DNA of 64,000 nucleotides from Chloroflexota bacterium (GTDB taxonomy: Bacteria; Chloroflexota; Limnocylindria; P2-11E). Positions 1 through 64,000 of the stretch are shown piece after piece. The stretch covers positions 10,233 to 74,232 of the forward strand of contig JAGWSB010000001.1 of assembly GCA_028876375.1 (NCBI GenBank), given 5' to 3'. Made by a program: the position numbers and the translations under genes. Each line of letters starts with the position of its first letter. Position 1 is the stretch's first letter. The notes beneath the pieces are model-generated. The model saw only the letters and a list, made by a program, of their open reading frames with translations. It was not told the origin of the DNA and searched no databases.

Positions 1-307
1 CGACGGTCGAGGAGGATGAGCGCCGGCGTGCCGAGGCGCTCCCCCGCCGGACGCGGCGCCCGCGAACGACCGCGGCGTGGCGCGCGCGCGCGGTCCGGTC
101 GCGGCCGCTCGCCCCGGCGCTCCGTGCGCCGCGGGTCGGCGGGGCGGCGCCCACCCGAGCCTTCCGGCTGCGCGGGGGCCTGCGTCGGTCGCGGGGCCTG
201 CGGTGGGCGTCGTCTGCCGCGCCCTCGGCGCGGCCGCGGCGGCTGATCCACGCCGCAAGTGTGCACGAACGAACGCTCGTACCATGGGAGCACAGAGGGA
301 GCCTCAC

Positions 308-3010
<2,703 letters not shown>

Positions 3011-3142
3011 GCGCGGCCTGACGCGCGGCCGACGCCGCTTCATCCTGCGCAAAAGGCGTCGCTTCCTCGCCTGCCGTGGGGCCCGCAACGGGCGTCGGGC
3101 TGCTCTACGATCGTCGAGGCGCGCGGACCAGAGGGGGTAGCG

Positions 3143-4240
<1,098 letters not shown>

Positions 4241-4241
4241 C

Positions 4242-5231
4242 GTGGCCCGCGCGAGCTCGGAGCGCGTCATGCCCGCCGAGGCGGGAAGGGAGCGCGCTTC
4301 CGCTGCGGCGCCGGTCCCCATCGTCTCGCGGATCGGCGGAGCGGTCGGTCAGCTCTTCGAGCACGAGTGGGTGTTCGGCTACACGATGATCGCGCCCGCG
4401 ATCCTCTACATCGTTCTCCTCGTCGCGTACCCCTTCTTCGTCGCGCTTCGCTTCACGGTGACCAGCGCCAGCGTGTCCGAGCCGATCGCCTCGTTCGTCG
4501 GACTGCGGAACTTCGTCGACATCTGGAACGACGACATCTTCCGCCGCGCGCTCATCAACACCTTCGTCTTCACCATCAGCTCTCAGGTGATCCAGGCGTT
4601 CCTCGGGACGATCCTCGCCTTTCTGCTCCTGCGGCCGTTCCGCGGACGCCGCGTCGTCCGCGCGCTGTTCATCATCCCGTTCACCGTCCCCGTCGCGATC
4701 GGCGCCATCACCTGGAGCTGGATGCTCAATCCGCAGTACAGCGTCCTCAACTGGGTCGGCAGTCACATCGGCCTCTTCCCCGCGCCCGGCCCGAACTGGC
4801 TGGGCGAGGAGCAGCTGGCCATGATCAGCGTGATCGTCGTCAACGTCTGGCGCGGCCTTCCGTTCACGACGATCCTGCTCATGGCCGGCATCACCGCGGT
4901 ACCCCAGGAGATCATCGAGGCGGCGGCGCTCGACGCCGCCGGCTTCTTCCGGCGGTGGAACGACATCATCGTCCCGATCATCGCCCCGATCCTGTTCATC
5001 GCTCTTCTCTTCAGCTTCGTGTCGCAGTTCACCGACATGACCGTCGTGTGGCTCCTCACGCGCGGCAATCCCGTGAACACGACCCACGTGCTCGCCTCGT
5101 ATGCATTCGAGGTCGGCATCGTCTCCGGCGACCTCGGGCGCGGCGCGGCGATCTCGCTCTTTCTCTTCCCGGTGCTGCTCGTCGCCGCCATCGTGATGCT
5201 GCGATACCTCAAGTCGCAGCAGCTGGATTAG
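4242..5231 (+). CDS. ABC transporter permease (MalF/UgpA-like, CUT1 family). The start could be the GTG at 4242 or the ATG at 4269.
   Basis: Six predicted membrane helices. The permease signature region begins 1 nt after the ATPase stop. Confidence 0.8.
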   Translation: MARASSERVMPAEAGRERASAAAPVPIVSRIGGAVGQLFEHEWVFGYTMIAPAILYIVLLVAYPFFVALRFTVTSASVSEPIASFVGLRNFVDIWNDDIFRRALINTFVFTISSQVIQAFLGTILAFLLLRPFRGRRVVRALFIIPFTVPVAIGAITWSWMLNPQYSVLNWVGSHIGLFPAPGPNWLGEEQLAMISVIVVNVWRGLPFTTILLMAGITAVPQEIIEAAALDAAGFFRRWNDIIVPIIAPILFIALLFSFVSQFTDMTVVWLLTRGNPVNTTHVLASYAFEVGIVSGDLGRGAAISLFLFPVLLVAAIVMLRYLKSQQLD

Positions 5232-5240
5232 GAGGACCGC

Positions 5241-6134
5241 ATGGCGAGCACGGACCTCGTCGTCGGCGACTTCGCCATCGAGCACGCGCCCGGCCACCGG
5301 ATGCGCCGCTTCTTCTCGTCGGCGGCCTTCTGGCTCACCATCGGCGCTTTCCTGCTGTTCGCCGTCTTCCCCGTGTACTGGATGTTCGTCACGACGTTCA
5401 AGCAGATCAACGACCTCTACAGCCTCGACGAGAACCCGCTCATCTTCAACCTGGCGCCGACGCTCGAGCACGTGCAGTTCCTCTGGGACCAGACGCGGTA
5501 CCCGACGTGGCTGGTCAACACGGTCGAGATCGGCGTGTTCACCGTCATCATCACCCTGCTGGTCTCCATCCCGGCGGCGTACGCGCTCGCGCGGAGCCGC
5601 TTCCCCGGCTCGGGCACGCTCGGGATCGGGATCTTCCTCACCTACCTCATCCCGCCGACGCTCCTCTTCCTCCCGCTCTCCCAGATCGTCGTCGGGCTGG
5701 GCCTCATCAACACCCGCTGGTCGCTCGTTCTCGTCTACCCGACGTTCACCATCCCGTTCTGCACCTGGCTGCTCATGGGCTTCTTCAGAGGCGTTCCGCG
5801 CGAGATGACCGAGGCGGCGCGCGTGGACGGGTGCAGCCGTCTCGGCGCCCTGTTCCGCGTCGTCCTCCCGGTGAGCCTCCCGGGGATCCTCACCGTCGTC
5901 ATCTTCGCCTTCACGCTGACGATGCAGGAGTACGTGTACGCGCTCACCTTCGTGTCGGAGCAGACCGAGAAGACGGTGACGCTGGGCGTCTCGGCCGATC
6001 TCATCCGCGGCGACGTGTTCGCGTGGAGCTCGCTGATGGCGGGCGCCCTCATCATCTCGGTCCCGGTGGCGATCGCCTACAACTTCTTCCTCGACACGTT
6101 CGTCAAGGGGATCACCGGCGGCGCCGTGAAATAG
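5241..6134 (+). CDS. ABC transporter permease (MalG/UgpE-like, CUT1 family)
   Basis: 297 aa polytopic membrane protein with the typical N-terminal helix FWLTIGAFLLFAVFPVYWMF. It follows the first permease by 9 nt. Confidence 0.8.
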   Translation: MASTDLVVGDFAIEHAPGHRMRRFFSSAAFWLTIGAFLLFAVFPVYWMFVTTFKQINDLYSLDENPLIFNLAPTLEHVQFLWDQTRYPTWLVNTVEIGVFTVIITLLVSIPAAYALARSRFPGSGTLGIGIFLTYLIPPTLLFLPLSQIVVGLGLINTRWSLVLVYPTFTIPFCTWLLMGFFRGVPREMTEAARVDGCSRLGALFRVVLPVSLPGILTVVIFAFTLTMQEYVYALTFVSEQTEKTVTLGVSADLIRGDVFAWSSLMAGALIISVPVAIAYNFFLDTFVKGITGGAVK

Positions 6135-6143
6135 GCAAAAGAA

Positions 6144-6172
6144 GAGGGCCGGCCTCAAGGCGCCGGCCCTCT
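6144..6172. terminator. bidirectional intrinsic terminator between the convergent permease and substrate-binding protein genes
   Basis: Perfect 11 bp inverted repeat AGAGGGCCGGC / GCCGGCCCTCT around an 8 nt loop. It lies 10 nt after the permease stop and about 25 nt after the stop of the substrate-binding protein gene. Confidence 0.6.
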
Positions 6173-6198
6173 CCGGGAGCTTTGTCGACGGTGGCGCG

Positions 6199-7581
<1,383 letters not shown>

Positions 7582-7790
7582 GGCCTACCCCCTCTTGTTC
7601 CGCTGTTCCGCTGTTCCGGGACTGGGGCCATTATGTGGCGCTCGAACGCCTTACGGGCGTGCACCGGCCCGCGTCCGCGCCGAGCCCGGGCGGCGACATT
7701 TCGTCACGCGAAGCGAGGCCGGGACCTTCGGTCTCTTGGCCGCCCGCTCTCTTTTTTACAGCGCGGTGAGCGGCGCTCTCGCGTCGCGGC

Positions 7791-9578
7791 TCATCCCGGC
7801 GGGACCATGCCGGTGAACACGTAGGCCTGCAGCATGACGATGATCCCCATGAACGCCGCGAGCGCGATGGAGTGCCAGAAGACCGTCCGGAAGATGGGGC
7901 CGAGCGCGACCCTCCCCTCCGCCGGGTCCTCGTAGCAGGCCGACGTCGCGACCGTGATGCTCTGAGGGTCGATCATCTTCCCCATCACGCCGCCGGTCGA
8001 GTTCGCGGCCGCGGTGAGGATGGGGCTCAAGTGCAGCTGCTGCGCGGTGATCTTCTGCAGGCTCCCGAAGAGCGCGTTCGACGCGGTGTCGGAGCCGCCG
8101 AGGAAGACACCGAGCCACCCCAGGTAGGCGGCGAAGAACGGGTACAGGACGCCGGTCGCGGTGAACGCGAGGCCGAGGATGGCATCCGTGCCGCCGTAGC
8201 GCGTGAGCGCCGCGAGGCCGAGCACCTGGCCGATCACGAGGACGGGGACGCGCATGCGCCGGGCGGTCCGCACGATCGCCTGCCGCCATTGCGCCGCGGA
8301 CATCCGCAGGTAGACGCCGCTGAGGACCGCCGCGATGACGACGCCCGTGCCCGCCGCCGAGAGGTAGTTGAAGACGAACTGCACCGTCTCGGGGGCCGCG
8401 TTCACGGGAGCCACGGGCGGCGCGCGCTGGATGAGCTTGTTCGCGAACGGCATGTCGAACACCGGGTCCGACAGGTTCCCGCTCACGTGGACGCCGAGAA
8501 GGCTCGTGTCGATCTTCGGCAGCAGGGTGTTGAGCGCCGCTTTGATGCCCGGGGTCCCCCAGATCGCGACGCACACGATGAGGATGACCCACGGCACCCA
8601 CGCGGCGATCGTCTGGCGCAGCGAGTACGGATACGAGTACTCCTCCTTGGCCATGGCTCCGGTGCCCGCCCCCGACGCCGCGACGCGGGCGCGCTCCGCC
8701 CGCATCTCGAACCGCTGCTTGGGGTGCCAGAAGCGCAGGAACACCACGACGGCGATGACGGACGTCAGCCCCGCGAACACGTCGGTGAGAAGGTGAAGGC
8801 TCTCGGAGGCGGAGACGAGGTTCTGGACCACGGCGAAGACGACGCCCGCCACCGCGGTCGCGGGCCACACCTCGAACGCCTCTCCCCAGGTGCCTCCCTC
8901 CATCCGCACGAACGTGACGACGAGCCAGAACGGGATGAGGACCGACGCGAAAGGCAGCTGTCGTCCGGCCATCGTGGAGAGCGCCGTCTCGCTGAGTCCC
9001 GTGACGGCGGCGAGCGTGACGATGGGCGTGCCGATCGCGCCGTAGGCCACCGGCGCCGTGTTCGCGAGGAGGTTGAGGACCGCGGACTGTAGCGGCGGGA
9101 AGCCGAGGCCGACCATCATCGCCCCCGCGATCGCGACGGGCGTCCCGAATCCGGAGGTCCCCTCGATGATGGCCCCGAAGGAGAAGGCGATGACGAGGAC
9201 CTGGAGCCGTCGATCGAACGTGACGTGGATGATCGACTCCTTGACGATCTCGAACTTCCCCGTCACGAGCGTGATCGTGTAGAGGAACATCGCGCCGATG
9301 ACGATCCAGATGATGCCGATGAAGCCGGAGAACGCTCCCTGCACGAACGACGAGAGCGCCGCGCCGAAGGGCATCCGCATCATGGCGAGGTTCACCACGA
9401 AGCCTATGAGGACGCCGAAGAACGCCGCCCACGGTGCGCTGATGCCGTAGTGGCGATGTCCCCCTTCGTCGGTGTGCGGATGGATCGCGATGAAATAGAG
9501 CAGCGTCGCGATCGGCAGCGCGGCGACGAGCGTCGACAGAATGGCGTTGCCCAGCGGGTCGTAGCTCTGGTGATACAC
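7791..9578 (-). CDS. lctP: L-lactate permease (LctP/LldP family)
   Basis: 595 aa with about 12 membrane helices. The N-terminal GNAILSTLVAALPIATLLYFIA and the later FSFGAIIEGTSGFGTPVAIAGAMMVGLGF blocks are characteristic of LctP. Confidence 0.85.
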   Translation of the reverse strand: MYHQSYDPLGNAILSTLVAALPIATLLYFIAIHPHTDEGGHRHYGISAPWAAFFGVLIGFVVNLAMMRMPFGAALSSFVQGAFSGFIGIIWIVIGAMFLYTITLVTGKFEIVKESIIHVTFDRRLQVLVIAFSFGAIIEGTSGFGTPVAIAGAMMVGLGFPPLQSAVLNLLANTAPVAYGAIGTPIVTLAAVTGLSETALSTMAGRQLPFASVLIPFWLVVTFVRMEGGTWGEAFEVWPATAVAGVVFAVVQNLVSASESLHLLTDVFAGLTSVIAVVVFLRFWHPKQRFEMRAERARVAASGAGTGAMAKEEYSYPYSLRQTIAAWVPWVILIVCVAIWGTPGIKAALNTLLPKIDTSLLGVHVSGNLSDPVFDMPFANKLIQRAPPVAPVNAAPETVQFVFNYLSAAGTGVVIAAVLSGVYLRMSAAQWRQAIVRTARRMRVPVLVIGQVLGLAALTRYGGTDAILGLAFTATGVLYPFFAAYLGWLGVFLGGSDTASNALFGSLQKITAQQLHLSPILTAAANSTGGVMGKMIDPQSITVATSACYEDPAEGRVALGPIFRTVFWHSIALAAFMGIIVMLQAYVFTGMVPPG

Positions 9579-9646
9579 GATCCCCTCCTCGTTCGACCTT
9601 GCGGCGAGCGGCGCGCATAGTAGGGTGGCGCGCTATCCGATCGTGT

Positions 9647-11326
9647 CTAGGCTCGTGTCAACGGCCGGTACCGGATGCGGTGCGGCGCCTCCGCCTCGGC
9701 GCCCAGCGTCTTGCGCTTCCACTCCTCGTATTCGCTGTAAGCGCCGGGGAACCAGCGCACCGCGCTGTCGCTCTCGAACGCGAGCGTGTTCGTCGCGATC
9801 CGGTCCAGGAACCAGCGGTCGTGGCTGATGACGAGGACGCATCCGGCGAAGTCGACGAGCGCGTCCTCGAGCGCGCGCAGCGTGTCGACGTCGAGGTCGT
9901 TCGTGGGCTCGTCCAGGAGCAGCACGTTGCCGCCCGAGCGGAGCACCTTCGCCAGGTGGAGGCGGTTGCGCTCCCCGCCCGACAGGTCGCCGACGCGCTT
10001 CTGCTGATCGGACCCGCGGAAGCCGAACGAGGCCGCGTACGCGCGCACCGGCCGCGGTCGCCCGCCGACGTCGATCGTCTCCTCGCCGCCGCCGATCTCC
10101 TCCCAGACGGCGCGCGCCGGGTCGAGCTCGCGCGACTGCGCGACGTAGGCGAGCTTCACCGTCTCGCCGAGCTTCAGCTCGCCGGCGTCGGGCTTCTCCT
10201 CGCCCGTCAGGATGCGGAAGAGCGTCGTCTTTCCGGCGCCATTGGGGCCGATGATCCCCACGATCCCCGCCCGCGGCAGCGTGAACGTGAGATCGTCGAA
10301 CAGCAGCTTGTCGCCGTAGGCCTTTCGCAGCCCTGCCGCCTCGATGACGACGTCGCCGAGGCGCGGCCCCGGAGGGATCCAGATCTCGAGCTCGCGCTCC
10401 CGCTCCTCCGGCTTCTCGGCGAGCAGCTGCTCGTACGCGTTGAGGCGCGCCTTGCTCTTCGCCTGCCGCGCCCGGGGAGACAGCTTCACCCACTCGAGCT
10501 CCCGCGCGAGCGTCCGCTGGCGGGCGGACTCCTTGCTCTCCTCGTCGGCGAGGCGCCTGCGCTTCTGGTCGAGCCACGAGCTGTAGTTGCCCTCCCAGGG
10601 GATGCCGTAGCCCTGGTCGAGCTCGAGGATCCAGCCCGCGACGTTGTCGAGGAAGTAGCGGTCGTGCGTGACCGCGACGACCGTCCCCTTGTACGTCGCG
10701 AGGAAGCGCTCCAGCCATTCGACCGACTCCGCGTCGAGATGGTTCGTCGGCTCGTCGAGGAGCAGGAGGTCGGGCTCGCTCAGCAGCAGGCGGCAGAGCG
10801 CGACGCGCCGCCGCTCGCCGCCCGACAGGGTCCCGACGTCCTGATCGCCCGGCGGCAGACGGAGCGCGTCCATCGCGACGTCGAGCTTCGCGTCGAGGTC
10901 CCACAGGCCCTTGGACTCGATCTCGTCCTGCGTCCTTTGGAACTCTTCGGAAAGGCGCTCCATCTCCTCCGCGGAGAGCTGCTCTCCGAACTTCGCCGAG
11001 AGGTCCTGATACCGGTCGAGGACGGCCCGCGAGACGGCGACGCCTTCCTCGACGTTCCCGCGCACGTCCTTCGACGCGTCGAGCCGCGGCTCCTGCTCCA
11101 GCAGTCCGACGCTGTACCCGGGCGAGAGCCGGGCCTCGCCCACGAACTCCGTGTCGACGCCGGCCATGATCCGCAGGAGCGTGCTCTTGCCCGCGCCGTT
11201 CGGCCCGAGGACCCCGATCTTGGCGCCGTGATAGAAGGACAGGAAGATCCCGCGGAGGACCTCCCGCTGCGTCGGGCTGTGCACGACCTTGCGCAGGTCG
11301 CGCATCGTGAAGATGAACGGCGGCAC
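9647..11326 (-). CDS. ettA: energy-dependent translational throttle protein EttA (ABC-F ATPase)
   Basis: 559 aa with two ABC cassettes: Walker A GPNGAGKST twice and signature LSGGERRRVALCRLLL. It is collinear over its full length with E. coli EttA, from MAQFVYTM..PGAKIGVLG through to IKYKR. Confidence 0.9.
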   Translation of the reverse strand: MPPFIFTMRDLRKVVHSPTQREVLRGIFLSFYHGAKIGVLGPNGAGKSTLLRIMAGVDTEFVGEARLSPGYSVGLLEQEPRLDASKDVRGNVEEGVAVSRAVLDRYQDLSAKFGEQLSAEEMERLSEEFQRTQDEIESKGLWDLDAKLDVAMDALRLPPGDQDVGTLSGGERRRVALCRLLLSEPDLLLLDEPTNHLDAESVEWLERFLATYKGTVVAVTHDRYFLDNVAGWILELDQGYGIPWEGNYSSWLDQKRRRLADEESKESARQRTLARELEWVKLSPRARQAKSKARLNAYEQLLAEKPEERERELEIWIPPGPRLGDVVIEAAGLRKAYGDKLLFDDLTFTLPRAGIVGIIGPNGAGKTTLFRILTGEEKPDAGELKLGETVKLAYVAQSRELDPARAVWEEIGGGEETIDVGGRPRPVRAYAASFGFRGSDQQKRVGDLSGGERNRLHLAKVLRSGGNVLLLDEPTNDLDVDTLRALEDALVDFAGCVLVISHDRWFLDRIATNTLAFESDSAVRWFPGAYSEYEEWKRKTLGAEAEAPHRIRYRPLTRA

Positions 11327-11367
11327 GTCGAAAAGACGGTACCAGGCGCGATCGGTACGATCCCGCC

Positions 11368-13929
11368 GTGAACGACTTCCGCCTATCCCCCGACGTGCGT
11401 CCCCGCCGCTACGCGCTCCGCTTCGACCTCGATCTCGCCGAATGGCGCTCGACCGGATCCGCCCGGATCGACCTGGACACCGCCGAGCCGACGAAGGAGA
11501 TCGCGCTCCACGCCTGCGAGATCGAGATCGACCTCGCGCGGCTCGACGGTGAGCCCGCCGAGCGCATCTCCTATGACGAGGACTCTCAGACCGCCGTGCT
11601 CGGCTTCGCCTCGACCGTCGCCCGCGGCGGGCACACGCTCGACCTCGAGTGGCACGGCGGGATCCGCGAGGCGCTGCGCGGCCTCTACCGCTCGGTGCGC
11701 GACGAGGAGCGCTACGCGGCGACCCAATTCGAGGCCGCCGACGCGCGCCGCGCCTTCCCCTGCTTCGACGAGCCGGAGTTCAAAGCGCGCTACGCGATCG
11801 AGCTCGTCCATCCCGCCGGGCTGACCGCCGTCGGCAACATGCCCATCGCCTCGCAAGCCCAGGTCGACGGCGGGCGTGTCCGGACCGTCTTCGAGGAGAC
11901 GCCGCCGATCTCCTCGTACCTCGTCGCGTTCACGGTCGGGCCATACGAGGCCACGCCCGTGGCGACGACGCGCACGGGATACCCCGTCCGCGTCGTCGTC
12001 CCTCCCGGCCTCGCCAAGCGCTCGGAATACGCGCGCGACGCGCACGTCGCGGCGGTGGAGTGGCTCGAGGAGTACACCCAGGTCCCCTATCAGTACCGCA
12101 AGGTCGACGCGATCGGGCTCCCGGACTTCGAGGCCGGCGCGATGGAGAATCCGGGAGCGATCACCTACCGCGTCCGGCTCCTGGCCGCCGACCGCGAGAC
12201 GGCGTCCCTGCCGGTGCTCAAGAGCGTGTTCGCGGTGGCGGCGCACGAGCTCACCCACATGTGGTGGGGCGACCTCGTGACGATGAAGTGGTGGAACGAC
12301 CTCTGGCTCAACGAGTCGTTCGCCAGCTTCGTCGGCGACAAGTGCACGGACGCGCTCAACCCCGAGTGGCTGATGAAGCGCGACATCGTCGCCGACGCGG
12401 CGCCCGCCTTCGGCCTCGATGCGCTCGTCTCGACCCACCCCATCTCGATGGAGGTGCGCAACGTCGACGAGGCCTCGGAGCGCTTCGACGCGATCACGTA
12501 CAACAAGGGTCAGGCCGTCCTGCGGATGATCGAGGCCTTCCTCGGCGAGGACGTCTTCCGCGACGGCGTCCGCATCTACCTCGACCGGCACCGCGAGGCG
12601 AACGCGACGGCGGACGACTTCTGGCGGGCGCTCGACGAGGCCTCCGCCCAGGACGTCACCGCGCTGGCCAACGCCTGGATCCGCGAGCCGGGGCATCCGC
12701 TCGTGCGCTGCGCCGTGAGCGAGGAGGGCGGCGACCTCGTCGTCGCCCTCCGGCAGGAGCGCTTCTTCGCCGACCCCGGCGTCGCCGACACGGGACAGAC
12801 GTGGCCGGTGCCCATCGTCCTGGCGTACGGAACGCCCGAGGGACGGAAAGAAGAGCGCGTCCTGCTGCGCCAGCGCGAGGCGACGGTGCGCCTGCCGCGC
12901 GCGCGCTGGTACTTCCCGAACGGCGGCGCCGCCGGCTTCTACCGCTACGCCTTCGATGAGCGGTCGGTCGGCCTGCTTGCGCCGGCGCTGGCGCAGCTGC
13001 GTCCGGAAGAGCGCCTCTCGCTCCTCGACGACCAGTGGGCCCTCGTGCGCGCGCGCAAGGCACACGTCGCGCGGTCCATCGAGCTCGTCGCGGGCCTCGG
13101 CGGCGAGACCGACCGCGCCGTCCTGCAGGCGCTCAGCGAGCACCTCGCGTGGATCGCGCAGTACGTCGTCACGCCCGCGACGCAGCCCGACCTGCGGCGG
13201 CTCGTCGCCTCCATCTTCGGGCCGGAGCTCGCGCGTCTGGGATGGGAGCGCCGTCCGGCCGACACGTCGGACGAGCGCGAGCGCCGCTCCATCGCGATCG
13301 CCGCGCTCGGACAGCGCGCCGACGACGCGGACGTCCGCCGCGAGGCGCGGCGTCGCCTCGACGCGCACCTCGCCGGCCGCCAGCGGCTCGACCCGGACAT
13401 CGCCGGAGCCGTCGTCGCCGTCGCCGCGGCGATCGGGGACGCCGCGCTCTACGACCGCTATGTCGCGCGCATGAAGGAGAGCGAGCGGACGGACGCCCAG
13501 GAGGAGTCGCGCTTCCGCAACGGCCTCATCCAGTTCCGCGATCCCGCGCTGGCGCGCCGTCTCGCCGACGAGCTGTTCACCGACCTCATCCGCGAGCAGG
13601 ACCGCGCGCTCATGCTCACTCTCATGCTCGGCCAGTCCCACGGACGCGACGCCGCGTGGGACAGCGTCCAGCGCAGCTGGGACGCGAAGATCGCGACGAT
13701 GGATCCCGGCGGCAAGCAGCGCGCCATCTCGGCCATATCACAGCTCGTGACGAAGGAGCTCGCGCGACCGGCGGCGGCGTTCCTCGAGGCGAAGCGGACG
13801 CCCGACACCGCCGAGACGACGGCGCGCTCTCTCGAGCGGCTGCGCGTGAACGCCGCGGCGGTGGAGCGGATGAGGGAGGAGCTGCCGGACGCGCTCCGGC
13901 GCGCCGGCGAGGCGGCGCCGGCGGGCTAG
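11368..13929 (+). CDS. pepN: aminopeptidase N (M1 family zinc metallopeptidase)
   Basis: GAMENPG exopeptidase motif, the [10 protein letters not shown]..(18)..E zinc site, and an ERAP1-like C-terminal domain. 853 aa. Confidence 0.9.
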
Positions 13930-14930
13930 CCGCCGATGTAGGACATCTCGATCTTGGCGAGGCGTTCGGTCTCTTCGCCCCGCAGCTCGGAGTAACGGTC
14001 GGTCCGCGCGGACCACACCCCCGCGATGCGCGCCGCGATCTCGTCGTCGCTCGCGCCCCCGCGCAGCAGCGCCCGGAGATCCGTCCCGCGGGTCGCGAAC
14101 AGACACGTGTACAAAGTGCCGTCCGCCGAGAGGCGAGCGCGGGTGCAGTCACGACAGAAGGGCTGCGTGACCGAGGCGATGACGCCGAACTCCCCGCGGC
14201 CGTCCACGTAGCGCCAGCGCTCCGCGACCTCACCGACGTAGTTGGGCTGCGCCGGCTCCGCGGGGAAGGCCGCGGCGACGGTGCGCACGATCTCCTTCGC
14301 CGATACGACGTCGTCCATGCGCCAGCCGTTGCTGTGCCCCACGTCCATGTACTCGATGAAGCGGAGGATGTAGCCGCGCTCGCGGAAGAACGCGGCCATC
14401 GGGACGATGCTCCCCTCGTTCATCCCGCGCCGCACGACCATGTTCACCTTCAGCGGGCGCAGGTCGGCGGCGTATGCCGCGTCCATCGCGCGCACGACCT
14501 TCTCGACCGGGAAGTCGACGTCGTTCATCCGCCGGAAGACGGCATCGTCGAGCGAGTCGAGGCTGACGCTGATGCGCGTGAGCCCCGCCTCGCGGAGGGC
14601 GCGCGCCTTGTCCTCGAGCAGCGACCCGTTGGTCGTGAGCGTGAGATCGAGGCCGTCACGCGCGAGTACGGCGATGAGATCCTCGATCCCGCGCCGCGTG
14701 AGGGGCTCGCCGCCGGTGAGCCGCACCTTGCGGACCCCGAGGCGCACGAAGATCCCGACCAGCCGCTCGATCTCCTCGTAGGTGAGGAGGTCGTCCTTCG
14801 GCAGGAAGCGGTACCCGCGGCCGAAGACCTCCTTCGGCATGCAGTACACGCAGCGGAAGTTGCAGCGGTCGGTGACCGAGATCCGCAGGTCGTGGAGCGG
14901 CCGAGCCAGCGTGTCGCGGAGATCCCCCAT
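13926..14930 (-). CDS. moaA: GTP 3',8-cyclase MoaA (radical SAM; molybdenum cofactor biosynthesis)
   Basis: CNFRCVYC radical-SAM cluster near the N-terminus, a C-terminal second cluster CRDC..C, and the GG tail. 334 aa. Confidence 0.9.
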
Positions 14931-14964
14931 CTCCCCGTAAGTATGACGGAGGCCGTCGGCGGCG

Positions 14965-15216
14965 CTAAGGCGCGAGGTGCCGCCGTACGGCCGCGGATAC
15001 GGTCCGGGGATCCGGGAAGCCGCCGTCGCGGGACATGGAATGGACCAGCTCGTCGCCGACGCGCACGTCGAAAGTGCCCTCGGCCCAGGGGATGATCTCG
15101 ATCGACGACAGACGGTGTCCGAACTCGCGCATGAGACCGTTCGTGAGGTCGAGCGTCTGCGGCTCGTAGCCGCACTCCGCGCAGTACGTGATGCGGACCT
15201 TGAGCGGCGAGGTCAC
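14965..15216 (-). CDS. SelW/SelT/Rdx-family small thioredoxin-fold protein (Cys form with a CxxC motif, not CxxU)
   Basis: 83 aa. The N-terminal [13 protein letters not shown] matches the Rdx/SelW redox motif, with Cys in place of Sec. Its start overlaps the upstream stop by 4 nt. Confidence 0.6.
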
Positions 15217-15815
15217 GGCTTCTGGACGATCGCCGCCAGCTCCCGCACGACCTCGCCGTTCGCGAAGTCCATGGTCGACTCCCGCATCTTCCCGAGCTCG
15301 TCCATCAGGCGGGCACGCACGTCCTCCGGCAGCTGGTCGACGGGCGCATCGGGGCTCCCGAACTCCGGATGCGCCGCGAAGATCTCGCGGCGCTTCTGCG
15401 CCCGCAGCGCCGTGACGGACTCCGGCCGCTCGATGAAGACCCCGATCTCGCGCCAGCCGGCGTCGAAGAACGCCATCACGGGGATCGATCGGAACTTGCC
15501 CCCCTTGAGGTACTGGTCCATGAGGTCGGCGTTCTGGTCACGGTCGAACACGCGCAGGTCGAGCTCGGGCGCCTCGGCGGCGAGGCGCGCGAGGACGGGA
15601 AGATTCCCGTAGACGTCCGGGCACCAGTCGGCGCCGATGGCGAGGACATGGAGGGGCCGCCGGCGGAACGGCGCGAGCTGCTGCGGCGTGAGCTTGATGC
15701 GGCGCTCTTGCTCCTCGACGCGATCGCGGTTCCGCGTCATCGAGTCCTTCCACTGCTGGAAGGTCATTCCCTGCCGGAACCGCTGCTCCGTGATCGTTCC
15801 CATCCCGTCGATCAT
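15213..15815 (-). CDS. thioredoxin-fold family protein
   Basis: 200 aa. The block LAIGADWCPDV...IPVMAFFD resembles a thioredoxin-like fold with a single active-site Cys. The fold assignment is tentative. Confidence 0.45.
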   Translation of the reverse strand: MIDGMGTITEQRFRQGMTFQQWKDSMTRNRDRVEEQERRIKLTPQQLAPFRRRPLHVLAIGADWCPDVYGNLPVLARLAAEAPELDLRVFDRDQNADLMDQYLKGGKFRSIPVMAFFDAGWREIGVFIERPESVTALRAQKRREIFAAHPEFGSPDAPVDQLPEDVRARLMDELGKMRESTMDFANGEVVRELAAIVQKP

Positions 15816-15858
15816 GGCACGGCGCGTGCGTCGCCGCTCGCGGCCCCCGACCCTGTCT

Positions 15859-16362
15859 TCAATTCAGGCGCGGCCCTTGAGCGCGGACGCGAGCGACGCT
15901 CTCCATCGCCTGACGAAGCTCCTTCAGCCACTCGCCCTGGTGCTCCCGGACGAGCGCAACGCACCATGCGAGGGCGTGCGCGCGGCTCCGGGCGATCCCG
16001 GCCTCGACGAGCGAATCGAGCACCTCGCGCTCCGGCAGCCGCAGGCGCGTCATCACCGGGAGTGCCAGGTGCGTGAACAGCTGCTTCGAATCACCGCACT
16101 CGGCGCCCCACGAGACCACCTTCCGGAACTTGCGCTGGGCTTCCTGCGAGATACGGATGCGCTCGTCCCTCGTGGCGCTGCGGAACTGCTGGATCCGGCC
16201 GGAGCGGGCCGCCTCGAGGTCGCCCTCGACGTTCTCCGCGTCCTTGAGCCGGACGGTCGCCAGCACCTCGTGCTCGTCCATCTGGAGCTCCGAGACCGTC
16301 ACGTCCCAGTCCGCCGGGATACGACCGCTCAGCCAGCCCTGGATCTCGCTTCGCTCGCTCAT
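15859..16362 (-). CDS. hypothetical protein. The start is placed at MSERSE, which is preceded by an AAGGGGA Shine-Dalgarno box.
   Basis: 167 aa ORF with high GC3 codon bias. I recognised no domain. Confidence 0.5.
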   Translation of the reverse strand: MSERSEIQGWLSGRIPADWDVTVSELQMDEHEVLATVRLKDAENVEGDLEAARSGRIQQFRSATRDERIRISQEAQRKFRKVVSWGAECGDSKQLFTHLALPVMTRLRLPEREVLDSLVEAGIARSRAHALAWCVALVREHQGEWLKELRQAMESVARVRAQGPRLN

Positions 16363-16506
16363 CTGCCATCCCCTTACGCAGCTACTACCGCTGCACATAT
16401 TACACCGGTTGCCCGATACGCAGCTTTACCTATAACCCATTGCCTTGTAGGGTGATTACATATCGGTCCGGCGCAGCGACCCCCCGCGGCGTGCGAGCCT
16501 GCGCTC

Positions 16507-17670
16507 GTGCGAGGGCTCGCGCGCGACATCTCGCTCGCCGTCGGTACCGCGGCCGCGATGGGCTTCACCTACGGCGCGCACGGACCGGTCCTGCCGCTCA
16601 TCAGCTCGGAGTTCCACCTCGCCGACGTGCAGGCGGGCCTCATCTCGACGGCGCTGTTCCTGTCGGCGGCCCTGACGATGCTGGCCCTCGGCGGCTCCCT
16701 CGACCGCTACGAGCCGCGGACGCTCGTCGCGATCGGCGTCGCGCTCGCGCTGGCCGGCAACGTCGCCTCGGCGCTCGCCCCGTCGTATGAGTGGCTGCTG
16801 GCGGCCAAGGTCACGGGCGGCATCGCCGCCGCCATCGGATTCCTCGCCGGCGTCCGCTACGTCACGGCGCGCTACGGTGACTCCCGCTCCCACTTCGGCC
16901 AGGGTCTCTACGGCGCGGGATATCCGCTGGGGAGCGCGATCGGGCTGTGGGTCATGCCGTCGCTCGCGCTCGCCTGGGGCTGGCGCGGCGCGTTCGCGGC
17001 GACGAGCGTGGTCATCGCCCTCGTCCTCCTCGCCTGGCTCGCCGCGACCGCCGTGCCGCCCACGCGGCGGCCGGGGACGATCGCCGACGCGATGCGCTGC
17101 CGCAACTGCTGGGGTACGGCCGCGCAGCACGCGGCGGGGTTCGGGCTCGTCTTCGCCGCGGCGACCTGGATCACGACCTTCCTCCTCCGCGAGTTCTCGC
17201 TGCCCCTCGGCGCCAGCGGCATCCTCGGCTCGATCCTTCTCTTCGTCACGGTCCTGGCGCGCCCCGCGGGAGGATCCCTCGTCGCGCGCGAGCACCTGCG
17301 CACGCTCACGGTCATGCGCCTGGCACAGCTCCTCATCCTCGCCGGCGCCGCGCTCCTGGCCTGGCCCGACCGCTCCCTCGCCGTCGCGCTCGTCGGGACG
17401 GGCGCGATGGGCGTCGGCGCGGGGCTGCCCTACGCGTCGGTGTTCAACACCGCGGCGGCGTCGCTCCCGGCGCGCCCGGCCGCGGCGCAGAGCCTCACCG
17501 CGCTGGGCGGATTCGGGGGCACGCTCGTCGGCGCGCCGGCGATGGGCTACGCCATCGACACGTGGGGCTTCTCGGTGGCTTGGCTCATCCTCGGGCTCAT
17601 ATCGGTGTTCGCGCTCGTCGTGACGCTGGTGATGCGCGGCGAGGAGGATCTGGCCGGCGCCGGCGCTTAG
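16507..17670 (+). CDS. MFS transporter
   Basis: 387 aa with 12 predicted helices and an MFS-like G-x-L-x-D-R region (ALGGSLDRY). Confidence 0.75.
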   Translation: MRGLARDISLAVGTAAAMGFTYGAHGPVLPLISSEFHLADVQAGLISTALFLSAALTMLALGGSLDRYEPRTLVAIGVALALAGNVASALAPSYEWLLAAKVTGGIAAAIGFLAGVRYVTARYGDSRSHFGQGLYGAGYPLGSAIGLWVMPSLALAWGWRGAFAATSVVIALVLLAWLAATAVPPTRRPGTIADAMRCRNCWGTAAQHAAGFGLVFAAATWITTFLLREFSLPLGASGILGSILLFVTVLARPAGGSLVAREHLRTLTVMRLAQLLILAGAALLAWPDRSLAVALVGTGAMGVGAGLPYASVFNTAAASLPARPAAAQSLTALGGFGGTLVGAPAMGYAIDTWGFSVAWLILGLISVFALVVTLVMRGEEDLAGAGA

Positions 17671-17760
17671 GCGCGCGCAGGATCGAGTGTCGGCCGGCCC
17701 TCTACCTCGGGATATCGCTCCTCGTCGCGCACGCCCGGCCGACGCGCGCCGCGCGTGCCA

Positions 17761-17976
17761 TCACCCCGAAGCGGCGAGCCTCCGGGAGATCCGGCGCAGC
17801 GCTTTCCGTGACGCCGCCGCGACCTCGGCGACGGCCTCGTCGAATGCTTCCTGATGCCGCGTCGTCGGCTCGCGGAAGCCGGTCACCTTGCGCACGTACT
17901 GCAGCGCGGCGGCGCGGATCTCTTCATCGGACGCGATCGTCGCGCGCCGGCGGAGCGTCTTGATGCTGCGGCACAT
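17761..17976 (-). CDS. DUF2277 family small protein
   Basis: 71 aa. MCRSIKTLRRRATIASDEEIRAAALQYVRKVTGF matches the conserved DUF2277 N-terminus. Confidence 0.7.
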   Translation of the reverse strand: MCRSIKTLRRRATIASDEEIRAAALQYVRKVTGFREPTTRHQEAFDEAVAEVAAASRKALRRISRRLAASG

Positions 17977-18069
17977 GCCAGCACGTTAGCCGATGAGGGT
18001 CACGCGCGGACCGCCGCCATCGGGAAGCGGACCCCACGACCGACACGGAGCCGGACGTACGCTCTTCTG

Positions 18070-21000
18070 GTGACGTCCCTCCGCCATCCCGCCGTCCGCG
18101 CGTGGTTCGAGCGCTCGTACGTCTCCCCCACCGCGGCGCAGGAGCGCGCGTGGCCGCTCGTCGCGGCCGGGACGGACCTGCTCCTCGCGGCGCCGACGGG
18201 CTCGGGCAAGACGCTCGCCGCGTTCCTCGCGATCCTCGACCGCATCTGCCTCGATCCGCGCGAGACGCGCGGCGTGCGGGTCCTCTACGTGTCGCCGCTC
18301 AAGGCGCTCAACAACGACATCCAGCGCAACCTCGACGAGCCGCTGGCGGGGATCGCGCGCATCGCCGAGGAGCTCGGGATCGCCGTACCCGAGATCCATG
18401 CCGCCGTGCGGACCGGCGACACGGTGGCGAACGAGCGTCACCGCATGACGCGCAAGCCCCCCGACATCCTCATCACCACCCCCGAGTCGCTCTACCTCCT
18501 GCTCACGTCGCCGCGCGCGCGCGACATGCTCCGCACGGTCGAGCACGTCATCGTCGACGAGATCCACGCGGTCGCCGGGACGAAACGGGGCTCGCACCTC
18601 GCCGTGTCGCTCGAGCGACTGGGCGCGCTGACCGCGGCGGAGCCGCAGCGCATCGGACTGTCGGCGACGGTGCGCCCGCTCGACGAGGTCGGCCGCTTCC
18701 TCGTCGGCTGCGCGCCCGCGGGCGACCTGATGCGCGCGCGCAGCTGCGAGGTGGTCGACGCCGGCGTCCGGAAGCCCATGGAGATCATCGTCGAGTCGCC
18801 CGTGGAGGACTTCGAGGCCCTCGGCGGCGAGGTCGACGCCTGGACGGCCATCGAGCCGCGCCTCCTCGAGCTCGTGCAGGCGCACCGTACGACGCTCCTC
18901 TTCGTCAACAACCGCCGCTCGGCGGAGCGTCTCACCCGCGTCCTCAACGACCTCGCGGAGACGGACGTCGCGCGCGCCCACCACGGGTCGATGTCGCGCG
19001 AGGAGCGCGTCGGCGTCGAGGCCGCGCTGAAAGCCGGAGAGCTGCGGTGCGTCGTGGCCACCGGCTCGCTCGAGCTGGGGATCGACATCGGGAGCGTCGA
19101 CCTCGTCGTGTGCGTCGAGTCGCCGCGCTCGGTCGCCCGTGGGCTGCAGCGCGTGGGCCGCTCCGGCCACCTCGTCGGGCAGACCTCGCAGGGGCGGATC
19201 ATCCCGAAGTTCCGCGGCGACCTCGTCGAGAGCGCGGCCATCGCCAAAGGCATGATCGAGGGCGACGTCGAGCCCGTGCGCATCCCGCACGACCCGCTCG
19301 ACGTGCTCGCGCAGCAGGTCGTCGCGATGGCGGCGGTCGACGAGTGGCGCGCCGACGACCTCTTCGCGCTCGTCCGCCGCGCCTATCCCTTCCGCTCGCT
19401 GTCGCGCGCCCACTTCGACGGCGTGCTCGCGATGCTCTCGGGGAAGTACCCGTCCGCGGAGTTCGGCGAGCTGCGCCCGCGCGTCGTCTGGGACCGCGCC
19501 GCGGGCGTGGTCCGCGGACGGCCCGGCTCGTCGCAGCTCGCCCTCGTCTCGGGAGGGACGATCCCCGACCGCGGCCTCTTCCGCGTCGAGCACGCGCTCA
19601 CGGGCGCGAAGCTCGGAGAGCTCGACGAGGAGATGGCGACCGAGAGCCGGCCGAGCGACGTCTTCGTCCTCGGCGCGCGGCCCTGGCGCATCACCGACAT
19701 CACGCCGCAGAAGGTCCTCGTCGTCGAGGCGCAGGGAGCGGTCCCGACCGTGCCGTTCTGGAAAGGCGACGCGCTCGGGCGCCAGTACGAGACGGGGCTG
19801 CGCGTCGCCCGGCTCCTCGACGACGTGGCCGCGGCGCTCGACGACCCGGGGATCGTCGACCGTCTGCGCGAGGAGTACGCGCTCGACGAGAGCGCGGCGT
19901 TCAACCTCGTGCAGTACGTGCGCGGCCAGGCGGCGGCGGGCGCGCTCCCGGGCGAGCGGCGGATCGTCGTCGAGCAGTTCCGCGACGAGCTGGGCGACCG
20001 TCGCGTGGTCGTCCACGCGCCGTTCGGCCGCATGGTGCTGCGACCGTGGTCGATGGCGCTGCAGGAGGCGATGTGCCGAGACGGCCAGTGCTCGGACATC
20101 TCGGTGACCGACGACGGCATCCACTTCCGGCTGGCGGCGCAGGACGGCCGCGACGCGACGGCGCTCATCCGCCGCGTGCACGCGCGGGATCTCGAGGAGC
20201 ACCTGTTCCCGCCCCTGTCGCGCTCCTCCCTCTTCATCGCGCGCTTCCGCGAGAACGCGCAGCGCGCGCTGCTCCTGCCGCGTCTCGGTCCCGGACGCCG
20301 CACGCCGCTCTGGCTCCAGCGCCTCCGCGCCGCCGACCTTCTCGAGGTCGCGCGGCAGCACGACGACTTCCCCATCGTGTACGAGACGATCCGCGAGATC
20401 GTCGAGGACTGGACGGACCTCGAGCATCTGCGCGGGCTCCTCGGCGAGATCGAGAGCGGCGCGATGGAGGTCTCGGTGATCGAGACCGACGCGCCCTCGC
20501 CGTTCGCCGCCGGCCTCGTCCTGCAGTTCATCGGCGACTACTTCGAGGAGGGCGAGCGGCAGCAGCAGGACTTCCGCGAGATCGCGCTGTCGCTCGACCG
20601 CCGGCTCCTGCGAGAGCTGCTCGGCACCTCGTCGCTGCGCGAGCTCCTCGAGCCGAGCGCGATCGCCGAGGTGGAGGCGCGCCTGCAGCGCACGGCCGAG
20701 GGGCGGCGCGCGCGCGACCGCGACGAGGTCGAGGACCTCCTCGTCCGCCTCGGCGCGCTCACCGGACCGGAGGTCGCGGCGCGCACCGAGGGCGATGCCG
20801 CGCCGCTGGTCGCCGCGCTCGAGCGCGAACGGCGCGCCGTCCGCCTCGCCGACGGGCGCCTCGCCTCGCCCGAGGACCGCGACCTGTACGAGCATCCCGC
20901 CTCCGATCCGGCGTCTCAACGCGCCATCGTGCGCCGCTACCTCGCGACGCACGGCCCCGTCACCGAGGACGAGCTCGCGCGGCAGGCCGGCGCTCCCGTG

Positions 21001-22443
21001 CGCGACACGCTCCATGCGCTCGAGGCCGACGGCGTCGCGGTCGCGGGCGAGTTCACGCGCGGCCGCCGCGGGCTCGAGTGGGTCGACCCGCGGGTGCTCG
21101 AAGAGATCCACCGCGCGACCCTGGCGAAGCTGCGGCGCGAGATCGAGCCGCGCACGCGCGCGGAGTACGCGCGCTTCCTCCTGCGTTGGCACGGGCTGTA
21201 CGGCCGGGACCGCGACGTCCGCGACGTGCTCGACCAGCTGCAGGGCGTATGGCTGCCGGTCGAGACGTGGGAGCGCGACGTCCTGCCCGCGCGCGTCGCC
21301 GGATATGCGACCGGCCTCCTCGACGGCGCGTGCTCCTCCGGGGAGTTCGTGTGGCTGGCGCGCCGCTCCAGCGACGCGGCGAAGCCGCGCGTCGCGTTCT
21401 TCCGCAGGGACCTGCTGCCCCTCCTCGCCGAGCCCCGCGATGACGCGGCGCTCTCGCCCGAGGCGACGCGCCTCCGCGACGCGCTCGCGTCGCGCGGGGC
21501 GTCCTTCGTCGCCGACGTCGCGAAGATGACCGGCCTGCGCCACGACGACGCGACGCGTGCGCTCTGGGAGCTCGTCTTCGCGGGCGCGGCGACCAACGAC
21601 GGCTTCACCCCGCTACGGCACGTCCCGAAGATGAGCGACGTCGCGCCGCGTGCGCTCACGCTGCGCGACGCGCAGCGCCAGCAGCGCTGGCGGAGGATCG
21701 AGCACGACCTGTCGTCGGCCGGACGCTGGTCGCTCGTGTGGCCGCAGGACGCGTCACGAGCCCCCGAGGCCGAGCGGGCGCAGGCGTGGGCCGACGTCCT
21801 CCTGCGAAGGCACGGCGTCGTCGCCTACGAGCACTTCGCCGGGGAGGACGTCCCCCTTCCGTGGGCCCTCGTCTCGGACGTCCTGCGGCGGATGGAGATG
21901 CGCGGCGAAGCGCGGCGCGGCTCCTTCGTCGAAGGCTTCCAGACCATGCAGTACGCGCACGCGACCGCGGTCGAGCGGCTGCGCGAGACGGCCGACGAGC
22001 GCCGCATGGCGGTCGTCGCGGACATGGATCCGGCGAACGCGTACGGCGCGTCGCTTCCCGCGCCTGGGGAGGGCTTCGCGCGGATCCCCGGGGCCTACCT
22101 CGTCCTCGAGGGCGGCGTGCCCGTGATGCGCATCGAAGCCGGGGGCAAGCGGCTCGCGCCGGTGGCGGCCCTGGCCGGGGAGCGCCTCGCCGCGGCGGTC
22201 TCCACGCTCCCGCAGCTGCTCCGCGCTCCGGCGCCCTACCGCGGACGGAGGCTCGAGGTCCTCACGTACGCCGACGAGCCCGCGGCCGCGAGCGCGGCCG
22301 CGGACGCGCTGGCGCGCGCCGGCTTCGAGCCGTCGGGTGACGCGTTCGTGCTCTGGCCGAGCCGACTGCGCGCCGCGCCGGAGCGCGTCGTCGCGGCCGA
22401 GACGAGGCCTCCCGCCTATCTCCGCGTGTACCCGCGCCTCTGA
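18070..22443 (+). CDS. lhr: ATP-dependent helicase Lhr (large helicase-related, superfamily 2). The start is probably the GTG at 18070; the ORF stays open back to 17854.
   Basis: Motif I AAPTGSGKT, DEIH box, motif VI, then the long Lhr-core and C-terminal extension. About 1450 aa. Confidence 0.85.
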   Translation: MTSLRHPAVRAWFERSYVSPTAAQERAWPLVAAGTDLLLAAPTGSGKTLAAFLAILDRICLDPRETRGVRVLYVSPLKALNNDIQRNLDEPLAGIARIAEELGIAVPEIHAAVRTGDTVANERHRMTRKPPDILITTPESLYLLLTSPRARDMLRTVEHVIVDEIHAVAGTKRGSHLAVSLERLGALTAAEPQRIGLSATVRPLDEVGRFLVGCAPAGDLMRARSCEVVDAGVRKPMEIIVESPVEDFEALGGEVDAWTAIEPRLLELVQAHRTTLLFVNNRRSAERLTRVLNDLAETDVARAHHGSMSREERVGVEAALKAGELRCVVATGSLELGIDIGSVDLVVCVESPRSVARGLQRVGRSGHLVGQTSQGRIIPKFRGDLVESAAIAKGMIEGDVEPVRIPHDPLDVLAQQVVAMAAVDEWRADDLFALVRRAYPFRSLSRAHFDGVLAMLSGKYPSAEFGELRPRVVWDRAAGVVRGRPGSSQLALVSGGTIPDRGLFRVEHALTGAKLGELDEEMATESRPSDVFVLGARPWRITDITPQKVLVVEAQGAVPTVPFWKGDALGRQYETGLRVARLLDDVAAALDDPGIVDRLREEYALDESAAFNLVQYVRGQAAAGALPGERRIVVEQFRDELGDRRVVVHAPFGRMVLRPWSMALQEAMCRDGQCSDISVTDDGIHFRLAAQDGRDATALIRRVHARDLEEHLFPPLSRSSLFIARFRENAQRALLLPRLGPGRRTPLWLQRLRAADLLEVARQHDDFPIVYETIREIVEDWTDLEHLRGLLGEIESGAMEVSVIETDAPSPFAAGLVLQFIGDYFEEGERQQQDFREIALSLDRRLLRELLGTSSLRELLEPSAIAEVEARLQRTAEGRRARDRDEVEDLLVRLGALTGPEVAARTEGDAAPLVAALERERRAVRLADGRLASPEDRDLYEHPASDPASQRAIVRRYLATHGPVTEDELARQAGAPVRDTLHALEADGVAVAGEFTRGRRGLEWVDPRVLEEIHRATLAKLRREIEPRTRAEYARFLLRWHGLYGRDRDVRDVLDQLQGVWLPVETWERDVLPARVAGYATGLLDGACSSGEFVWLARRSSDAAKPRVAFFRRDLLPLLAEPRDDAALSPEATRLRDALASRGASFVADVAKMTGLRHDDATRALWELVFAGAATNDGFTPLRHVPKMSDVAPRALTLRDAQRQQRWRRIEHDLSSAGRWSLVWPQDASRAPEAERAQAWADVLLRRHGVVAYEHFAGEDVPLPWALVSDVLRRMEMRGEARRGSFVEGFQTMQYAHATAVERLRETADERRMAVVADMDPANAYGASLPAPGEGFARIPGAYLVLEGGVPVMRIEAGGKRLAPVAALAGERLAAAVSTLPQLLRAPAPYRGRRLEVLTYADEPAAASAAADALARAGFEPSGDAFVLWPSRLRAAPERVVAAETRPPAYLRVYPRL

Positions 22444-22446
22444 TCG

Positions 22447-23067
22447 CTAGGGCAGGATCGCGAGAAGGCGCGCGGCGAGGAGCGCGAGCGCGGTGAAGCG
22501 CACGACGCGGCCCAGCCAGACGGCGACGAAGAAGGTGCGGAACGAGATGCCCAGCGCGCCCGCGGCGAACCCGCCCACGTCGAAGAACGGGTTGAGCGGC
22601 ATGGCGAAGAGGACCAGGAAGACGAACGCGCGGGCCTCGCGCGAGAAGAAGCCGCGGATCCGCTCGTACCAGGGATGCCCGGTGAAGAGGTCGGTCTCTA
22701 CGCGTCCGACGAAGAACGCGACGGACTCGCCGAGCGCCGAGCCGAGCGACGCCGCGAGCACCACTCCGGCCGGGCTGCCCGCCGTCTCGGAGATGTGCGC
22801 GACGATCGGGATGTAGGGGACGGGGACGACGACGGCGGCGTTGGCGAGGAGAGTGACGAGGAACGCGCCGACGTAGGCGAACGCGCCGAGGCCGCGGTAG
22901 TCGATGGGCGCGTAGAAGAGCGCGACGTTGAGCGCGACGAGCGCCGCGAAGCCGAGGATCTTGCGCGGCGTGCTCGCCCCGCGCGCGGCCCGGCCGAGCT
23001 CGCCCGTCCGCAGCGTCGACACCGCGCGTCGCTGCAGCCCCGCTATCGCACCATCCTCGCCGAGCAT
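22447..23067 (-). CDS. DedA/YqaA-family (VTT domain) membrane protein. The start is uncertain (alternative at 23106).
   Basis: Roughly 200 aa hydrophobic protein whose conserved core LANAAVVVPVPY..GSALGESVAFFVG is typical of YqaA/DedA. Confidence 0.6.
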   Translation of the reverse strand: MLGEDGAIAGLQRRAVSTLRTGELGRAARGASTPRKILGFAALVALNVALFYAPIDYRGLGAFAYVGAFLVTLLANAAVVVPVPYIPIVAHISETAGSPAGVVLAASLGSALGESVAFFVGRVETDLFTGHPWYERIRGFFSREARAFVFLVLFAMPLNPFFDVGGFAAGALGISFRTFFVAVWLGRVVRFTALALLAARLLAILP

Positions 23068-23144
23068 GCGGCGTGATCGTAGGCCGCGGTGGTGGCGAGC
23101 TTGCAAGGGCTGGCCCGCCGAAAGAGTGGTGACACCATCGCCCC

Positions 23145-25784
23145 GTGCCCCCGCCGCGCGCCACCTACCGCCTCCAGCTGCGCCCCGGCTTCGGTCTCCG
23201 CGAGGCGGCCGCGCTCACGGGTCAGCTCGCCCGCTTGGGGGTCAGCCATCTGTACCTGTCGCCGTGCCTCCAGGCCGTCCCCGGCAGCGCCCACGGGTAC
23301 GACGTCATCGACCATCGCCGCGTGCGCGAGGATCTCGGCGGCGAGGCCGGCTTCGCCGCGCTCGTCGACGCCGCGCGGTCGCAGGGCCTGGGCATCCTCC
23401 TCGACATCGTCCCCAACCACATGGCCATCGACCCCGGGAACCGCTGGTGGTGGGACGTGCTCGAGAACGGCCGATCGAGCCTGTACGCGCTCTACTTCGA
23501 CGTCTCCTGGGATCCGCCGGAGCGCAAGCTCAAGGACCTCATCCTCGTGCCGATCCTCGCCGACCACTACGGTCGCGAGCTCGAGCGCGGCGCCATCCGC
23601 CTCGAGCGCACCGAGGACCGCGTCCTTCTCCGCTACCAGGAGCGCGACCTGCCGCTGTCGCCCTCCTCGCTCGACCAGGTCTTCGCGCGCGTGGCCGAGC
23701 GCGCGCCGTCGCGCGAGGCGGCGCTCGTCGCCCGCGACGCGGCCGCCCTTCCCGACCTCGACAGCCCGCTCGACGCCGAGCGGCTGGCGCGCCATCAGGC
23801 GAAGGAGGCGCTCGCCGCGCGCATCGCCGCGCTGTGCGGCGATCCCGACGTCGCGCCGGTCATCGACCGCGAGATCGCGCGGATCAACGGCGACCCCGAC
23901 GATCTCGACGCCCTCCTCCGGCGGCAGCACTACCGCGTCGCCTACTGGCGGACCGCCGCCCGGGAGCTCGACTACCGCCGCTTCTTCGACATCAACGATC
24001 TCGTCGCGCTGCGCGTCGAGGAGTCCGAGGTCTTCGACGCCGTCCACGAGCGCGTCCTCGGCTGGCTCCGCGACGGCGCGATCGACGGCGTGCGCGTCGA
24101 CCACGTCGACGGCCTCCGCGACCCGGGAGGCTACCTGCGGCGGCTGCGCGCCGAGGCGGGCGACGGCGCCTGGATCCTCGTCGAGAAGATCCTCCACCAC
24201 GACGAGCGGATCCGCGCGTCGTGGCCGGTCGACGGTACGACGGGATACGAGACGATCGACCTCCTCACGCGCGTGTTCATCGACCCGCGGGGTATCGCGC
24301 CGCTGACGGACACGTATCGCGGCTTCACCGGCGAGGGGCGCGCGTTCGTCGACGTCGCGATCGAGGCGAAGCGCGAGGTCATGCGCGACGGGCTCGCCGC
24401 GGACGTGGACCGCGTCACCGCGCTGCTCGTCATGGCCTGCGAGAGGGACCGCCGCCAGCGCGATCACACGCGCGAGGTCCTGCGTGATGCCGTCCGTGAG
24501 CTCGCCGCGGCGACGGCCGTCTACCGCACGTACACGAGCGCCGAGCGCGGCGAGGTCGAGGAGGAGGACCGTCGCTGGCTCGACGGCGCCGTCGGTACGG
24601 TGCGGCGGCGGCGGCCCGACATCGATCCCGAGCTCCTGCGATCCATCCGCGCGCTCGTGCTGCTCGAGGTGCGGGGCGAGGTCGAGAGCGAGTTCGCGAT
24701 GCGCTTCCAGCAGCTCACCGCGCCCGTGATGGCGATGGGGATCGAGGACACGGCGTTCTACCGCTACGCGCGGCTCGTCGCCCTCAACGAGGTCGGCTCC
24801 GACCCGGCACGGACCGACGCCGTCGTCGCCGAGCTCCATCGCGCCGCGCGCGAGCGCCTCGCGCGCTGGCCACGCTCGCTCGTCGCGGCCTCGACCCACG
24901 ACACGAAGCGCAGCGCCGACGTGCGCGCGCGCATCGGCCTCCTCGCGGAGATCCACCTCGAGTGGGCCGAAGCGGTCGCGCGCTGGTCCCGGCACAACGA
25001 CCGCCATCGGACGGCGGGCATGCCCGACCGCGAGATGGAGTACCTCTACTACCAGACGCTCGTGGGCGCGCATCCGCTGCCTCTCGACCGCGCCCTCGCG
25101 TACATGGAGAAAGCCGCGCGCGAGGCGGGCCGAGGGACGTCGTGGACGGCGCCCAACGAGCGCTACGAGCGCGCGCTCGCCGACTTCGTCCGCGGCACGC
25201 TCGGCGATCCGGTGTTCACGGCCGATCTCGACTCCTTCGTCGCGCCGCTGGTCCGTCCCGGACGCGTCACGTCGCTCGCGCAGACGCTGCTCCGACTTAC
25301 GCTCCCGGGCGTGCCGGACGTGTATCAGGGCGACGAGCTCTGGGACCTCAGCCTGGTCGATCCCGACAGCCGCCGGCCCGTCGACCACGAGCTGCGCGGC
25401 CGCCTGTTGGACGATCTCGACGGCATGCCGGTCGCCGAGATCCTCGCGCGCATGGACGAGGGACTTCCCAAGCTCCACGTCATCCGCCGATCGCTCGCCG
25501 TTCGGGCCGAGCGGCCGGACGCGTTCGCGAGCGGGTCGCACGACCCGCTCGCGCCGGAGGGCGCGCGCGCCGCCCATGTCGTCGCGTACGCGCGCGGGGG
25601 CGAGGTCGCCGTCGTCGTTCCGCGCCTCGTCGTCGCGCTCGCCGGCGACTGGCGCGACACGACCGTCGCGCTGCCCGACGGCCGCTGGTGCGACCGCCTC
25701 ACCGGCGCGCCTCGCGCCGGCGGCGTGCGGCGAGTGGCCGAGCTCCTCGACGCGTTCCCCGTAGCGCTGCTCACGCGCGAATGA
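23145..25784 (+). CDS. treY: malto-oligosyltrehalose synthase (TreY)
   Basis: The N-terminus YRLQLRPGFGLREAAALTGQLARLGVSHLYLSPCLQA..GSAHGYDV matches the TreY N-terminus, in a GH13 domain with the LDIVPNHMA block. Confidence 0.85.
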   Translation: MPPPRATYRLQLRPGFGLREAAALTGQLARLGVSHLYLSPCLQAVPGSAHGYDVIDHRRVREDLGGEAGFAALVDAARSQGLGILLDIVPNHMAIDPGNRWWWDVLENGRSSLYALYFDVSWDPPERKLKDLILVPILADHYGRELERGAIRLERTEDRVLLRYQERDLPLSPSSLDQVFARVAERAPSREAALVARDAAALPDLDSPLDAERLARHQAKEALAARIAALCGDPDVAPVIDREIARINGDPDDLDALLRRQHYRVAYWRTAARELDYRRFFDINDLVALRVEESEVFDAVHERVLGWLRDGAIDGVRVDHVDGLRDPGGYLRRLRAEAGDGAWILVEKILHHDERIRASWPVDGTTGYETIDLLTRVFIDPRGIAPLTDTYRGFTGEGRAFVDVAIEAKREVMRDGLAADVDRVTALLVMACERDRRQRDHTREVLRDAVRELAAATAVYRTYTSAERGEVEEEDRRWLDGAVGTVRRRRPDIDPELLRSIRALVLLEVRGEVESEFAMRFQQLTAPVMAMGIEDTAFYRYARLVALNEVGSDPARTDAVVAELHRAARERLARWPRSLVAASTHDTKRSADVRARIGLLAEIHLEWAEAVARWSRHNDRHRTAGMPDREMEYLYYQTLVGAHPLPLDRALAYMEKAAREAGRGTSWTAPNERYERALADFVRGTLGDPVFTADLDSFVAPLVRPGRVTSLAQTLLRLTLPGVPDVYQGDELWDLSLVDPDSRRPVDHELRGRLLDDLDGMPVAEILARMDEGLPKLHVIRRSLAVRAERPDAFASGSHDPLAPEGARAAHVVAYARGGEVAVVVPRLVVALAGDWRDTTVALPDGRWCDRLTGAPRAGGVRRVAELLDAFPVALLTRE

Positions 25785-27496
25785 CACGGCTCCGGGTGTG
25801 GGCGCCGCGCGCGGGCGCCGTCGACGTCGTGATCGGGCACGAGCGGCATCGGCTCGCGCCGCGGATCTACGGCTACCACGACGGCGACGTGCCGCTCACC
25901 GAGGGCACCCGCTACGGACTGTCGCTCGACGGCGGCGAGCCGCTCCCCGACCCGCGCTCGCGCTGGCAGCCGGACGGCGTGCACGGGCGCTCCGCCCACC
26001 TCGACGCGCACGCAAGTGACGCGGAGAGCTGGCGCGGGAAGGACCTGCGGACGAGCGTGCTCTACGAGCTCCACGTCGGGACCTTCTCGCCGGAGGGCAC
26101 CTTCGACGGCGTCGCCGCGAAGCTCGACCACCTCGTCGCGCTCGGCGTGGACGCCATCGAGCTCATGCCCGTCGCCGAGTTCCCCGGCGAGCGCGGGTGG
26201 GGCTACGACGGCGTGGATCTCTACGCCGCGCATCACGCGTACGGCGGCCCGCAGGGGCTGCGACGCCTCGTGCGTGCCGCCCACGCGCGCGGCCTCGCCG
26301 TCGTCCTCGACGTCGTCTACAACCACCTGGGGCCCGACGGCAACTACCTCGACCGCTTCGGCCCGTACTTCACCGATCGGCACCACACGCCGTGGGGCCG
26401 CGCGATGAACTACGACGGCGCGGACAGCGGCCCCGTCCGCGAGCACGTCATCGACAACGCGCTCATGTGGCTGCGCGACGTCGGCGTCGACGGCGTGCGC
26501 CTCGACGCGGTGCACGCGATCGTCGACCTGTCGGCCACGCACGTGATCGAGGAGCTGACGCGGCGCGTCGACGAGCTCGCGTCGGCGCTCGGCCGGCGCC
26601 TGTGGGTCATCGCCGAGAGCGACCTCAACGATCCGCGCGTCGTGCGCGCGCGCGACGAGTGGGGCTGGGGCTGCGACGCGCAGTGGAGCGACGACCTCCA
26701 CCACGCGCTCCACGCCGTCCTCACCGGCGAGCGCGCCGGCTACTACGGCGACTTCGGAAGGATGGCCGACCTCGCCAAGGCGCTGCGCGACGCGTACGTG
26801 TACGACGGCCGCCCGTCGGATTTCCGGCGCCGTTTCCACGGCCGCCCTGCGGGCGGCCTGTCCGGCCACCGCTTCCTCGCGTACGCGCAGGACCACGACC
26901 AGGTCGGCAACCGCGCGCGGGGCGAGCGCCTCGGGCACATCGTCGGGCACGACCGGCTGCGGATCGCCGCCGCGGTCGTGCTCCTCTCGCCGTACGTCCC
27001 CATGCTCTTCATGGGCGAGGAATGGGCGGCCTCGACGCCGTTCCTCTACTTCACGGACCACGGCGACGACGCCCTCGGCCGCGCCGTGAGCGACGGGCGC
27101 AGGCGCGAGTTCGAGCGGTTCGGCTGGCCGGCCCACGAGCTCGTGGACCCGCAGTCCCCGGCCGCGTTCGAGCGCTCGCGCCTCGACTGGTCGGAGCCCG
27201 CTCGCGAGCCGCACGCGGCGATGCTCGAGTGGCACCGCGCGCTCATCGCGCTGCGGCGCTCGGTCCCCGAGCTGCGCGACGGCCGCAGGGATCTCGTCGA
27301 CCTCGCGTTCGACGAGGAGAAGCGCTGGCTGCGCATGCGGCGCGGCCCGGTGACCCTCGCTTTCTCGCTCGACCACGAGGTCGACGTGCCGCTCGCGGAG
27401 GATGCCGGGGAGGTGGCGCTCTCTTGTGGAGGCGCCGCGCGATCGGGCGCCCGTCTTCATCTTTCCGCCGGAGGCGTCGCCGTCCTGCGCCGCTAG
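25781..27496 (+). CDS. treZ: malto-oligosyltrehalose trehalohydrolase (TreZ). Its ATG overlaps the treY stop as ATGA.
   Basis: An N-terminal CBM48-like region, then a GH13 catalytic domain with GVDAIELMPV, GYDGVD, VVLDVVYNHLGPDGNYL, GVDGVRLDAVHAI and EWAASTPFLYF blocks. Confidence 0.85.
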   Translation: MTRLRVWAPRAGAVDVVIGHERHRLAPRIYGYHDGDVPLTEGTRYGLSLDGGEPLPDPRSRWQPDGVHGRSAHLDAHASDAESWRGKDLRTSVLYELHVGTFSPEGTFDGVAAKLDHLVALGVDAIELMPVAEFPGERGWGYDGVDLYAAHHAYGGPQGLRRLVRAAHARGLAVVLDVVYNHLGPDGNYLDRFGPYFTDRHHTPWGRAMNYDGADSGPVREHVIDNALMWLRDVGVDGVRLDAVHAIVDLSATHVIEELTRRVDELASALGRRLWVIAESDLNDPRVVRARDEWGWGCDAQWSDDLHHALHAVLTGERAGYYGDFGRMADLAKALRDAYVYDGRPSDFRRRFHGRPAGGLSGHRFLAYAQDHDQVGNRARGERLGHIVGHDRLRIAAAVVLLSPYVPMLFMGEEWAASTPFLYFTDHGDDALGRAVSDGRRREFERFGWPAHELVDPQSPAAFERSRLDWSEPAREPHAAMLEWHRALIALRRSVPELRDGRRDLVDLAFDEEKRWLRMRRGPVTLAFSLDHEVDVPLAEDAGEVALSCGGAARSGARLHLSAGGVAVLRR

Positions 27497-27506
27497 GATC
27501 GAGCGG

Positions 27507-28778
27507 ATGCGGCCGGTCACGGTGGGAACGAAGGGCGTCGACGCGTACGCGCGGCTCGTCGGCGAGGAGAAGATCGACGAGATCCGCCGTCTCGCCGAGC
27601 CGCTCCGCGGCGCGCGCGTCCTCCACGTGAACGCGACGGCGTACGGCGGGGGCGTCGCCGAGATCCTGAGCAACCTGGTGCCGCTGATGAACGACGTCGG
27701 GCTCGAGGCGCTGTGGTACGTCCTCGATGCTCGGGATCCGACGTTCTTCGACGTCACGAAGCGGATCCACAACGCGCTGCAGGGCATGCCGCTCGACCTG
27801 TCCGACCAGATGCGCGAGCTCTTCCTCGAGACGGACCGCGCGAACGCGGCGCAGCTGCCCGACGTCGACTTCGTCATCGCCCACGATCCGCAGGCCATCG
27901 CCCTGCGCCACTTCGCGTCGGCCTCGGAGGCCTCGTGGGCGTGGCGCTGCCACATCGACCTCACCGACGCCTACACGCCGGTCTGGTCGTTCCTGCGCCC
28001 CTACGTGGAGGCGCACGACGCCGCGATCTTCACCATGCCGCAGTTCGCTCAGCCCGACCTCACCCTCGATCGCATCGTCTTCAGCGCGCCGTCGATCGAT
28101 CCCTTCACCGAGAAGAACGGTCCGCTCGCGGCGGACGAAGCACGCGCCATCGTCGCCGCGTTCCGGCTCGATCCGGCGCGGCCGCTGCTCGTCCAGGTCT
28201 CGCGGTTCGATCCGTGGAAGGATCCGAACGGCGTTATCGACGTTTATCGGCGGGTCAAGGCGGAGATCCCCGAGGTTCAGCTCGCGCTGATCGGATCGCT
28301 CGCCGACGACGACCCCGAGGGCAAGGACTTCCTCGCGCGCAGCATCGCGCACGCGGCCGGCGACCCCGACGTGCGCTGTCTCACCGACCTGGACGGCGTG
28401 CGCGACCGTGAGGTGAACGCCTTCCAGCGCTCGGCGACCGTCGTCATCCAGAAGTCCCTGCGTGAGGGCTTCGGGCTCGTCGTGGCGGAAGCGCTGTGGA
28501 AAGGGATCCCCGTCGTCGGTGGCGCCGTCGGCGGCATCCCCCTGCAGATCGTCGACGGCGAGACCGGGTACCTCGTGCGGACGGTCGAAGAGTGCGCCGA
28601 GCGGTGCCTGCGTCTCCTCCGCGACGCGGACCTGCGGTCGCGGATGGGCGCCGCGGGGCACGAGCGCGTGCGAGGGGAGTTCCTCATCACGCGCGACCTG
28701 CGCGACCACCTCCGCCTCTTCAGCGACCTGCGCGCGGCGAAGGGCGCCGTCGGAGGGACGCGGGCCCGCGTGGGCTAG
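27507..28778 (+). CDS. treT: GT4-family glycosyltransferase, probably trehalose glycosyltransferring synthase TreT
   Basis: N-terminal YARLVGEEKIDEIRRLAEPLRGARVLHVNATAYGGGVAEIL is the TreT-type N-domain. The C-terminal EGFGLVVAEALWKGIPVV is the GT4 motif. The start lies 10 nt after the treZ stop. Confidence 0.6.
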   Translation: MRPVTVGTKGVDAYARLVGEEKIDEIRRLAEPLRGARVLHVNATAYGGGVAEILSNLVPLMNDVGLEALWYVLDARDPTFFDVTKRIHNALQGMPLDLSDQMRELFLETDRANAAQLPDVDFVIAHDPQAIALRHFASASEASWAWRCHIDLTDAYTPVWSFLRPYVEAHDAAIFTMPQFAQPDLTLDRIVFSAPSIDPFTEKNGPLAADEARAIVAAFRLDPARPLLVQVSRFDPWKDPNGVIDVYRRVKAEIPEVQLALIGSLADDDPEGKDFLARSIAHAAGDPDVRCLTDLDGVRDREVNAFQRSATVVIQKSLREGFGLVVAEALWKGIPVVGGAVGGIPLQIVDGETGYLVRTVEECAERCLRLLRDADLRSRMGAAGHERVRGEFLITRDLRDHLRLFSDLRAAKGAVGGTRARVG

Positions 28779-29599
28779 GCCGGCCGCGCCTCGGGCCGCT
28801 CGAACGGCCGCGCCGTGGCGATGTGCTCCCCCTCCTGCCGCTTCGCCCGGTACATCGCGGCGTCGGCCGCGGCGACGACCTCCTCGGGATCGCGTCCGTC
28901 CGCCTCGCTGGCGATGCCGAACGACGCGCCGATCCGCATCGCCTGGGGCAGCTCGATCTCGCGCACGCCGCGCAGGACCCGGTCCGCCACGAACCGCGTG
29001 GTCGCGTGGTCGGCGCCGAGGAGCAGGAGGCAGAACTCGTCGCCCCCGACGCGCGCGGCCATGTCGGCCTGCCGCACGCACTGCCGGAGCACTCCGCCGA
29101 CGCGCGCGAGCGCGATGTCGCCGGCGGCGTGGCCGCAGCGGTCGTTCACCTGCTTGAAGCCGTCGAGGTCGACGTAGAGGAGCGCGAATCGCTCGCCCTT
29201 CTCGAACGCGACCTTCAAGCGCTCCTCGAAGGCGCGCCGGTTCGGCAGCGACGTGAGCATGTCCGTCAGCGCCAGGACACGGCTGCGCTCCGCGGCGCGG
29301 TAGGCGTCGGTGTACACGAGGAAGAAGCCGGCGGCGCCCGCCAGCAGCGCGCCGAAGAGCGGCACCTGATGCGCCGTGTCGAGGGCCTCGAGGTGCAGGT
29401 CGCCGAGGATCGCGGCCTCCGACAGGATGAACATGAACGAGGCGATGGCGGCGAGGATCCAGATGCGGCGCCAGGAGCCGGGGCGCGACCACGGGACGAT
29501 GCGGAAAAGGAAGAAGACGTTCACCAGGAGCGCGACGATGACGGCGAGGACGACGAGCTGATCGTACTGGCCGATCGCGACGGATGCGGCGCCCCTCAC
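28775..29599 (-). CDS. membrane-anchored diguanylate cyclase (GGDEF domain)
   Basis: Three N-terminal membrane helices, then a GGDEF domain with GGDEF spelled exactly (RVGGDEFCLLL) and the RxxD I-site region. Confidence 0.8.
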   Translation of the reverse strand: MRGAASVAIGQYDQLVVLAVIVALLVNVFFLFRIVPWSRPGSWRRIWILAAIASFMFILSEAAILGDLHLEALDTAHQVPLFGALLAGAAGFFLVYTDAYRAAERSRVLALTDMLTSLPNRRAFEERLKVAFEKGERFALLYVDLDGFKQVNDRCGHAAGDIALARVGGVLRQCVRQADMAARVGGDEFCLLLLGADHATTRFVADRVLRGVREIELPQAMRIGASFGIASEADGRDPEEVVAAADAAMYRAKRQEGEHIATARPFERPEARPA

Positions 29600-29621
29600 G
29601 GGCGCGAACGATAACGGCCGC

Positions 29622-30548
29622 TCACATCCGATACCACTCCGCGACGGCGCGCTCGATCCCGGCGCGCGGCATCGCGTCGACCTCCGTCATCGCGGCCGCG
29701 ACCTCGTCCGCGCTCGGGACGATCTCGCTCGGGTCGGCGACGCGCGCCGTCGTGTCCGCGTCGAAGATCTCGTCGATGGCGACGACCTGCGCGTGACGCC
29801 GCGACAGGAGGCGCTCGAAGGTCCGCGCGCAGAGGCCGGCGTCGTAGCCTCGGGGAGGCGTCGCCGCGGCGCCGAGCGCCAGCGCGACGGCGACGAGATC
29901 GTCCCAGTGCCAGCGCACGAGGTGCGGCGCCGCGCTCGCGCGGTCGCGTTCGCCGACGGGCCCGGACGTGTCGCGCTCGCGTGCCGCCTCGATCCGGGCA
30001 CGGACCGCCGCCGTCGGAACGGGGACGACGAACAGCGTCGCCGGCGACGCAAGGAGCGCCTCGGCACGGTCCTCGGCCGGGCGCGCCAGCGAGGCGAAGC
30101 GCTCGCCGACGAGCGGGGTCTCTCCGATGAGCAGGTCGGCCGCCCCGTGCGCGTCGGCCCAGCGGCGCACCGCCAGGCGCGCCCACCGTCCGGCCGCGAC
30201 GCGGATCGCCGCGTCGGTGACGCCGCCGACCTCGGGGTGACGCGCGAGGATCTCGGGCGTGTCGAAGGCGAGCCGCGCGACGTCCCAGCGCAGCAGCTGC
30301 ACCGACCGTCCGCTCCGCCGCGCGATCGCCGCGGCGCGGCGGACGAGGAGGCTCTTGCCCGCGCCGGGCAGGCCGGCGACGAAGACACAGCGGCGGCCGT
30401 CGCAGGCGTCGCGGAGGACCTCGTCGATGCGGGTGGACGGGACGATCTCGCGCGGGATGGTAGCGTCGGTGGCGTGGCGACCGCGACGCGCAGCGACGTG
30501 CCGACCCTCGACGACGTGCGCGAGGCGCGCGCCTTCATCGCGCCGCAC
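29622..30548 (-). CDS. P-loop NTPase (AAA_33/kinase-like) hypothetical protein. I could not identify the start codon; no ATG or GTG lies near the N-terminus, and a GTG at 30548 would overlap the divergent gene.
   Basis: Walker A VFVAGLPGAGKSLL about 30 aa into the conserved region. Only the C-terminal roughly 280 aa of the long GC-rich ORF look protein-like. Confidence 0.4.
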   Translation of the reverse strand: MRRDEGARLAHVVEGRHVAARRGRHATDATIPREIVPSTRIDEVLRDACDGRRCVFVAGLPGAGKSLLVRRAAAIARRSGRSVQLLRWDVARLAFDTPEILARHPEVGGVTDAAIRVAAGRWARLAVRRWADAHGAADLLIGETPLVGERFASLARPAEDRAEALLASPATLFVVPVPTAAVRARIEAARERDTSGPVGERDRASAAPHLVRWHWDDLVAVALALGAAATPPRGYDAGLCARTFERLLSRRHAQVVAIDEIFDADTTARVADPSEIVPSADEVAAAMTEVDAMPRAGIERAVAEWYRM

Positions 30549-31463
30549 CTGCCGCTCCCGACCCCGCTCGTCCGCAGCGAGGGCCTCGCGGCGACGCTCG
30601 GGCTCGACGTGCGCCTCAAGCTCGAGTCGCTGCTCCCCACGAGCGCGTTCAAGGTCCGCGGCGGCGTCAACCTCGTCGGACGCGACCCGACGGCGCGCGC
30701 GGGGATCATGGGCGCGTCGACCGGGAACCACGGCCAATCGCTCGCGTGGGCGGGACGCCTCTTCGGCGTGCCGGTGACGATCTACTGCCCCATCGGGTCG
30801 AACCCCATCAAGGTCGCGTCCATGCGCGCGCTGGGGGCGACCGTCGTCGAGCACGGCGCGGATTACGACGAAGCGCGGGTCGAATGCGAGAGGCGCGCGG
30901 CCGAGCTGGGACGCCGCTACGTCCATTCCGGCGACGAGCCTTACCTCATCGCGGGCGTCGCGACCGCGACGCTCGAGGTCCTCGAGGCCTGGCCGGAGGT
31001 CGACGTGCTCGTCGTCCCCATCGGCGGAGGCAGCGGCGCGTCCGGCGTTGCCGTCGTGGCCAAGGCGCTCGCGCCGAACGTGCGGGTGATCGGCGTCCAG
31101 TCCGAGGGCGCGCCCGCGGCCTATCTGTCGTGGCGCGCGGGCCGGCTCGAGACGACGGACGCCGTCCGCACCTTCGCCGACGGGCTCGCGACGCGGACGG
31201 CCTTCGCGCTGCCGCAGCGCATCCTGCGCGAACGCCTCGACGATTTCGTCCTCGTGAGCGACGACGACCTGCGCCGCGCGATGCGCGCGCTCCTCCTCGA
31301 CGCGCACGTCGTCGCCGAGGGCGCCGGCGCGGCCGCGACCGCGGGGGCGTGGAAGCTGCGCCAGGGCCTGCGCGACAAGCGGGTCGCGCTGTGGGTGAGC
31401 GGAGCGAACGCGACGGACCGCTCGCTCGCCGACGCGCTCGCCGCGGGGCCGCTCAGCGCCTAG
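30474..31463 (+). CDS. PLP-dependent threonine/serine dehydratase-like enzyme, short form without an ACT domain (GTG start; alternative at 30495)
   Basis: PLP-lysine motif SAFKVRGG, glycine-rich loop GGGSGASG, and the fold-type II order of blocks. About 330 aa. Confidence 0.7.
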   Translation: MATATRSDVPTLDDVREARAFIAPHLPLPTPLVRSEGLAATLGLDVRLKLESLLPTSAFKVRGGVNLVGRDPTARAGIMGASTGNHGQSLAWAGRLFGVPVTIYCPIGSNPIKVASMRALGATVVEHGADYDEARVECERRAAELGRRYVHSGDEPYLIAGVATATLEVLEAWPEVDVLVVPIGGGSGASGVAVVAKALAPNVRVIGVQSEGAPAAYLSWRAGRLETTDAVRTFADGLATRTAFALPQRILRERLDDFVLVSDDDLRRAMRALLLDAHVVAEGAGAAATAGAWKLRQGLRDKRVALWVSGANATDRSLADALAAGPLSA

Positions 31464-33249
31464 CCAGCCACTCCCGCAGCTCGGCCGCGGCCAGCGGCGG
31501 GCTCACCAGGTAGCCCTGCACCGCGGAGCAGCCGATCGACGCGATCAGGTCGTACGTGAGTCGATCCTCGACGCCTTCCGCGACCGTGTGCAACCCGAGG
31601 TCGCAGGCGAGGCCGATCGTCGCGCGCAGGATGGCACGAGCGCGCGGATCGCCGGCCGCGCGGCGCACGAAGGATCGGTCGAGCTTCACCTCGTCGATCG
31701 GCAGGTCGTCCAGATACGCGAGCGACGAGTAGCCGGTGCCGAAGTCGTCGACGGATACGTGGATGCGCGCCTCGCGGAACTCGCGCAGCACGGGGACGAT
31801 GGCCGCCATGTCGCGGGCGACGACGCTCTCGGTCACTTCGACCGTGAATCGGTCGCCCGGGAGCCCGTGCGCCGCGAGGAGGCTCGTGACCCGCTCGGGC
31901 AGCGTCGCGTCGGTGAGGTCCAGCGTGGAGACGTTCACCGCGACGCGCGCTCCGTCGCGTCCGAGGCCCCACTCGCGCACCGCCGCCTCGAGTATCCGGT
32001 CGGTCAGGCCGCCGATCAGGCCCGTGCGCTCGGCGAGCCGCACGAACTCGTCGGGGGCGATCACGCCGCGCGTCGGGTGGGTCCAGCGCGCGAGCGCCTC
32101 GGCGCCGACGAACCTCCCCGTCGCCGGATCGACCTGCGGCTGGAAGACCACGCCGATGTGGTCCCCCTCGATCGCCTCCTGCAGGTCCGCGACGAGCGCC
32201 AGGCGCTCGGGCGAGCTGTGCGCGAGCGAGTCCGAATAGACGACCGAGGTGCGTCCCGCGGCGCGTGCGCTCGACAGCGCGATCGTCACGCGCCGAAGCA
32301 GCTCCGCCGCCCTCTCGTCCGCGCGCGCGACGGCGACCCCGGTGCTGCCGGTGACGGCGACGCGCACGCCGTCGATCCCGAATGGGAGCGCGAGGGCGTC
32401 CAGCACGCGCCGCCCGAGCACGGGACCGTCTCCGATCGGAACGAAAGTGGCGAGGCAGAACTCGTCGCCGCCGATCCGTCCGAGGACCGCCGGCATGGCC
32501 ACGACGCGCTCCAGCCGTGACGGGATGCGCTCGAGGAGAAGGTCGCCGGCGCCGTAGCCGAAGGTGTCGTTGAACTCGTGGAACTCGGCGATGTTCAGCG
32601 CGACCGCGGCGAGCTCGGCGCCGGGCGGAGGCGCCTCGCGCATCAGCCCCTCGAGCTCACGCTCGAGCTCGACGCGCGTGGGGATGCCCGTCAGCCCGTC
32701 GTAGGACGTCTGCCGCCGCAGATCCTCGAGCGCGAGAGCGCGCGCCTGCTCGGCCTCGGCGCGCGCGGCGACCTCGACGCGCAGCTCGGTGACGAGCGTG
32801 TTCACGCGCGCCAGGGCGACGGCGAGCGCGAGGCTGACGAACACGGCGGTCGACAGGTCCGTCGTGTTGATGGGTCCGGACGTGACGCCGACGGCGGACA
32901 TCGCCTCCTCCGCCGCGAACGCCACGGCGGTGACGGCGAGACCGGCGCGGAGCCCGAGCAGCACGGCAGCCGCGGCGATGGGGATCACGGCGAGGTGGAT
33001 CGCGTCGTCGCCGATGAGCCGGTCGACCAGCGGGAACGCGACGAGGAACGCGACGCCCGCGGCGACCACCAGGAGCCGTGAGGTCAGCGGGCCCGGGCGG
33101 GCTCGCAGCGCCGTCGCCCGAGGTGAGTGTTGCTGAACGACGAGCTGGAAGACGCTCGAGGCGCGCGCGACCGCGTCGTTCAGCCCGACCACCGCGGACG
33201 ATCGTCGCCGCGCCGACCGCCGTTCAGCAGGGTCGCTGGTACCCATCGG
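31453..33249 (-). CDS. membrane-bound GGDEF-EAL protein (diguanylate cyclase/phosphodiesterase). The start is uncertain; the ORF is open to 33339.
   Basis: N-terminal hydrophobic helices, a GGDEF domain (RIGGDEFCLATF), then an EAL domain with the EVTE and DDFGTGYSSL motifs. Confidence 0.8.
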   Translation of the reverse strand, partial: PMGTSDPAERRSARRRSSAVVGLNDAVARASSVFQLVVQQHSPRATALRARPGPLTSRLLVVAAGVAFLVAFPLVDRLIGDDAIHLAVIPIAAAAVLLGLRAGLAVTAVAFAAEEAMSAVGVTSGPINTTDLSTAVFVSLALAVALARVNTLVTELRVEVAARAEAEQARALALEDLRRQTSYDGLTGIPTRVELERELEGLMREAPPPGAELAAVALNIAEFHEFNDTFGYGAGDLLLERIPSRLERVVAMPAVLGRIGGDEFCLATFVPIGDGPVLGRRVLDALALPFGIDGVRVAVTGSTGVAVARADERAAELLRRVTIALSSARAAGRTSVVYSDSLAHSSPERLALVADLQEAIEGDHIGVVFQPQVDPATGRFVGAEALARWTHPTRGVIAPDEFVRLAERTGLIGGLTDRILEAAVREWGLGRDGARVAVNVSTLDLTDATLPERVTSLLAAHGLPGDRFTVEVTESVVARDMAAIVPVLREFREARIHVSVDDFGTGYSSLAYLDDLPIDEVKLDRSFVRRAAGDPRARAILRATIGLACDLGLHTVAEGVEDRLTYDLIASIGCSAVQGYLVSPPLAAAELREWLARR

Positions 33250-33357
33250 CAAGGTCCAACGCCCCCTTCGCGATCGAGATGGACACGGGTGTGTCGGAGG
33301 AACGCGACACCGCCGGGAGAAGCCTCCCGGCGGTGTCATTCGCGTACCGATCGCGTG

Positions 33358-34170
33358 CTATTGGACGATGAGGACGGCCCACATTCCGGCGGCGTAGTGG
33401 CCGGGCTCGTCGCAGACGACGACGTACGTGCCCGGAGTGAGGTCGATCTCGTTGCCGCTGAAGCGGCCCGCGTCGATGTCCCCCACCTCTCCGACGCTGA
33501 GGCTCTCGTTGATCTTCGTCGGATCGTTCGGATCGAGCGGCAGCGCGTTCGCCGCCTGCGTCGTCTTGATGAAGACGGCCTCGTGCATGACCGCTCCGGT
33601 GTTCTGCGCCTCGACGACCACCGGTCCCGCCGGGATCGTCGTCGCGGGCAGCTCCATCTTCATCGGGTCGGCGAGCGTGATGGGGAAGAACGTCGCCACG
33701 GTCAGCTCCGTGTACATGCCCGCGGCGTAGTGGCCGGGCTGGTTGCAGATGAGCTGGTAGCGCCCGGGAGCGAGGTTGAGGGTCACCGAGACGGTCTTGC
33801 CCGCGTCGACGTCACCGGTCTCGCCCGCGCTGCCCGTTTCGAGGACGCGGCTCTTGTTGGTCGGGTCGATGGGGAGGGCTCCCGGAGCGGCGTCGGTCTT
33901 GATGAACACGACCTCATGCGTCTCGGCGCCGACGTTCGTGACGTCGAACGTCACCGGCCCCGCCGGGACGTAGTCGTAGCCCGTCGCGATCTTCATCTCG
34001 CTGAGGGTGATCGGGTAGTGCTCCGTCGCGAGCGTGACGTCCGCCGTGGTGGAGTGACTGCCGACCCCCACGCTGCTCGCGGCGGCGGCGGGCGCCGCCG
34101 GGAGGAGCGCGATGGCGAGCGAGGCCGCGAGGACCCCGATGGAGCGCGCGGAATGTCGGGTCGCTGACAT
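33358..34170 (-). CDS. secreted tandem double-cupredoxin (two type-1 copper domains)
   Basis: Signal peptide MSATRHSARSIGVLAASLAIALLPAAPAAAA, followed by two homologous roughly 110 aa domains. Each domain carries H (ETHEVVF / VMHEAVF) plus the C-x-x-P-G-H-Y-A-A-G-M ligand set, i.e. His, Cys, His, Met. Confidence 0.7.
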   Translation of the reverse strand: MSATRHSARSIGVLAASLAIALLPAAPAAAASSVGVGSHSTTADVTLATEHYPITLSEMKIATGYDYVPAGPVTFDVTNVGAETHEVVFIKTDAAPGALPIDPTNKSRVLETGSAGETGDVDAGKTVSVTLNLAPGRYQLICNQPGHYAAGMYTELTVATFFPITLADPMKMELPATTIPAGPVVVEAQNTGAVMHEAVFIKTTQAANALPLDPNDPTKINESLSVGEVGDIDAGRFSGNEIDLTPGTYVVVCDEPGHYAAGMWAVLIVQ

Positions 34171-34190
34171 TGCGGTGTTCCTTGCCTTTC

Positions 34191-34682
34191 TTATGGGGTA
34201 CCGCTCTTGGGAGCGGGAACGGACCTGAGGTAGGCGCTGATGGCGGCGATGTCCGCGTCCGTCAGGGTCTCCGCGAACCGCGGCATGCCCTCGGGCCCCT
34301 TGTGGACGCGGTCGCTGATGGCCGCGGCGCTCACGCCCGCGATGGCCGGCCCGACGACGCCGCCCTGGCCCTCCAGGCCGTGGCAGGTGACGCAGCCCTC
34401 CGTCACGAAGAGGCGCTCGCCCGTCGCGACCTGGTCCGCGCTCGCCGGCACGGCGCCGCCGACGCCGCCGTAGGGCACCGGCGCGCCGACGACGACCTGG
34501 TCGGTACGGGTGTAGGCGCTGTCGTAGCTGAGGTCGAGATTCGAGTGCGTGTACGGACCGGTCGCTCCCGCGATCAGGAGCGTGAGGCTCACGACGAGGA
34601 CGAACGCGGCGATGGCCCGAGGAACGACGTAGCTGACGCGAGGCGTGCCGGGGGCGTACGGGGCCGATGACCTCGCGCTCAT
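34191..34682 (-). CDS. membrane-anchored mono-haem cytochrome c
   Basis: 163 aa with an N-terminal membrane helix and a single CVTCHG haem-binding motif. Its ATG overlaps the upstream stop as ATGA. Confidence 0.75.
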   Translation of the reverse strand: MSARSSAPYAPGTPRVSYVVPRAIAAFVLVVSLTLLIAGATGPYTHSNLDLSYDSAYTRTDQVVVGAPVPYGGVGGAVPASADQVATGERLFVTEGCVTCHGLEGQGGVVGPAIAGVSAAAISDRVHKGPEGMPRFAETLTDADIAAISAYLRSVPAPKSGTP

Positions 34683-35293
34683 GCCGACCGCCTCGAGGCC
34701 GCCGTGATGCGGAAGAGCGTCACGACGACGGAGCCGTAGACGGACCAGATGATCATCAGGACCACGGCCACGGGCCATCCGGAGAAGCGCGGCCACAGCG
34801 CCGCGAGCCCGGGCAGGAGCGCGGCGCTCGAGCCCGGGGACGTGGGCGCCTGGTTGAATCCGGGCAGCTTCACTCCCGCGCCCTGCGCATAGAGCTGTGC
34901 GCCCACCTGCACATCCATCGAGGCGGTCGCGGAGGACGGCGCGTGCTGCGCGTCGCCGGCGTAGACGGCGGTGAGCTCGATCGTCCCTTCGCTGCGCAGG
35001 TCGATCTGCGTCGACGCGATGCCCGCCTTGTCGGTCTTCGCGTCGGCGACGGCCACGTTGCTCGTCGCCTCGAGGAAGCCGAGCTTCGCGGTGAACGTGA
35101 CGAGGACCCCCTCGAGCGGCTTGCCCGAGGCGTCGGTGACCTGCGCCTGCACCTGGGCGGCCTCGCCGAGCTGCGCGCTCGCGGGGACCGCGATGCGCAT
35201 CTTGGTCGGCGCGGGGCCGGCCGCGGCCGCCACCGCCGGGGTCAGCGCGACGATCGCGAGCGTCGCCAGAAGGACCCTGAGCACGCGCTTCAT
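34679..35293 (-). CDS. secreted Ig-like-domain protein with a C-terminal membrane anchor (function unknown)
   Basis: 204 aa. It has a signal peptide MKRVLRVLLATLAIVALTPAVAAAAG, a roughly 100 aa beta-rich domain of Big/invasin type, and a C-terminal hydrophobic helix WPVAVVLMIIWSVYGSVVVTLF. It is ATGA-coupled to both neighbours. Confidence 0.6.
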   Translation of the reverse strand: MKRVLRVLLATLAIVALTPAVAAAAGPAPTKMRIAVPASAQLGEAAQVQAQVTDASGKPLEGVLVTFTAKLGFLEATSNVAVADAKTDKAGIASTQIDLRSEGTIELTAVYAGDAQHAPSSATASMDVQVGAQLYAQGAGVKLPGFNQAPTSPGSSAALLPGLAALWPRFSGWPVAVVLMIIWSVYGSVVVTLFRITAASRRSA

Positions 35294-36708
35294 GGCCGCA
35301 CCCCCTCGCTCTCCAACGCGGCGGCGGTCGCCACCGGGGCGAAGCCGGGTCGCACCTCGGGCCGCACGCGTCGCACGTCCGCCGGCGCCGGTGCGCCGGG
35401 CTCGGGTCCGCGGTGCTCGACGACCTCCCAGATGGAGATGATCGGGAAGACCTTCGCGAAGACGGAGATGATGAGCATGAAGAGCGCGACCGCCCCCGCC
35501 AGGATCGACCACTCCACCAGCGTCGGGAAGTAGTTGCGCGCGTCGTAGGCCATGAGCGGCACGCGGAAGCCCGGCACGACGATGAGGAAGCGCTCGATCC
35601 ACATCGCCACGAGGACGAGGACCGCGGCAACGGTGATCCCCGCGATCGTCCGCGTGCGCGGGTAGAGCATGATCAGCCCCGGGATGACCATCCCGCCGAT
35701 CCAGTAGTAGATGTAGGCCGGCGCGAACGGACCGGTCATCAGCTCGGCGAAGTGGAACGTCTGCCCGGACTCCATCTTGTAGCCCGAGACGACGAGCTCC
35801 TGCAGGTTGAAGTAGGCCATGATCAGCGTGAAGGCCGCGAGCATGTAGCCGAGGTAGAGGAACTGCGTCCGCGTGATCCACTCCTCGAGGTGGAGGAGCT
35901 TCCGCAGGACGGCCATGAGAATGATGATCGCCGCGATCCCCGAGAAGATCGCTCCGGCGACGAAGAACGGCCCGAAGACCGTCGAGTTGAAGGCCACGCG
36001 GAGGGTCATCGCGAAGATCCAGGAGACCACGGTGTGCACCGACACCGCGACCGGGATGATGACGATCATCATCGTGGTCATCGCGCGGTCGAGGAGCTTC
36101 CTCTGCTCCGGCGTTCCGCGCCACCCGAGCGCGGCGACCTCGTAGAAGACACGCCGCCAGCGCGGCGCCGTGGGACCCAGGCGGTCGCGCGCGAGCGCGA
36201 AGTCCGGGATGATCGGCAGGTAGAGGTAGAGGGTGCTGCCGGTCAGGTAGGTGGTGATGGCGAAGATGTCCCACATGAGCGGCGACTGCCAGCGCCCGTA
36301 CTGGAGGAGCCCGAGGACGCGGTCGACCCGGCCCATGTCGATGAGCGGGAAGAGGGCGCCGACCATGAGCGCGACGACCGTGATGAACTCGGCCATGCGC
36401 GTGACGGACATCTGCCAGCGCGCCTTGGTCACGCGCAGGATCGCCGAGAGCAGCGTCCCGGCGTGGCTGATGCCGATGAAGAAGACGAAGCTGATGATGT
36501 AGACGCCCCACGAGATGCGGTCGCGCATCCCGGTGACGATCAGGCCGTTGTTGAGCTGGGTCGCGTACTGATACACGGCCCACGCGATCACCAGCACGAG
36601 GAAGCCGATCCACGCCCAATAACGGGCGCCGGTGCTCCGAAGGGGCGCGAGGCCGCGCGTCTCGAGCCGCTCGCGCCACGCGGGGGGCACGTACGCTACC
36701 TCTGCCAC
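35290..36708 (-). CDS. NrfD/PsrC-family polytopic membrane subunit (quinone-interacting). The GTG start at 36708 is preceded by a GGAGGTG Shine-Dalgarno box.
   Basis: About 470 aa with 10 or more membrane helices and NrfD-like topology. It overlaps the ferredoxin gene by about 13 nt. Confidence 0.7.
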   Translation of the reverse strand: MAEVAYVPPAWRERLETRGLAPLRSTGARYWAWIGFLVLVIAWAVYQYATQLNNGLIVTGMRDRISWGVYIISFVFFIGISHAGTLLSAILRVTKARWQMSVTRMAEFITVVALMVGALFPLIDMGRVDRVLGLLQYGRWQSPLMWDIFAITTYLTGSTLYLYLPIIPDFALARDRLGPTAPRWRRVFYEVAALGWRGTPEQRKLLDRAMTTMMIVIIPVAVSVHTVVSWIFAMTLRVAFNSTVFGPFFVAGAIFSGIAAIIILMAVLRKLLHLEEWITRTQFLYLGYMLAAFTLIMAYFNLQELVVSGYKMESGQTFHFAELMTGPFAPAYIYYWIGGMVIPGLIMLYPRTRTIAGITVAAVLVLVAMWIERFLIVVPGFRVPLMAYDARNYFPTLVEWSILAGAVALFMLIISVFAKVFPIISIWEVVEHRGPEPGAPAPADVRRVRPEVRPGFAPVATAAALESEGVRP

Positions 36709-37565
36709 GGGATCGCACCTCCGATCGTCTTCTGCCATGGCCATTCGGTCGGCTTGCGCCCGGTCGTCGTCGGCTTGCGGCCGGCGAGCTCACCGTGTCC
36801 GGGGATGTAGTGGACGCGCGGCTCCGTCCCGAGGTCCTCCTTGAGCCGGTAGCCGTTGTTCTCCGTGAGGAAGCGCGACATCTTCACGACCTCGCTGCCG
36901 TTCGTCGCCAGGTCCTCCTCGAGGTCGCCGTAGTAGATCGCGCCGCGCGGGCAACCCTGCGCGCAGTACGGGAGGCGTCCCGCGCGCGCCATGTCCGGGC
37001 AGAAGTCGCACTTCATGACCGTCCCGCGGATCGCCGGCGTCTGGTGCTCGGGCGAGTAGTCCATGAACAGCGACTGCGGCGGCTGCGCCGGCGAGCCCCA
37101 GTTGAAGAAGCGGCGGTCGTACATGCAGGCCTCCATGCAGAGGCGGCAGCCGATGCAGCGCTGCTGGTCGATGAGGACGGTGCCCTCGGGCGTCGCGAAG
37201 GTCGCTCCGACGGGGCACACGTTCACGCACGGCGCGTTCTGGCAGTGCTGGCAGGGGGTGGGGATGAACTGCGTCCCCGCCTGCTCGGCGAGAGGCGCCT
37301 CGTACACCTGGATCCACTCCATCGGCTCGGGCGCGAAGTGGCCCTGGATGCACGCCTCCGTGCACTGCGGCGGCTTTCCGATGGACTGGCAGCCGTCGCA
37401 CTTGCGGAGGTCGATGACCATCGACCACCGCCGCAGGCGGCCGGGCGTCCCCGCCGCCGTCGGCGACGCCGTCGCCAGGCGCGACGACGCGAGCGGCGCC
37501 GCGACCGCGCCGACGGCGGCGACGGCGAGGCCGCGCAGGAGAGACCGGCGTCCGAGGATCCCCAC
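36696..37565 (-). CDS. Tat-exported 4Fe-4S ferredoxin subunit (NrfC/PsrB/ActB-type, four clusters)
   Basis: Twin-arginine signal GRRSLLRGLAVAAVGAVAAPLA. Four Cys clusters are present: CDGC..C..C, CQHCQNAPCVNVCP, CIGCRLCMEAC and CDFC..CAQGCP. The GTG start sits 2 nt after the upstream stop. Confidence 0.75.
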   Translation of the reverse strand: MGILGRRSLLRGLAVAAVGAVAAPLASSRLATASPTAAGTPGRLRRWSMVIDLRKCDGCQSIGKPPQCTEACIQGHFAPEPMEWIQVYEAPLAEQAGTQFIPTPCQHCQNAPCVNVCPVGATFATPEGTVLIDQQRCIGCRLCMEACMYDRRFFNWGSPAQPPQSLFMDYSPEHQTPAIRGTVMKCDFCPDMARAGRLPYCAQGCPRGAIYYGDLEEDLATNGSEVVKMSRFLTENNGYRLKEDLGTEPRVHYIPGHGELAGRKPTTTGRKPTEWPWQKTIGGAIPWQR

Positions 37566-37567
37566 GC

Positions 37568-38251
37568 TCAGCTCCCGGTCACGGTCAGCGCCGTGTGCAT
37601 CCCGTCCTTGTAGTGGCCGTCGATGTTGCAGATGAGGTCGTAGGGGCCGCCCGCGAGCGTGAGCTTGAGGGTCGCCGTCGCGCCGACCGCGATGTTCTGC
37701 GCCTGACCGAGGAGCCCCGGCTCCTGCACCTGCTTCGGGTCGGTCGAGCTCAGCGGAAGCTGATCCTGTGGGACGCTCGTCTGGAGCACGACCAGCTCGT
37801 GCGGCACGTACCCGGAGTTCGTGATGGCGAAGGTGACGGGACCGGCCGGCACCGACGAGACGTCGAGCTTGATCGCCGTGTCCGTCAGCGTGACGTGGAT
37901 GGTCCCGCTGAAGGCCTGCGTCGGAGCCGGTGCCGCCGTCGTCGGAGGCGGCGTCGCCGCGGCGGACGTGGCCGGCGCCGGAGTGGCCGCGCTCGTTGCC
38001 TGGGACGTCGCCGCCGCGCTCGCGCTCGCCGATGCCGCGGCGCTCGGGCTCGGAGACGCCGACGCCGCGGTGCTGGCGCTCGCCGCCGCCGTCGTCGCCG
38101 TGCTCGCCGCCGCCGTCGTCAGCGGCGCGGACAGGGTCGCCACCGGGCGCGCCACCGTCGCCGTGGGCGACGGCACGACGCTCGTACCGCCGGCACCGCC
38201 ACAGGCGCCGAGCAGAACGAGGCATGCCCAGAGCGCCGATACCTTCCTCAC
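37568..38251 (-). CDS. lipoprotein cupredoxin (type-1 copper) with a long Ala/Ser/Thr/Pro linker
   Basis: Lipobox LVLLGAC. A roughly 90 aa low-complexity linker precedes a cupredoxin domain with the HELVV....CNIDGHYKDGM ligands. A strong GAAGGAGGA Shine-Dalgarno box lies 8 nt before the GTG at 38251. Confidence 0.65.
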   Translation of the reverse strand: MRKVSALWACLVLLGACGGAGGTSVVPSPTATVARPVATLSAPLTTAAASTATTAAASASTAASASPSPSAAASASASAAATSQATSAATPAPATSAAATPPPTTAAPAPTQAFSGTIHVTLTDTAIKLDVSSVPAGPVTFAITNSGYVPHELVVLQTSVPQDQLPLSSTDPKQVQEPGLLGQAQNIAVGATATLKLTLAGGPYDLICNIDGHYKDGMHTALTVTGS

Positions 38252-38403
38252 GTTCGCGTGTCCTCCTTCGCGGACCGGCCGGATCGCCGCCGTCGTCATG
38301 ACCGCGACGATGGCGGCGAAGCGCGCCGCGCCGAAGGGACGGTGGGGCTGGACCCGCGCGGCGTTCGGGCAAAGACGCCCCGCCCGACGGGTGGCCTACC
38401 CGG

Positions 38404-38470
38404 ACTATCGGAACGGATGGCTATAGGGGCCGTCCGGCCGCCGCCCGGTGTAGGACGGCCTATCAGCCCG
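38404..38470. promoter_or_regulatory. candidate operator in the divergent promoter region between the respiratory operon and the two-component system
   Basis: Three copies of a CT(A/G)AT(A/C)GG-like heptamer are present: CTATCGG, CTATAGG and CCTATCAG. There is also an imperfect inverted repeat ATAGGGGCCGTCC ... GGACGGCCTAT about 18 nt apart. Confidence 0.3.
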
Positions 38471-38501
38471 GGCCGTTCGGCCTCACTCGGCGAGGCAGGA
38501 G

Positions 38502-39442
38502 GTGGGTAGCCTCGCGAACGACATGGGTGCGCTCCGCCTGCGCTGGATCGCGGTCGTGGTGCCCGTCATCGCGGTCGGCATCCTCGACCTCGTCACCGAT
38601 CACGAGTGGAGCGACATCGTGAACGAGCCGCTCAATACGCTCGCCGTCCCGGTCATCGTGCTGCTCGGCGCGATCCTCATGGCCGACGTCGCCTTCGGCC
38701 GCATCGACCGCCTCACCTCGGCGCTGCGCGAGCGCAACGCCGCCCTCGAGCAGCGGGAGCGCGAGAACGAGCGTCTCCAGCGGCAGCTCCGCGAGCTCGC
38801 GGTGCGCAGCGAGCGCGAGCGCATCGCGCGCGAGATGCACGACGGCCTCGTGCAGGTGCTCGGCTACGTCAACACGAAGGCGCAGGCGGTCGAGGAGCTC
38901 CTCGCCGTCGAGCGGCCGGACGAGGCGCGCCGACAGCTCGGCGAGCTCGCCGCCGCGGCCCGCTCGGTGTACGTCGACACGCGCGCCGCGATCCTCGGCC
39001 TCGCGGACCCCGTGAGCCTCGACCAGGGCGTCGCGTCCGCGCTCGAGGAGTACGCCCGCCGCTTCGCGGACAGCTCCAAGCTCGCCGTCACGATCGACGC
39101 GTCCGCCGCCGCACGTTCGACCCGCCTTGCGCCCGACATCGAGGCACACGTCTTCCGCATCGCGCAGGAGGCGCTGACGAACGTCCGCAAGCACGCGACG
39201 GCGCGCCGCGCGGCGGTGCGTCTCGAGGTCGATGACCGCCAGCTCACGCTCGCGGTCGAGGACGACGGGTCCGGCTTCGACAGCGCGTCGACGCCCGCAC
39301 CCGACTGGCCGCACTACGGCATGCGTGCCATCCGCGAGCGCGCCGCGGCGATCGAGGGGTCGGCGGAGTGGTCGAGCCGGCCGGGCGCCGGCACGCTCTT
39401 CCGGCTGCGACTGCCTCTCGGCGCCGCGCGGAGCGCAGCGGT

Positions 39443-39446
<4 letters not shown>
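38502..39446 (+). CDS. sensor histidine kinase, HisKA_3 (NarX/DesK-like) family
   Basis: Two N-terminal membrane helices with almost no extracytoplasmic loop, a coiled-coil, the H-box ERERIAREMHDGLVQ, and a HATPase_c domain (DDGSGF, GMRAIRERAAAIEG). Confidence 0.8.
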
Positions 39447-41862
<2,416 letters not shown>

Positions 41863-41968
41863 GCACGAGCCGCTTCGATGTCAGCATACCGCCGTCAGAC
41901 GCGCGCCCGACACGATCCGTCGCTCGTCGAAAGCGCCGGAAAGCGCGGCTTCGACCGGAAAGCGCGGC

Positions 41969-42523
41969 TCAGGCCGGGGTCGCCGCCGCCTTCCTCCGCA
42001 TCGCCTCCCCCATCGTGTCCGTCCCGTCCGCCCGCAGGACCACGACGAGCTCGTCCCCCGGGCCGACGCTGCCCTCCTCGACGATCCGCAGATACGCCCC
42101 CGGACGGCCCGCGGCGGTGAAGCGCTCGATGAAGCCCTTCTCCCCCATCTTCAGCTCGAGCTTCCAGCACGGCATGCGCGGGCCGGCCACCTCCAGCAAG
42201 GCGGTCCCGACGCGCCAGCGGTCGCCGACGCGCGACGACGTGAGGTCGAGCCCTTCGAGCGTCAGGTTCTCGCCGAAGGCGCCGGGCCCGAGATCGCGCC
42301 CGAGCTGGGCGGACCACCACGCGGCGTCCTCGCTCGCGTAGGCGTAGACGGCCTTGTCGGGTCCGCCGTGGCCCCCGCCCGACTGCACGTCGTCGCCGAC
42401 GTGGACCCCCCGGACCGGGAGCCGCTCCGCGACGGGCATCTTCCAGATGCTCGTCGCGACGAGCTCCCCGTTCCGCTCGACCATGCGCGGGTGTCCGATG
42501 TTGACCGAGAGGACCCGCGCCAC
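41969..42523 (-). CDS. MOSC domain-containing protein (YiiM-like)
   Basis: 184 aa; the VNIG..P and GENLT(L/V)EG blocks and the conserved Cys (PCWKLE) are typical of MOSC domains. Confidence 0.7.
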   Translation of the reverse strand: MARVLSVNIGHPRMVERNGELVATSIWKMPVAERLPVRGVHVGDDVQSGGGHGGPDKAVYAYASEDAAWWSAQLGRDLGPGAFGENLTLEGLDLTSSRVGDRWRVGTALLEVAGPRMPCWKLELKMGEKGFIERFTAAGRPGAYLRIVEEGSVGPGDELVVVLRADGTDTMGEAMRRKAAATPA

Positions 42524-42539
42524 ATCGGCAGCCTAGCGC

Positions 42540-43070
42540 CTATCGCGTCGCGGCCGGCTCCTTTTCGAGCAGCTTGAGCCCCTCGCGGATGAACGCCGGG
42601 ATGTCGCCGGGCTGCCGCGAGGTGACGAGGTTGCGGTCGACGACGACCTCTTGGTCGACGACGTCGGCGCCGCCGATCGCCTTGAGGTCGGCCTGGATCG
42701 TCTTCCACGCCGTGAGGCGCCGGCCCTTCTGCGCGCCTGCCGCGATGAGGATCTGCGGCCCATGGCAGATCGCCATCACCGGCTTGTCCTTCTCGAAGAA
42801 CGCCTTCACGAAGTCGACGGCCACCGGGTTCGCGCGCAGTCGGTCGGGCGAGAAGCCGCCGGGGATGAAGAGAGCATCGAACTGCTGCGGCGTCACGTCC
42901 GTGAACGCCTTCTCGACGGTCGCCGTCTCGCGGCCCTTGTCGCCCTTCAGCTCCTGTCCGGCCTGCAGACCGACGATCGTGACGTCGTGGCCGGCCTCAC
43001 GGAGCGCGTCGTACGGCTGCTTGAACTCGGAATCCTCGAAACCGTTGGCGAGCACGCACGCGACCTTCAT
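42540..43070 (-). CDS. DJ-1/PfpI family protein (type 1 glutamine amidotransferase-like)
   Basis: 176 aa with a nucleophile elbow AICHGPQIL and overall PfpI/YhbO block order. Confidence 0.8.
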   Translation of the reverse strand: MKVACVLANGFEDSEFKQPYDALREAGHDVTIVGLQAGQELKGDKGRETATVEKAFTDVTPQQFDALFIPGGFSPDRLRANPVAVDFVKAFFEKDKPVMAICHGPQILIAAGAQKGRRLTAWKTIQADLKAIGGADVVDQEVVVDRNLVTSRQPGDIPAFIREGLKLLEKEPAATR

Positions 43071-43519
43071 ACGGTCCTCCCCCTGTCGTGATCTCCGCCC
43101 AATGCTGCATCTCCCGTTCCCGGGCCGCCGGAGAGGTCGAGATCCGGCGGCGGATCGGGTGGCAGCACCCAGTGCAGGTAGCTCTTCCCCCACTTCGCGT
43201 GCTTGCCGTTGGCGTCGTCGGTCGCCTCGGCGAACGCGCGCTCGAAGCCGGTGAGGTCGCACCGCTCGAGCGCCGCGAGGACGGGCGCGATGCGCTCGGA
43301 CTCGAAGCGATCGAGGTCGTCGCGGTACTTCGGCCGGACGATCCCCAGGCGCCGCTGGATCCCGCGGACGCGGCGCGCGAAGTACGCCGCGAGCTCCCAC
43401 TTCCCGGCGCGCGCCGCGTGAGCGCACCGCCACCACGACTGGCCGACGAGGTACATGAGGTCGCCCGTGCTCGGAAGCGCCTCGCGGACCTCTTCGGGGG
43501 ACAGCTCCGGATCGCTCAC
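43067..43519 (-). CDS. hypothetical protein
   Basis: 150 aa ORF, ATGA-coupled to pfpI, with consistent GC3 bias. I recognised no domain. Confidence 0.45.
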   Translation of the reverse strand: MSDPELSPEEVREALPSTGDLMYLVGQSWWRCAHAARAGKWELAAYFARRVRGIQRRLGIVRPKYRDDLDRFESERIAPVLAALERCDLTGFERAFAEATDDANGKHAKWGKSYLHWVLPPDPPPDLDLSGGPGTGDAALGGDHDRGRTV

Positions 43520-43612
43520 GCCGCCTCCGCCGTCACGGCCGTAATGGTGCCCGACGCCAAGCCGAAAGCGCCGCCGGCGCCCGCTCGCACGCCGCCTGCA
43601 GGCGAGGGGTGC

Positions 43613-44371
43613 ATGCCCACCATCGTCGACCGCCGTGAGGTCGAGCGCCTGCTAGCGGCGGGAGCGCAGCTCGTGGACGTCCGGGAGCAAGAGGCGTATC
43701 GCGAGGCGCATATCCCCGGCGCGATCTCCCTGTCGCTCAAGGAGCTGACGGCTGAGCGCGCTGGGGAGGCGCTCCGACGCGACCGCACCGTCCTCCTCTA
43801 TTGCTGGGACTTTCAATGAGACCTTGCGCCACGGGCCGCGTGGCGGCTCGAGAGCCTCGGGTGCGTAGACGTCCGTTGCTACGCGGGAGCGCTCGCCGAC
43901 TGGACCGCCGCGGGTCGTCCGATCGAAGGCGCTTCGGCAGCGCGGCTCCGCGCCGCGGCTCTCGCACGGCGCGACGCGGCGTCATGCGCGCCGCGCGAGC
44001 GCGTCGCCGACGTCCGTCGGCGCCTGCGCGGAACGGAGTGGGACACCTGCGTCGTGCTCAACGACGAGCGCGTCCTGCTCGGCCGGCTACAACGGAGCGA
44101 CCTGGAACGCGCGGAGGACGACGCGGCCGCCGAGGACGCGATGCATCCCGGCCCGCTCACCTTCCGGCCCGACCACGACGCGCACGATCTCCTCCAGGAG
44201 ATGCGGCAACGGCGGATCTCGACGGCCCCGATAACCACGTCGGATGGCGTCTTCGTGGGGATCGTGCGACGCGAGGACCTCGAGCCCGCGCTCTCATCGC
44301 CGGGCGCCGGGATCGCGTCGATCCCGACGGAGCTCGCCTCCTCGCGGCACCGGTCCAGCGGCGCCTCGTAG
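43613..44371 (+). CDS. rhodanese-domain / CBS-pair fusion protein interrupted by one in-frame TGA at 43817-43819. It is either a selenoprotein candidate or a pseudogene. An alternative start lies at 43544.
   Basis: Upstream of the TGA the sequence reads IPGAISLSLKEL...RDRTVLLYCWDFQ. Downstream, in the same frame, it continues DLAPRAAWRLESLGCVDVRCYAGALADWTAAGRPIEG, which is the rest of a rhodanese domain. A CBS pair follows, and the reading frame ends at TAG 44371. Confidence 0.5.
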
Positions 44372-44379
44372 CCGCCGGA

Positions 44380-45300
44380 GGCGAGAGCCTGCTCCAGGTC
44401 GGCGGACCGCGCGCCCACCGCCTCCGCGCTGTCGCGCCGTACCGGCTCGACCTGACGGTCAGCGCGCTCCGGCGGCTGTCGACGAACCGCGTCGACCGTC
44501 TCACGCCCGACGGCCGCTATCTGCGCGCGCTCGGCGGCGCGCACCCTGTCGTAGCGGAGGTGCGGCAAGTACGGCCCGATCTGCTCGCCGTCACGCTCCA
44601 CGGTCCGGAGGTCGCCCATCGCGCCGCGCTCGCGACGGTGCGCACGATGCTCGGCGCCGACCGCGACCTGAGCCGCTTCATGCTGTCCGCCCGGCGGATC
44701 ACGTGGCTGGCACCCCTCGCGCGCCGCATGCGTGGGGTCAAGCCGCCCCGCTATCCGACGCTCTGGGAAGCGTGCGTGAATGCCGTGGTCTTTCAGCAGC
44801 TGAGCGTCGTCGCCGCCAGCGCGATCACCGCTCGTCTCGTCGCGAGCCTGAGCGCTCCGATCCGGCTCGAGCGAGAACGCCTCTACTCATTCCCCTCGCC
44901 CGCCGTCTTCATGGCGGCCCGCGATCGACCGCTGCTCGCGCTCGGGCTGAGCGCGGGCAAGCTCGCGACCCTCCGCCGCGCGGCCGACGCGATCGCATCC
45001 GGACGGCTCGATGCGTCCGCGCTCGCGCTACTCCCCAGCGAGGAGGCCGCGCGCGCTCTGCAGGGCGTCAAAGGCATCGGGCCGTGGAGCGCGGCGCTGA
45101 TCCTCCTCCGCGGCTTCGGCCGTCTCGACGTCTTTCCGGCCGCGGACACGAGCGTCGCGCGGAACCTCGCTCTCGTCGGCGGCGCTCGCGGCATCCGCGC
45201 GACCCTCGACGCGCTCGGTCCCGACCGCGGCATGCTCTACTACCACCTCCTGCTCGCCCGCCTGGGGTCGATCGGCGACCTCGGCCGCGCGTCGTCGTGA
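44380..45300 (+). CDS. DNA-3-methyladenine glycosylase II-like protein (AlkA N-domain plus HhH-GPD). I could not find the start; no ATG or GTG lies near the conserved N-terminus.
   Basis: AlkA_N-like YRLDLTVSALRRL..DGRYLRAL..LLAVTLHG, then an HhH-GPD domain with LQGVKGIGPWSAALILLRGFGRLDVFPAAD. Confidence 0.6.
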   Translation, partial: GESLLQVGGPRAHRLRAVAPYRLDLTVSALRRLSTNRVDRLTPDGRYLRALGGAHPVVAEVRQVRPDLLAVTLHGPEVAHRAALATVRTMLGADRDLSRFMLSARRITWLAPLARRMRGVKPPRYPTLWEACVNAVVFQQLSVVAASAITARLVASLSAPIRLERERLYSFPSPAVFMAARDRPLLALGLSAGKLATLRRAADAIASGRLDASALALLPSEEAARALQGVKGIGPWSAALILLRGFGRLDVFPAADTSVARNLALVGGARGIRATLDALGPDRGMLYYHLLLARLGSIGDLGRASS

Positions 45301-45335
45301 CCCGTCGCCCGTGGACCCGTCCCGGGCCTGACCAC

Positions 45336-46193
45336 ATGGCTTGTCATCGGAGACGCCCAGGCGACCTGCGGGTCTATGGGGCGAAGGTGGGTGCGCTTCG
45401 CTTCGGCCCGCTCGTCGTCATGCCTCTGTCCGCGCGCGGCCACGCCTTCGGGATCCTCGAAGTGTCGCGCGTCCGCGGAAGACAGCCGTTCGAGGAGGGC
45501 GATCTCGAACGCGTCGCTGCCTTCGCCGGCCAGGCGTCCATCGCTCTGGAGTACGCACGGGCGCAGCGCGAGCTGCGACGCCTCGCGGTGATGGACGATC
45601 GCGAGCGCATCGCGAGGGAGCTCCACGACGGCGCCATCCAGTCGCTCTTCGCCGTCGGCATGGAGCTCCAGGCGACAGCGCTCCGCGCGTCGAACGAGAA
45701 GGTCAAGTCACGGCTTCAGGAGTCCGTCGACCGGATCGACGCCGTCATCCGCGATCTGCGCGGCTACATCTTCGGGCTGCGACCCAACATCCTCGAAGAC
45801 AGGACCCTCGAGCAGAGCCTCGAGCAGCTGGGCGTCGAGTTCGAGGAACGCAGCGGTGTCCTCGTGGTGAGCGAGATCGACGCGCGCGTCGCGAAGGCGA
45901 TGGAGCCCATCGCCGGCGAGGTGGTCCAGATAGCGCGCGAGGCCATCTCGAACGTCGGACGCCACTCGGGTGCGACGACGTGCCGCTTGAGCCTCCGCCG
46001 CGCCGAAGGCCGCGCGCTGCTCGAGATCGCGGACGACGGCACGGGCTTCGACCCATCGACGGTCGGGCCCGGTCAGGGCCTGCGCGACATGCGAGAACGC
46101 GCTGCCGCGCTCGGCGGAAGCGTCGAGATCGTGGCCGCGGCGAGCAAGGGGACCGATGTGCGCGTGAGCTTGCCCGTCCCGGAAGCCGTCTAG
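45336..46193 (+). CDS. HisKA_3 histidine kinase that retains only the C-terminal half of a GAF domain
   Basis: The N-terminal roughly 60 aa (VGALRFGPLVVMPLSARGHAFGILEVSRVRGRQPFEEGDLERVAAFAGQASIALE) correspond to the end of a GAF domain. An H-box (RERIARELHDGAIQ) and a HATPase_c domain follow. No upstream frame supplies the missing GAF portion. Confidence 0.65.
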   Translation: MACHRRRPGDLRVYGAKVGALRFGPLVVMPLSARGHAFGILEVSRVRGRQPFEEGDLERVAAFAGQASIALEYARAQRELRRLAVMDDRERIARELHDGAIQSLFAVGMELQATALRASNEKVKSRLQESVDRIDAVIRDLRGYIFGLRPNILEDRTLEQSLEQLGVEFEERSGVLVVSEIDARVAKAMEPIAGEVVQIAREAISNVGRHSGATTCRLSLRRAEGRALLEIADDGTGFDPSTVGPGQGLRDMRERAAALGGSVEIVAAASKGTDVRVSLPVPEAV

Positions 46194-46879
46194 CCGCCCT
46201 TGCCCTCGTACCAGTGGCGCCGGCGCGCCATGTATGCCGCGGCTTCGGAGCGCCGCCGGAGGTCGAGCTTGCCGAGGATGTGGCTGACGTAGTTCTTGAC
46301 CGTCTTCTCCGACAGGAACATCGCGTCGGCGATCTCGCGGTTGCTGCCCCCCTCCGCGATCATGTTCAAGATCCGCCTCTCCTGCTCGGTGAGCGACGCG
46401 AATCCGGGGTCCTCGAACGAGGGAAGGCGACGCATCCGCTCGAAGACGGGCGCGGTCACCGCGGGATCGAGCAGCGACTCGCCGGCGCTCACCCGTCGGA
46501 TCGCGTCGACGAACACCTCGGCGCGAGCCTCCTTCAAAAGGAAGCCGCGGGCGCCGGCGACGATCGAGCTGATGACCGCATCCGTATCCGGATACGACGT
46601 GAGCATGAGGACGCGCACATCGGGTCGTTCCTGACGGATCGCGCGGCATGCCTCGATCCCCGTAGCGTCCGGCAGACGCACGTCCATGATGACGACGTCG
46701 GGCTGCAGGCTATGTGATGCGCTGACGGCGTCGGCCGCCGTCGCGACGTCGGCGACGACGTCGAAGGTCGGCTCCTCGTCGAGCAGCGCACGAAGCCCTT
46801 GACGCACGATCTCGTGGTCGTCGCAAATGAGGATCCGGATCTTCCGCGCTTGGTCGGCAGCCGCGTCAGGCACGCGCAT
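46190..46879 (-). CDS. NarL/LuxR-family response regulator
   Basis: Receiver domain (ILICDDH..D..IMDVRLPD) plus a LuxR helix-turn-helix (LTEQERRILNMIAEGGSNREIADAMFLSEKTVKNYVSHI). It is convergent with the kinase and overlaps it by 4 nt. Confidence 0.85.
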   Translation of the reverse strand: MRVPDAAADQARKIRILICDDHEIVRQGLRALLDEEPTFDVVADVATAADAVSASHSLQPDVVIMDVRLPDATGIEACRAIRQERPDVRVLMLTSYPDTDAVISSIVAGARGFLLKEARAEVFVDAIRRVSAGESLLDPAVTAPVFERMRRLPSFEDPGFASLTEQERRILNMIAEGGSNREIADAMFLSEKTVKNYVSHILGKLDLRRRSEAAAYMARRRHWYEGKGG

Positions 46880-47101
46880 GCGCCACCTCTCCGAGCGACG
46901 CTACCACGCGCACGCTGCCGTATCGCTTCGTTGCACGAAGGGAGCGGCCGGCGCCTGGGCGATGCGCGGTGGTCCCGTCCCCGACCGAGGACGAGGTCCC
47001 GTCCGATGACAGGACCGCGGCCCCGATCTCCGAGACGTGCGACCCACGACGGCGTCCGTCGCGCGAGCGAGGATCGTTCTCGGAAAGCCAGGTACGACAG
47101 G

Positions 47102-47269
47102 ATGACCGATCCACAGCTCGCGTACTTCTGCGTCGCGGCCGCGGCGGGCTTGCTCGCCTTCGTCCTCTGGGACACGTGGGACACGGCCCCCCGGCACGAC
47201 TCCTGTCCCATTACGTGCCCGCACCGACAGCTGCCCCAGCGCGTCGACCGCGCGCGCCGCTCGCGGTGA
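47102..47269 (+). CDS. possible small single-helix membrane protein (55 aa)
   Basis: MTDPQLAYFCVAAAAGLLAFVLWDTW... has one hydrophobic helix. The call is weak. Confidence 0.25.
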   Translation: MTDPQLAYFCVAAAAGLLAFVLWDTWDTAPRHDSCPITCPHRQLPQRVDRARRSR

Positions 47270-47881
47270 GGGGGTCATGAGATGCCCGAGATGAGAGCCC
47301 AGACCGAGCGCGAAGCGGAGCTCGAGGGGATCACCGAACAGGAGACCGCGACGCTCCCGTTCGAGCTCACGGCGGTGTCCGAGCCGTTCGCGCCGGTGAG
47401 AGCAACGCCGTCGATCGTGACAGAGCCGCGAGGATCCCATCCCGCGACGATCCGCGCCGAGCGGCTTCTGCGTGGCCCACGCCTGGGAGGTCAGGCGGGA
47501 ACGCTGCCCACCGAGCGGTCGCGCCACCACGCCGGCCCGACCTAACGGCGCTCCGGGCGAGAACGCCATCGCTCGTCGCAGGCGCGATCGCTGCCGATCG
47601 CGATCGGATCGCTCGCGGGGAACGACTCCATGAGCGCCTCGTCCAGCGTCGTGTACGCCTCGGGCTCCGCCTCGACGGTCTCGCTCGGGTCGGGACGCTG
47701 CGCCGCGGGGACCCCGCTGTTGGTCCTCATGGTCCGCTCCATGCCTGCACACTGCGCGCCGATCGCGTCCTCGGGACAGCCCTCATTCGGCGCATGACTT
47801 TGGTCCTTGGCCGAGGGTGACCGGCGGCTCATCCCGCGATCGATCCCGCGGAGCGAGACTGGGACCACGGTGATCAAGGAG

Positions 47882-48055
47882 ATGGAGATGCCGGAAAAGG
47901 CGACGACCCAACTGCCGGTCGATCAGAAGGCCACGGATATCCCCGTGGATGAAGGCTTCCGCCGCTGGTACGCGTCGTGTCCCTGCTGCCTCGGAGAGAG
48001 CTATCCCACCGTGAAGGCGAAGATCGAGCGAGAGAAAGGGATCGCGGCCGAGTGA
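47882..48055 (+). CDS. possible small CPCC-motif protein (57 aa)
   Basis: A strong AAGGAG Shine-Dalgarno box lies 4 nt before ATGGAGATG. The protein reads MEMPEKATTQLPVDQKATDIPVDEGFRRWYASCPCCLGESYPTVKAKIEREKGIAAE, and the local GC content is lower than elsewhere in the window. Confidence 0.35.
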   Translation: MEMPEKATTQLPVDQKATDIPVDEGFRRWYASCPCCLGESYPTVKAKIEREKGIAAE

Positions 48056-48081
48056 GCTACGTCCGTAGGTGGGGACGCCGG

Positions 48082-48507
48082 CTATCCACGCGCTGTCTTC
48101 GCCTTCCGGACTTTGTCGAGGTTGCGCCGCACCGCGGAGCGGACGAGCGCCTTCAGCGCTGTTTCGTCGATCTTGTCGCCCTCGTGGACGTCGATCGCCC
48201 GCGACTTGCCTTCGAGCTGGGCGTTGAAGAGCTTGTGTGGGTCCGGAAGGCTCGCGCCCGCCGCGAAGCTCAGCCGCACCCTCTCCTTCAGGACGATCCC
48301 GATGCACACGATGCCGTCGTGCTCCCAGACCGCGGCGCCGAGCGGGTTGCTGGGTCGGCGCCACTTCACCTCCTCGGTGATCCCGGGGTCGGCCTCGTGG
48401 ACGATCTTGCGGAGCTTCGCGAGCGCTGCCCCGCGCCGACCTGGGGTCTTGGAGATCATGGCGTCGATACCCGGGCTGCGTTCCGGCACCTTGTTCCTCC
48501 GCGGCAT
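48082..48507 (-). CDS. DUF1801 (YdhG-like) domain protein
   Basis: About 140 aa; GRRGAALAKLRKIVHEADPGITEEVKWRRPSNPLGAAVWEHDGIVCIG matches the DUF1801 core. Confidence 0.6.
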   Translation of the reverse strand: MPRRNKVPERSPGIDAMISKTPGRRGAALAKLRKIVHEADPGITEEVKWRRPSNPLGAAVWEHDGIVCIGIVLKERVRLSFAAGASLPDPHKLFNAQLEGKSRAIDVHEGDKIDETALKALVRSAVRRNLDKVRKAKTARG

Positions 48508-48715
48508 AGTTTGGGCGATCGCGCGCGATGATGTGCTCTGGTGTATCCGCATGGTCCGGCGTGAGGGTGCGCGCGCGTCGGGAACATTCTGAGCGCGTGC
48601 CTGCGCCAAGGCGAGGCTGACTCCGTGGTCCGCCCCTACCGCTCCTCGAGCGCGAACTCGACGCCGTCGAACAGCAGCGTCTTGTTGACGCGATGGAAAC
48701 GGCGGCCTGACCTCG

Positions 48716-49096
48716 ATGGATGAAGCGGTAGGCGTCAAGCGCGTGTACGAACGGCGAGAGAAGGCCGACGGACTTCGCCTCCTCGTGGACCGGCTGTGGC
48801 CGCGCGGACTTTCGAAAGCGCGGGCGGACTGGGACGCATGGCGCAAGGACCTCGCACCCAGCACGGAGCTCCGACAGTGGTACGGGCATGACCCCGACCG
48901 CTTCACGGAGTTCCGCCGACGATATGCTGCCGAGCTGCGACGAGCGGAAGCGCGCTCAGCGATACGTGACATCGCGCAGGCGCGACAGAAGGTGACCCTC
49001 GTCACCGCCACGCACGATCTCGAGCACTCTGGTGCGACGGTCCTCGCGGGTCTGATCGTGGACCGCCGTCGAGGACGAGCCGCCTCGGGAAGGTGA
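48716..49096 (+). CDS. DUF488 family protein (YeaO-like)
   Basis: 126 aa; the KRVYERREKADGLRLLVDRLWPRGLSKARADWDAWRKDLAPSTELRQWYGHDPDRFTEFRRRY pattern is DUF488. Confidence 0.65.
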   Translation: MDEAVGVKRVYERREKADGLRLLVDRLWPRGLSKARADWDAWRKDLAPSTELRQWYGHDPDRFTEFRRRYAAELRRAEARSAIRDIAQARQKVTLVTATHDLEHSGATVLAGLIVDRRRGRAASGR

Positions 49097-49136
49097 CGGG
49101 AGCGTCACGGAGCGCTCCTCGTCGTCGTGTGCAGCG

Positions 49137-49210
49137 GAGCGGGAGACGGGATTCGGACCCGCGACCCTTACCTTGGCAAGGTAATGCTCTACCAAGCTGA
49201 GCTACTCCCG
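49137..49210 (-). tRNA. tRNA-Gly (anticodon GCC)
   Basis: On the minus strand the sequence GCGGGAGTAGCTCAGCTTGGTAGAGCATTACCTTGCCAAGGTAAGGGTCGCGGGTCCGAATCCCGTCTCCCGCT folds as a cloverleaf with anticodon loop TTGCCAA. The 3' CCA is not encoded. Confidence 0.85.
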
Positions 49211-49309
49211 CGTGACCAGAGGACCTGGACGCGTCGATGATACCAGGCGACGCCGCTGCCCGACCCGTGCTCACTACGGTCTGACGCGAGGAGGATCACC
49301 GGAGCGGCG

Positions 49310-50518
49310 CTATTCCCGGATGAGCAGCACCGACGCGGTGAACCCGTGCAGGAAGTTGCGGCCGCCGATCGGACCGAGCTCACCCGCGGCGAAGAAGCCG
49401 GCGACCGGGACGTCCGCGAACGCGCTGCGCAGCGCGCGGATGTCGTGGTGGGGCTGGCCGAAGAGCGCCTGACCGCGCCCATTGCACGAGAAGAGGAGCG
49501 CGCCGACGACAGGGCGGTCATCCATCGCGCGCTCGCGCTCGAGCATGACCTTGAGGTCTTCGCGCGCGGAATCCGCGTCGCGCACCTGGAACTGGACCGT
49601 CTGCCCCACCTCGACCATGTCGGTGATGGCGATCGAGCCGCTCTGCGGATCGATGCCCATGACGTTGCGGATGAGGAAGTCCCCGCGGTCGAGCCGCGGC
49701 TTCAGCTCCGAGATCGCCTGCCCGACGTGGAGCCCGCGTCGCATGAGCAGCTGATCGCGCGGACCCGCCGCCGCGTAGACCTCTTCGAGCCGATGCAGCG
49801 CCGCGGTGCCGCCGAGCTCGTGCATGACGTTCCGCTCCGCGCGCGTCACCGCATAGGTCTCCCCGACGGGCCGGCAGCCCTGCGACACCAGCCACGATCC
49901 GACCGATGGCCCGGTGAGGATGACGCCTGCGGCGCCGTCGCGGACGACCTCGCCGTTCGCGATGAGGACGTTCCGCCCAGCCTCGAGTCCGCCCGACGCC
50001 TGGCCGCCGAGGACGGGGACGCCGGGAGCGTTCTCGTTCAGGTGCGCGAGGAACACGTCCGCAGGGAACGAGAACGGGTCGCTCAGCATGACGACGACCG
50101 CGCCGCGGTCAGCGGACGGGAGCTCGTCGAGGCCATCGATGATCCCCTGGTCGCCGTCCTGCTCGAACGTCAGGCGGAACGGCTGGACGCCGGTCGAGGG
50201 GAGGGAGGCGGCCCATGCGGCGACCGCGGGCGCGTCCTCCACCTCGACCTCGCCGCCGATGACGCCGCCGGCGCTGCAGCCGATGATCACCGCGTCCTCC
50301 GCGCGCTCGCTCGCCTGCTCGACGATGCGCGGGATCTCGTCCTCGAACTGCGGCGAGACGAACAGCGTCACGAGGTCGACGCGCGCGCCGTCGATAGGCT
50401 CGAGCGCGCGTGCGAGGGCGTCTTGGGCGGCGACGACGCCTTCCGTCGACTGCGACAGGCCCGCGCCGACGCGCGGCGATGACGCGATGTCGGGAGCCAC
50501 GTGCCGCAGACGTGTCAC
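49310..50518 (-). CDS. FIST-domain signalling protein (FIST_N plus FIST_C); GTG start
   Basis: The C-terminal LLFSCNGRGQALFGQPHHDIRALRSAFADVPVAGFFAAGELGPIGG is the FIST_C signature. Confidence 0.65.
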   Translation of the reverse strand: MTRLRHVAPDIASSPRVGAGLSQSTEGVVAAQDALARALEPIDGARVDLVTLFVSPQFEDEIPRIVEQASERAEDAVIIGCSAGGVIGGEVEVEDAPAVAAWAASLPSTGVQPFRLTFEQDGDQGIIDGLDELPSADRGAVVVMLSDPFSFPADVFLAHLNENAPGVPVLGGQASGGLEAGRNVLIANGEVVRDGAAGVILTGPSVGSWLVSQGCRPVGETYAVTRAERNVMHELGGTAALHRLEEVYAAAGPRDQLLMRRGLHVGQAISELKPRLDRGDFLIRNVMGIDPQSGSIAITDMVEVGQTVQFQVRDADSAREDLKVMLERERAMDDRPVVGALLFSCNGRGQALFGQPHHDIRALRSAFADVPVAGFFAAGELGPIGGRNFLHGFTASVLLIRE

Positions 50519-50651
50519 GAGCGGAGAGTACCCTCGCACGACGCGCTTTCCCGTCCGGCGGGCGCGCTGCCGCCATCCGGGCGTATGACCCCGGGCGGCG
50601 GGGCGAACGGCCATCACGCCGGCGCTTCCCCACGGTCCACACTTCCGGCAC

Positions 50652-51755
50652 ATGGACGACGTCCAACGCTGGCGCGCCGATCTGCAGGGCGAGATCGACG
50701 GCATAACGGTCTATCGCGCGATGGCGGCAGGCGAGAGCGACCGCGCGCTCGCGGCGGTGTACGGGAAGCTCGCCGACGCCGAGGAGCGCCACGCGCGCGT
50801 GTGGGAGACCAAGCTGCGCGAGGCGAAGGCCTGGAGGACGGCGCCGTCGCCGTCGTGGCGCGCGCGTCTCCTCGCCTTCCTCGCGCGGCGCGGCGGCGTC
50901 GCCATCGTCGCGCAGACGATGGCCGGGGCCGAGGCGCGCGACCGCGCGATGTACGACGACCAGCCGGAGGCGGGCCTCGCGCTCCCGCGCGAGGAGCGCT
51001 CGCACGCGCGCCTCTTGCGCGAAGCCGGCGGAGCCTCGGGCTCGGCGATCGCGCGGCTCGAGGGACGCCACCGCATGAGCGGCGGGAACGCGCTGCGCGC
51101 GGCGGTGCTCGGCGTGAACGACGGCCTCGTCTCGAACTTCAGCCTCGTCATGGGCGTCGCCGGCGCGGGCGGGGACGCACGCGCGGTCATGGTCGCGGGC
51201 GCGGCCGGCCTGCTCGCCGGGTCGCTCTCCATGGCGCTCGGCGAGTGGCTCTCCGTGCAGAGCGCGCGCGAGCTCTACTCGCATCAGATCGCGGTGGAGA
51301 AGGAGGAGCTCGAGGTCGCTCCCGACGAGGAAGAGGAGGAGCTCGCGCTCATCTACCAGGCGAAGGGGGCGAAGGAGGAGCAGGCACGCGCGATGGCGCA
51401 CCAGCTGGTGCGCGGGGACGCGCGCTCGGCCCTCGACGCGCTGGCGCGTGAGGAGCTCGCGATCGACCCGGGCGAGCTCGGCGGCTCGGCGTACGTCGCG
51501 TCGGGGACGTCCTTCGCGATGTTCGCCCTCGGGGCGGTCGTGCCGCTCATCCCCCATCTCGTCGCGTCCGGCACCGCGGCGGTCGTGGCCTCCGCGGTGG
51601 TCAGCGGCGTCGCGCTCTTCGGCGTCGGCGCGCTCATCACGGTGATCACCGGGCAGAGCGCCATGCGTGCCGGCGCCCGGCAGCTGCTCATTGGCATCGC
51701 CGCCGCGGCGGTCACGTACGGACTCGGCCGGCTGTTCGGCGCGGCGATCGCCTGA
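50652..51755 (+). CDS. erythrin (ferritin-like) / VIT1-CCC1 fusion iron transporter (MbfA-like)
   Basis: An N-terminal ferritin-like four-helix region with E..H pairs (ITVYRAMAAGE..AEERHARVWE), then a VIT1 membrane domain (AAVLGVNDGLVSNFSLVMGVAGA ... GEWLSV ... five helices). 367 aa. Confidence 0.75.
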   Translation: MDDVQRWRADLQGEIDGITVYRAMAAGESDRALAAVYGKLADAEERHARVWETKLREAKAWRTAPSPSWRARLLAFLARRGGVAIVAQTMAGAEARDRAMYDDQPEAGLALPREERSHARLLREAGGASGSAIARLEGRHRMSGGNALRAAVLGVNDGLVSNFSLVMGVAGAGGDARAVMVAGAAGLLAGSLSMALGEWLSVQSARELYSHQIAVEKEELEVAPDEEEEELALIYQAKGAKEEQARAMAHQLVRGDARSALDALAREELAIDPGELGGSAYVASGTSFAMFALGAVVPLIPHLVASGTAAVVASAVVSGVALFGVGALITVITGQSAMRAGARQLLIGIAAAAVTYGLGRLFGAAIA

Positions 51756-51767
51756 CCGCTGGCGCCG

Positions 51768-53384
51768 CTACGTTCCCATGCCGGCGAAGAAGTCGTTCCC
51801 CTTGTCGTCGACGAGGATGAACGCCGGGAAGTCGACCACCTCGATGCGGTAGACCGCCTCCATGCCCAGCTCCGGGTACTCGAGGAGCTCCACCTTCGTG
51901 ATGTTCTCCTTCGCGAGGAGCGCCGCCGCGCCGCCGATCGACCCGAGGTAGAAGCCGCCGTGCCTCTTGCACGCGTCGGTCACGGCCTTCGAGCGGTCTC
52001 CCTTGGCGATCATCACCAGCGAGCCGCCGCGCGACTGGAAGAGGTCGACGTAGGAGTCCATGCGCCCGGCCGTCGTGGGGCCGAAGCTGCCCGACGGCAT
52101 GCCCGCCGGCGTCTTCGCCGGCCCGGCGTAGTAGACGGGATGGTCCTTGATGTAGCCGGGCAGGTCCTCGCCGCGATCCAGACGCTCCTTGAGCCGCGCG
52201 TGGGCAAGGTCGCGCGCGACGACGATCGTCCCCGTGAGCAGAAGCTGCGTCTTTACCGGGTGCTTCGCGAGCTCGGCGCGGATCTCGCTCATCGGGCGAT
52301 CGAGGTCGATGCGCACCGCCCCGTCGCCGCGCCCGACGCGGTCCGCCGCGGCCAGGAACCTCGCCGGGTCGCGCTCGAGCGCTTCGAGCCAGAGACCGTC
52401 GGCGTCGATCTTCGCCTTGATGTTGCGGTCGGCGGAGCACGACACGCCCATCCCGATGGGCGCCGACGCGCCGTGGCGCGGCAGCCGCACGACGCGCACG
52501 TCGAGCGCGAAATACTTGCCGCCGAACTGGGCGCCATAGCCGACGGCGCGCGACGCCTCGAGCAGCCGCTCTTCCAGCTCGCGGTCGCGGAACGCGCGGC
52601 CGTCCTCGTTGCCGGTCGTCGGCAGCTCGTCGAGGTACCCGGTGCTCGCGAGCTTCACCGCTTTGAGGCATGCCTCGGCCGAGGTGCCGCCGATCGCGAA
52701 AGCGAGGTGGTAGGGAGGGCACGCCGCCGTCCCGAGCGTCTTCATCCTCTCGACGAGGAACGGCTCGAGGACGCCCGGCCGGAGCGTGGCCGCCGTCTGC
52801 TGATAGAGGTAGGTCTTGTTGGCGGAGCCACCGCCTTTGGCGATGAAGAGGAAGTGGTACTCGGCGCCGTCGGTCGCGTAGATGTCGATCTGCGCCGGCA
52901 TGTTCGAGGAGGTGTTCTTCTCGACGTAGAGCGTGAGTGGCGCGTTCTGCGAATAGCGCAGGTTCTCCTGCGTATAGGTCTCGAAGATCCCGCGCTCGAT
53001 GTGCTCCTCGTCGTGCGCACCGGTCCAGACCTGCTGCCCCTTCTTCGCCATGACGATCGCCGTGCCGGTGTCCTGGCACATCGGGAGCGTGCCTTCCGCC
53101 GCGACCGCGGCGTTGCGCAGGAGCGCGGTCGCCACGTCGCGGTCGTTCGCCGACGCTTCCGGGTCGTCGAGGATCGCCGCGACCTTGGCGAGGTGGGTCG
53201 GACGCAGGAGGAACGCGACGTCGCGCATCGCCGCGCGCGCGAGGATGGTGAGGGCCCGCGGATCGACCTTGAGCACGGTGCGGCCCTCGAACGTCCCGAG
53301 GCTGACGTGCTCCTTGGTGAGCAGGCGGTACGGCGTGGGGTCGGCGCCGAGCGGGAACGGGTCCTGGTATCTGAACTCCGGCAT
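51768..53384 (-). CDS. fumA: class I fumarate hydratase (FumA/FumB type, Fe-S dependent)
   Basis: 538 aa, collinear with E. coli FumA over its full length, from [21 protein letters not shown] through the [23 protein letters not shown] and [15 protein letters not shown] blocks to the [15 protein letters not shown] tail. Confidence 0.9.
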
Positions 53385-53555
53385 TGACGGCTCCTCGTTC
53401 GCCGGCGCGCGCCGGCACGTCATGCCGAGCCTACACACCGCAGCCGGGCCGGCGGCGGAACCCGTCGTACGCCCGACATCGCATAGACACGATCCAGGTC
53501 CACGGTTTTCCCGAGTCCAGAGATCGGAAATGACGTCGGAGCAGAGGAGGCACCT

Positions 53556-54230
53556 TTGATGGCCACCACGTTCCCGGAGCTCGACACGCGGGATCTCCCC
53601 GTAGGCGCGCACGCCGCCTCGATCGCCGCGGCGATCGACGGCCTCTCAGTAGGCGGCTCGTTCATTCTCGTCGCGGCCGACGACCCGCGGCCGCTCCTCG
53701 GGCGGCTGAAGGCGGACGGCCACTCGGGGATCGAGTGGAGCGTCCTCGAGCTCGGACCCGAGCGCTTCCGCGTCGAGGTCCGCTCGCGCGTCGGGCCCCG
53801 CACGGTCACCGACTTCCTCGAGGGCGACCATCAGCGTCTCGACGCGATCCTCCAGCAGGTCGCGCGCCTGTCGGCGGACGGCGAGGACGACGAGGCGCGC
53901 GAGCGCTTCGCCGAGTTCGAGACCGGGCTCGGCTGGCACATCGACGTCGAGGAAGAGGTCCTCTTCCCCGCTTTCGAGACGAACACCGGGAGCACGAACG
54001 GGCCGACGACGTTCATGCGCACCGAGCACGTGGCGATCCGCCAGCTGCTCGTCGCGTGCGGCGCCGCGGTGGCTGGCGCCGGCGACGTGCAGCGCGCGAT
54101 CGACGAGCTCGGGAAGGCCCTCGCCGCGCACAACCTGAAGGAGGAGCAGGTCCTCTATCCGGTGTCGGACCACGCCGTCGGCGGCGACGCCGAGCGAGAG
54201 GAGCTCGTCGAGAAGATCCAAGCGTTCTGA
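53556..54230 (+). CDS. DUF2249 plus hemerythrin-like (HHE cation-binding) domain protein
   Basis: An N-terminal DUF2249-like region ([39 protein letters not shown]) is followed by a hemerythrin-like region carrying H/E ligand positions ([30 protein letters not shown]). Confidence 0.6.
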
Positions 54231-54239
54231 TCGGCGGCC

Positions 54240-55901
54240 CTATCGATCCATGTAGTTGACGGGATACGAGCCGTCCGGGAAGGCCCTGCTGTCGAAAGAC
54301 AGGGTGAAGGTCTCGCCGGGTTCGAGCCTCATGCCTCCGATCGCGTTGAGGTCGCCCTTGCTCGCGCTTGCGAACGTCGTCGCGTCGGTGGCGCGGAGAA
54401 CGACGTCGCGCCCGCTGAAGCGCTCGAGCGTCCCCTGACCGCCGGAGATGCGGGCGCGGACAGTACACGCGCTCTCGACCGCGACGACCGTCGCGCTCGT
54501 CTTGAGGTGCTGGATCTCGGCCGGGACGTGCGGATCCGGCGGCGTCAGGAAGACGTTGCACGGCGCAGGTGGCGCGGGCGCGAGGAGCACGTCGCGCGCG
54601 GCCTCGACACGCACGACGTCCATCGGCGCGAGCTCCTGGTGCATCGTCGCGAGGAGCGAGCCGTCCAGTGCGCTCAGGACGACGATGTTCCGCGAGCTGT
54701 CGTCCACGGCGTAGAGGCGTGTTCCGTCCGGCGCGAGGCCGAGGCTGTCGAACGACAGATCGCGCGCCCACATCGTGCGCTCGCGCAGCGACGTGGCGTC
54801 TATGACGACGAGGCCGGTGGTGCCCGCCGCGTAAAGCGTCCTCCCGTCGGGAGAGAGGCGTGCCCCGCCGCGCACGTAGCGCTTCGCCTCGGCGATCGGG
54901 AAGAGCGCGCGCAGAGCGGCTGGCGGATCGTCCTCGCTCGCGACCGGGATCCGCGCCGACCTCTTCAGGTTCATCGTGGGCGTCGTCGCGTCGATCTCAT
55001 CGATCCAGCCGAGCGCGGGATCGACCGCGTAGAGCGTCGCGCCGTCCGGAGACAGCGCGAGGCTCCAGAGCATGGACTTCTCGAAGTCGGACGAGGACTG
55101 GACGCCGGGGAGGTCGGTCTGGCTGATCCGGCGGCTGCCAAGATCGACCGTGCGGATGGACGGGCGCGCCGATCCGCCTCCGCTTTCTAGGAAGTACAGC
55201 CGCGCTCCATCCTTCGAGCGAACGGTCGCGCTCATGAAGCCATCGATCGGCGCATCGGCGCCCGGGAGCAGATCGCGTGACGCAGCGTCCCAGATGCGCA
55301 GACGGCTCTCACCGGCCCCGTATTGCGCTACCGCGACCGCGTCGCCTGCCGAGGCGATGCCGAGGACGGCGAGGGTCGTCGCGCCGCGATACTCGTTGCT
55401 CGCCCGCAGCGCGCCGCTCCGAAGATCGACGATGGCAAGGCCGCTCATCCACTCGTTGTCGATCTTCACCGCGCTGCGCGCGAGGACGAGCCACCGACCG
55501 TCGGCCGACGTCCCGATGGGGCCGTCGTTGGACTGTGCGAGGACCCAGTCGCCGTCGATCGTGAACGAGCGCTGCGTGTCGCCGGTCTCGGTGTCGATCT
55601 CGTCGATGCGCGTGCGCGTCGCGCCGTCGATGGCCTCGACGTGGTAGAGCTTGGAGCTGTCGGCGGACATGCTCCCTTCGGGGAGCGCGCCTTGGACCCG
55701 CGCGCTCCCGACGTCGATCCGCGTGACGTACGTGGTGACCGCGGTGTTGTACCCGGTCTCGCGCACATAGAGCGCGTCGCGGAGGCTGGAGGACGGCATC
55801 GGACCGGTCGTCGACGTCGAGCCCCGCGGCGCGCCACCCTGGACGACGCACGCCGCAGCAGCGAGCAAGAAGGTCAGGACCACGACTCGCCACGCACGCA
55901 T
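54240..55901 (-). CDS. secreted beta-propeller lipoprotein (YVTN/LVIVD-like repeats)
   Basis: Lipoprotein signal MRAWRVVVLTFLLAAAAC, then repeated G..LY.V / RL..SPDG.TLYA blocks typical of seven-bladed propellers. Confidence 0.6.
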   Translation of the reverse strand: MRAWRVVVLTFLLAAAACVVQGGAPRGSTSTTGPMPSSSLRDALYVRETGYNTAVTTYVTRIDVGSARVQGALPEGSMSADSSKLYHVEAIDGATRTRIDEIDTETGDTQRSFTIDGDWVLAQSNDGPIGTSADGRWLVLARSAVKIDNEWMSGLAIVDLRSGALRASNEYRGATTLAVLGIASAGDAVAVAQYGAGESRLRIWDAASRDLLPGADAPIDGFMSATVRSKDGARLYFLESGGGSARPSIRTVDLGSRRISQTDLPGVQSSSDFEKSMLWSLALSPDGATLYAVDPALGWIDEIDATTPTMNLKRSARIPVASEDDPPAALRALFPIAEAKRYVRGGARLSPDGRTLYAAGTTGLVVIDATSLRERTMWARDLSFDSLGLAPDGTRLYAVDDSSRNIVVLSALDGSLLATMHQELAPMDVVRVEAARDVLLAPAPPAPCNVFLTPPDPHVPAEIQHLKTSATVVAVESACTVRARISGGQGTLERFSGRDVVLRATDATTFASASKGDLNAIGGMRLEPGETFTLSFDSRAFPDGSYPVNYMDR

Positions 55902-55993
55902 CGTCTTCCCTACAGATCGCGCCGCTCGCTGGTTCCCGGCCGTGTGGGAACCCGCGCCGCGTGTCGTTGTATGGACCGTAGGATCCGACTCCT

Positions 55994-56557
55994 GTGGAGG
56001 GCCGACCACTGGAGCGACCGAGCGACGACGATCTCGTGGAGCGTGCGCGCAGCGGTGACAAGGACGCTTACGGCATCCTCGTCACGAGCTACGAGGCGCT
56101 CGCCTATCGGGTCGCCTATGCGATCACCAAGAGCGAGAGCGAGGCGGAGGATGCGGCGCAAGACGCGTTCGTGAAGGGGTACTTCGCGCTCGAGCGCTTC
56201 CGGGCCGGAGCGCCGTTCCGTCCCTGGATCCTCCGGATCGTCGCGAACGAGGCCAAGAACCGGCGCAACGCGGCGGCGCGCCGCCCGGCGCTGGAGCTGG
56301 ACGCCGCGGCGGACCGCGCCTCGAGCGAGACGGCCCTCTCGCCCGAGGACGCGGCGCTCGCGGCGGAGCGGCGCGTACGTCTCCTCGCCGCGGTGAACGG
56401 GCTGCGTGATGACGACCGCCTCGTCCTCACGTACCGCTACTTCCTCGATCTCTCCGAGGCGGAGATGGCGGACGTCCTCGGGATCGCGCGGGGCACGGTC
56501 AAGTCGCGCCTCTCGCGCGCGCTGGGGCGATTGCGCGAGGTGTACCGAGGTGCCTGA
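55994..56557 (+). CDS. ECF (sigma-70 family) RNA polymerase sigma factor; GTG start
   Basis: Regions 2 (YGILVTSYEALAYRVAYAITKSESEAEDAAQDAFVKGY) and 4 (LSEAEMADVLGIARGTVKSRLSRALGRLRE) are present. 187 aa. Confidence 0.8.
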   Translation: MEGRPLERPSDDDLVERARSGDKDAYGILVTSYEALAYRVAYAITKSESEAEDAAQDAFVKGYFALERFRAGAPFRPWILRIVANEAKNRRNAAARRPALELDAAADRASSETALSPEDAALAAERRVRLLAAVNGLRDDDRLVLTYRYFLDLSEAEMADVLGIARGTVKSRLSRALGRLREVYRGA

Positions 56558-57377
56558 GCTCGAGATGGATGACACCCAGCTCGCGTCGGCACTCGTCGAT
56601 CTTGGCGCTCACCTCGCGTACCCCGAGCGTCCGAGCATCCGAACAGCGGTCCTGCGTCGGATCGACGCGTCCAGCCGTCCCTCTCTCTGGGGGCGCATCG
56701 CGTCGCCTCGACGCGGCCTCGCACCGGCCCTGATCGCGCTCGCGCTCATCCTCGTCGCCGTCCTCGCGTCGGTCCCGGCCGCGCGCGCCACGGCGCAGGA
56801 GATCCTGCGGCTCCGAGGTGTTGAGATCTTCCGCGGCCCGACCGCGACCGCGTCGCCGACCCGCGCACCGACCGCGACGTCGGCGGGGGCGGCGCTCGGC
56901 CTCGGTGACCTCGTGTCGCTCGACGAGGCGGCTCGGCGGCTCGGCCACCCGCTGCTCGTCCCGAGCGATCAGATCCTCGGCGCGCCGGACGAGGTGTACG
57001 TCTTCTCGCGCGGGTCCGTCACTGAGGTCTCGCTGGTCTACCTCTCGCGTCCGGGCATACCGCCATCCCCGCAGGCCCACGTCGCGGCCCTCGTGAGCGA
57101 GGTCACGGATGCCGCCGTTCAGCCCGCCTTCTTCGCCAAGGTGGCGGGGCAAGCGACGCGCATCGACGAGGTCACGGTGAACGACGGCCCGGGCTACTGG
57201 CTCGAGGGCGAGCCGCACGACGTCTTCTACCAGCTGGAAGGCACCGGGGGAGTGATCGATGAGCAGCTGCGCCTCGCCGGCAACACACTCTTGTGGGAGC
57301 AGAGTGGCGTGCTCGTGCGGATGGAGGCGCAAGTCGACAAGACGACCGCGCTGAGGATCGCGTCTTCGTTCCGCTAG
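56550..57377 (+). CDS. anti-sigma factor (single-pass membrane protein with a C-terminal extracytoplasmic domain). The start is the GTG at 56550 or the ATG at 56565.
   Basis: It immediately follows, and overlaps, the ECF sigma gene. A central membrane helix (LAPALIALALILVAVLASV) separates a short cytoplasmic N-terminus from a roughly 190 aa outer domain. Confidence 0.6.
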   Translation: MPELEMDDTQLASALVDLGAHLAYPERPSIRTAVLRRIDASSRPSLWGRIASPRRGLAPALIALALILVAVLASVPAARATAQEILRLRGVEIFRGPTATASPTRAPTATSAGAALGLGDLVSLDEAARRLGHPLLVPSDQILGAPDEVYVFSRGSVTEVSLVYLSRPGIPPSPQAHVAALVSEVTDAAVQPAFFAKVAGQATRIDEVTVNDGPGYWLEGEPHDVFYQLEGTGGVIDEQLRLAGNTLLWEQSGVLVRMEAQVDKTTALRIASSFR

Positions 57378-57386
57378 GGTCGGTGC

Positions 57387-58025
57387 GTGACCGTCGCGTT
57401 CCTTCTCGACGTCGACAACACCCTCCTCGACAACGACGCGGCGAAGAGGGAGATCGACGCGCGCATCCTCCGCTCGTTCGGTGAGCGCGTGCGAGCGACG
57501 TTCTGGGACATGTACCAGCGGACCCGGTCCGAGCGCGGCGTCATCGACTATCCCGCCGCGCTCGCCCGGCTCCACGCCGTGATGCCCGAGGTACCCGACG
57601 AGCTCGACGCGATCGTGTGGGAGCTTCCGTACGACCGCTTCGTCTACCCGGCGTCCCTCTCGGTGATCGCGGCCATGCGCGGGATCGGCCGGCCGATCGT
57701 CGTCAGCGACGGCGACACGGTCTACCAGCCGCTGAAGATCGCGCGGGCCGGGATCGGCGGTGCGGTAGGAGGACGAGTGCTGATCTTCACCCACAAGGAA
57801 GAGCACCTGCGGGAGATCCGCGAGGCGTATCCCGCTGAGCGCTACGTCATGGTCGACGACAAGGCGACGATCCTCGCCCGGGTGAAGGGCGAATGGGGCG
57901 ACCTCGTGGTGACGGTGCACGTGCGGCAAGGCCACTACGCGGATGACCGCCCGCCCCGCCCTCCCGATGTCTGCGTGGCGTCGATCGCGGATCTGCCGGC
58001 GGCCCTGCCGTCGCTCGCCCGCTAG
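57387..58025 (+). CDS. HAD-superfamily hydrolase
   Basis: DVDNTL motif I at the N-terminus (FLLDVDNTLLDND), a motif III Lys, and DD near the C-terminus (VMVDDKATI). Confidence 0.7.
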   Translation: MTVAFLLDVDNTLLDNDAAKREIDARILRSFGERVRATFWDMYQRTRSERGVIDYPAALARLHAVMPEVPDELDAIVWELPYDRFVYPASLSVIAAMRGIGRPIVVSDGDTVYQPLKIARAGIGGAVGGRVLIFTHKEEHLREIREAYPAERYVMVDDKATILARVKGEWGDLVVTVHVRQGHYADDRPPRPPDVCVASIADLPAALPSLAR

Positions 58026-58080
58026 CGGACGCCCTCGTCCGCGGTCGAGCCTCGCGGAGGATCGAGAGGAAAGGAGCTGT

Positions 58081-58153
58081 GCCGAGGGCCGGACTTGAAC
58101 CGGCGACACCGACTTCTTCAGAGTCGTGCTCTACCAGCTGAGCTACCTCGGCT
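58081..58153 (-). tRNA. tRNA-Phe (anticodon GAA)
   Basis: On the minus strand the sequence GCCGAGGTAGCTCAGCTGGTAGAGCACGACTCTGAAGAAGTCGGTGTCGCCGGTTCAAGTCCGGCCCTCGGC folds as a cloverleaf with anticodon loop CTGAAGA. Confidence 0.85.
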
Positions 58154-58280
58154 CGACGCGGAGGGGTACCACCATTCTACTAAGCGCGACGACTCGGTCG
58201 ACCGTTCCGGATGGACTGGCGATGCCGCTGCCCCCGAAGAAGGACGCTATGGGAGTCTCGAACCATCCAGGGGATCAGAC

Positions 58281-59207
58281 TTAGCCCGCTGTCTCTTCGA
58301 TGCCGCGCTCGCTGCCGCCGTTCGCCGTCGGCAGCTCCCCCGCGGCCGGGATGATCTCACGGGCGAAGGTCTCGAGCGGACGGATGTCGCGCACGTTCGG
58401 CATGTTGAAGATGGCGTGCTGGACGCCGAGCCGCGCGAGCGCGCGGAGGTGCGAGCGGACGTCCTCCGGCGTCTGCTGCCCCGGCGCGAGGTGCGCCGTG
58501 CTGAGCGTCGTGACCTCGATATCGCCGATCGCGCGCCCCTCGGCCTCGCAGTGGCGCCGCAGCACGTCGATCTTGTGCTCCACCACGTCCAGCCCCGGAC
58601 GGGTGAACAGGTTGCAGGCGTCGGCGTAGCGGGCGGCGAGGCGCAGCGTCCGCTTCTCGCCGCCGCCGCCGACCATGATCGGCGGGTGCGGCCGCGACAG
58701 CGGCGCGGGGACGTTGAGCGGCTCGGCGAAGGTGTGGAAGGGGCCCTCGAAGCTCGAGCTGTCGCCGCCGAACATGCGGTGCGCGAGCTGGAGCGTCTCC
58801 TCGAGCCGCCGCATCCGCTCGCCCACGCTCGGGAACGGCACGCCGAGACCGCGCGACTCGTCCTCGTTCCATCCCGCGCCGACACCGAAGTACGCGCGCC
58901 CGCCGGACAGGACGTCGAGGGTCGTGACCGTCTTCAGGAGGATCCCCGGCTGGCGGTAGATGACGCCGGTCACGAGAGTGCCGAGCGTCACGCGCCGCGT
59001 GAGCGCCGCCAGGTACGAGAGCGCGCTGTATCCCTCGAGCATCGGGTCGGTCTTCGGCCCCACGCCCGGTATCTGGAAGAAGTGGTCCATCACCCAGAGG
59101 CTCGAGAAGCCGGCATCCTCGGCGGCGCGCGCGATCTCCGCGAGCCCGCCGGGGATCGCCTGCGGTCCGTCCCACTTGAACGCGGGGAGCTGCAGCCCGA
59201 TCTTCAT
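58281..59207 (-). CDS. LLM-class (luciferase-like) flavin/F420-dependent oxidoreductase
   Basis: 308 aa TIM-barrel LLM pattern: N-terminal MKIGLQLP, then SLWVMDHF, LGTLVTGVIYRQPGILLK and YFGVGAGW. Confidence 0.75.
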   Translation of the reverse strand: MKIGLQLPAFKWDGPQAIPGGLAEIARAAEDAGFSSLWVMDHFFQIPGVGPKTDPMLEGYSALSYLAALTRRVTLGTLVTGVIYRQPGILLKTVTTLDVLSGGRAYFGVGAGWNEDESRGLGVPFPSVGERMRRLEETLQLAHRMFGGDSSSFEGPFHTFAEPLNVPAPLSRPHPPIMVGGGGEKRTLRLAARYADACNLFTRPGLDVVEHKIDVLRRHCEAEGRAIGDIEVTTLSTAHLAPGQQTPEDVRSHLRALARLGVQHAIFNMPNVRDIRPLETFAREIIPAAGELPTANGGSERGIEETAG

Positions 59208-61057
59208 CAGTACGTCGGGTCCTGCTGCGGTCGCCCGGGCCGCTGCTGCGGGGGCGCGCCCTCGATGAGCTGTTGGATCCCGCGCTGCTCGCTCTGCAGC
59301 GCGTCGAGGAGCTGCAGCGCTTCGTCGGGCGTCAGCTGCGAGCGGAACTGCCGCAGCGCGTCCTGAACGCTCGGCCCCGTCTGTTGCGTGTCCGTCGACG
59401 GCGCGCCCTGCGTCTGCGGCGCGGCGTTCCCCGTCTGCGATCCCTGCTGATCGGCCGGCGACGGCTGCTGCCCCGACGTGTCCGTGCCGCTGCTCTGCGA
59501 CTGGCCGCTCGGGTCCTGCTGGCCCTGCTGCCCCGGCTGCTGCTGCCCCTGGCCGGAGGACTGCTGCGTCGCCCCGAGCACGCGGTCGATGACCTCGATG
59601 TTGAACTTCGCGTCGCGGTCGCCCGGATCGATGCGCAGCGCGTCCTTGTACGCCTCGCGCGCCTCGTCGAGCTTGCCCATCCGGTAGAGCGTGTTGCCCT
59701 TCTGGTAGTCGGCGATGGCGCGCGTCCTCGCGTCGCCCTGGCGGATCCCGACCGCGTACTGGTCGAGCGCCTGCTGGTACTTCCCCAGCTTGTGCAGCGC
59801 GTTGCCCGCGTCGACGTGCAGCTGCGCGACCCCGGGGTGGTCGGTGAGGAGCGCACGGTAGCGGTCGAGCGCGGCCTGCGCGTCCCCGGAGAGGTAGAGC
59901 TTATCCGCGTCGGTCGTCGAGACCTGGGTGCACGCGCCGGCGACGACCATCACGAGGAAGAGCCACGGCGCGGCGCTGCGGACGAACGCGGGGAGGAGCG
60001 TGCGCCGGCGCGGCGGCGCGGCCGGCGACGGCAGCCAGCGCGGGCGCGGCATGTCGCGCCGCTCGCTGAGGAGGCCCTCCGCGATGAGCGCGGCGACGGC
60101 GAGCGCGAGCGGGATCTGGTAGTGGTCGTCGGGAACGGAGCCGCCGTCGGCCTCGCCGAGCTGCGCGAGGTCGAGCCGCTCGAGCTCGGTGCGGACGTCG
60201 TTCGCCGCTGGGGCCGGCGACGCCACGTGCCAGTAGCGGCCGCCGGTCGCCTGCGCGAGCGCCTGCATCGGCGCCTCCGTCAAATGGCTGATGACCTGCT
60301 CCCCGTTCGCGCGCTTGAGGTAGCCGACGAACGTCCCCTTCGTGTCGTACGTCGGGATGGGCCCGCCCGCCGTCGTCCCGACGCCGAGCGCGTAGACGTG
60401 CACGCCGCGTTCCTTCACGGTCGCGAGGTCCGGCGCGTCGCCCGAGAGGTCCTCGCCGTCGGTGACGAGGATCACCGCTTTGTTGCGCGTCGTCCCACGC
60501 GCCTCGTCGGAAAAGGCCTGCAGCGACGCGTCGATCGCGCCGCGCAGCGATGACCCGCCCTTGGGCTTGAACGCCGGGGTGACCGCGTCGAGCGAGCCCC
60601 CGAGGATGGTCGGGTCGTCCGTCGCCGGATAGCGGATCAGGCCGTTGCCGGCGAAGAAGATGAGCGACACCCGGCTCTGCGTCATGGTGTCGCCGAGCTC
60701 CTGGATCACCGACTTCGCGAGGCCGAGCCGGTCGGGGTCGACGTCGCGCGTCGCCATGCTCTGCGAGACGTCGAGCGCGACGACGACGTCGACGCCGCTC
60801 TGCACCACCTTCTTCCGCACGACGTCGACGTACGGGCCGGCGAGCGCGAGGACGGAGAGGGCCGCCGCGGCGAGGAGGAGCGCGAGCTTGATCCGCCGCT
60901 GCCGCGCGTCCGACGACGCCAGCTCCGCGCCGCGTCCGGCGAACGCGGCGGTCGCCCGCGCCCGACGCGCCTCCGACCACACTGCGAGCACCACGAGGAG
61001 GGCGACCGCCACGAGCAGCGGCAGCGCCTCCGGACGCGCGAAGCCCGCGCTCGGCAT
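59207..61057 (-). CDS. VWA-domain / TPR-repeat fusion membrane protein (BatB plus BatC-like) with a Gln-rich C-terminal tail
   Basis: Two N-terminal membrane helices and a VWA domain with MIDAS residues (DVSQSM..T..D), followed by a membrane segment and lipobox-like LVMVVAGAC, then TPR repeats and a roughly 100 aa Q/G/S-rich tail. There is no stop codon between the VWA and TPR parts. Its start overlaps the batA-like stop as TGATG. Confidence 0.65.
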   Translation of the reverse strand: MPSAGFARPEALPLLVAVALLVVLAVWSEARRARATAAFAGRGAELASSDARQRRIKLALLLAAAALSVLALAGPYVDVVRKKVVQSGVDVVVALDVSQSMATRDVDPDRLGLAKSVIQELGDTMTQSRVSLIFFAGNGLIRYPATDDPTILGGSLDAVTPAFKPKGGSSLRGAIDASLQAFSDEARGTTRNKAVILVTDGEDLSGDAPDLATVKERGVHVYALGVGTTAGGPIPTYDTKGTFVGYLKRANGEQVISHLTEAPMQALAQATGGRYWHVASPAPAANDVRTELERLDLAQLGEADGGSVPDDHYQIPLALAVAALIAEGLLSERRDMPRPRWLPSPAAPPRRRTLLPAFVRSAAPWLFLVMVVAGACTQVSTTDADKLYLSGDAQAALDRYRALLTDHPGVAQLHVDAGNALHKLGKYQQALDQYAVGIRQGDARTRAIADYQKGNTLYRMGKLDEAREAYKDALRIDPGDRDAKFNIEVIDRVLGATQQSSGQGQQQPGQQGQQDPSGQSQSSGTDTSGQQPSPADQQGSQTGNAAPQTQGAPSTDTQQTGPSVQDALRQFRSQLTPDEALQLLDALQSEQRGIQQLIEGAPPQQRPGRPQQDPTY

Positions 61058-62043
61058 CAGGGCGCCCGCCTCAGGACCGTGAGCGACGCGAGGCCCTCGA
61101 GGAGCAGGAGCAGCACGCCGCCGAGGAGGAACGGCGCCATGACGTCCTCGTACGACGCGTTCTCGGTCCGCAGGCCGACGCGGCTGCGCTCGAGCTGCGC
61201 GATCTCCGCGTAGATCTGGCGCAGCGCGCTCTCGTCGGAGGCGGCGAAGTACCGGCCCCCGGTGGTCTCCGCCATCTCCTTCATGAGCTGCTCGTCGACC
61301 TCGACCGTGCCGCGCTGGCGCTCGTCCGCGGGCACCGCGCCGATGGTGTAGACGCGCACCCCGAGGAGCTTCGCGGCCTTCGCCGCGTCCAGCGGGGTGA
61401 TCGTTCCGGTGTTGTTCTCGCCGTCGGTGAGGAGGATGACCACCTTCGAACGCGCCGCCGAGTCGCGCAGCACGTTGAGCGCGGTCGCCAGGCCGGTCCC
61501 GATCGCGGTCGCGCCGCCGACGAGCCGACCGTCCGGCTGGAGCGGATCGGCCATCTTCTGCACGACCGCGTGGTCGAGCGTGAGCGGCGAGAGCACGAGC
61601 GACTCGCTCCCGAAGACGACGAGGCCGACGCGGTCGTTGGTGAGGGCGCCGACGAAATCGTGGACGACGCGCTTCACCGCGCCGATGCGCGTCTGCCCGT
61701 TGCCGAAGTCCGGCGACGACATCGAGCCCGAGACGTCGAGCGTGATGGCGATGTCGATCCCCTGCGCCGGGATCTCCGACGCGCGGACCATCTGCGGCCG
61801 CGCGAGCGCGACGATGACGAGGACGATCGCGGCGACGCGGACCGCCGGGAGGAACGGCCGCAGGCGCGCGCGCCACGGGCGTCTTGGGCTCGGGAGAAGG
61901 CCGATCGACGAGAAGAGGAGCCCGTCTCCGCGGCGCCGCTGGCGACGGACCGCGAGCGCGACGAGCGCGGGTACGGCGAGGAGGAGCCCGAGGATGACCG
62001 GGTCGGCGAAGCGAAGGACGAAGCCGAGGACGTCGACGCTCAC
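61057..62043 (-). CDS. VWA-domain membrane protein (BatA-like)
   Basis: Two N-terminal membrane helices, a VWA domain with LDVSGSMSS MIDAS residues, and a C-terminal membrane helix. 328 aa. Confidence 0.75.
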   Translation of the reverse strand: MSVDVLGFVLRFADPVILGLLLAVPALVALAVRRQRRRGDGLLFSSIGLLPSPRRPWRARLRPFLPAVRVAAIVLVIVALARPQMVRASEIPAQGIDIAITLDVSGSMSSPDFGNGQTRIGAVKRVVHDFVGALTNDRVGLVVFGSESLVLSPLTLDHAVVQKMADPLQPDGRLVGGATAIGTGLATALNVLRDSAARSKVVILLTDGENNTGTITPLDAAKAAKLLGVRVYTIGAVPADERQRGTVEVDEQLMKEMAETTGGRYFAASDESALRQIYAEIAQLERSRVGLRTENASYEDVMAPFLLGGVLLLLLEGLASLTVLRRAP

Positions 62044-63008
62044 GCCGTCGCCCCCCCGCGCACGAGCTCGTACTCCTCCGCGACGACCGACTTACGCATC
62101 GACTCGATGAGTTCGCGCATCGTCTTCTGCGCGCGCGCCGGGAAGATCGACCGCTCCTCGTAGCGGACCGACTCCGCGTCGCCGAGCACCTCGCACAGGA
62201 GCTCGACCTGCGCGCGCGGAACGCTCGCCCGCTCGAGGTCGCGGCGCAGCTCGCGCGCCGTGCGCGCGTCCGCGACCACGCCGTACCGCCGGCCGAGGAA
62301 GCGCCGCAGCGCCGCCGACACGAGGTCGTAGTGCTCGAGCGTGCGTCCCTGCTCGGGGAGCCGCAGCTCGGCCACGCGCTCCAGCTCGTCGAGCGCCTCG
62401 CGCGCCGCGCGGGTGACGCCGACCTCGTCGAGCGCGATCCGCCGGCGCCGCGCGACGCGGAGCGCGAGCGCGGCGATGAGCACGAGGAGCAGCGCGACGG
62501 CGGCGAAGGGCGCCGCGCGCGCGAGGAGATCGCCCTGCGCGACGGGCATGGGGAGCGGCGGCTTGAGCGGCTTGATGTCGCTGACGTCCTCGCCGGGCGC
62601 GATGACGCTCTTGACGGCGATGACGAGCGGGCCCTGCGTCGGAGCCTGTCCGGCCTGTCCGTTCGCGTCGCGGTATCCGACGACGATCTGCGGGACCTGC
62701 TTCTGGCCGAGGTCGAAGGTCGTGAGGACATAGCGCAGCTGCACGCGCGTCGATCCGTCGGTGAGGCGCGTCTGCAGGACGGTGAGCACGTCGACGACCT
62801 CGAAGTCGCCGATGGCGCGGGGCACCCCCGGCGAGAGGAGGTCGTATCCCTTCGCCAGGTCGACGGTGACGGTCAGGAGGACCTGGTCGCCGATCGTCAT
62901 CGTCGTGCGATCGACCTCGGAGCGCGCGGTGACCGGGCCGCCGTCGGCCGCGGCGACGCTCGGGACGAGCGCGAGCAGGAGCGCGGCGAGGACGACCGCG
63001 CGCCTCAC
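62040..63008 (-). CDS. hypothetical secreted/membrane protein of the MoxR-VWA cluster. Its GTG start overlaps the DUF58 stop as GTGA.
   Basis: Signal peptide VRRAVVLAALLLALVPSVAAADG, a roughly 150 aa extracytoplasmic domain, a membrane helix (AAPFAAVALLLVLIAALAL), and a roughly 120 aa cytoplasmic tail. Confidence 0.5.
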   Translation of the reverse strand: MRRAVVLAALLLALVPSVAAADGGPVTARSEVDRTTMTIGDQVLLTVTVDLAKGYDLLSPGVPRAIGDFEVVDVLTVLQTRLTDGSTRVQLRYVLTTFDLGQKQVPQIVVGYRDANGQAGQAPTQGPLVIAVKSVIAPGEDVSDIKPLKPPLPMPVAQGDLLARAAPFAAVALLLVLIAALALRVARRRRIALDEVGVTRAAREALDELERVAELRLPEQGRTLEHYDLVSAALRRFLGRRYGVVADARTARELRRDLERASVPRAQVELLCEVLGDAESVRYEERSIFPARAQKTMRELIESMRKSVVAEEYELVRGGATA

Positions 63009-63910
63009 ATGCGCCTCGAACGGGTCCGGAACAGCGCCATGAGCGGCGGGATGTACGGGCGGTCGGTGAAGAGCTCCACGCTGTCGACGCCCATCCGCGC
63101 GAGCACGCGGCGGCGCTCGAGGCGGCGCTCCTGGGCGGCCTCGGCATAGGCGGCGCGCAGCCGCTTGTCGCTCGTGTTCACCTCGACGGTCTCGCCGGTC
63201 TCGGCGTCCTCGAGCGCGACGATGCCGACGGACGGGAGCTCCAGCTCCCGCGGGTCGATGAGCACCAGCGTGATGACGTCGTGCTTCTGGGCGAGCGTGC
63301 GCAGGGGCGCCTCGAACGACGTATCGAGCAGATCGGAGACGAAGAACACGACGCCGCGCTTCTTCGCGACGTTCCCGAGGAAGTGCGCCGCGCCGGCGAC
63401 GTCGGTCGGAGCGCGGCGGCCCTCCGCGTAGAGCAGCTGGCGGATGACGTGGAGCGCATGGTCGCGCCCGACGCGCGGCGGGATGAAGTCGTCGATACGA
63501 TCGGAGAACAACAGGAGCGACGCACGGTCGTAGTTCCGCAGAGCGGCGACGGCGAGGAGCGCGCCGACGTCGGCCGCGAGCTCGCGCTTGCTCTGCCGGA
63601 CCGTCCCGAACCACGACGAGGCCGAGATGTCGACGGCGACGTAGACGTTCAGCGAGCGCTCCTCGCGGTACTTCTTGATGTAGGGGACGCCCATGCGCGC
63701 GGTGACGTTCCAATCGATCGAGCGGATCTCGTCGCCGGGCTCGTATTCGCGGACCTCCTCGAACTCGAGGCCCGATCCCTTGAAGACCGAGCGGTAGGTC
63801 CCGACGAGCATCTCGTCGGCCAGCACGCGCGCGCGGACCTCGACCTCGCGGATCTTCCGGAGGACCTCCTCGGGGACCGGTCCTCGCGAAGAGGCCGTGG
63901 CCGCCGGCAT
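63005..63910 (-). CDS. DUF58 domain protein (MoxR-associated)
   Basis: IRSIDWNVTARMG motif and overall DUF58 layout. The ATG sits directly after the stop of the upstream MoxR-like gene (TAGATG). Confidence 0.75.
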   Translation of the reverse strand: MPAATASSRGPVPEEVLRKIREVEVRARVLADEMLVGTYRSVFKGSGLEFEEVREYEPGDEIRSIDWNVTARMGVPYIKKYREERSLNVYVAVDISASSWFGTVRQSKRELAADVGALLAVAALRNYDRASLLLFSDRIDDFIPPRVGRDHALHVIRQLLYAEGRRAPTDVAGAAHFLGNVAKKRGVVFFVSDLLDTSFEAPLRTLAQKHDVITLVLIDPRELELPSVGIVALEDAETGETVEVNTSDKRLRAAYAEAAQERRLERRRVLARMGVDSVELFTDRPYIPPLMALFRTRSRRM

Positions 63911-64000
63911 CTAGGGGAGCGGGACCTTGTCGAGCACCCGCTGCACGATCGCCTCGGACGTGATCTCCTCCGCTTCCGCCTGATACGTGGGGATCAGGCG
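63911..64000 (-). CDS. MoxR-like AAA+ ATPase, C-terminal fragment truncated by the window edge
   Basis: The last 29 codons read RLIPTYQAEAEEITSEAIVQRVLDKVPLP, which matches the conserved MoxR C-terminus. Confidence 0.5.
   Translation of the reverse strand, partial: RLIPTYQAEAEEITSEAIVQRVLDKVPLP

Follow-up and report, generated by a model that had tools for sequence, protein, structure and literature searches.

A compact Chloroflexota operon encoding a candidate reduced alternative complex III-like menaquinol:cytochrome c/cupredoxin oxidoreductase

The operon described in this study originates from a Chloroflexota bacterium of soil or water that has not been cultured and, on balance, appears to encode a reduced menaquinol:cytochrome c/cupredoxin oxidoreductase that resembles alternative complex III (ACIII) and is built around a core of four subunits. 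Its six genes are located in a window of 64,000 nucleotides (64 kb), the whole stretch of DNA that was analysed.

Results

Organization of the locus

The six genes are all found on the minus strand between positions 33358 and 38251 and code for a lipoprotein type-1 (blue) copper protein (g1, 37568–38251), a Tat-exported ferredoxin of the NrfC/DsrO/ActB2 type (g2, 36696–37565), an NrfD-family quinone-binding membrane subunit (g3, 35290–36708), an Ig-like subunit (g4, 34679–35293), a monohaem class-I cytochrome c (g5, 34191–34682) and a secreted tandem double type-1 cupredoxin (g6, 33358–34170). A first inspection of the DNA, the sequence-only reading, had proposed this co-directional arrangement together with its junctions, which were recovered exactly (a 2-nt gap, a 13-nt overlap, ATGA, ATGA and a 20-nt gap), and its domain assignments agree with Pfam matches above gathering thresholds in all six proteins, where cysteine clusters, haem ligands and copper ligands are all in place. 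The genes g1, g2 and g3 start with GTG, that of g1 being preceded by the Shine-Dalgarno sequence AGGAGG 10 nt upstream. An ATG at 36744 was considered as alternative start of g3 and is less likely because homologues were called with the same 13-nt overlap.

On the same strand, 21 nt past the stop codon of g6, a GC-rich hairpin with a perfect stem of 14 bp (33306–33337) shows a folding energy of −39.3 kcal/mol in its 73-nt context (z = −3.9, with none of 200 shuffles as good). This strong hairpin fits a six-gene transcription unit, whose end it probably marks, and it was missed in a scan for consensus terminators because it carries no U tract. At the opposite end, the divergent intergenic region that separates g1 from the sensor kinase gene (38252–38501) shares long identical blocks with two related loci (L001 and L003). 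A scan of this region for sigma-70 consensus promoters gave no match; it presumably holds both promoters and the regulator sites.

As had been recognized from the sequence, a two-component system is encoded divergently next to the operon. On the plus strand, it comprises a sensor histidine kinase with HisKA_3 and HATPase_c domains and two N-terminal transmembrane helices (38502–39446) and, overlapping it by ATGA, a NarL/GerE-type response regulator (39443–40069; Response_reg 99 bits, GerE 72 bits), whose start MRLVVVDDH was deduced from the open reading frame and a 209-residue homologue in L001. The same kinase arrangement is found in L001 and L083, and HisKA_3 is among the commonest families in the flanks of relatives (9 of 95 open reading frames), where the HisKA_3/GerE system is the sole recurrent neighbour of the operon, whose expression it probably controls. 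A Pfam analysis of about 30 other genes of the window revealed no further respiratory complex. The window also contains moaA (13926–14930).

The membrane subunit and its ferredoxin partner

The assignment of g3 to the NrfD/PsrC type is supported by a Pfam NrfD match of 110 bits and can be narrowed further. Its closest solved relative is ActC of ACIII, to which it aligns along its entire length at about 31% identity, and its best matches in the PDB are four ActC chains (6f0k_C at 2e-55, 6btm_C, 6lod_C and 8k9e_C, with E-values up to 1e-51). The profile of the family scores 249 bits against ActC compared to 37 bits against ActF, and it gave no match to PsrC; g3 is specifically ActC-like and not of the ActF or PsrC kind. 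An AF2 model of a fused homologue of g3 contains 10 transmembrane helices and aligns with ActC in Foldseek at a target TM-score of about 0.8. At the quinol site of ActC, three of the four positions are acidic or identical in g3, with S164, D169 and H139 corresponding to S142, D147 and D124, whereas D253 is not kept (I231). An Asp at the position of His139 is also found in the DsrP, QrcD, HybB and PsrC families (PMC8076601 Table 2) and in NhcC (PMC8076601). Residues lining the proton channel on the N-side of ActC are kept at 12 of 13 positions and are invariant in the family, compared to 3 of 6 on the P-side.

The description of g2 as a Tat-exported four-cluster ferredoxin is equally borne out by its Tat motif GRRSLLRG (RRSLL), its Fer4_11 match (71 bits) and 16 cysteines in four cluster motifs that are invariant in 42 homologues, and that therefore bind four [4Fe-4S] clusters. 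Among PDB structures, it is related to ArrB, PsrB and the C-terminal portion of ActB. In ActB, a higher-potential [3Fe-4S] cluster is located near the quinone site. The same is reported for QrcC (PMC8076601 Table 1), whereas g2 contains no three-cysteine motif and the cluster next to its quinone site is a four-cysteine [4Fe-4S] cluster.

The Ig-like anchor and the monohaem cytochrome

Both g4 and g5 correspond to their initial descriptions as a secreted Ig-like anchor and a membrane-anchored monohaem cytochrome c. The former (Big_3_5 42 bits, Big_1 40 bits) contains an N-terminal signal or transmembrane helix and a C-terminal transmembrane anchor, and its AF2 model (pLDDT 83.5) shows a beta-sandwich (residues 28–130) followed by a linker and a helix (161–203). 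Foldseek searches with this model retrieved only generic Ig/MG domains. This Big_1/macroglobulin-type protein carries no cofactor and contains no cysteine and a single histidine. In g5 (Cytochrome_CBB3 49 bits, in addition to Cytochrom_C), a transmembrane helix (23–41) is followed by a juxtamembrane motif PYTHxNL...YxRT, whose PYTH is invariant in 28 homologues, as are the haem ligands C97-x2-C100-H101 and M133. Its nearest relative in the PDB is QcrC of the actinobacterial bc1-aa3 supercomplex (7q21_C, E 8e-10), the output haem subunit of a menaquinol:cytochrome c reductase. Both are membrane-anchored class-I cytochromes c, and QcrC replaces a soluble cytochrome c; however, QcrC is a dihaem protein in a Rieske/cytochrome b complex, whereas g5 binds one haem and is part of an NrfCD-type operon.

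The cupredoxins and the conserved core

The expected lipoprotein cupredoxin and tandem double cupredoxin were both identified by their Pfam matches and by three sets of type-1 ligands. In g1 (SoxE 29 bits, Cupredoxin_1 28 bits), a signal peptide with the lipobox LGAC (residues 14–17) precedes a linker of about 90 residues rich in Ala, Ser, Thr and Pro and a single cupredoxin domain with the ligands H151 and C208-x4-H213-x4-M218, which are kept in the homologue of L001. In g6 (SoxE 56 bits and Copper-bind 48 bits, two stretches each), the two ligand sets are H85/C142/H147/M152 and H196/C253/H258/M263, and its nearest relatives in the PDB are auracyanin B (1ov8, 1.2e-4) and the blue copper protein 6kol, with which it shares a C-x-x-PGHY-x-AGM loop.

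The conserved unit is a core of four genes, coding for the NrfC-like, ActC-like, Ig-anchor and monohaem cytochrome c proteins, which is present in all 22 complete close loci. These loci all come from metagenome-assembled genomes, mostly of Limnocylindria, and every carrier of the operon family is an uncultured organism known from such a genome. Natural fusions in relatives (NrfD-NrfC, NrfD-Ig and Ig-cytochrome c, with g4-type proteins joined to either partner) point to a joint assembly of the four proteins. The exact six-gene order is restricted to the closest relatives L001 and L085. Similarly, the three cupredoxin domains noted in the sequence-only reading are present with their ligands but are not part of the conserved core. 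The copper sites differ between loci, ranging from type-1 centres to a CuA-like motif in L003 and to unusual C-x13-H-x4-Q sites. In many loci, copper proteins are missing or cytochromes c stand in their place, with the core remaining 65–92% identical; in L002, L084 and L031, the substitutes are class-I cytochromes c. The cupredoxins are thus lineage-specific, exchangeable accessories, and their swap for cytochromes c is expected if the carriers are interchangeable.

This variability also bears on the possibility that the copper proteins do the actual work of the system instead of acting as carriers and use quinol electrons for extracytoplasmic metal chemistry, such as the handling of Fe(III) or of Cu(II)/Cu(I) in the defence against metal stress, with the two-component system as a metal or envelope sensor. 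We consider this improbable. The diversity of copper sites would suit such a role, as would the two transmembrane helices of the kinase, which are reminiscent of intramembrane-sensing stress kinases, and weak NCBIfam matches, by which g1 and g6 resemble EfeO and CopI, a cuproprotein of copper resistance. However, the latter reach only 16–42 bits at cutoffs of 200–280, the copper proteins are missing or replaced by cytochromes c in many loci, no CopA, CusF or MCO genes recur near the operon and the regulators are NarL-type rather than CopRS/CusRS-type.

Absence of a catalytic subunit

The proposed lack of a molybdopterin or other catalytic subunit is upheld by tblastn searches of the 64 kb window, which detected neither a molybdopterin subunit or pentahaem gene nor a second NrfD- or NrfC-like gene. 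There is no molybdopterin gene within the operon in any of the 22 close loci, and no such or other catalytic gene was found to recur in the flanks of relatives. It is thus highly improbable that the operon encodes the electron-transfer and anchor part of an ordinary complex iron-sulfur molybdoenzyme with a catalytic subunit encoded at another place in the genome, despite the presence of moaA in the window, a molybdopterin operon in L084 (about 7 kb upstream) and relatives with about 45% NrfD identity (Ignavibacteria and Gemmatimonadota), where a molybdopterin subunit of 755–779 residues and a pentahaem protein directly precede NrfC. Where a catalytic subunit would normally be encoded, the operon carries the conserved Ig and cytochrome c pair, which is fused to the core in relatives, and in L084 a two-component system separates the molybdopterin genes from the module.

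Discussion

The reading of the operon as a quinol dehydrogenase module analogous to ACIII is supported by the homology of g3 to ActC and the resemblance of g5 to QcrC and of g6 to auracyanin. In the mechanism that we infer, the proteins would assemble into a complex, where menaquinol would bind to g3 on the outer side of the membrane and its electrons would pass through the four clusters of g2 to g5 and from there to the type-1 copper of lipid-anchored g1 and tandem g6, which in turn would supply a terminal oxidase or reductase whose genes lie elsewhere. Lacking a cofactor, g4 would act as structural or docking subunit. Given the conserved channel residues of ActC, a coupling of turnover to proton movement is plausible. 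Several features speak against this reading, namely the four-cysteine cluster next to the quinone site in place of a higher-potential [3Fe-4S], the loss of D253 and the incomplete P-side channel. In a possibly monoderm host, the soluble, secreted g6 would moreover need a docking site. In one subgroup of relatives with a haem-less pseudo-cytochrome and no obvious carrier, the proposed output route would be impossible.

The features shared with ACIII (ActABCDEF), known from Rhodothermus, Flavobacterium, Roseiflexus and Chloroflexus, include a 10-helix ActC homologue with most of its quinol-site and N-side channel residues, an upstream periplasmic four-cluster protein homologous to the C-terminal half of ActB, a monohaem cytochrome c and the host phylum Chloroflexota. 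In Chloroflexus, ACIII is described as menaquinol:auracyanin oxidoreductase (Gao et al. 2009, as cited in PMC3150298), and cupredoxins with an auracyanin-like copper loop are encoded here. Unlike ACIII, the operon contains no pentahaem ActA, no molybdopterin-like N-terminal half of ActB, no ActD and no second NrfD-like ActF; it adds an Ig-domain subunit, its cytochrome resembles QcrC and shows no match to ActE, and its quinone site differs by the exchange of His139 and the loss of D253.

The same complex could operate in reverse, as cytochrome c/cupredoxin:menaquinone oxidoreductase akin to Qrc, Nhc and Hmc, oxidizing an extracytoplasmic donor such as Fe(II) or another lithotrophic substrate at the copper proteins and, with a high-potential donor, being driven by the proton motive force via the ActC-like channels. 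The systems of sulfate reducers are molybdenum-less NrfC/NrfD-type pairs linking periplasmic cytochromes to menaquinone, which share the Asp at the quinone site and the N-side channel (PMC8076601). D124 matches the Asp of quinone-reducing QrcD, NhcC and HybB, and the N-side half-channel, in Qrc a proposed route of cytoplasmic protons to the quinone site, is nearly fully kept. Reversal would also be in line with the weak similarity that g1 and g6 show to families linked to iron oxidation (sulfocyanin, rusticyanin and the EfeO cupredoxin domain) and with several paralogous operons per genome, each of which has a separate sensor system, as would suit induction by particular substrates. However, the Asp is also found in the quinol-oxidizing PsrC of Wolinella and therefore does not set direction (PMC8076601). 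The carriers are all high-potential types, and since the potentials of His/Met haem and type-1 copper normally lie far above that of menaquinone, reversed flow would be strongly uphill. Additionally, primary oxidases such as Cyc2 or a multicopper oxidase do not recur beside the operon, and QcrC and auracyanin work downstream of quinol oxidation. Qrc, Nhc and Hmc differ by their low-potential multihaem partners, QrcA and QrcB are absent, and matches to QrcC (117 bits, cutoff 400) and QrcD (42 bits, cutoff 570) are low. We thus regard reversal as unlikely and favour quinol oxidation.

Another resemblance concerns DsrJOP of DsrMKJOP, which similarly combines a periplasmic cytochrome c, a four-cluster protein and a 10-helix NrfD-like subunit (PMC8076601) and whose DsrO and DsrP are the best NCBIfam models for g2 (177.5 bits) and g3 (133 bits). 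Yet these scores are below the cutoffs of 200 and 350, the operon contains no DsrM, DsrK or trihaem DsrJ and no context of sulfur metabolism, and its carriers are of high-potential type. As to whether the complex had been described before, we found no curated family or paper that matches the operon, whereas modules of NrfCD and cytochromes without molybdenum have been noted in genome papers (PMC3534657, PMC9386147). Those of Melioribacter roseus and MBNT15, which were annotated but never characterised, equally pair NrfC- and NrfD-like proteins without a molybdopterin subunit; however, their partners are multihaem cytochromes tied to Fe(III) reduction, their descriptions mention neither an Ig subunit nor cupredoxins or a monohaem anchor cytochrome, and the Ignavibacteria loci in our comparison include a molybdopterin subunit.

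Collectively, the operon apparently constitutes a compact, undescribed respiratory system, which most likely would pass electrons from quinol via iron-sulfur clusters and a single haem to blue copper and thus do the job of a complex III with far fewer parts.

Organization of the operon

The six genes between positions 33358 and 38251 are encoded on the minus strand of a window of high GC content (66–75%) and are numbered g1 to g6 in the order of their transcription. The lipoprotein cupredoxin g1 (37568–38251, −), whose GTG start is preceded by AGGAGG 10 nt upstream, is followed by the NrfC-like iron-sulfur protein g2 (36696–37565, −), the NrfD-family membrane protein g3 (35290–36708, −), which also starts with GTG, the membrane-anchored Ig protein g4 (34679–35293, −), the monohaem cytochrome c g5 (34191–34682, −) and the tandem cupredoxin g6 (33358–34170, −). 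The ORF coordinates reproduce exactly the junctions described in the sequence-only reading, namely a 2-nt gap, a 13-nt overlap, two ATGA junctions and a 20-nt gap, and the overlap of g3 with its upstream gene is called likewise in homologous loci. The domains proposed in the same reading each score above their Pfam gathering threshold, with a cupredoxin in g1, Fer4 domains alone in the 289 residues of g2, NrfD in g3 (PF03916, 110 bits vs a cutoff of 25.8), Big_1/Big_3_5 in g4, a class-I cytochrome c in g5 and two cupredoxin stretches in g6. Targeting features comprise a lipobox (LGAC) in g1, a twin-arginine motif (GRRSLL) in g2, an N-terminal hydrophobic helix and a C-terminal transmembrane helix in g4, a single N-terminal transmembrane helix in g5 and a signal of the Sec type in g6.

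Upstream of the operon, a HisKA_3 kinase and a GerE-type regulator identified by Pfam constitute the divergent two-component system that had been noted earlier. The intergenic region between g1 and the kinase (38252–38501) shares long blocks of identical sequence with L001 and L003, two homologous loci whose genomes are too closely related for this conservation to carry much weight, and it contains repeated GGCCG..CGGCC and TAGGCC elements, which may be sites of the regulator. At the other end, a 14-bp GC hairpin located 21 nt past the stop codon of g6, which was spotted by eye and subsequently folded (z = −3.9), probably ends the transcript; a scan of the operon for promoter and terminator consensus sequences gave no match. 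Directly downstream are genes for a GGDEF-EAL protein (31453–33339, −) and a GGDEF protein (28775–29599, −), with the same neighbours found in L001 and L003. The GGDEF-EAL gene is unlikely to be a seventh member of the operon, since the hairpin intervenes and its homologue in L001 starts 243 nt downstream. Its longest ORF takes in the hairpin, and its true start is therefore probably located further downstream.

Cofactor sites and structural features of the subunits

The cysteines of g2, the haem site of g5 and three copper ligand sets are all complete. In g2 (Fer4_11, 71 bits), 16 cysteines are arranged in four cubane-cluster motifs that are invariant in 42 homologues. Its nearest relatives are ArrB, PsrB and the C-terminal iron-sulfur half of ActB, the latter covering residues ~780–1020 only. 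The cytochrome g5 contains the sole CxxCH site of the operon, which is invariant in 28 homologues together with the distal methionine and a juxtamembrane motif (PYTHxNL...YxRT). The nearest solved relative of its haem domain is the actinobacterial QcrC, and its matches in the PDB at E ≤ 0.1 are proteins such as QcrC, c6 and CcoP, among which no ActE chain is listed.

The copper proteins g1 and g6 score above the Pfam cutoffs of Copper-bind, SoxE and Cupredoxin_1 and together hold three complete predicted ligand sets of the form His...Cys-x4-His-x4-Met, which would be placed in a cupredoxin fold with an auracyanin- or azurin-like loop. The domains of g6 show their closest, albeit weak, similarity to auracyanin B and a related blue copper protein, with which they have a C-x-x-PGHY-x-AGM loop in common; a search of the PDB with g1 returned no significant sequence match. 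The Ig protein g4 contains no cysteine and one histidine, and its predicted structure shows a confident Ig/macroglobulin-type sandwich followed by a flexible conserved linker and a transmembrane helix. A fold search found generic Ig and macroglobulin domains only and no respiratory subunit, and its sequence had no match in the PDB. A word-indexed search for relatives of g4 gave just 13 close matches. The family became apparent only with a profile search of a library of 1.84 billion sequences, which found 47 representatives at E ≤ 1e-30 and 274 when the limit was relaxed to E ≤ 1e-10.

An ActC-like membrane subunit

The membrane subunit had been classified as NrfD/PsrC-type, which can be refined, as it belongs to the NrfD family with ActC as its nearest homologue. 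At E ≤ 0.01, g3 matches in the PDB only the four ActC chains of the solved structures of alternative complex III (ACIII), over its full length with E values of 2e-55 to 1e-51 and ~31% identity. A profile of the g3 family scores 249 bits on ActC vs 37 bits on ActF and does not reach PsrC, and the AlphaFold (AF2) model of a naturally fused g3 homologue contains ten transmembrane helices and superposes on ActC with a Foldseek target TM-score of 0.78–0.82. The protein is thus ActC-like specifically.

Functional residues of R. marinus ActC (Calisto and Pereira, PMC8076601, Table 2) were carried onto g3 via a HMMER alignment. In the quinol site, Ser 164 and Asp 169 are retained as Ser 142 and Asp 147, His 139 is replaced by Asp 124, and the aspartate at position 253 is lost (Ile 231). 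An aspartate at the position of His 139 is also found in DsrP, QrcD, NhcC, HybB and the PsrC of Wolinella (PMC8076601). Of the half-channel facing the N-side, 12 of 13 residues are identical in g3, compared to three of six on the P-side, among them the central Glu-Arg pair (E372-R373). An alignment of 11 sequences of the family shows no variation at any of the retained site or channel positions. The ActC-type subunit with its retained site and channel residues supports the interpretation of the operon as quinol dehydrogenase module, for which we infer the direction of electron flow from homology with Psr and ACIII structures and from the activity of the Chloroflexus ACIII, where menaquinol:auracyanin activity is documented in work cited in PMC3150298. 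An operation of this module in the opposite direction, with quinone being reduced as by Qrc and Nhc, would also be consistent with the quinone-site aspartate and with an N-side channel that is intact. This is the main rival explanation, yet with high-potential carriers such a direction would be energetically unfavourable, and we regard it as unlikely.

Conservation of a four-gene core

A metagenomic search for relatives of g3 gave 7688 matches among the 8000 candidates scored, of which the best 120 are 66–92% identical, the nearest being from metagenome-assembled genomes (MAGs) of Chloroflexota (91–92%). In databases, such proteins are labelled as polysulfide reductase NrfD, HybB-like or molybdoenzyme membrane anchor. 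When one genome per GTDB species was scanned, 78 loci were obtained, all from MAGs, which are mostly from Chloroflexota, many of them named Limnocylindria, with the remainder from Gemmatimonadota, Acidobacteriota, Actinomycetota, Ignavibacteria and Bacteroidales. The six window proteins served as queries against the ORFs called in every locus, and 22 loci with an NrfD of at least 600 bits and sufficient flanking DNA were defined as close.

Genes for NrfC, the Ig protein and the monohaem cytochrome were found in the same order in all 22 close loci, each with one NrfD gene per operon. The next gene after this core encodes a cupredoxin-like protein in 14 loci and is replaced by di- or multihaem cytochromes c in two, with neither found in the remaining six. 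The six-gene order of the sequence-only reading thus stands for its four-gene core, but not for the exact set of six with the upstream lipoprotein cupredoxin, which was seen only in L001 and L085, the closest relatives. As judged from gene order, the conserved unit is the core of NrfC, ActC-like protein, Ig protein and monohaem cytochrome, with predicted copper or haem carriers being interchangeable. It is improbable that the operon instead serves in metal handling by its copper proteins, since the core is unchanged where these proteins are absent. All four proteins of the core are also connected by gene fusions, including NrfD-Ig (~660 aa), NrfD-NrfC (~770–805 aa), Ig-cytochrome c (L031), cytochrome c-Ig (Bacteroidales) and Ig joined to a haem-less PSCyt1-like domain (L032, L036–L038), which indicates that they form one assembly. 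One MAG (GCA_041643075.1) contains two paralogous operons (L001 and L083). Where a genome or even a single locus has two paralogous copies, as in L001/L083, L007 and L029, each copy comes with its own carriers and often its own two-component system.

Two-component systems account for all families that recur in the 95 flanking ORFs (HATPase_c 11, Response_reg 9, HisKA_3 9 and GerE 6), and no oxidase, reductase or molybdopterin enzyme is recurrent. The reported absence of a molybdopterin subunit was borne out in the operon, in the 64 kb window (by tblastn) and in the 22 close loci. It is highly improbable that the operon encodes part of a conventional molybdoenzyme whose catalytic gene is located elsewhere, as the operons of the close loci all lack a molybdopterin gene. 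In the 64 kb window, tblastn with g3 returned g3 only, a second NrfC-like gene was equally absent, and no pentahaem gene was detected with the pentahaem protein of L043. No DsrMKJ-like genes were found near the operon, and none of the other window genes scanned is related to respiration. The window further contains a TPP riboswitch (41760–41867, −; Rfam RF00059, 67.7 bits) upstream of thiC (40054–41769, −), genes for tRNA-Gly(GCC) (49136–49211, −) and tRNA-Phe(GAA) (58079–58152, −), and two fairly large ORFs (54240–56009, − and 56406–57377, +) whose GC3 is coding-like and which match no Pfam family at E ≤ 1e-5. A DUF2249-hemerythrin fusion (53556–54230, +) adjoins a class-I fumarate hydratase and an iron transporter of the VIT family, a neighbourhood which may relate to the sensing of O2, NO or iron.

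Variant carriers and distant relatives

The accessory proteins differ even in L003, whose NrfD is 92% identical to g3. In this locus g6 is absent, and the position of g1 is occupied by a Tat-signal lipoprotein (L003:6447-7118) with a CuA-like HCxxxCx6HxxM motif, HCDMECDSAKSGHWAM. In Limnocylindria, the cytochrome gene is usually followed by one for a lipoprotein of 333–375 residues with two Cupredoxin_1 domains (L008:10471-11520, L012:10439-11566, L019:10428-11501, L041:10562-11623, L059:10527-11528 and others). The putative site of this lipoprotein, an unusual His(THE)...Cys-x13/14-His-x4-Gln pattern without methionine, is not a classical type-1 loop. In L002, L084 and L031, class-I cytochromes c are found instead of copper proteins, including a protein of 706 residues with seven CxxCH sites.

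In loci with 52–58% NrfD identity, the third gene encodes a haem-less pseudo-cytochrome (L032:9364-10482, L036:9349-10512, L038:8934-10073 and L037:4912-6291) with an Ig domain, two transmembrane helices, an SPxTHxxL...xRTP motif and a C-terminal PSCyt1-like cytochrome c fold, which contains no cysteine and hence no CxxCH. No further carrier gene follows in these four loci. At ~45% NrfD identity, relatives in Ignavibacteria and Gemmatimonadota (L043:4383-11433 and L058:4379-10603) encode a pentahaem c7-like protein, a molybdopterin subunit of 755–779 residues, NrfC, NrfD, a tetrahaem cytochrome c and a beta-sandwich protein. This predicted set is a fuller CISM or ACIII-like complex in a split ActB-like arrangement, and the window family therefore sits among fuller complexes of this kind.

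Relationship to known systems

With ACIII, the operon shares the ActC-type, NrfD-like quinol-binding subunit with its predicted ten transmembrane helices. However, ActF, the pentahaem subunit ActA and ActD are absent, the iron-sulfur subunit has four complete cysteine motifs and corresponds to the respective part only of ActB, which is a ~1000-residue molybdopterin-like/iron-sulfur fusion whose molybdopterin-like half has no counterpart here, and an Ig subunit is added. The operon would work like ACIII yet is not a member. The Tat-exported four-cluster ferredoxin and the adjoining cofactor-less NrfD-family subunit resemble NrfCD/PsrBC-type CISM modules, whereas true CISM enzymes contain a Mo/W-bisPGD catalytic subunit, which does not accompany this operon. 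The best curated models are DsrO for g2 and DsrP for g3, both under their cutoffs (177.5 bits vs 200 and 133 vs 350), and the partners DsrM, DsrK and DsrJ are missing. QrcC (117 bits vs 400) and QrcD (42 vs 570) are likewise under their cutoffs, and there is no multihaem gene that would correspond to the hexahaem QrcA, nor a QrcB. With scores under the cutoff and partner genes missing, assignments to DsrMKJOP and QrcABCD were both rejected.

The general notion of molybdenum-less NrfCD pairs as quinol:acceptor reductases that serve periplasmic cytochromes has appeared in genome papers (PMC3534657, PMC9386147), and a review of NrfD-containing complexes describes fourteen types, none with this composition (PMC8076601). 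Within the part of the literature covered by our search, we found only generic mentions of molybdenum-less NrfCD clusters and no account of the gene set reported here, although an earlier mention is possible. As far as sequence comparison can define it, the operon is a variant of the NrfCD/ACIII-type quinone:carrier oxidoreductases that is widespread in uncultured bacteria and mis-annotated in databases.

Discussion

Our analysis has revealed a conserved co-translated set of four extracytoplasmic and membrane proteins without a catalytic subunit. By analogy to its relatives, we consider it probable that this set oxidizes quinol. Menaquinol would be oxidized at the site of g3 on the outer face of the membrane and its electrons would pass via the four clusters of g2 to the haem of g5 and on to g1 and g6, which would in turn reduce a terminal oxidase or reductase encoded elsewhere, with g4 presumably serving as scaffold. 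The conserved channel residues would permit, without proving, a coupling to proton movement.

More tentatively, and with some doubt, the core may represent an unrecognized, widespread family of minimal and possibly proton-motive quinol:carrier oxidoreductases, which would be the equivalent of complex III in Limnocylindria and other uncultured Chloroflexota, Actinomycetota, Acidobacteriota, Gemmatimonadota and Bacteroidota. Carriers with copper or haem would be plugged onto this core, which might stand at the reduced end of the lineage that yielded ACIII or else reflect an early step in it. The exchangeable carriers, the cupredoxin-like C-x13-H-x4-Q sites and the haem-less pseudo-cytochromes of its relatives offer leads for work on metalloproteins. 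If correct, the core would provide a natural minimal system for studying how the scaffold of a molybdenum enzyme became an analogue of complex III, and which parts of ACIII are required for quinol oxidation and NrfD-type proton translocation, the latter question being still under debate (PMC8076601). Metabolic reconstructions would change, since labels such as polysulfide reductase or HybB-like would wrongly imply sulfur or hydrogen metabolism. A large group of abundant uncultured bacteria of soil and freshwater would then join their quinone pool to terminal oxidases via a four-subunit machine with one ActC-like subunit, four iron-sulfur clusters and one haem, which would manage with many fewer components than either bc1 or ACIII with its seven subunits.

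Follow-up and report, generated by a model that had tools for sequence, protein, structure and literature searches.

Sequence comparison across a large and divergent family indicates that the TGA at positions 43817 to 43819 of the 64,000-nucleotide stretch of DNA analyzed here (the window) is a selenocysteine (Sec) codon within an intact selenoprotein gene, a reading to which we assign a probability of about 0.9. The TGA interrupts the frame of a gene that joins a rhodanese domain to a pair of CBS domains. It had been entered as a selenocysteine candidate in the initial annotation, and this proposal is now strongly supported: at least 120 soil-metagenome genes of divergent sequence share this TGA, and full-length homologs have Cys in its place.

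The gene lies on the forward strand at 43613 to 44371 and comprises 252 codons, with a terminal TAG at 44369 to 44371; homologs cover its whole length. Translation confirmed that the frame is continuous as described in the initial annotation, with the TGA at 43817 to 43819 as its sole internal stop and no other break, and the flanking peptides quoted there are exact. The product was searched against Pfam with the TGA translated as Cys, and the search recovered both halves of the fusion that had been reported. A Rhodanese domain (PF00581; E value, 1.8e-15; 57.7 bits versus a gathering cutoff of 22.2 bits) spans residues 8 to 99 (43634 to 43909) and has the TGA inside it, at residue 69. A CBS match (PF00571; E value, 2.1e-12; 47.6 bits versus a gathering cutoff of 24 bits) covers residues 174 to 223, and this match and NCBIfam GuaB1-type CBS alignments at residues 118 to 222 place the CBS pair at approximately residues 118 to 223 (43964 to 44281). 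By alignment and by the AlphaFold model of a homolog, the canonical rhodanese Cys (Cys64; TGC at 43802 to 43804) comes directly after the strand LLY, at the end of the central β-strand (..LLYC), and the proposed Sec69 follows in the motif C-W-D-F-Q-U-D-L-A-P-R. A second Cys (Cys125; TGC at 43985 to 43987), where the CBS region begins, in the context ..[VA]-[PS]-[TS]-C.., is nearly invariant, with ≥90% conservation in two alignments. The neighboring genes encode DJ-1/PfpI and MOSC proteins, upstream and on the opposite strand, and an HhH-GPD glycosylase, downstream.

After the TGA, G+C remains distributed over codon positions as in coding DNA, with a third-position G+C (GC3) of 0.86 for 43820 to 44371. 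The first in-frame ATG, GTG, or TTG on the 3′ side is at 44054, so that 78 codons pass without a possible restart, and synthesis of the first CBS motif and of the rhodanese domain's last third therefore requires read-through of the TGA. The genetic code is not reassigned, since TGA is the ordinary stop of 18 of the 37 window open reading frames (ORFs) with a strong GC3 coding signal and the window holds no other convincing in-frame TGA. At relaxed thresholds, a scan for further in-frame TGAs flanked on each side by coding signal gave four candidates, which look like chance or antisense ORFs.

A simple explanation for the TGA would be a young nonsense mutation that has created a pseudogene, or an error of sequencing or assembly at 43817 to 43819. 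An ORF intact but for one in-frame stop has the appearance of a fresh nonsense mutation, and the closest full-length homologs carry TGC or TGT, each one base from TGA. With the neighboring DJ-1/PfpI protein as a query, two short contigs from other sequencing runs were found. One of these (L153; run SRR32006840) is 99.76% identical to window positions 41320 to 43861, with 6 mismatches in 2,542 bp, and has an identical TGA followed by an identical 42 nucleotides (nt). Independent sequence of the locus, from a slightly different strain, thus shows the TGA unchanged. Strains nearly identical to that of the window are present in runs SRR32006840 and SRR33230228. An exact-sequence lookup of the 68-amino-acid (aa) N-terminal fragment returned no match. 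The TGA was found at the same column in L001 to L005, L031 to L150, and L155 to L158, which include at least 120 divergent contigs. The part of the gene 3′ of the TGA retains, along with its GC3 of 0.86, the invariant residues of the family, and the window has an intact copy of a hairpin (43833 to 43849) whose conservation is confined to TGA forms. The pseudogene and sequencing-error alternatives, both raised in the initial annotation, are refuted by L153 and by the recurrence of the TGA at one column, and we regard them as extremely improbable.

The recurrence became apparent from two kinds of relatives in the first protein search: full-length proteins with Cys at the TGA column (..VYC-x-D-x-x-C-D-[LM]-S-P-RAAWRLE..) and CBS proteins that start past the column. 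Eight proteins of 150 to 175 aa (or longer) begin with MSPRAAWRLE, two residues past the TGA column. All nine loci fetched via the shortened CBS proteins (L001 to L005, reached through five of these eight proteins, and L155 to L158, the latter four being variants in which Trp77 is replaced) have a 66- to 68-aa rhodanese ORF followed by TGA, GAC, and ATG. A tenth place with a matching gene layout (P0008) is known from its layout alone. When DNA was searched with a degenerate pattern that placed TGA in frame with D-x-x-x-R-A-A-W-R-L-E and left all third codon positions free, at least 120 metagenome contigs matched (L031 to L150). Nearly all of the matches listed have a rhodanese N terminus in frame upstream and a CBS part downstream. 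Median pairwise identity among the TGA forms is approximately 49%, from which we conclude that they are old.

An exhaustive profile search over 1.84 billion cluster representatives returned 388 at an E value of ≤1e-30. Among the best 150 of the 388, approximately 81 are fragments that start 2 to 18 residues past the TGA column, approximately 70 of them exactly at the Met two codons past it and approximately 11 slightly later. The same best 150 include 54 full-length representatives with a recognizable motif, and the alignment of orthologs at this column, which the initial annotation had called for, gave Cys in 50, Ser in 3, and Trp in 1 (P0052). A control set of Cys forms was assembled by a pattern scan of genome contigs that required Cys, and all 21 of its members, drawn from genome loci L006 to L030, have Cys at the column. 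The Cys64 position itself is Cys in 112 of 113 TGA forms, giving a family motif of C-x-D-x-x-U-D-[LM]-[SA]-x-R in which Sec would lie five residues past the canonical rhodanese Cys. By nearest neighbors, the TGA and Cys groups are mostly separate, with some interleaving. One Cys form, L008 (TGT; from a metagenome-assembled genome labeled “delta proteobacterium”), is 89% identical to the TGA form L134, has an intact hairpin, and has Ser in place of the canonical Cys; from its sequence it looks like a recent Sec-to-Cys conversion.

Every source sampled presents the TGA forms as two genes, a 66- to 68-aa “rhodanese” and a 150- to 175-aa “CBS protein.” If these calls were right, the TGA would end a rhodanese fragment of 68 aa, and termination and reinitiation at an ATG two codons on would yield the CBS part separately. 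Such an ATG is present in 69 of 113 TGA forms, and the two-ORF calls of the gene finders accord with it. However, 37 of the 113 have Leu at that position, and the window is one in which the codon is CTT, with no in-frame start before 44054. Judged from the structural model, a break here would part the central strand from the active-site helix within one rhodanese fold. Moreover, in the nine loci reached by protein homology, the break is made by TGA alone, never by TAA or TAG, and it aligns with a conserved Cys. We therefore consider a genuinely split gene to be highly unlikely.

Selenocysteine insertion at UGA would call for a signal in the mRNA, and a codon-by-codon comparison of 113 distinct TGA forms with the 21 Cys forms located a candidate. 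The RNAalifold consensus of the TGA forms is a hairpin (hairpin B) at 43833 to 43849 on the forward strand, GGGCCGC-GUG-GCGGCUC, with a 7-bp stem and its loop at 43840 to 43842. The 17-nt element begins 13 nt after the TGA, thus occupying nt 14 to 30, and falls within codons R74-A-A-W-R-L79. All seven pairs are intact in 113 of 113 TGA forms versus 6 of 21 Cys forms; recent conversions such as that of L008 may account for some of these six. Third codon positions in the TGA forms are nearly fixed, at GCC for A75 (112/113), GCG for A76 (112/113), CGG for R78 (113/113), and CTC for L79 (108/113), and A and G are the sole third bases of the R74 codon. The same third positions of A75, A76, R78, and L79 are mixed in the Cys forms (Fisher P values of 7e-12, 8.5e-11, 7.6e-6, and 4e-4, respectively). 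Third-position pairwise identity among TGA forms is 0.878 inside hairpin B versus 0.411 outside it; among Cys forms, it is 0.386 in the hairpin B region and 0.373 outside. Outside nt 14 to 30, most synonymous sites are equally variable in the two groups, with weaker differences at the outlying sites nt 3, 12, and 45 (P = 0.02 to 0.001).

Every change in hairpin B among the 113 TGA forms keeps pairing (A-U/G-U and G-C/G-U), and the loop is GUG in 112 of 113. The four variants found via proteins in which Trp77 is replaced retain the hairpin. In L156 and L157, Trp77 has become Ala (GCG) or Ser (UCG), and the closing C-G pair is preserved; in a variant with Cys (UGU), the closing pair is opened and one pair is gained at the base of the stem. 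In L158, Gln (CAG) has replaced Arg (CGG), and a synonymous change of GCC to GCU has turned a C-G pair into U-A, a compensatory replacement. Direct covariation is thin, with one double change and the others one-sided, because hairpin B is nearly invariant.

Published constraints for bacterial SECIS elements (the bSECIS model) are a loop of 3 to 9 nt that starts with G[G/U], a stem of 4 to 16 bp, a distance of 16 to 37 nt from UGA to loop, and a minimum free energy (MFE) of ≤−7.5 (PMC13188914). Hairpin B agrees with every one of these, having a 3-nt loop, 7 bp, a G-U start, a spacing of 20 nt, and an MFE of −10.7 kcal/mol. Rfam returned neither a SECIS nor any other match here, whether over the whole window at gathering thresholds or over 43780 to 43900 at E values up to 10. 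Given the codon-level comparison, we propose that the hairpin at 43833 to 43849 is the recoding signal of the TGA forms.

A different stem had been put forward in the initial annotation as a possible SECIS element: 7 bp, starting 8 nt past the TGA. This stem (hairpin A, CGCCACG-GGCCG-CGTGGCG; 43827 to 43845, forward strand) exists as described, with 43827 to 43833 paired to 43839 to 43845 around the loop GGCCG. It overlaps hairpin B, and the two exclude each other. It is not, however, the conserved SECIS-like element of the family; that is the overlapping hairpin at 43833 to 43849. In the window, hairpin A is slightly the more stable of the two (−12.3 versus −10.7 kcal/mol). The fold of 43817 to 43880 is no better than those of shuffled sequences (z = +0.81; an equal or better fold in 158 of 200 shuffles). 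Since shuffled sequences fold as well in this DNA (72% G+C at the site, 70 to 75% across the window), the thermodynamics of a single sequence are uninformative at this site. Hairpin A reaches 7 bp only in the window, because codons +2 and +3 there are CTT GCG (Leu-Ala) rather than ATG AGC; across the family, it is a stem of 5 plus 4 bp with 10 to 20% mismatches. We rejected it as the SECIS element on two grounds. The strongly significant TGA-specific synonymous constraints all lie in nt 14 to 30 and not in nt 3 to 12, where no strong TGA-specific constraint was seen and the differences at nt 3 and 12 are borderline, and RNAalifold on the TGA forms picks hairpin B instead. While the UGA occupied the A site, hairpin A would have its 5′ arm (8 to 14 nt downstream) in or at the ribosomal mRNA channel, and hairpin B would be free to form.

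UGA read-through stimulated by a downstream hairpin might also use a standard tRNA (Trp, Cys, Arg, or Gly) and no Sec machinery. Consistent with this, no Sec machinery was seen in the window or in the fetched carrier loci: tblastn with Escherichia coli SelA, SelB, and SelD as queries gave no match to selA, selB, or selD in the 64-kb window and all fetched loci, and ARAGORN found no tRNA-Sec (selC) gene in the same DNA; at this scope, the check for sel genes that the initial annotation had named is uninformative. One full-length representative (P0052), moreover, has Trp at the column. Against this explanation, the column is Cys, the classical counterpart of Sec, in 50 of 54 full-length forms, and the 89% identity of L008 to L134 amounts to a direct Sec/Cys interchange. 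Hairpin B fits all the bSECIS constraints, those on spacing and on a loop starting with G-U among them, and rhodanese-domain selenoproteins are an established class (PMC13188914). We judge decoding by a standard tRNA to be very unlikely and favor selenocysteine.

The recoding mechanism is conventional. A ribosome that reaches the UGA at 43817 to 43819 would meet the 17-nt mRNA hairpin at 43833 to 43849, which would recruit SelB-GTP-Sec-tRNA(Sec); we infer that recoding depends on SelB. Sec would be inserted at the UGA, and translation would go on through the remaining rhodanese domain and the CBS pair.

An AlphaFold model of a Cys homolog (P0001; pLDDT, 90.7) was used to place the column in three dimensions. 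In this model, the canonical Cys is at the end of the central strand, and the column Cys is five residues on, at the end of a 7-residue loop (C63-Y-D-Y-A-C68-D69); the active-site helix starts at residue 70, two residues past the column. The claim in the initial annotation that the TGA sits in the active-site loop is borne out by this placement between the central β-strand and the next helix. By analogy with the model, Sec69 would lie in an extended active-site loop, five residues past Cys64 and two before the active-site helix. In a few Cys-form homologs, the canonical Cys has been replaced by Gly or Ser yet the Cys at column 69 is kept, which argues that residue 69 is the indispensable one. 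Sec69, probably with Cys64 as its selenenylsulfide or persulfide partner, may carry out redox chemistry or sulfur or selenium transfer, and the C-terminal CBS pair may sense an adenosyl-type ligand. That Cys64 and Sec69 form such a redox or transfer center under ligand control by the CBS pair is a suggestion we make with low confidence.

Overall, gene neighborhoods lack conservation, and the function is explained by no one operon partner. A MerB-like gene is directly upstream in approximately 7 of 91 TGA loci, and several TGA and Cys loci encode a small Trx-like protein immediately upstream. Several loci have ArsR regulators close by, and in L156, genes for Redoxin and DsbD_TM proteins are upstream.

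None of the sources sampled labels the family as selenoproteins. No U-containing sequence was present among the best 150 of the 388 cluster representatives. A profile-based word search returned more than 6,600 clusters at an E value of ≤1e-20, and the best 120 are all full-length forms; the names seen read “rhodanese-related sulfurtransferase,” some with “CBS domain-containing protein” added, and none referred to a selenoprotein. Among the papers searched, none joined selenocysteine, rhodanese, and a CBS domain, and two recent selenoprotein resource papers have no mention of rhodanese or CBS in their main text.

The Sec reading has several consequences. The TGA forms would be one selenoprotein gene each, now split in two by gene callers, and their annotation would need to be corrected accordingly; a frequent soil selenoprotein would be added to the catalog. 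If the reading is true, the high-G+C organism of the window and many soil bacteria decode selenocysteine. The family also offers a natural experiment on bacterial SECIS recognition, with a 17-nt element held constant across proteins that are approximately 49% identical, Cys relatives in which the hairpin has decayed, and a recently switched Cys form that retains it. Finally, the position of Sec five residues past the canonical Cys, in a column that is kept where that Cys is lost, points to unstudied catalysis in C-x4-C rhodaneses such as BH2092.

A fuller picture is one we hold tentatively, at somewhat less than even odds that all its parts are true together. It would make these proteins a sixth family of rhodanese selenoproteins, an uncataloged and soil-abundant rhodanese-CBS fusion with a C-x-D-x-x-U loop and a 17-nt SECIS element set in the RAAWRL codons. 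Sec69, and not the canonical rhodanese Cys, would be the essential catalytic residue of a Cys-Sec switch for redox chemistry or chalcogen transfer, gated by a ligand of the CBS pair, and the MerB-like, ArsR, Trx-like, and Redoxin-DsbD neighbors, present at a minority of loci, would tie it to organomercury, metalloid, or thiol-stress chemistry.

That Sec-containing rhodanese proteins are known in bacteria, as the initial annotation had stated, is well established: a 2026 catalog describes rhodanese-like domain selenoproteins in five forms (PMC13188914). Form 1 has UxxS (WP_010941598.1, Geobacter), forms 2 and 4 have UxxG, form 3 has CxU (NF041203, “LYCAU”), and form 5, TsoB, has UxxxxU (NF045694) (PMC13188914). 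Common to these five and to the family of the window are PF00581, a Sec in or near the active-site loop (proposed, in our family), homologs with Cys, and a SECIS element within the coding region. In forms 2 and 4, Sec is at the canonical Cys and is followed by x-x-G, whereas our family has Cys at that position in 112 of 113 TGA forms (TGC in the window) and D-[ML]-S (D-L-A in the window) after the proposed Sec. In form 3, Sec is two residues past the canonical Cys rather than five. The U-x4-U spacing of TsoB equals the C-x4-U spacing of our family; TsoB, however, has a DsbD-like part and two Sec residues, and our family has a CBS pair, no DsbD part, and a single Sec. The rhodanese-CBS family is captured by no NCBIfam model, the two for rhodanese selenoproteins included, with scores of 20.2 and 24.2 bits against the 115-bit cutoff of NF041203 (rhodanese_LYCAU) and 26.4 and 32.7 bits against the 805-bit cutoff of NF045694 (TsoB). 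The UxxS motif of form 1 fits the U-D-[ML]-S of our family in 112 of 113 TGA forms, with Ala in the window, in a comparison made by motif only. With form 1 compared in this way, the rhodanese-CBS TGA family is probably a new form within the known rhodanese selenoprotein class.

Among solved structures, the closest to the rhodanese half, in sequence as in fold, is that of the Bacillus halodurans protein BH2092 (PDB 3NHV and 3O3W; E value, 6e-11; approximately 30% identity), a structural-genomics rhodanese with no known function that matches the fold with a root mean square deviation of 1.7 to 1.8 Å over approximately 108 residues. Its active-site segment, YCWGPAC-NGATKAA, has the same C-x4 spacing as YCWDFQU-DLAPRAA of the window, with Cys instead of Sec, and the protein is without a CBS pair. 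The C-terminal half of the P0001 model matches the folds of the CBS pairs of the MgtE cytosolic domain and AcuB, and by profile this half matches the CBS modules of IMPDH/GuaB1. Among solved structures and described families, none was found in which a rhodanese domain is joined to a CBS pair.

The candidate SECIS element likewise resembles a known system. The E. coli fdhF-type SECIS element, like the bSECISearch consensus, is a short hairpin in coding sequence just 3′ of the UGA, with a small G-U loop. The minimal fdhF element is 17 nt long and lies 11 nt from the UGA. Hairpin B differs from the fdhF type in its perfect, G+C-rich 7-bp stem, its 3-nt loop, its lack of a bulged U, and its unrelated sequence, and it is nearly invariant across proteins of approximately 49% identity because it lies within the conserved RAAWRL codons.

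Four homologous proteins (P0004, P0005, P0079, and P0046) carry Gly or Ser in place of the canonical rhodanese Cys, which is Cys64 in the window protein, and retain the Sec/Cys column five residues later. Judged from these sequences, the residue at column 69, rather than the textbook catalytic Cys, seems to be the essential one. Exchange at this column was visible between two relatives that share 89% identity: locus L134 has the in-frame TGA, while L008 has a Cys codon (TGT). The 17-nt hairpin remains intact in L008, and its canonical rhodanese Cys is replaced by Ser. Sequence comparison thus makes L008 look like a recent Sec-to-Cys switch relative to L134. Trp occupies the Sec/Cys column (..SLWDMS..) of one full-length representative, P0052, the Trp codon being one base from TGA; a true TGG codon, a miscall, or translation under another code could each account for it.

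Two overlapping, mutually exclusive hairpins occupy 43827-43849 of the window, downstream of the TGA. The stem proposed in the initial annotation (43827-43845) is slightly more stable in the window sequence than the proposed SECIS core (43833-43849), at -12.3 versus -10.7 kcal/mol; the former is window specific, and the latter is conserved across the family. Elsewhere in the family, a TGA form of 455 codons (L003, 2794-4158) has a HAD-family hydrolase fused C-terminally to rhodanese-CBS.

In the window, a 150-amino-acid ORF (43067-43519, minus strand) for which Pfam gave no match separates the selenoprotein gene from the DJ-1/PfpI and MOSC genes; the same gene order is found in two short contigs from other sequencing runs (L153 and L154). 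A TPP riboswitch (Rfam RF00059, 67.7 bits; 41760-41867, minus strand) was also detected upstream of a long ORF (40054-41769, minus strand).

In about 7 of 91 TGA loci (L004, L031, L065, L079, L093, L114, and L131), the gene immediately upstream, in the same orientation and 200 to 850 nt from the TGA, is MerB-like (alkylmercury lyase, PF03243). Near TGA forms, ArsR-type regulators recur as well, and so does a small Trx-like "YFDGCP" protein, which also adjoins Cys forms (L025, L026, and L029); none of these three gene types occurs within the window. Such neighbors hint at mercury, metalloid, or thiol-stress chemistry. Directly upstream of the TGA form in L156, and on the same strand, are Redoxin/AhpC-TSA and DsbD_TM (CcdA-like) genes (1-1193), which bring to mind TsoB, the known rhodanese/DsbD fusion selenoprotein.
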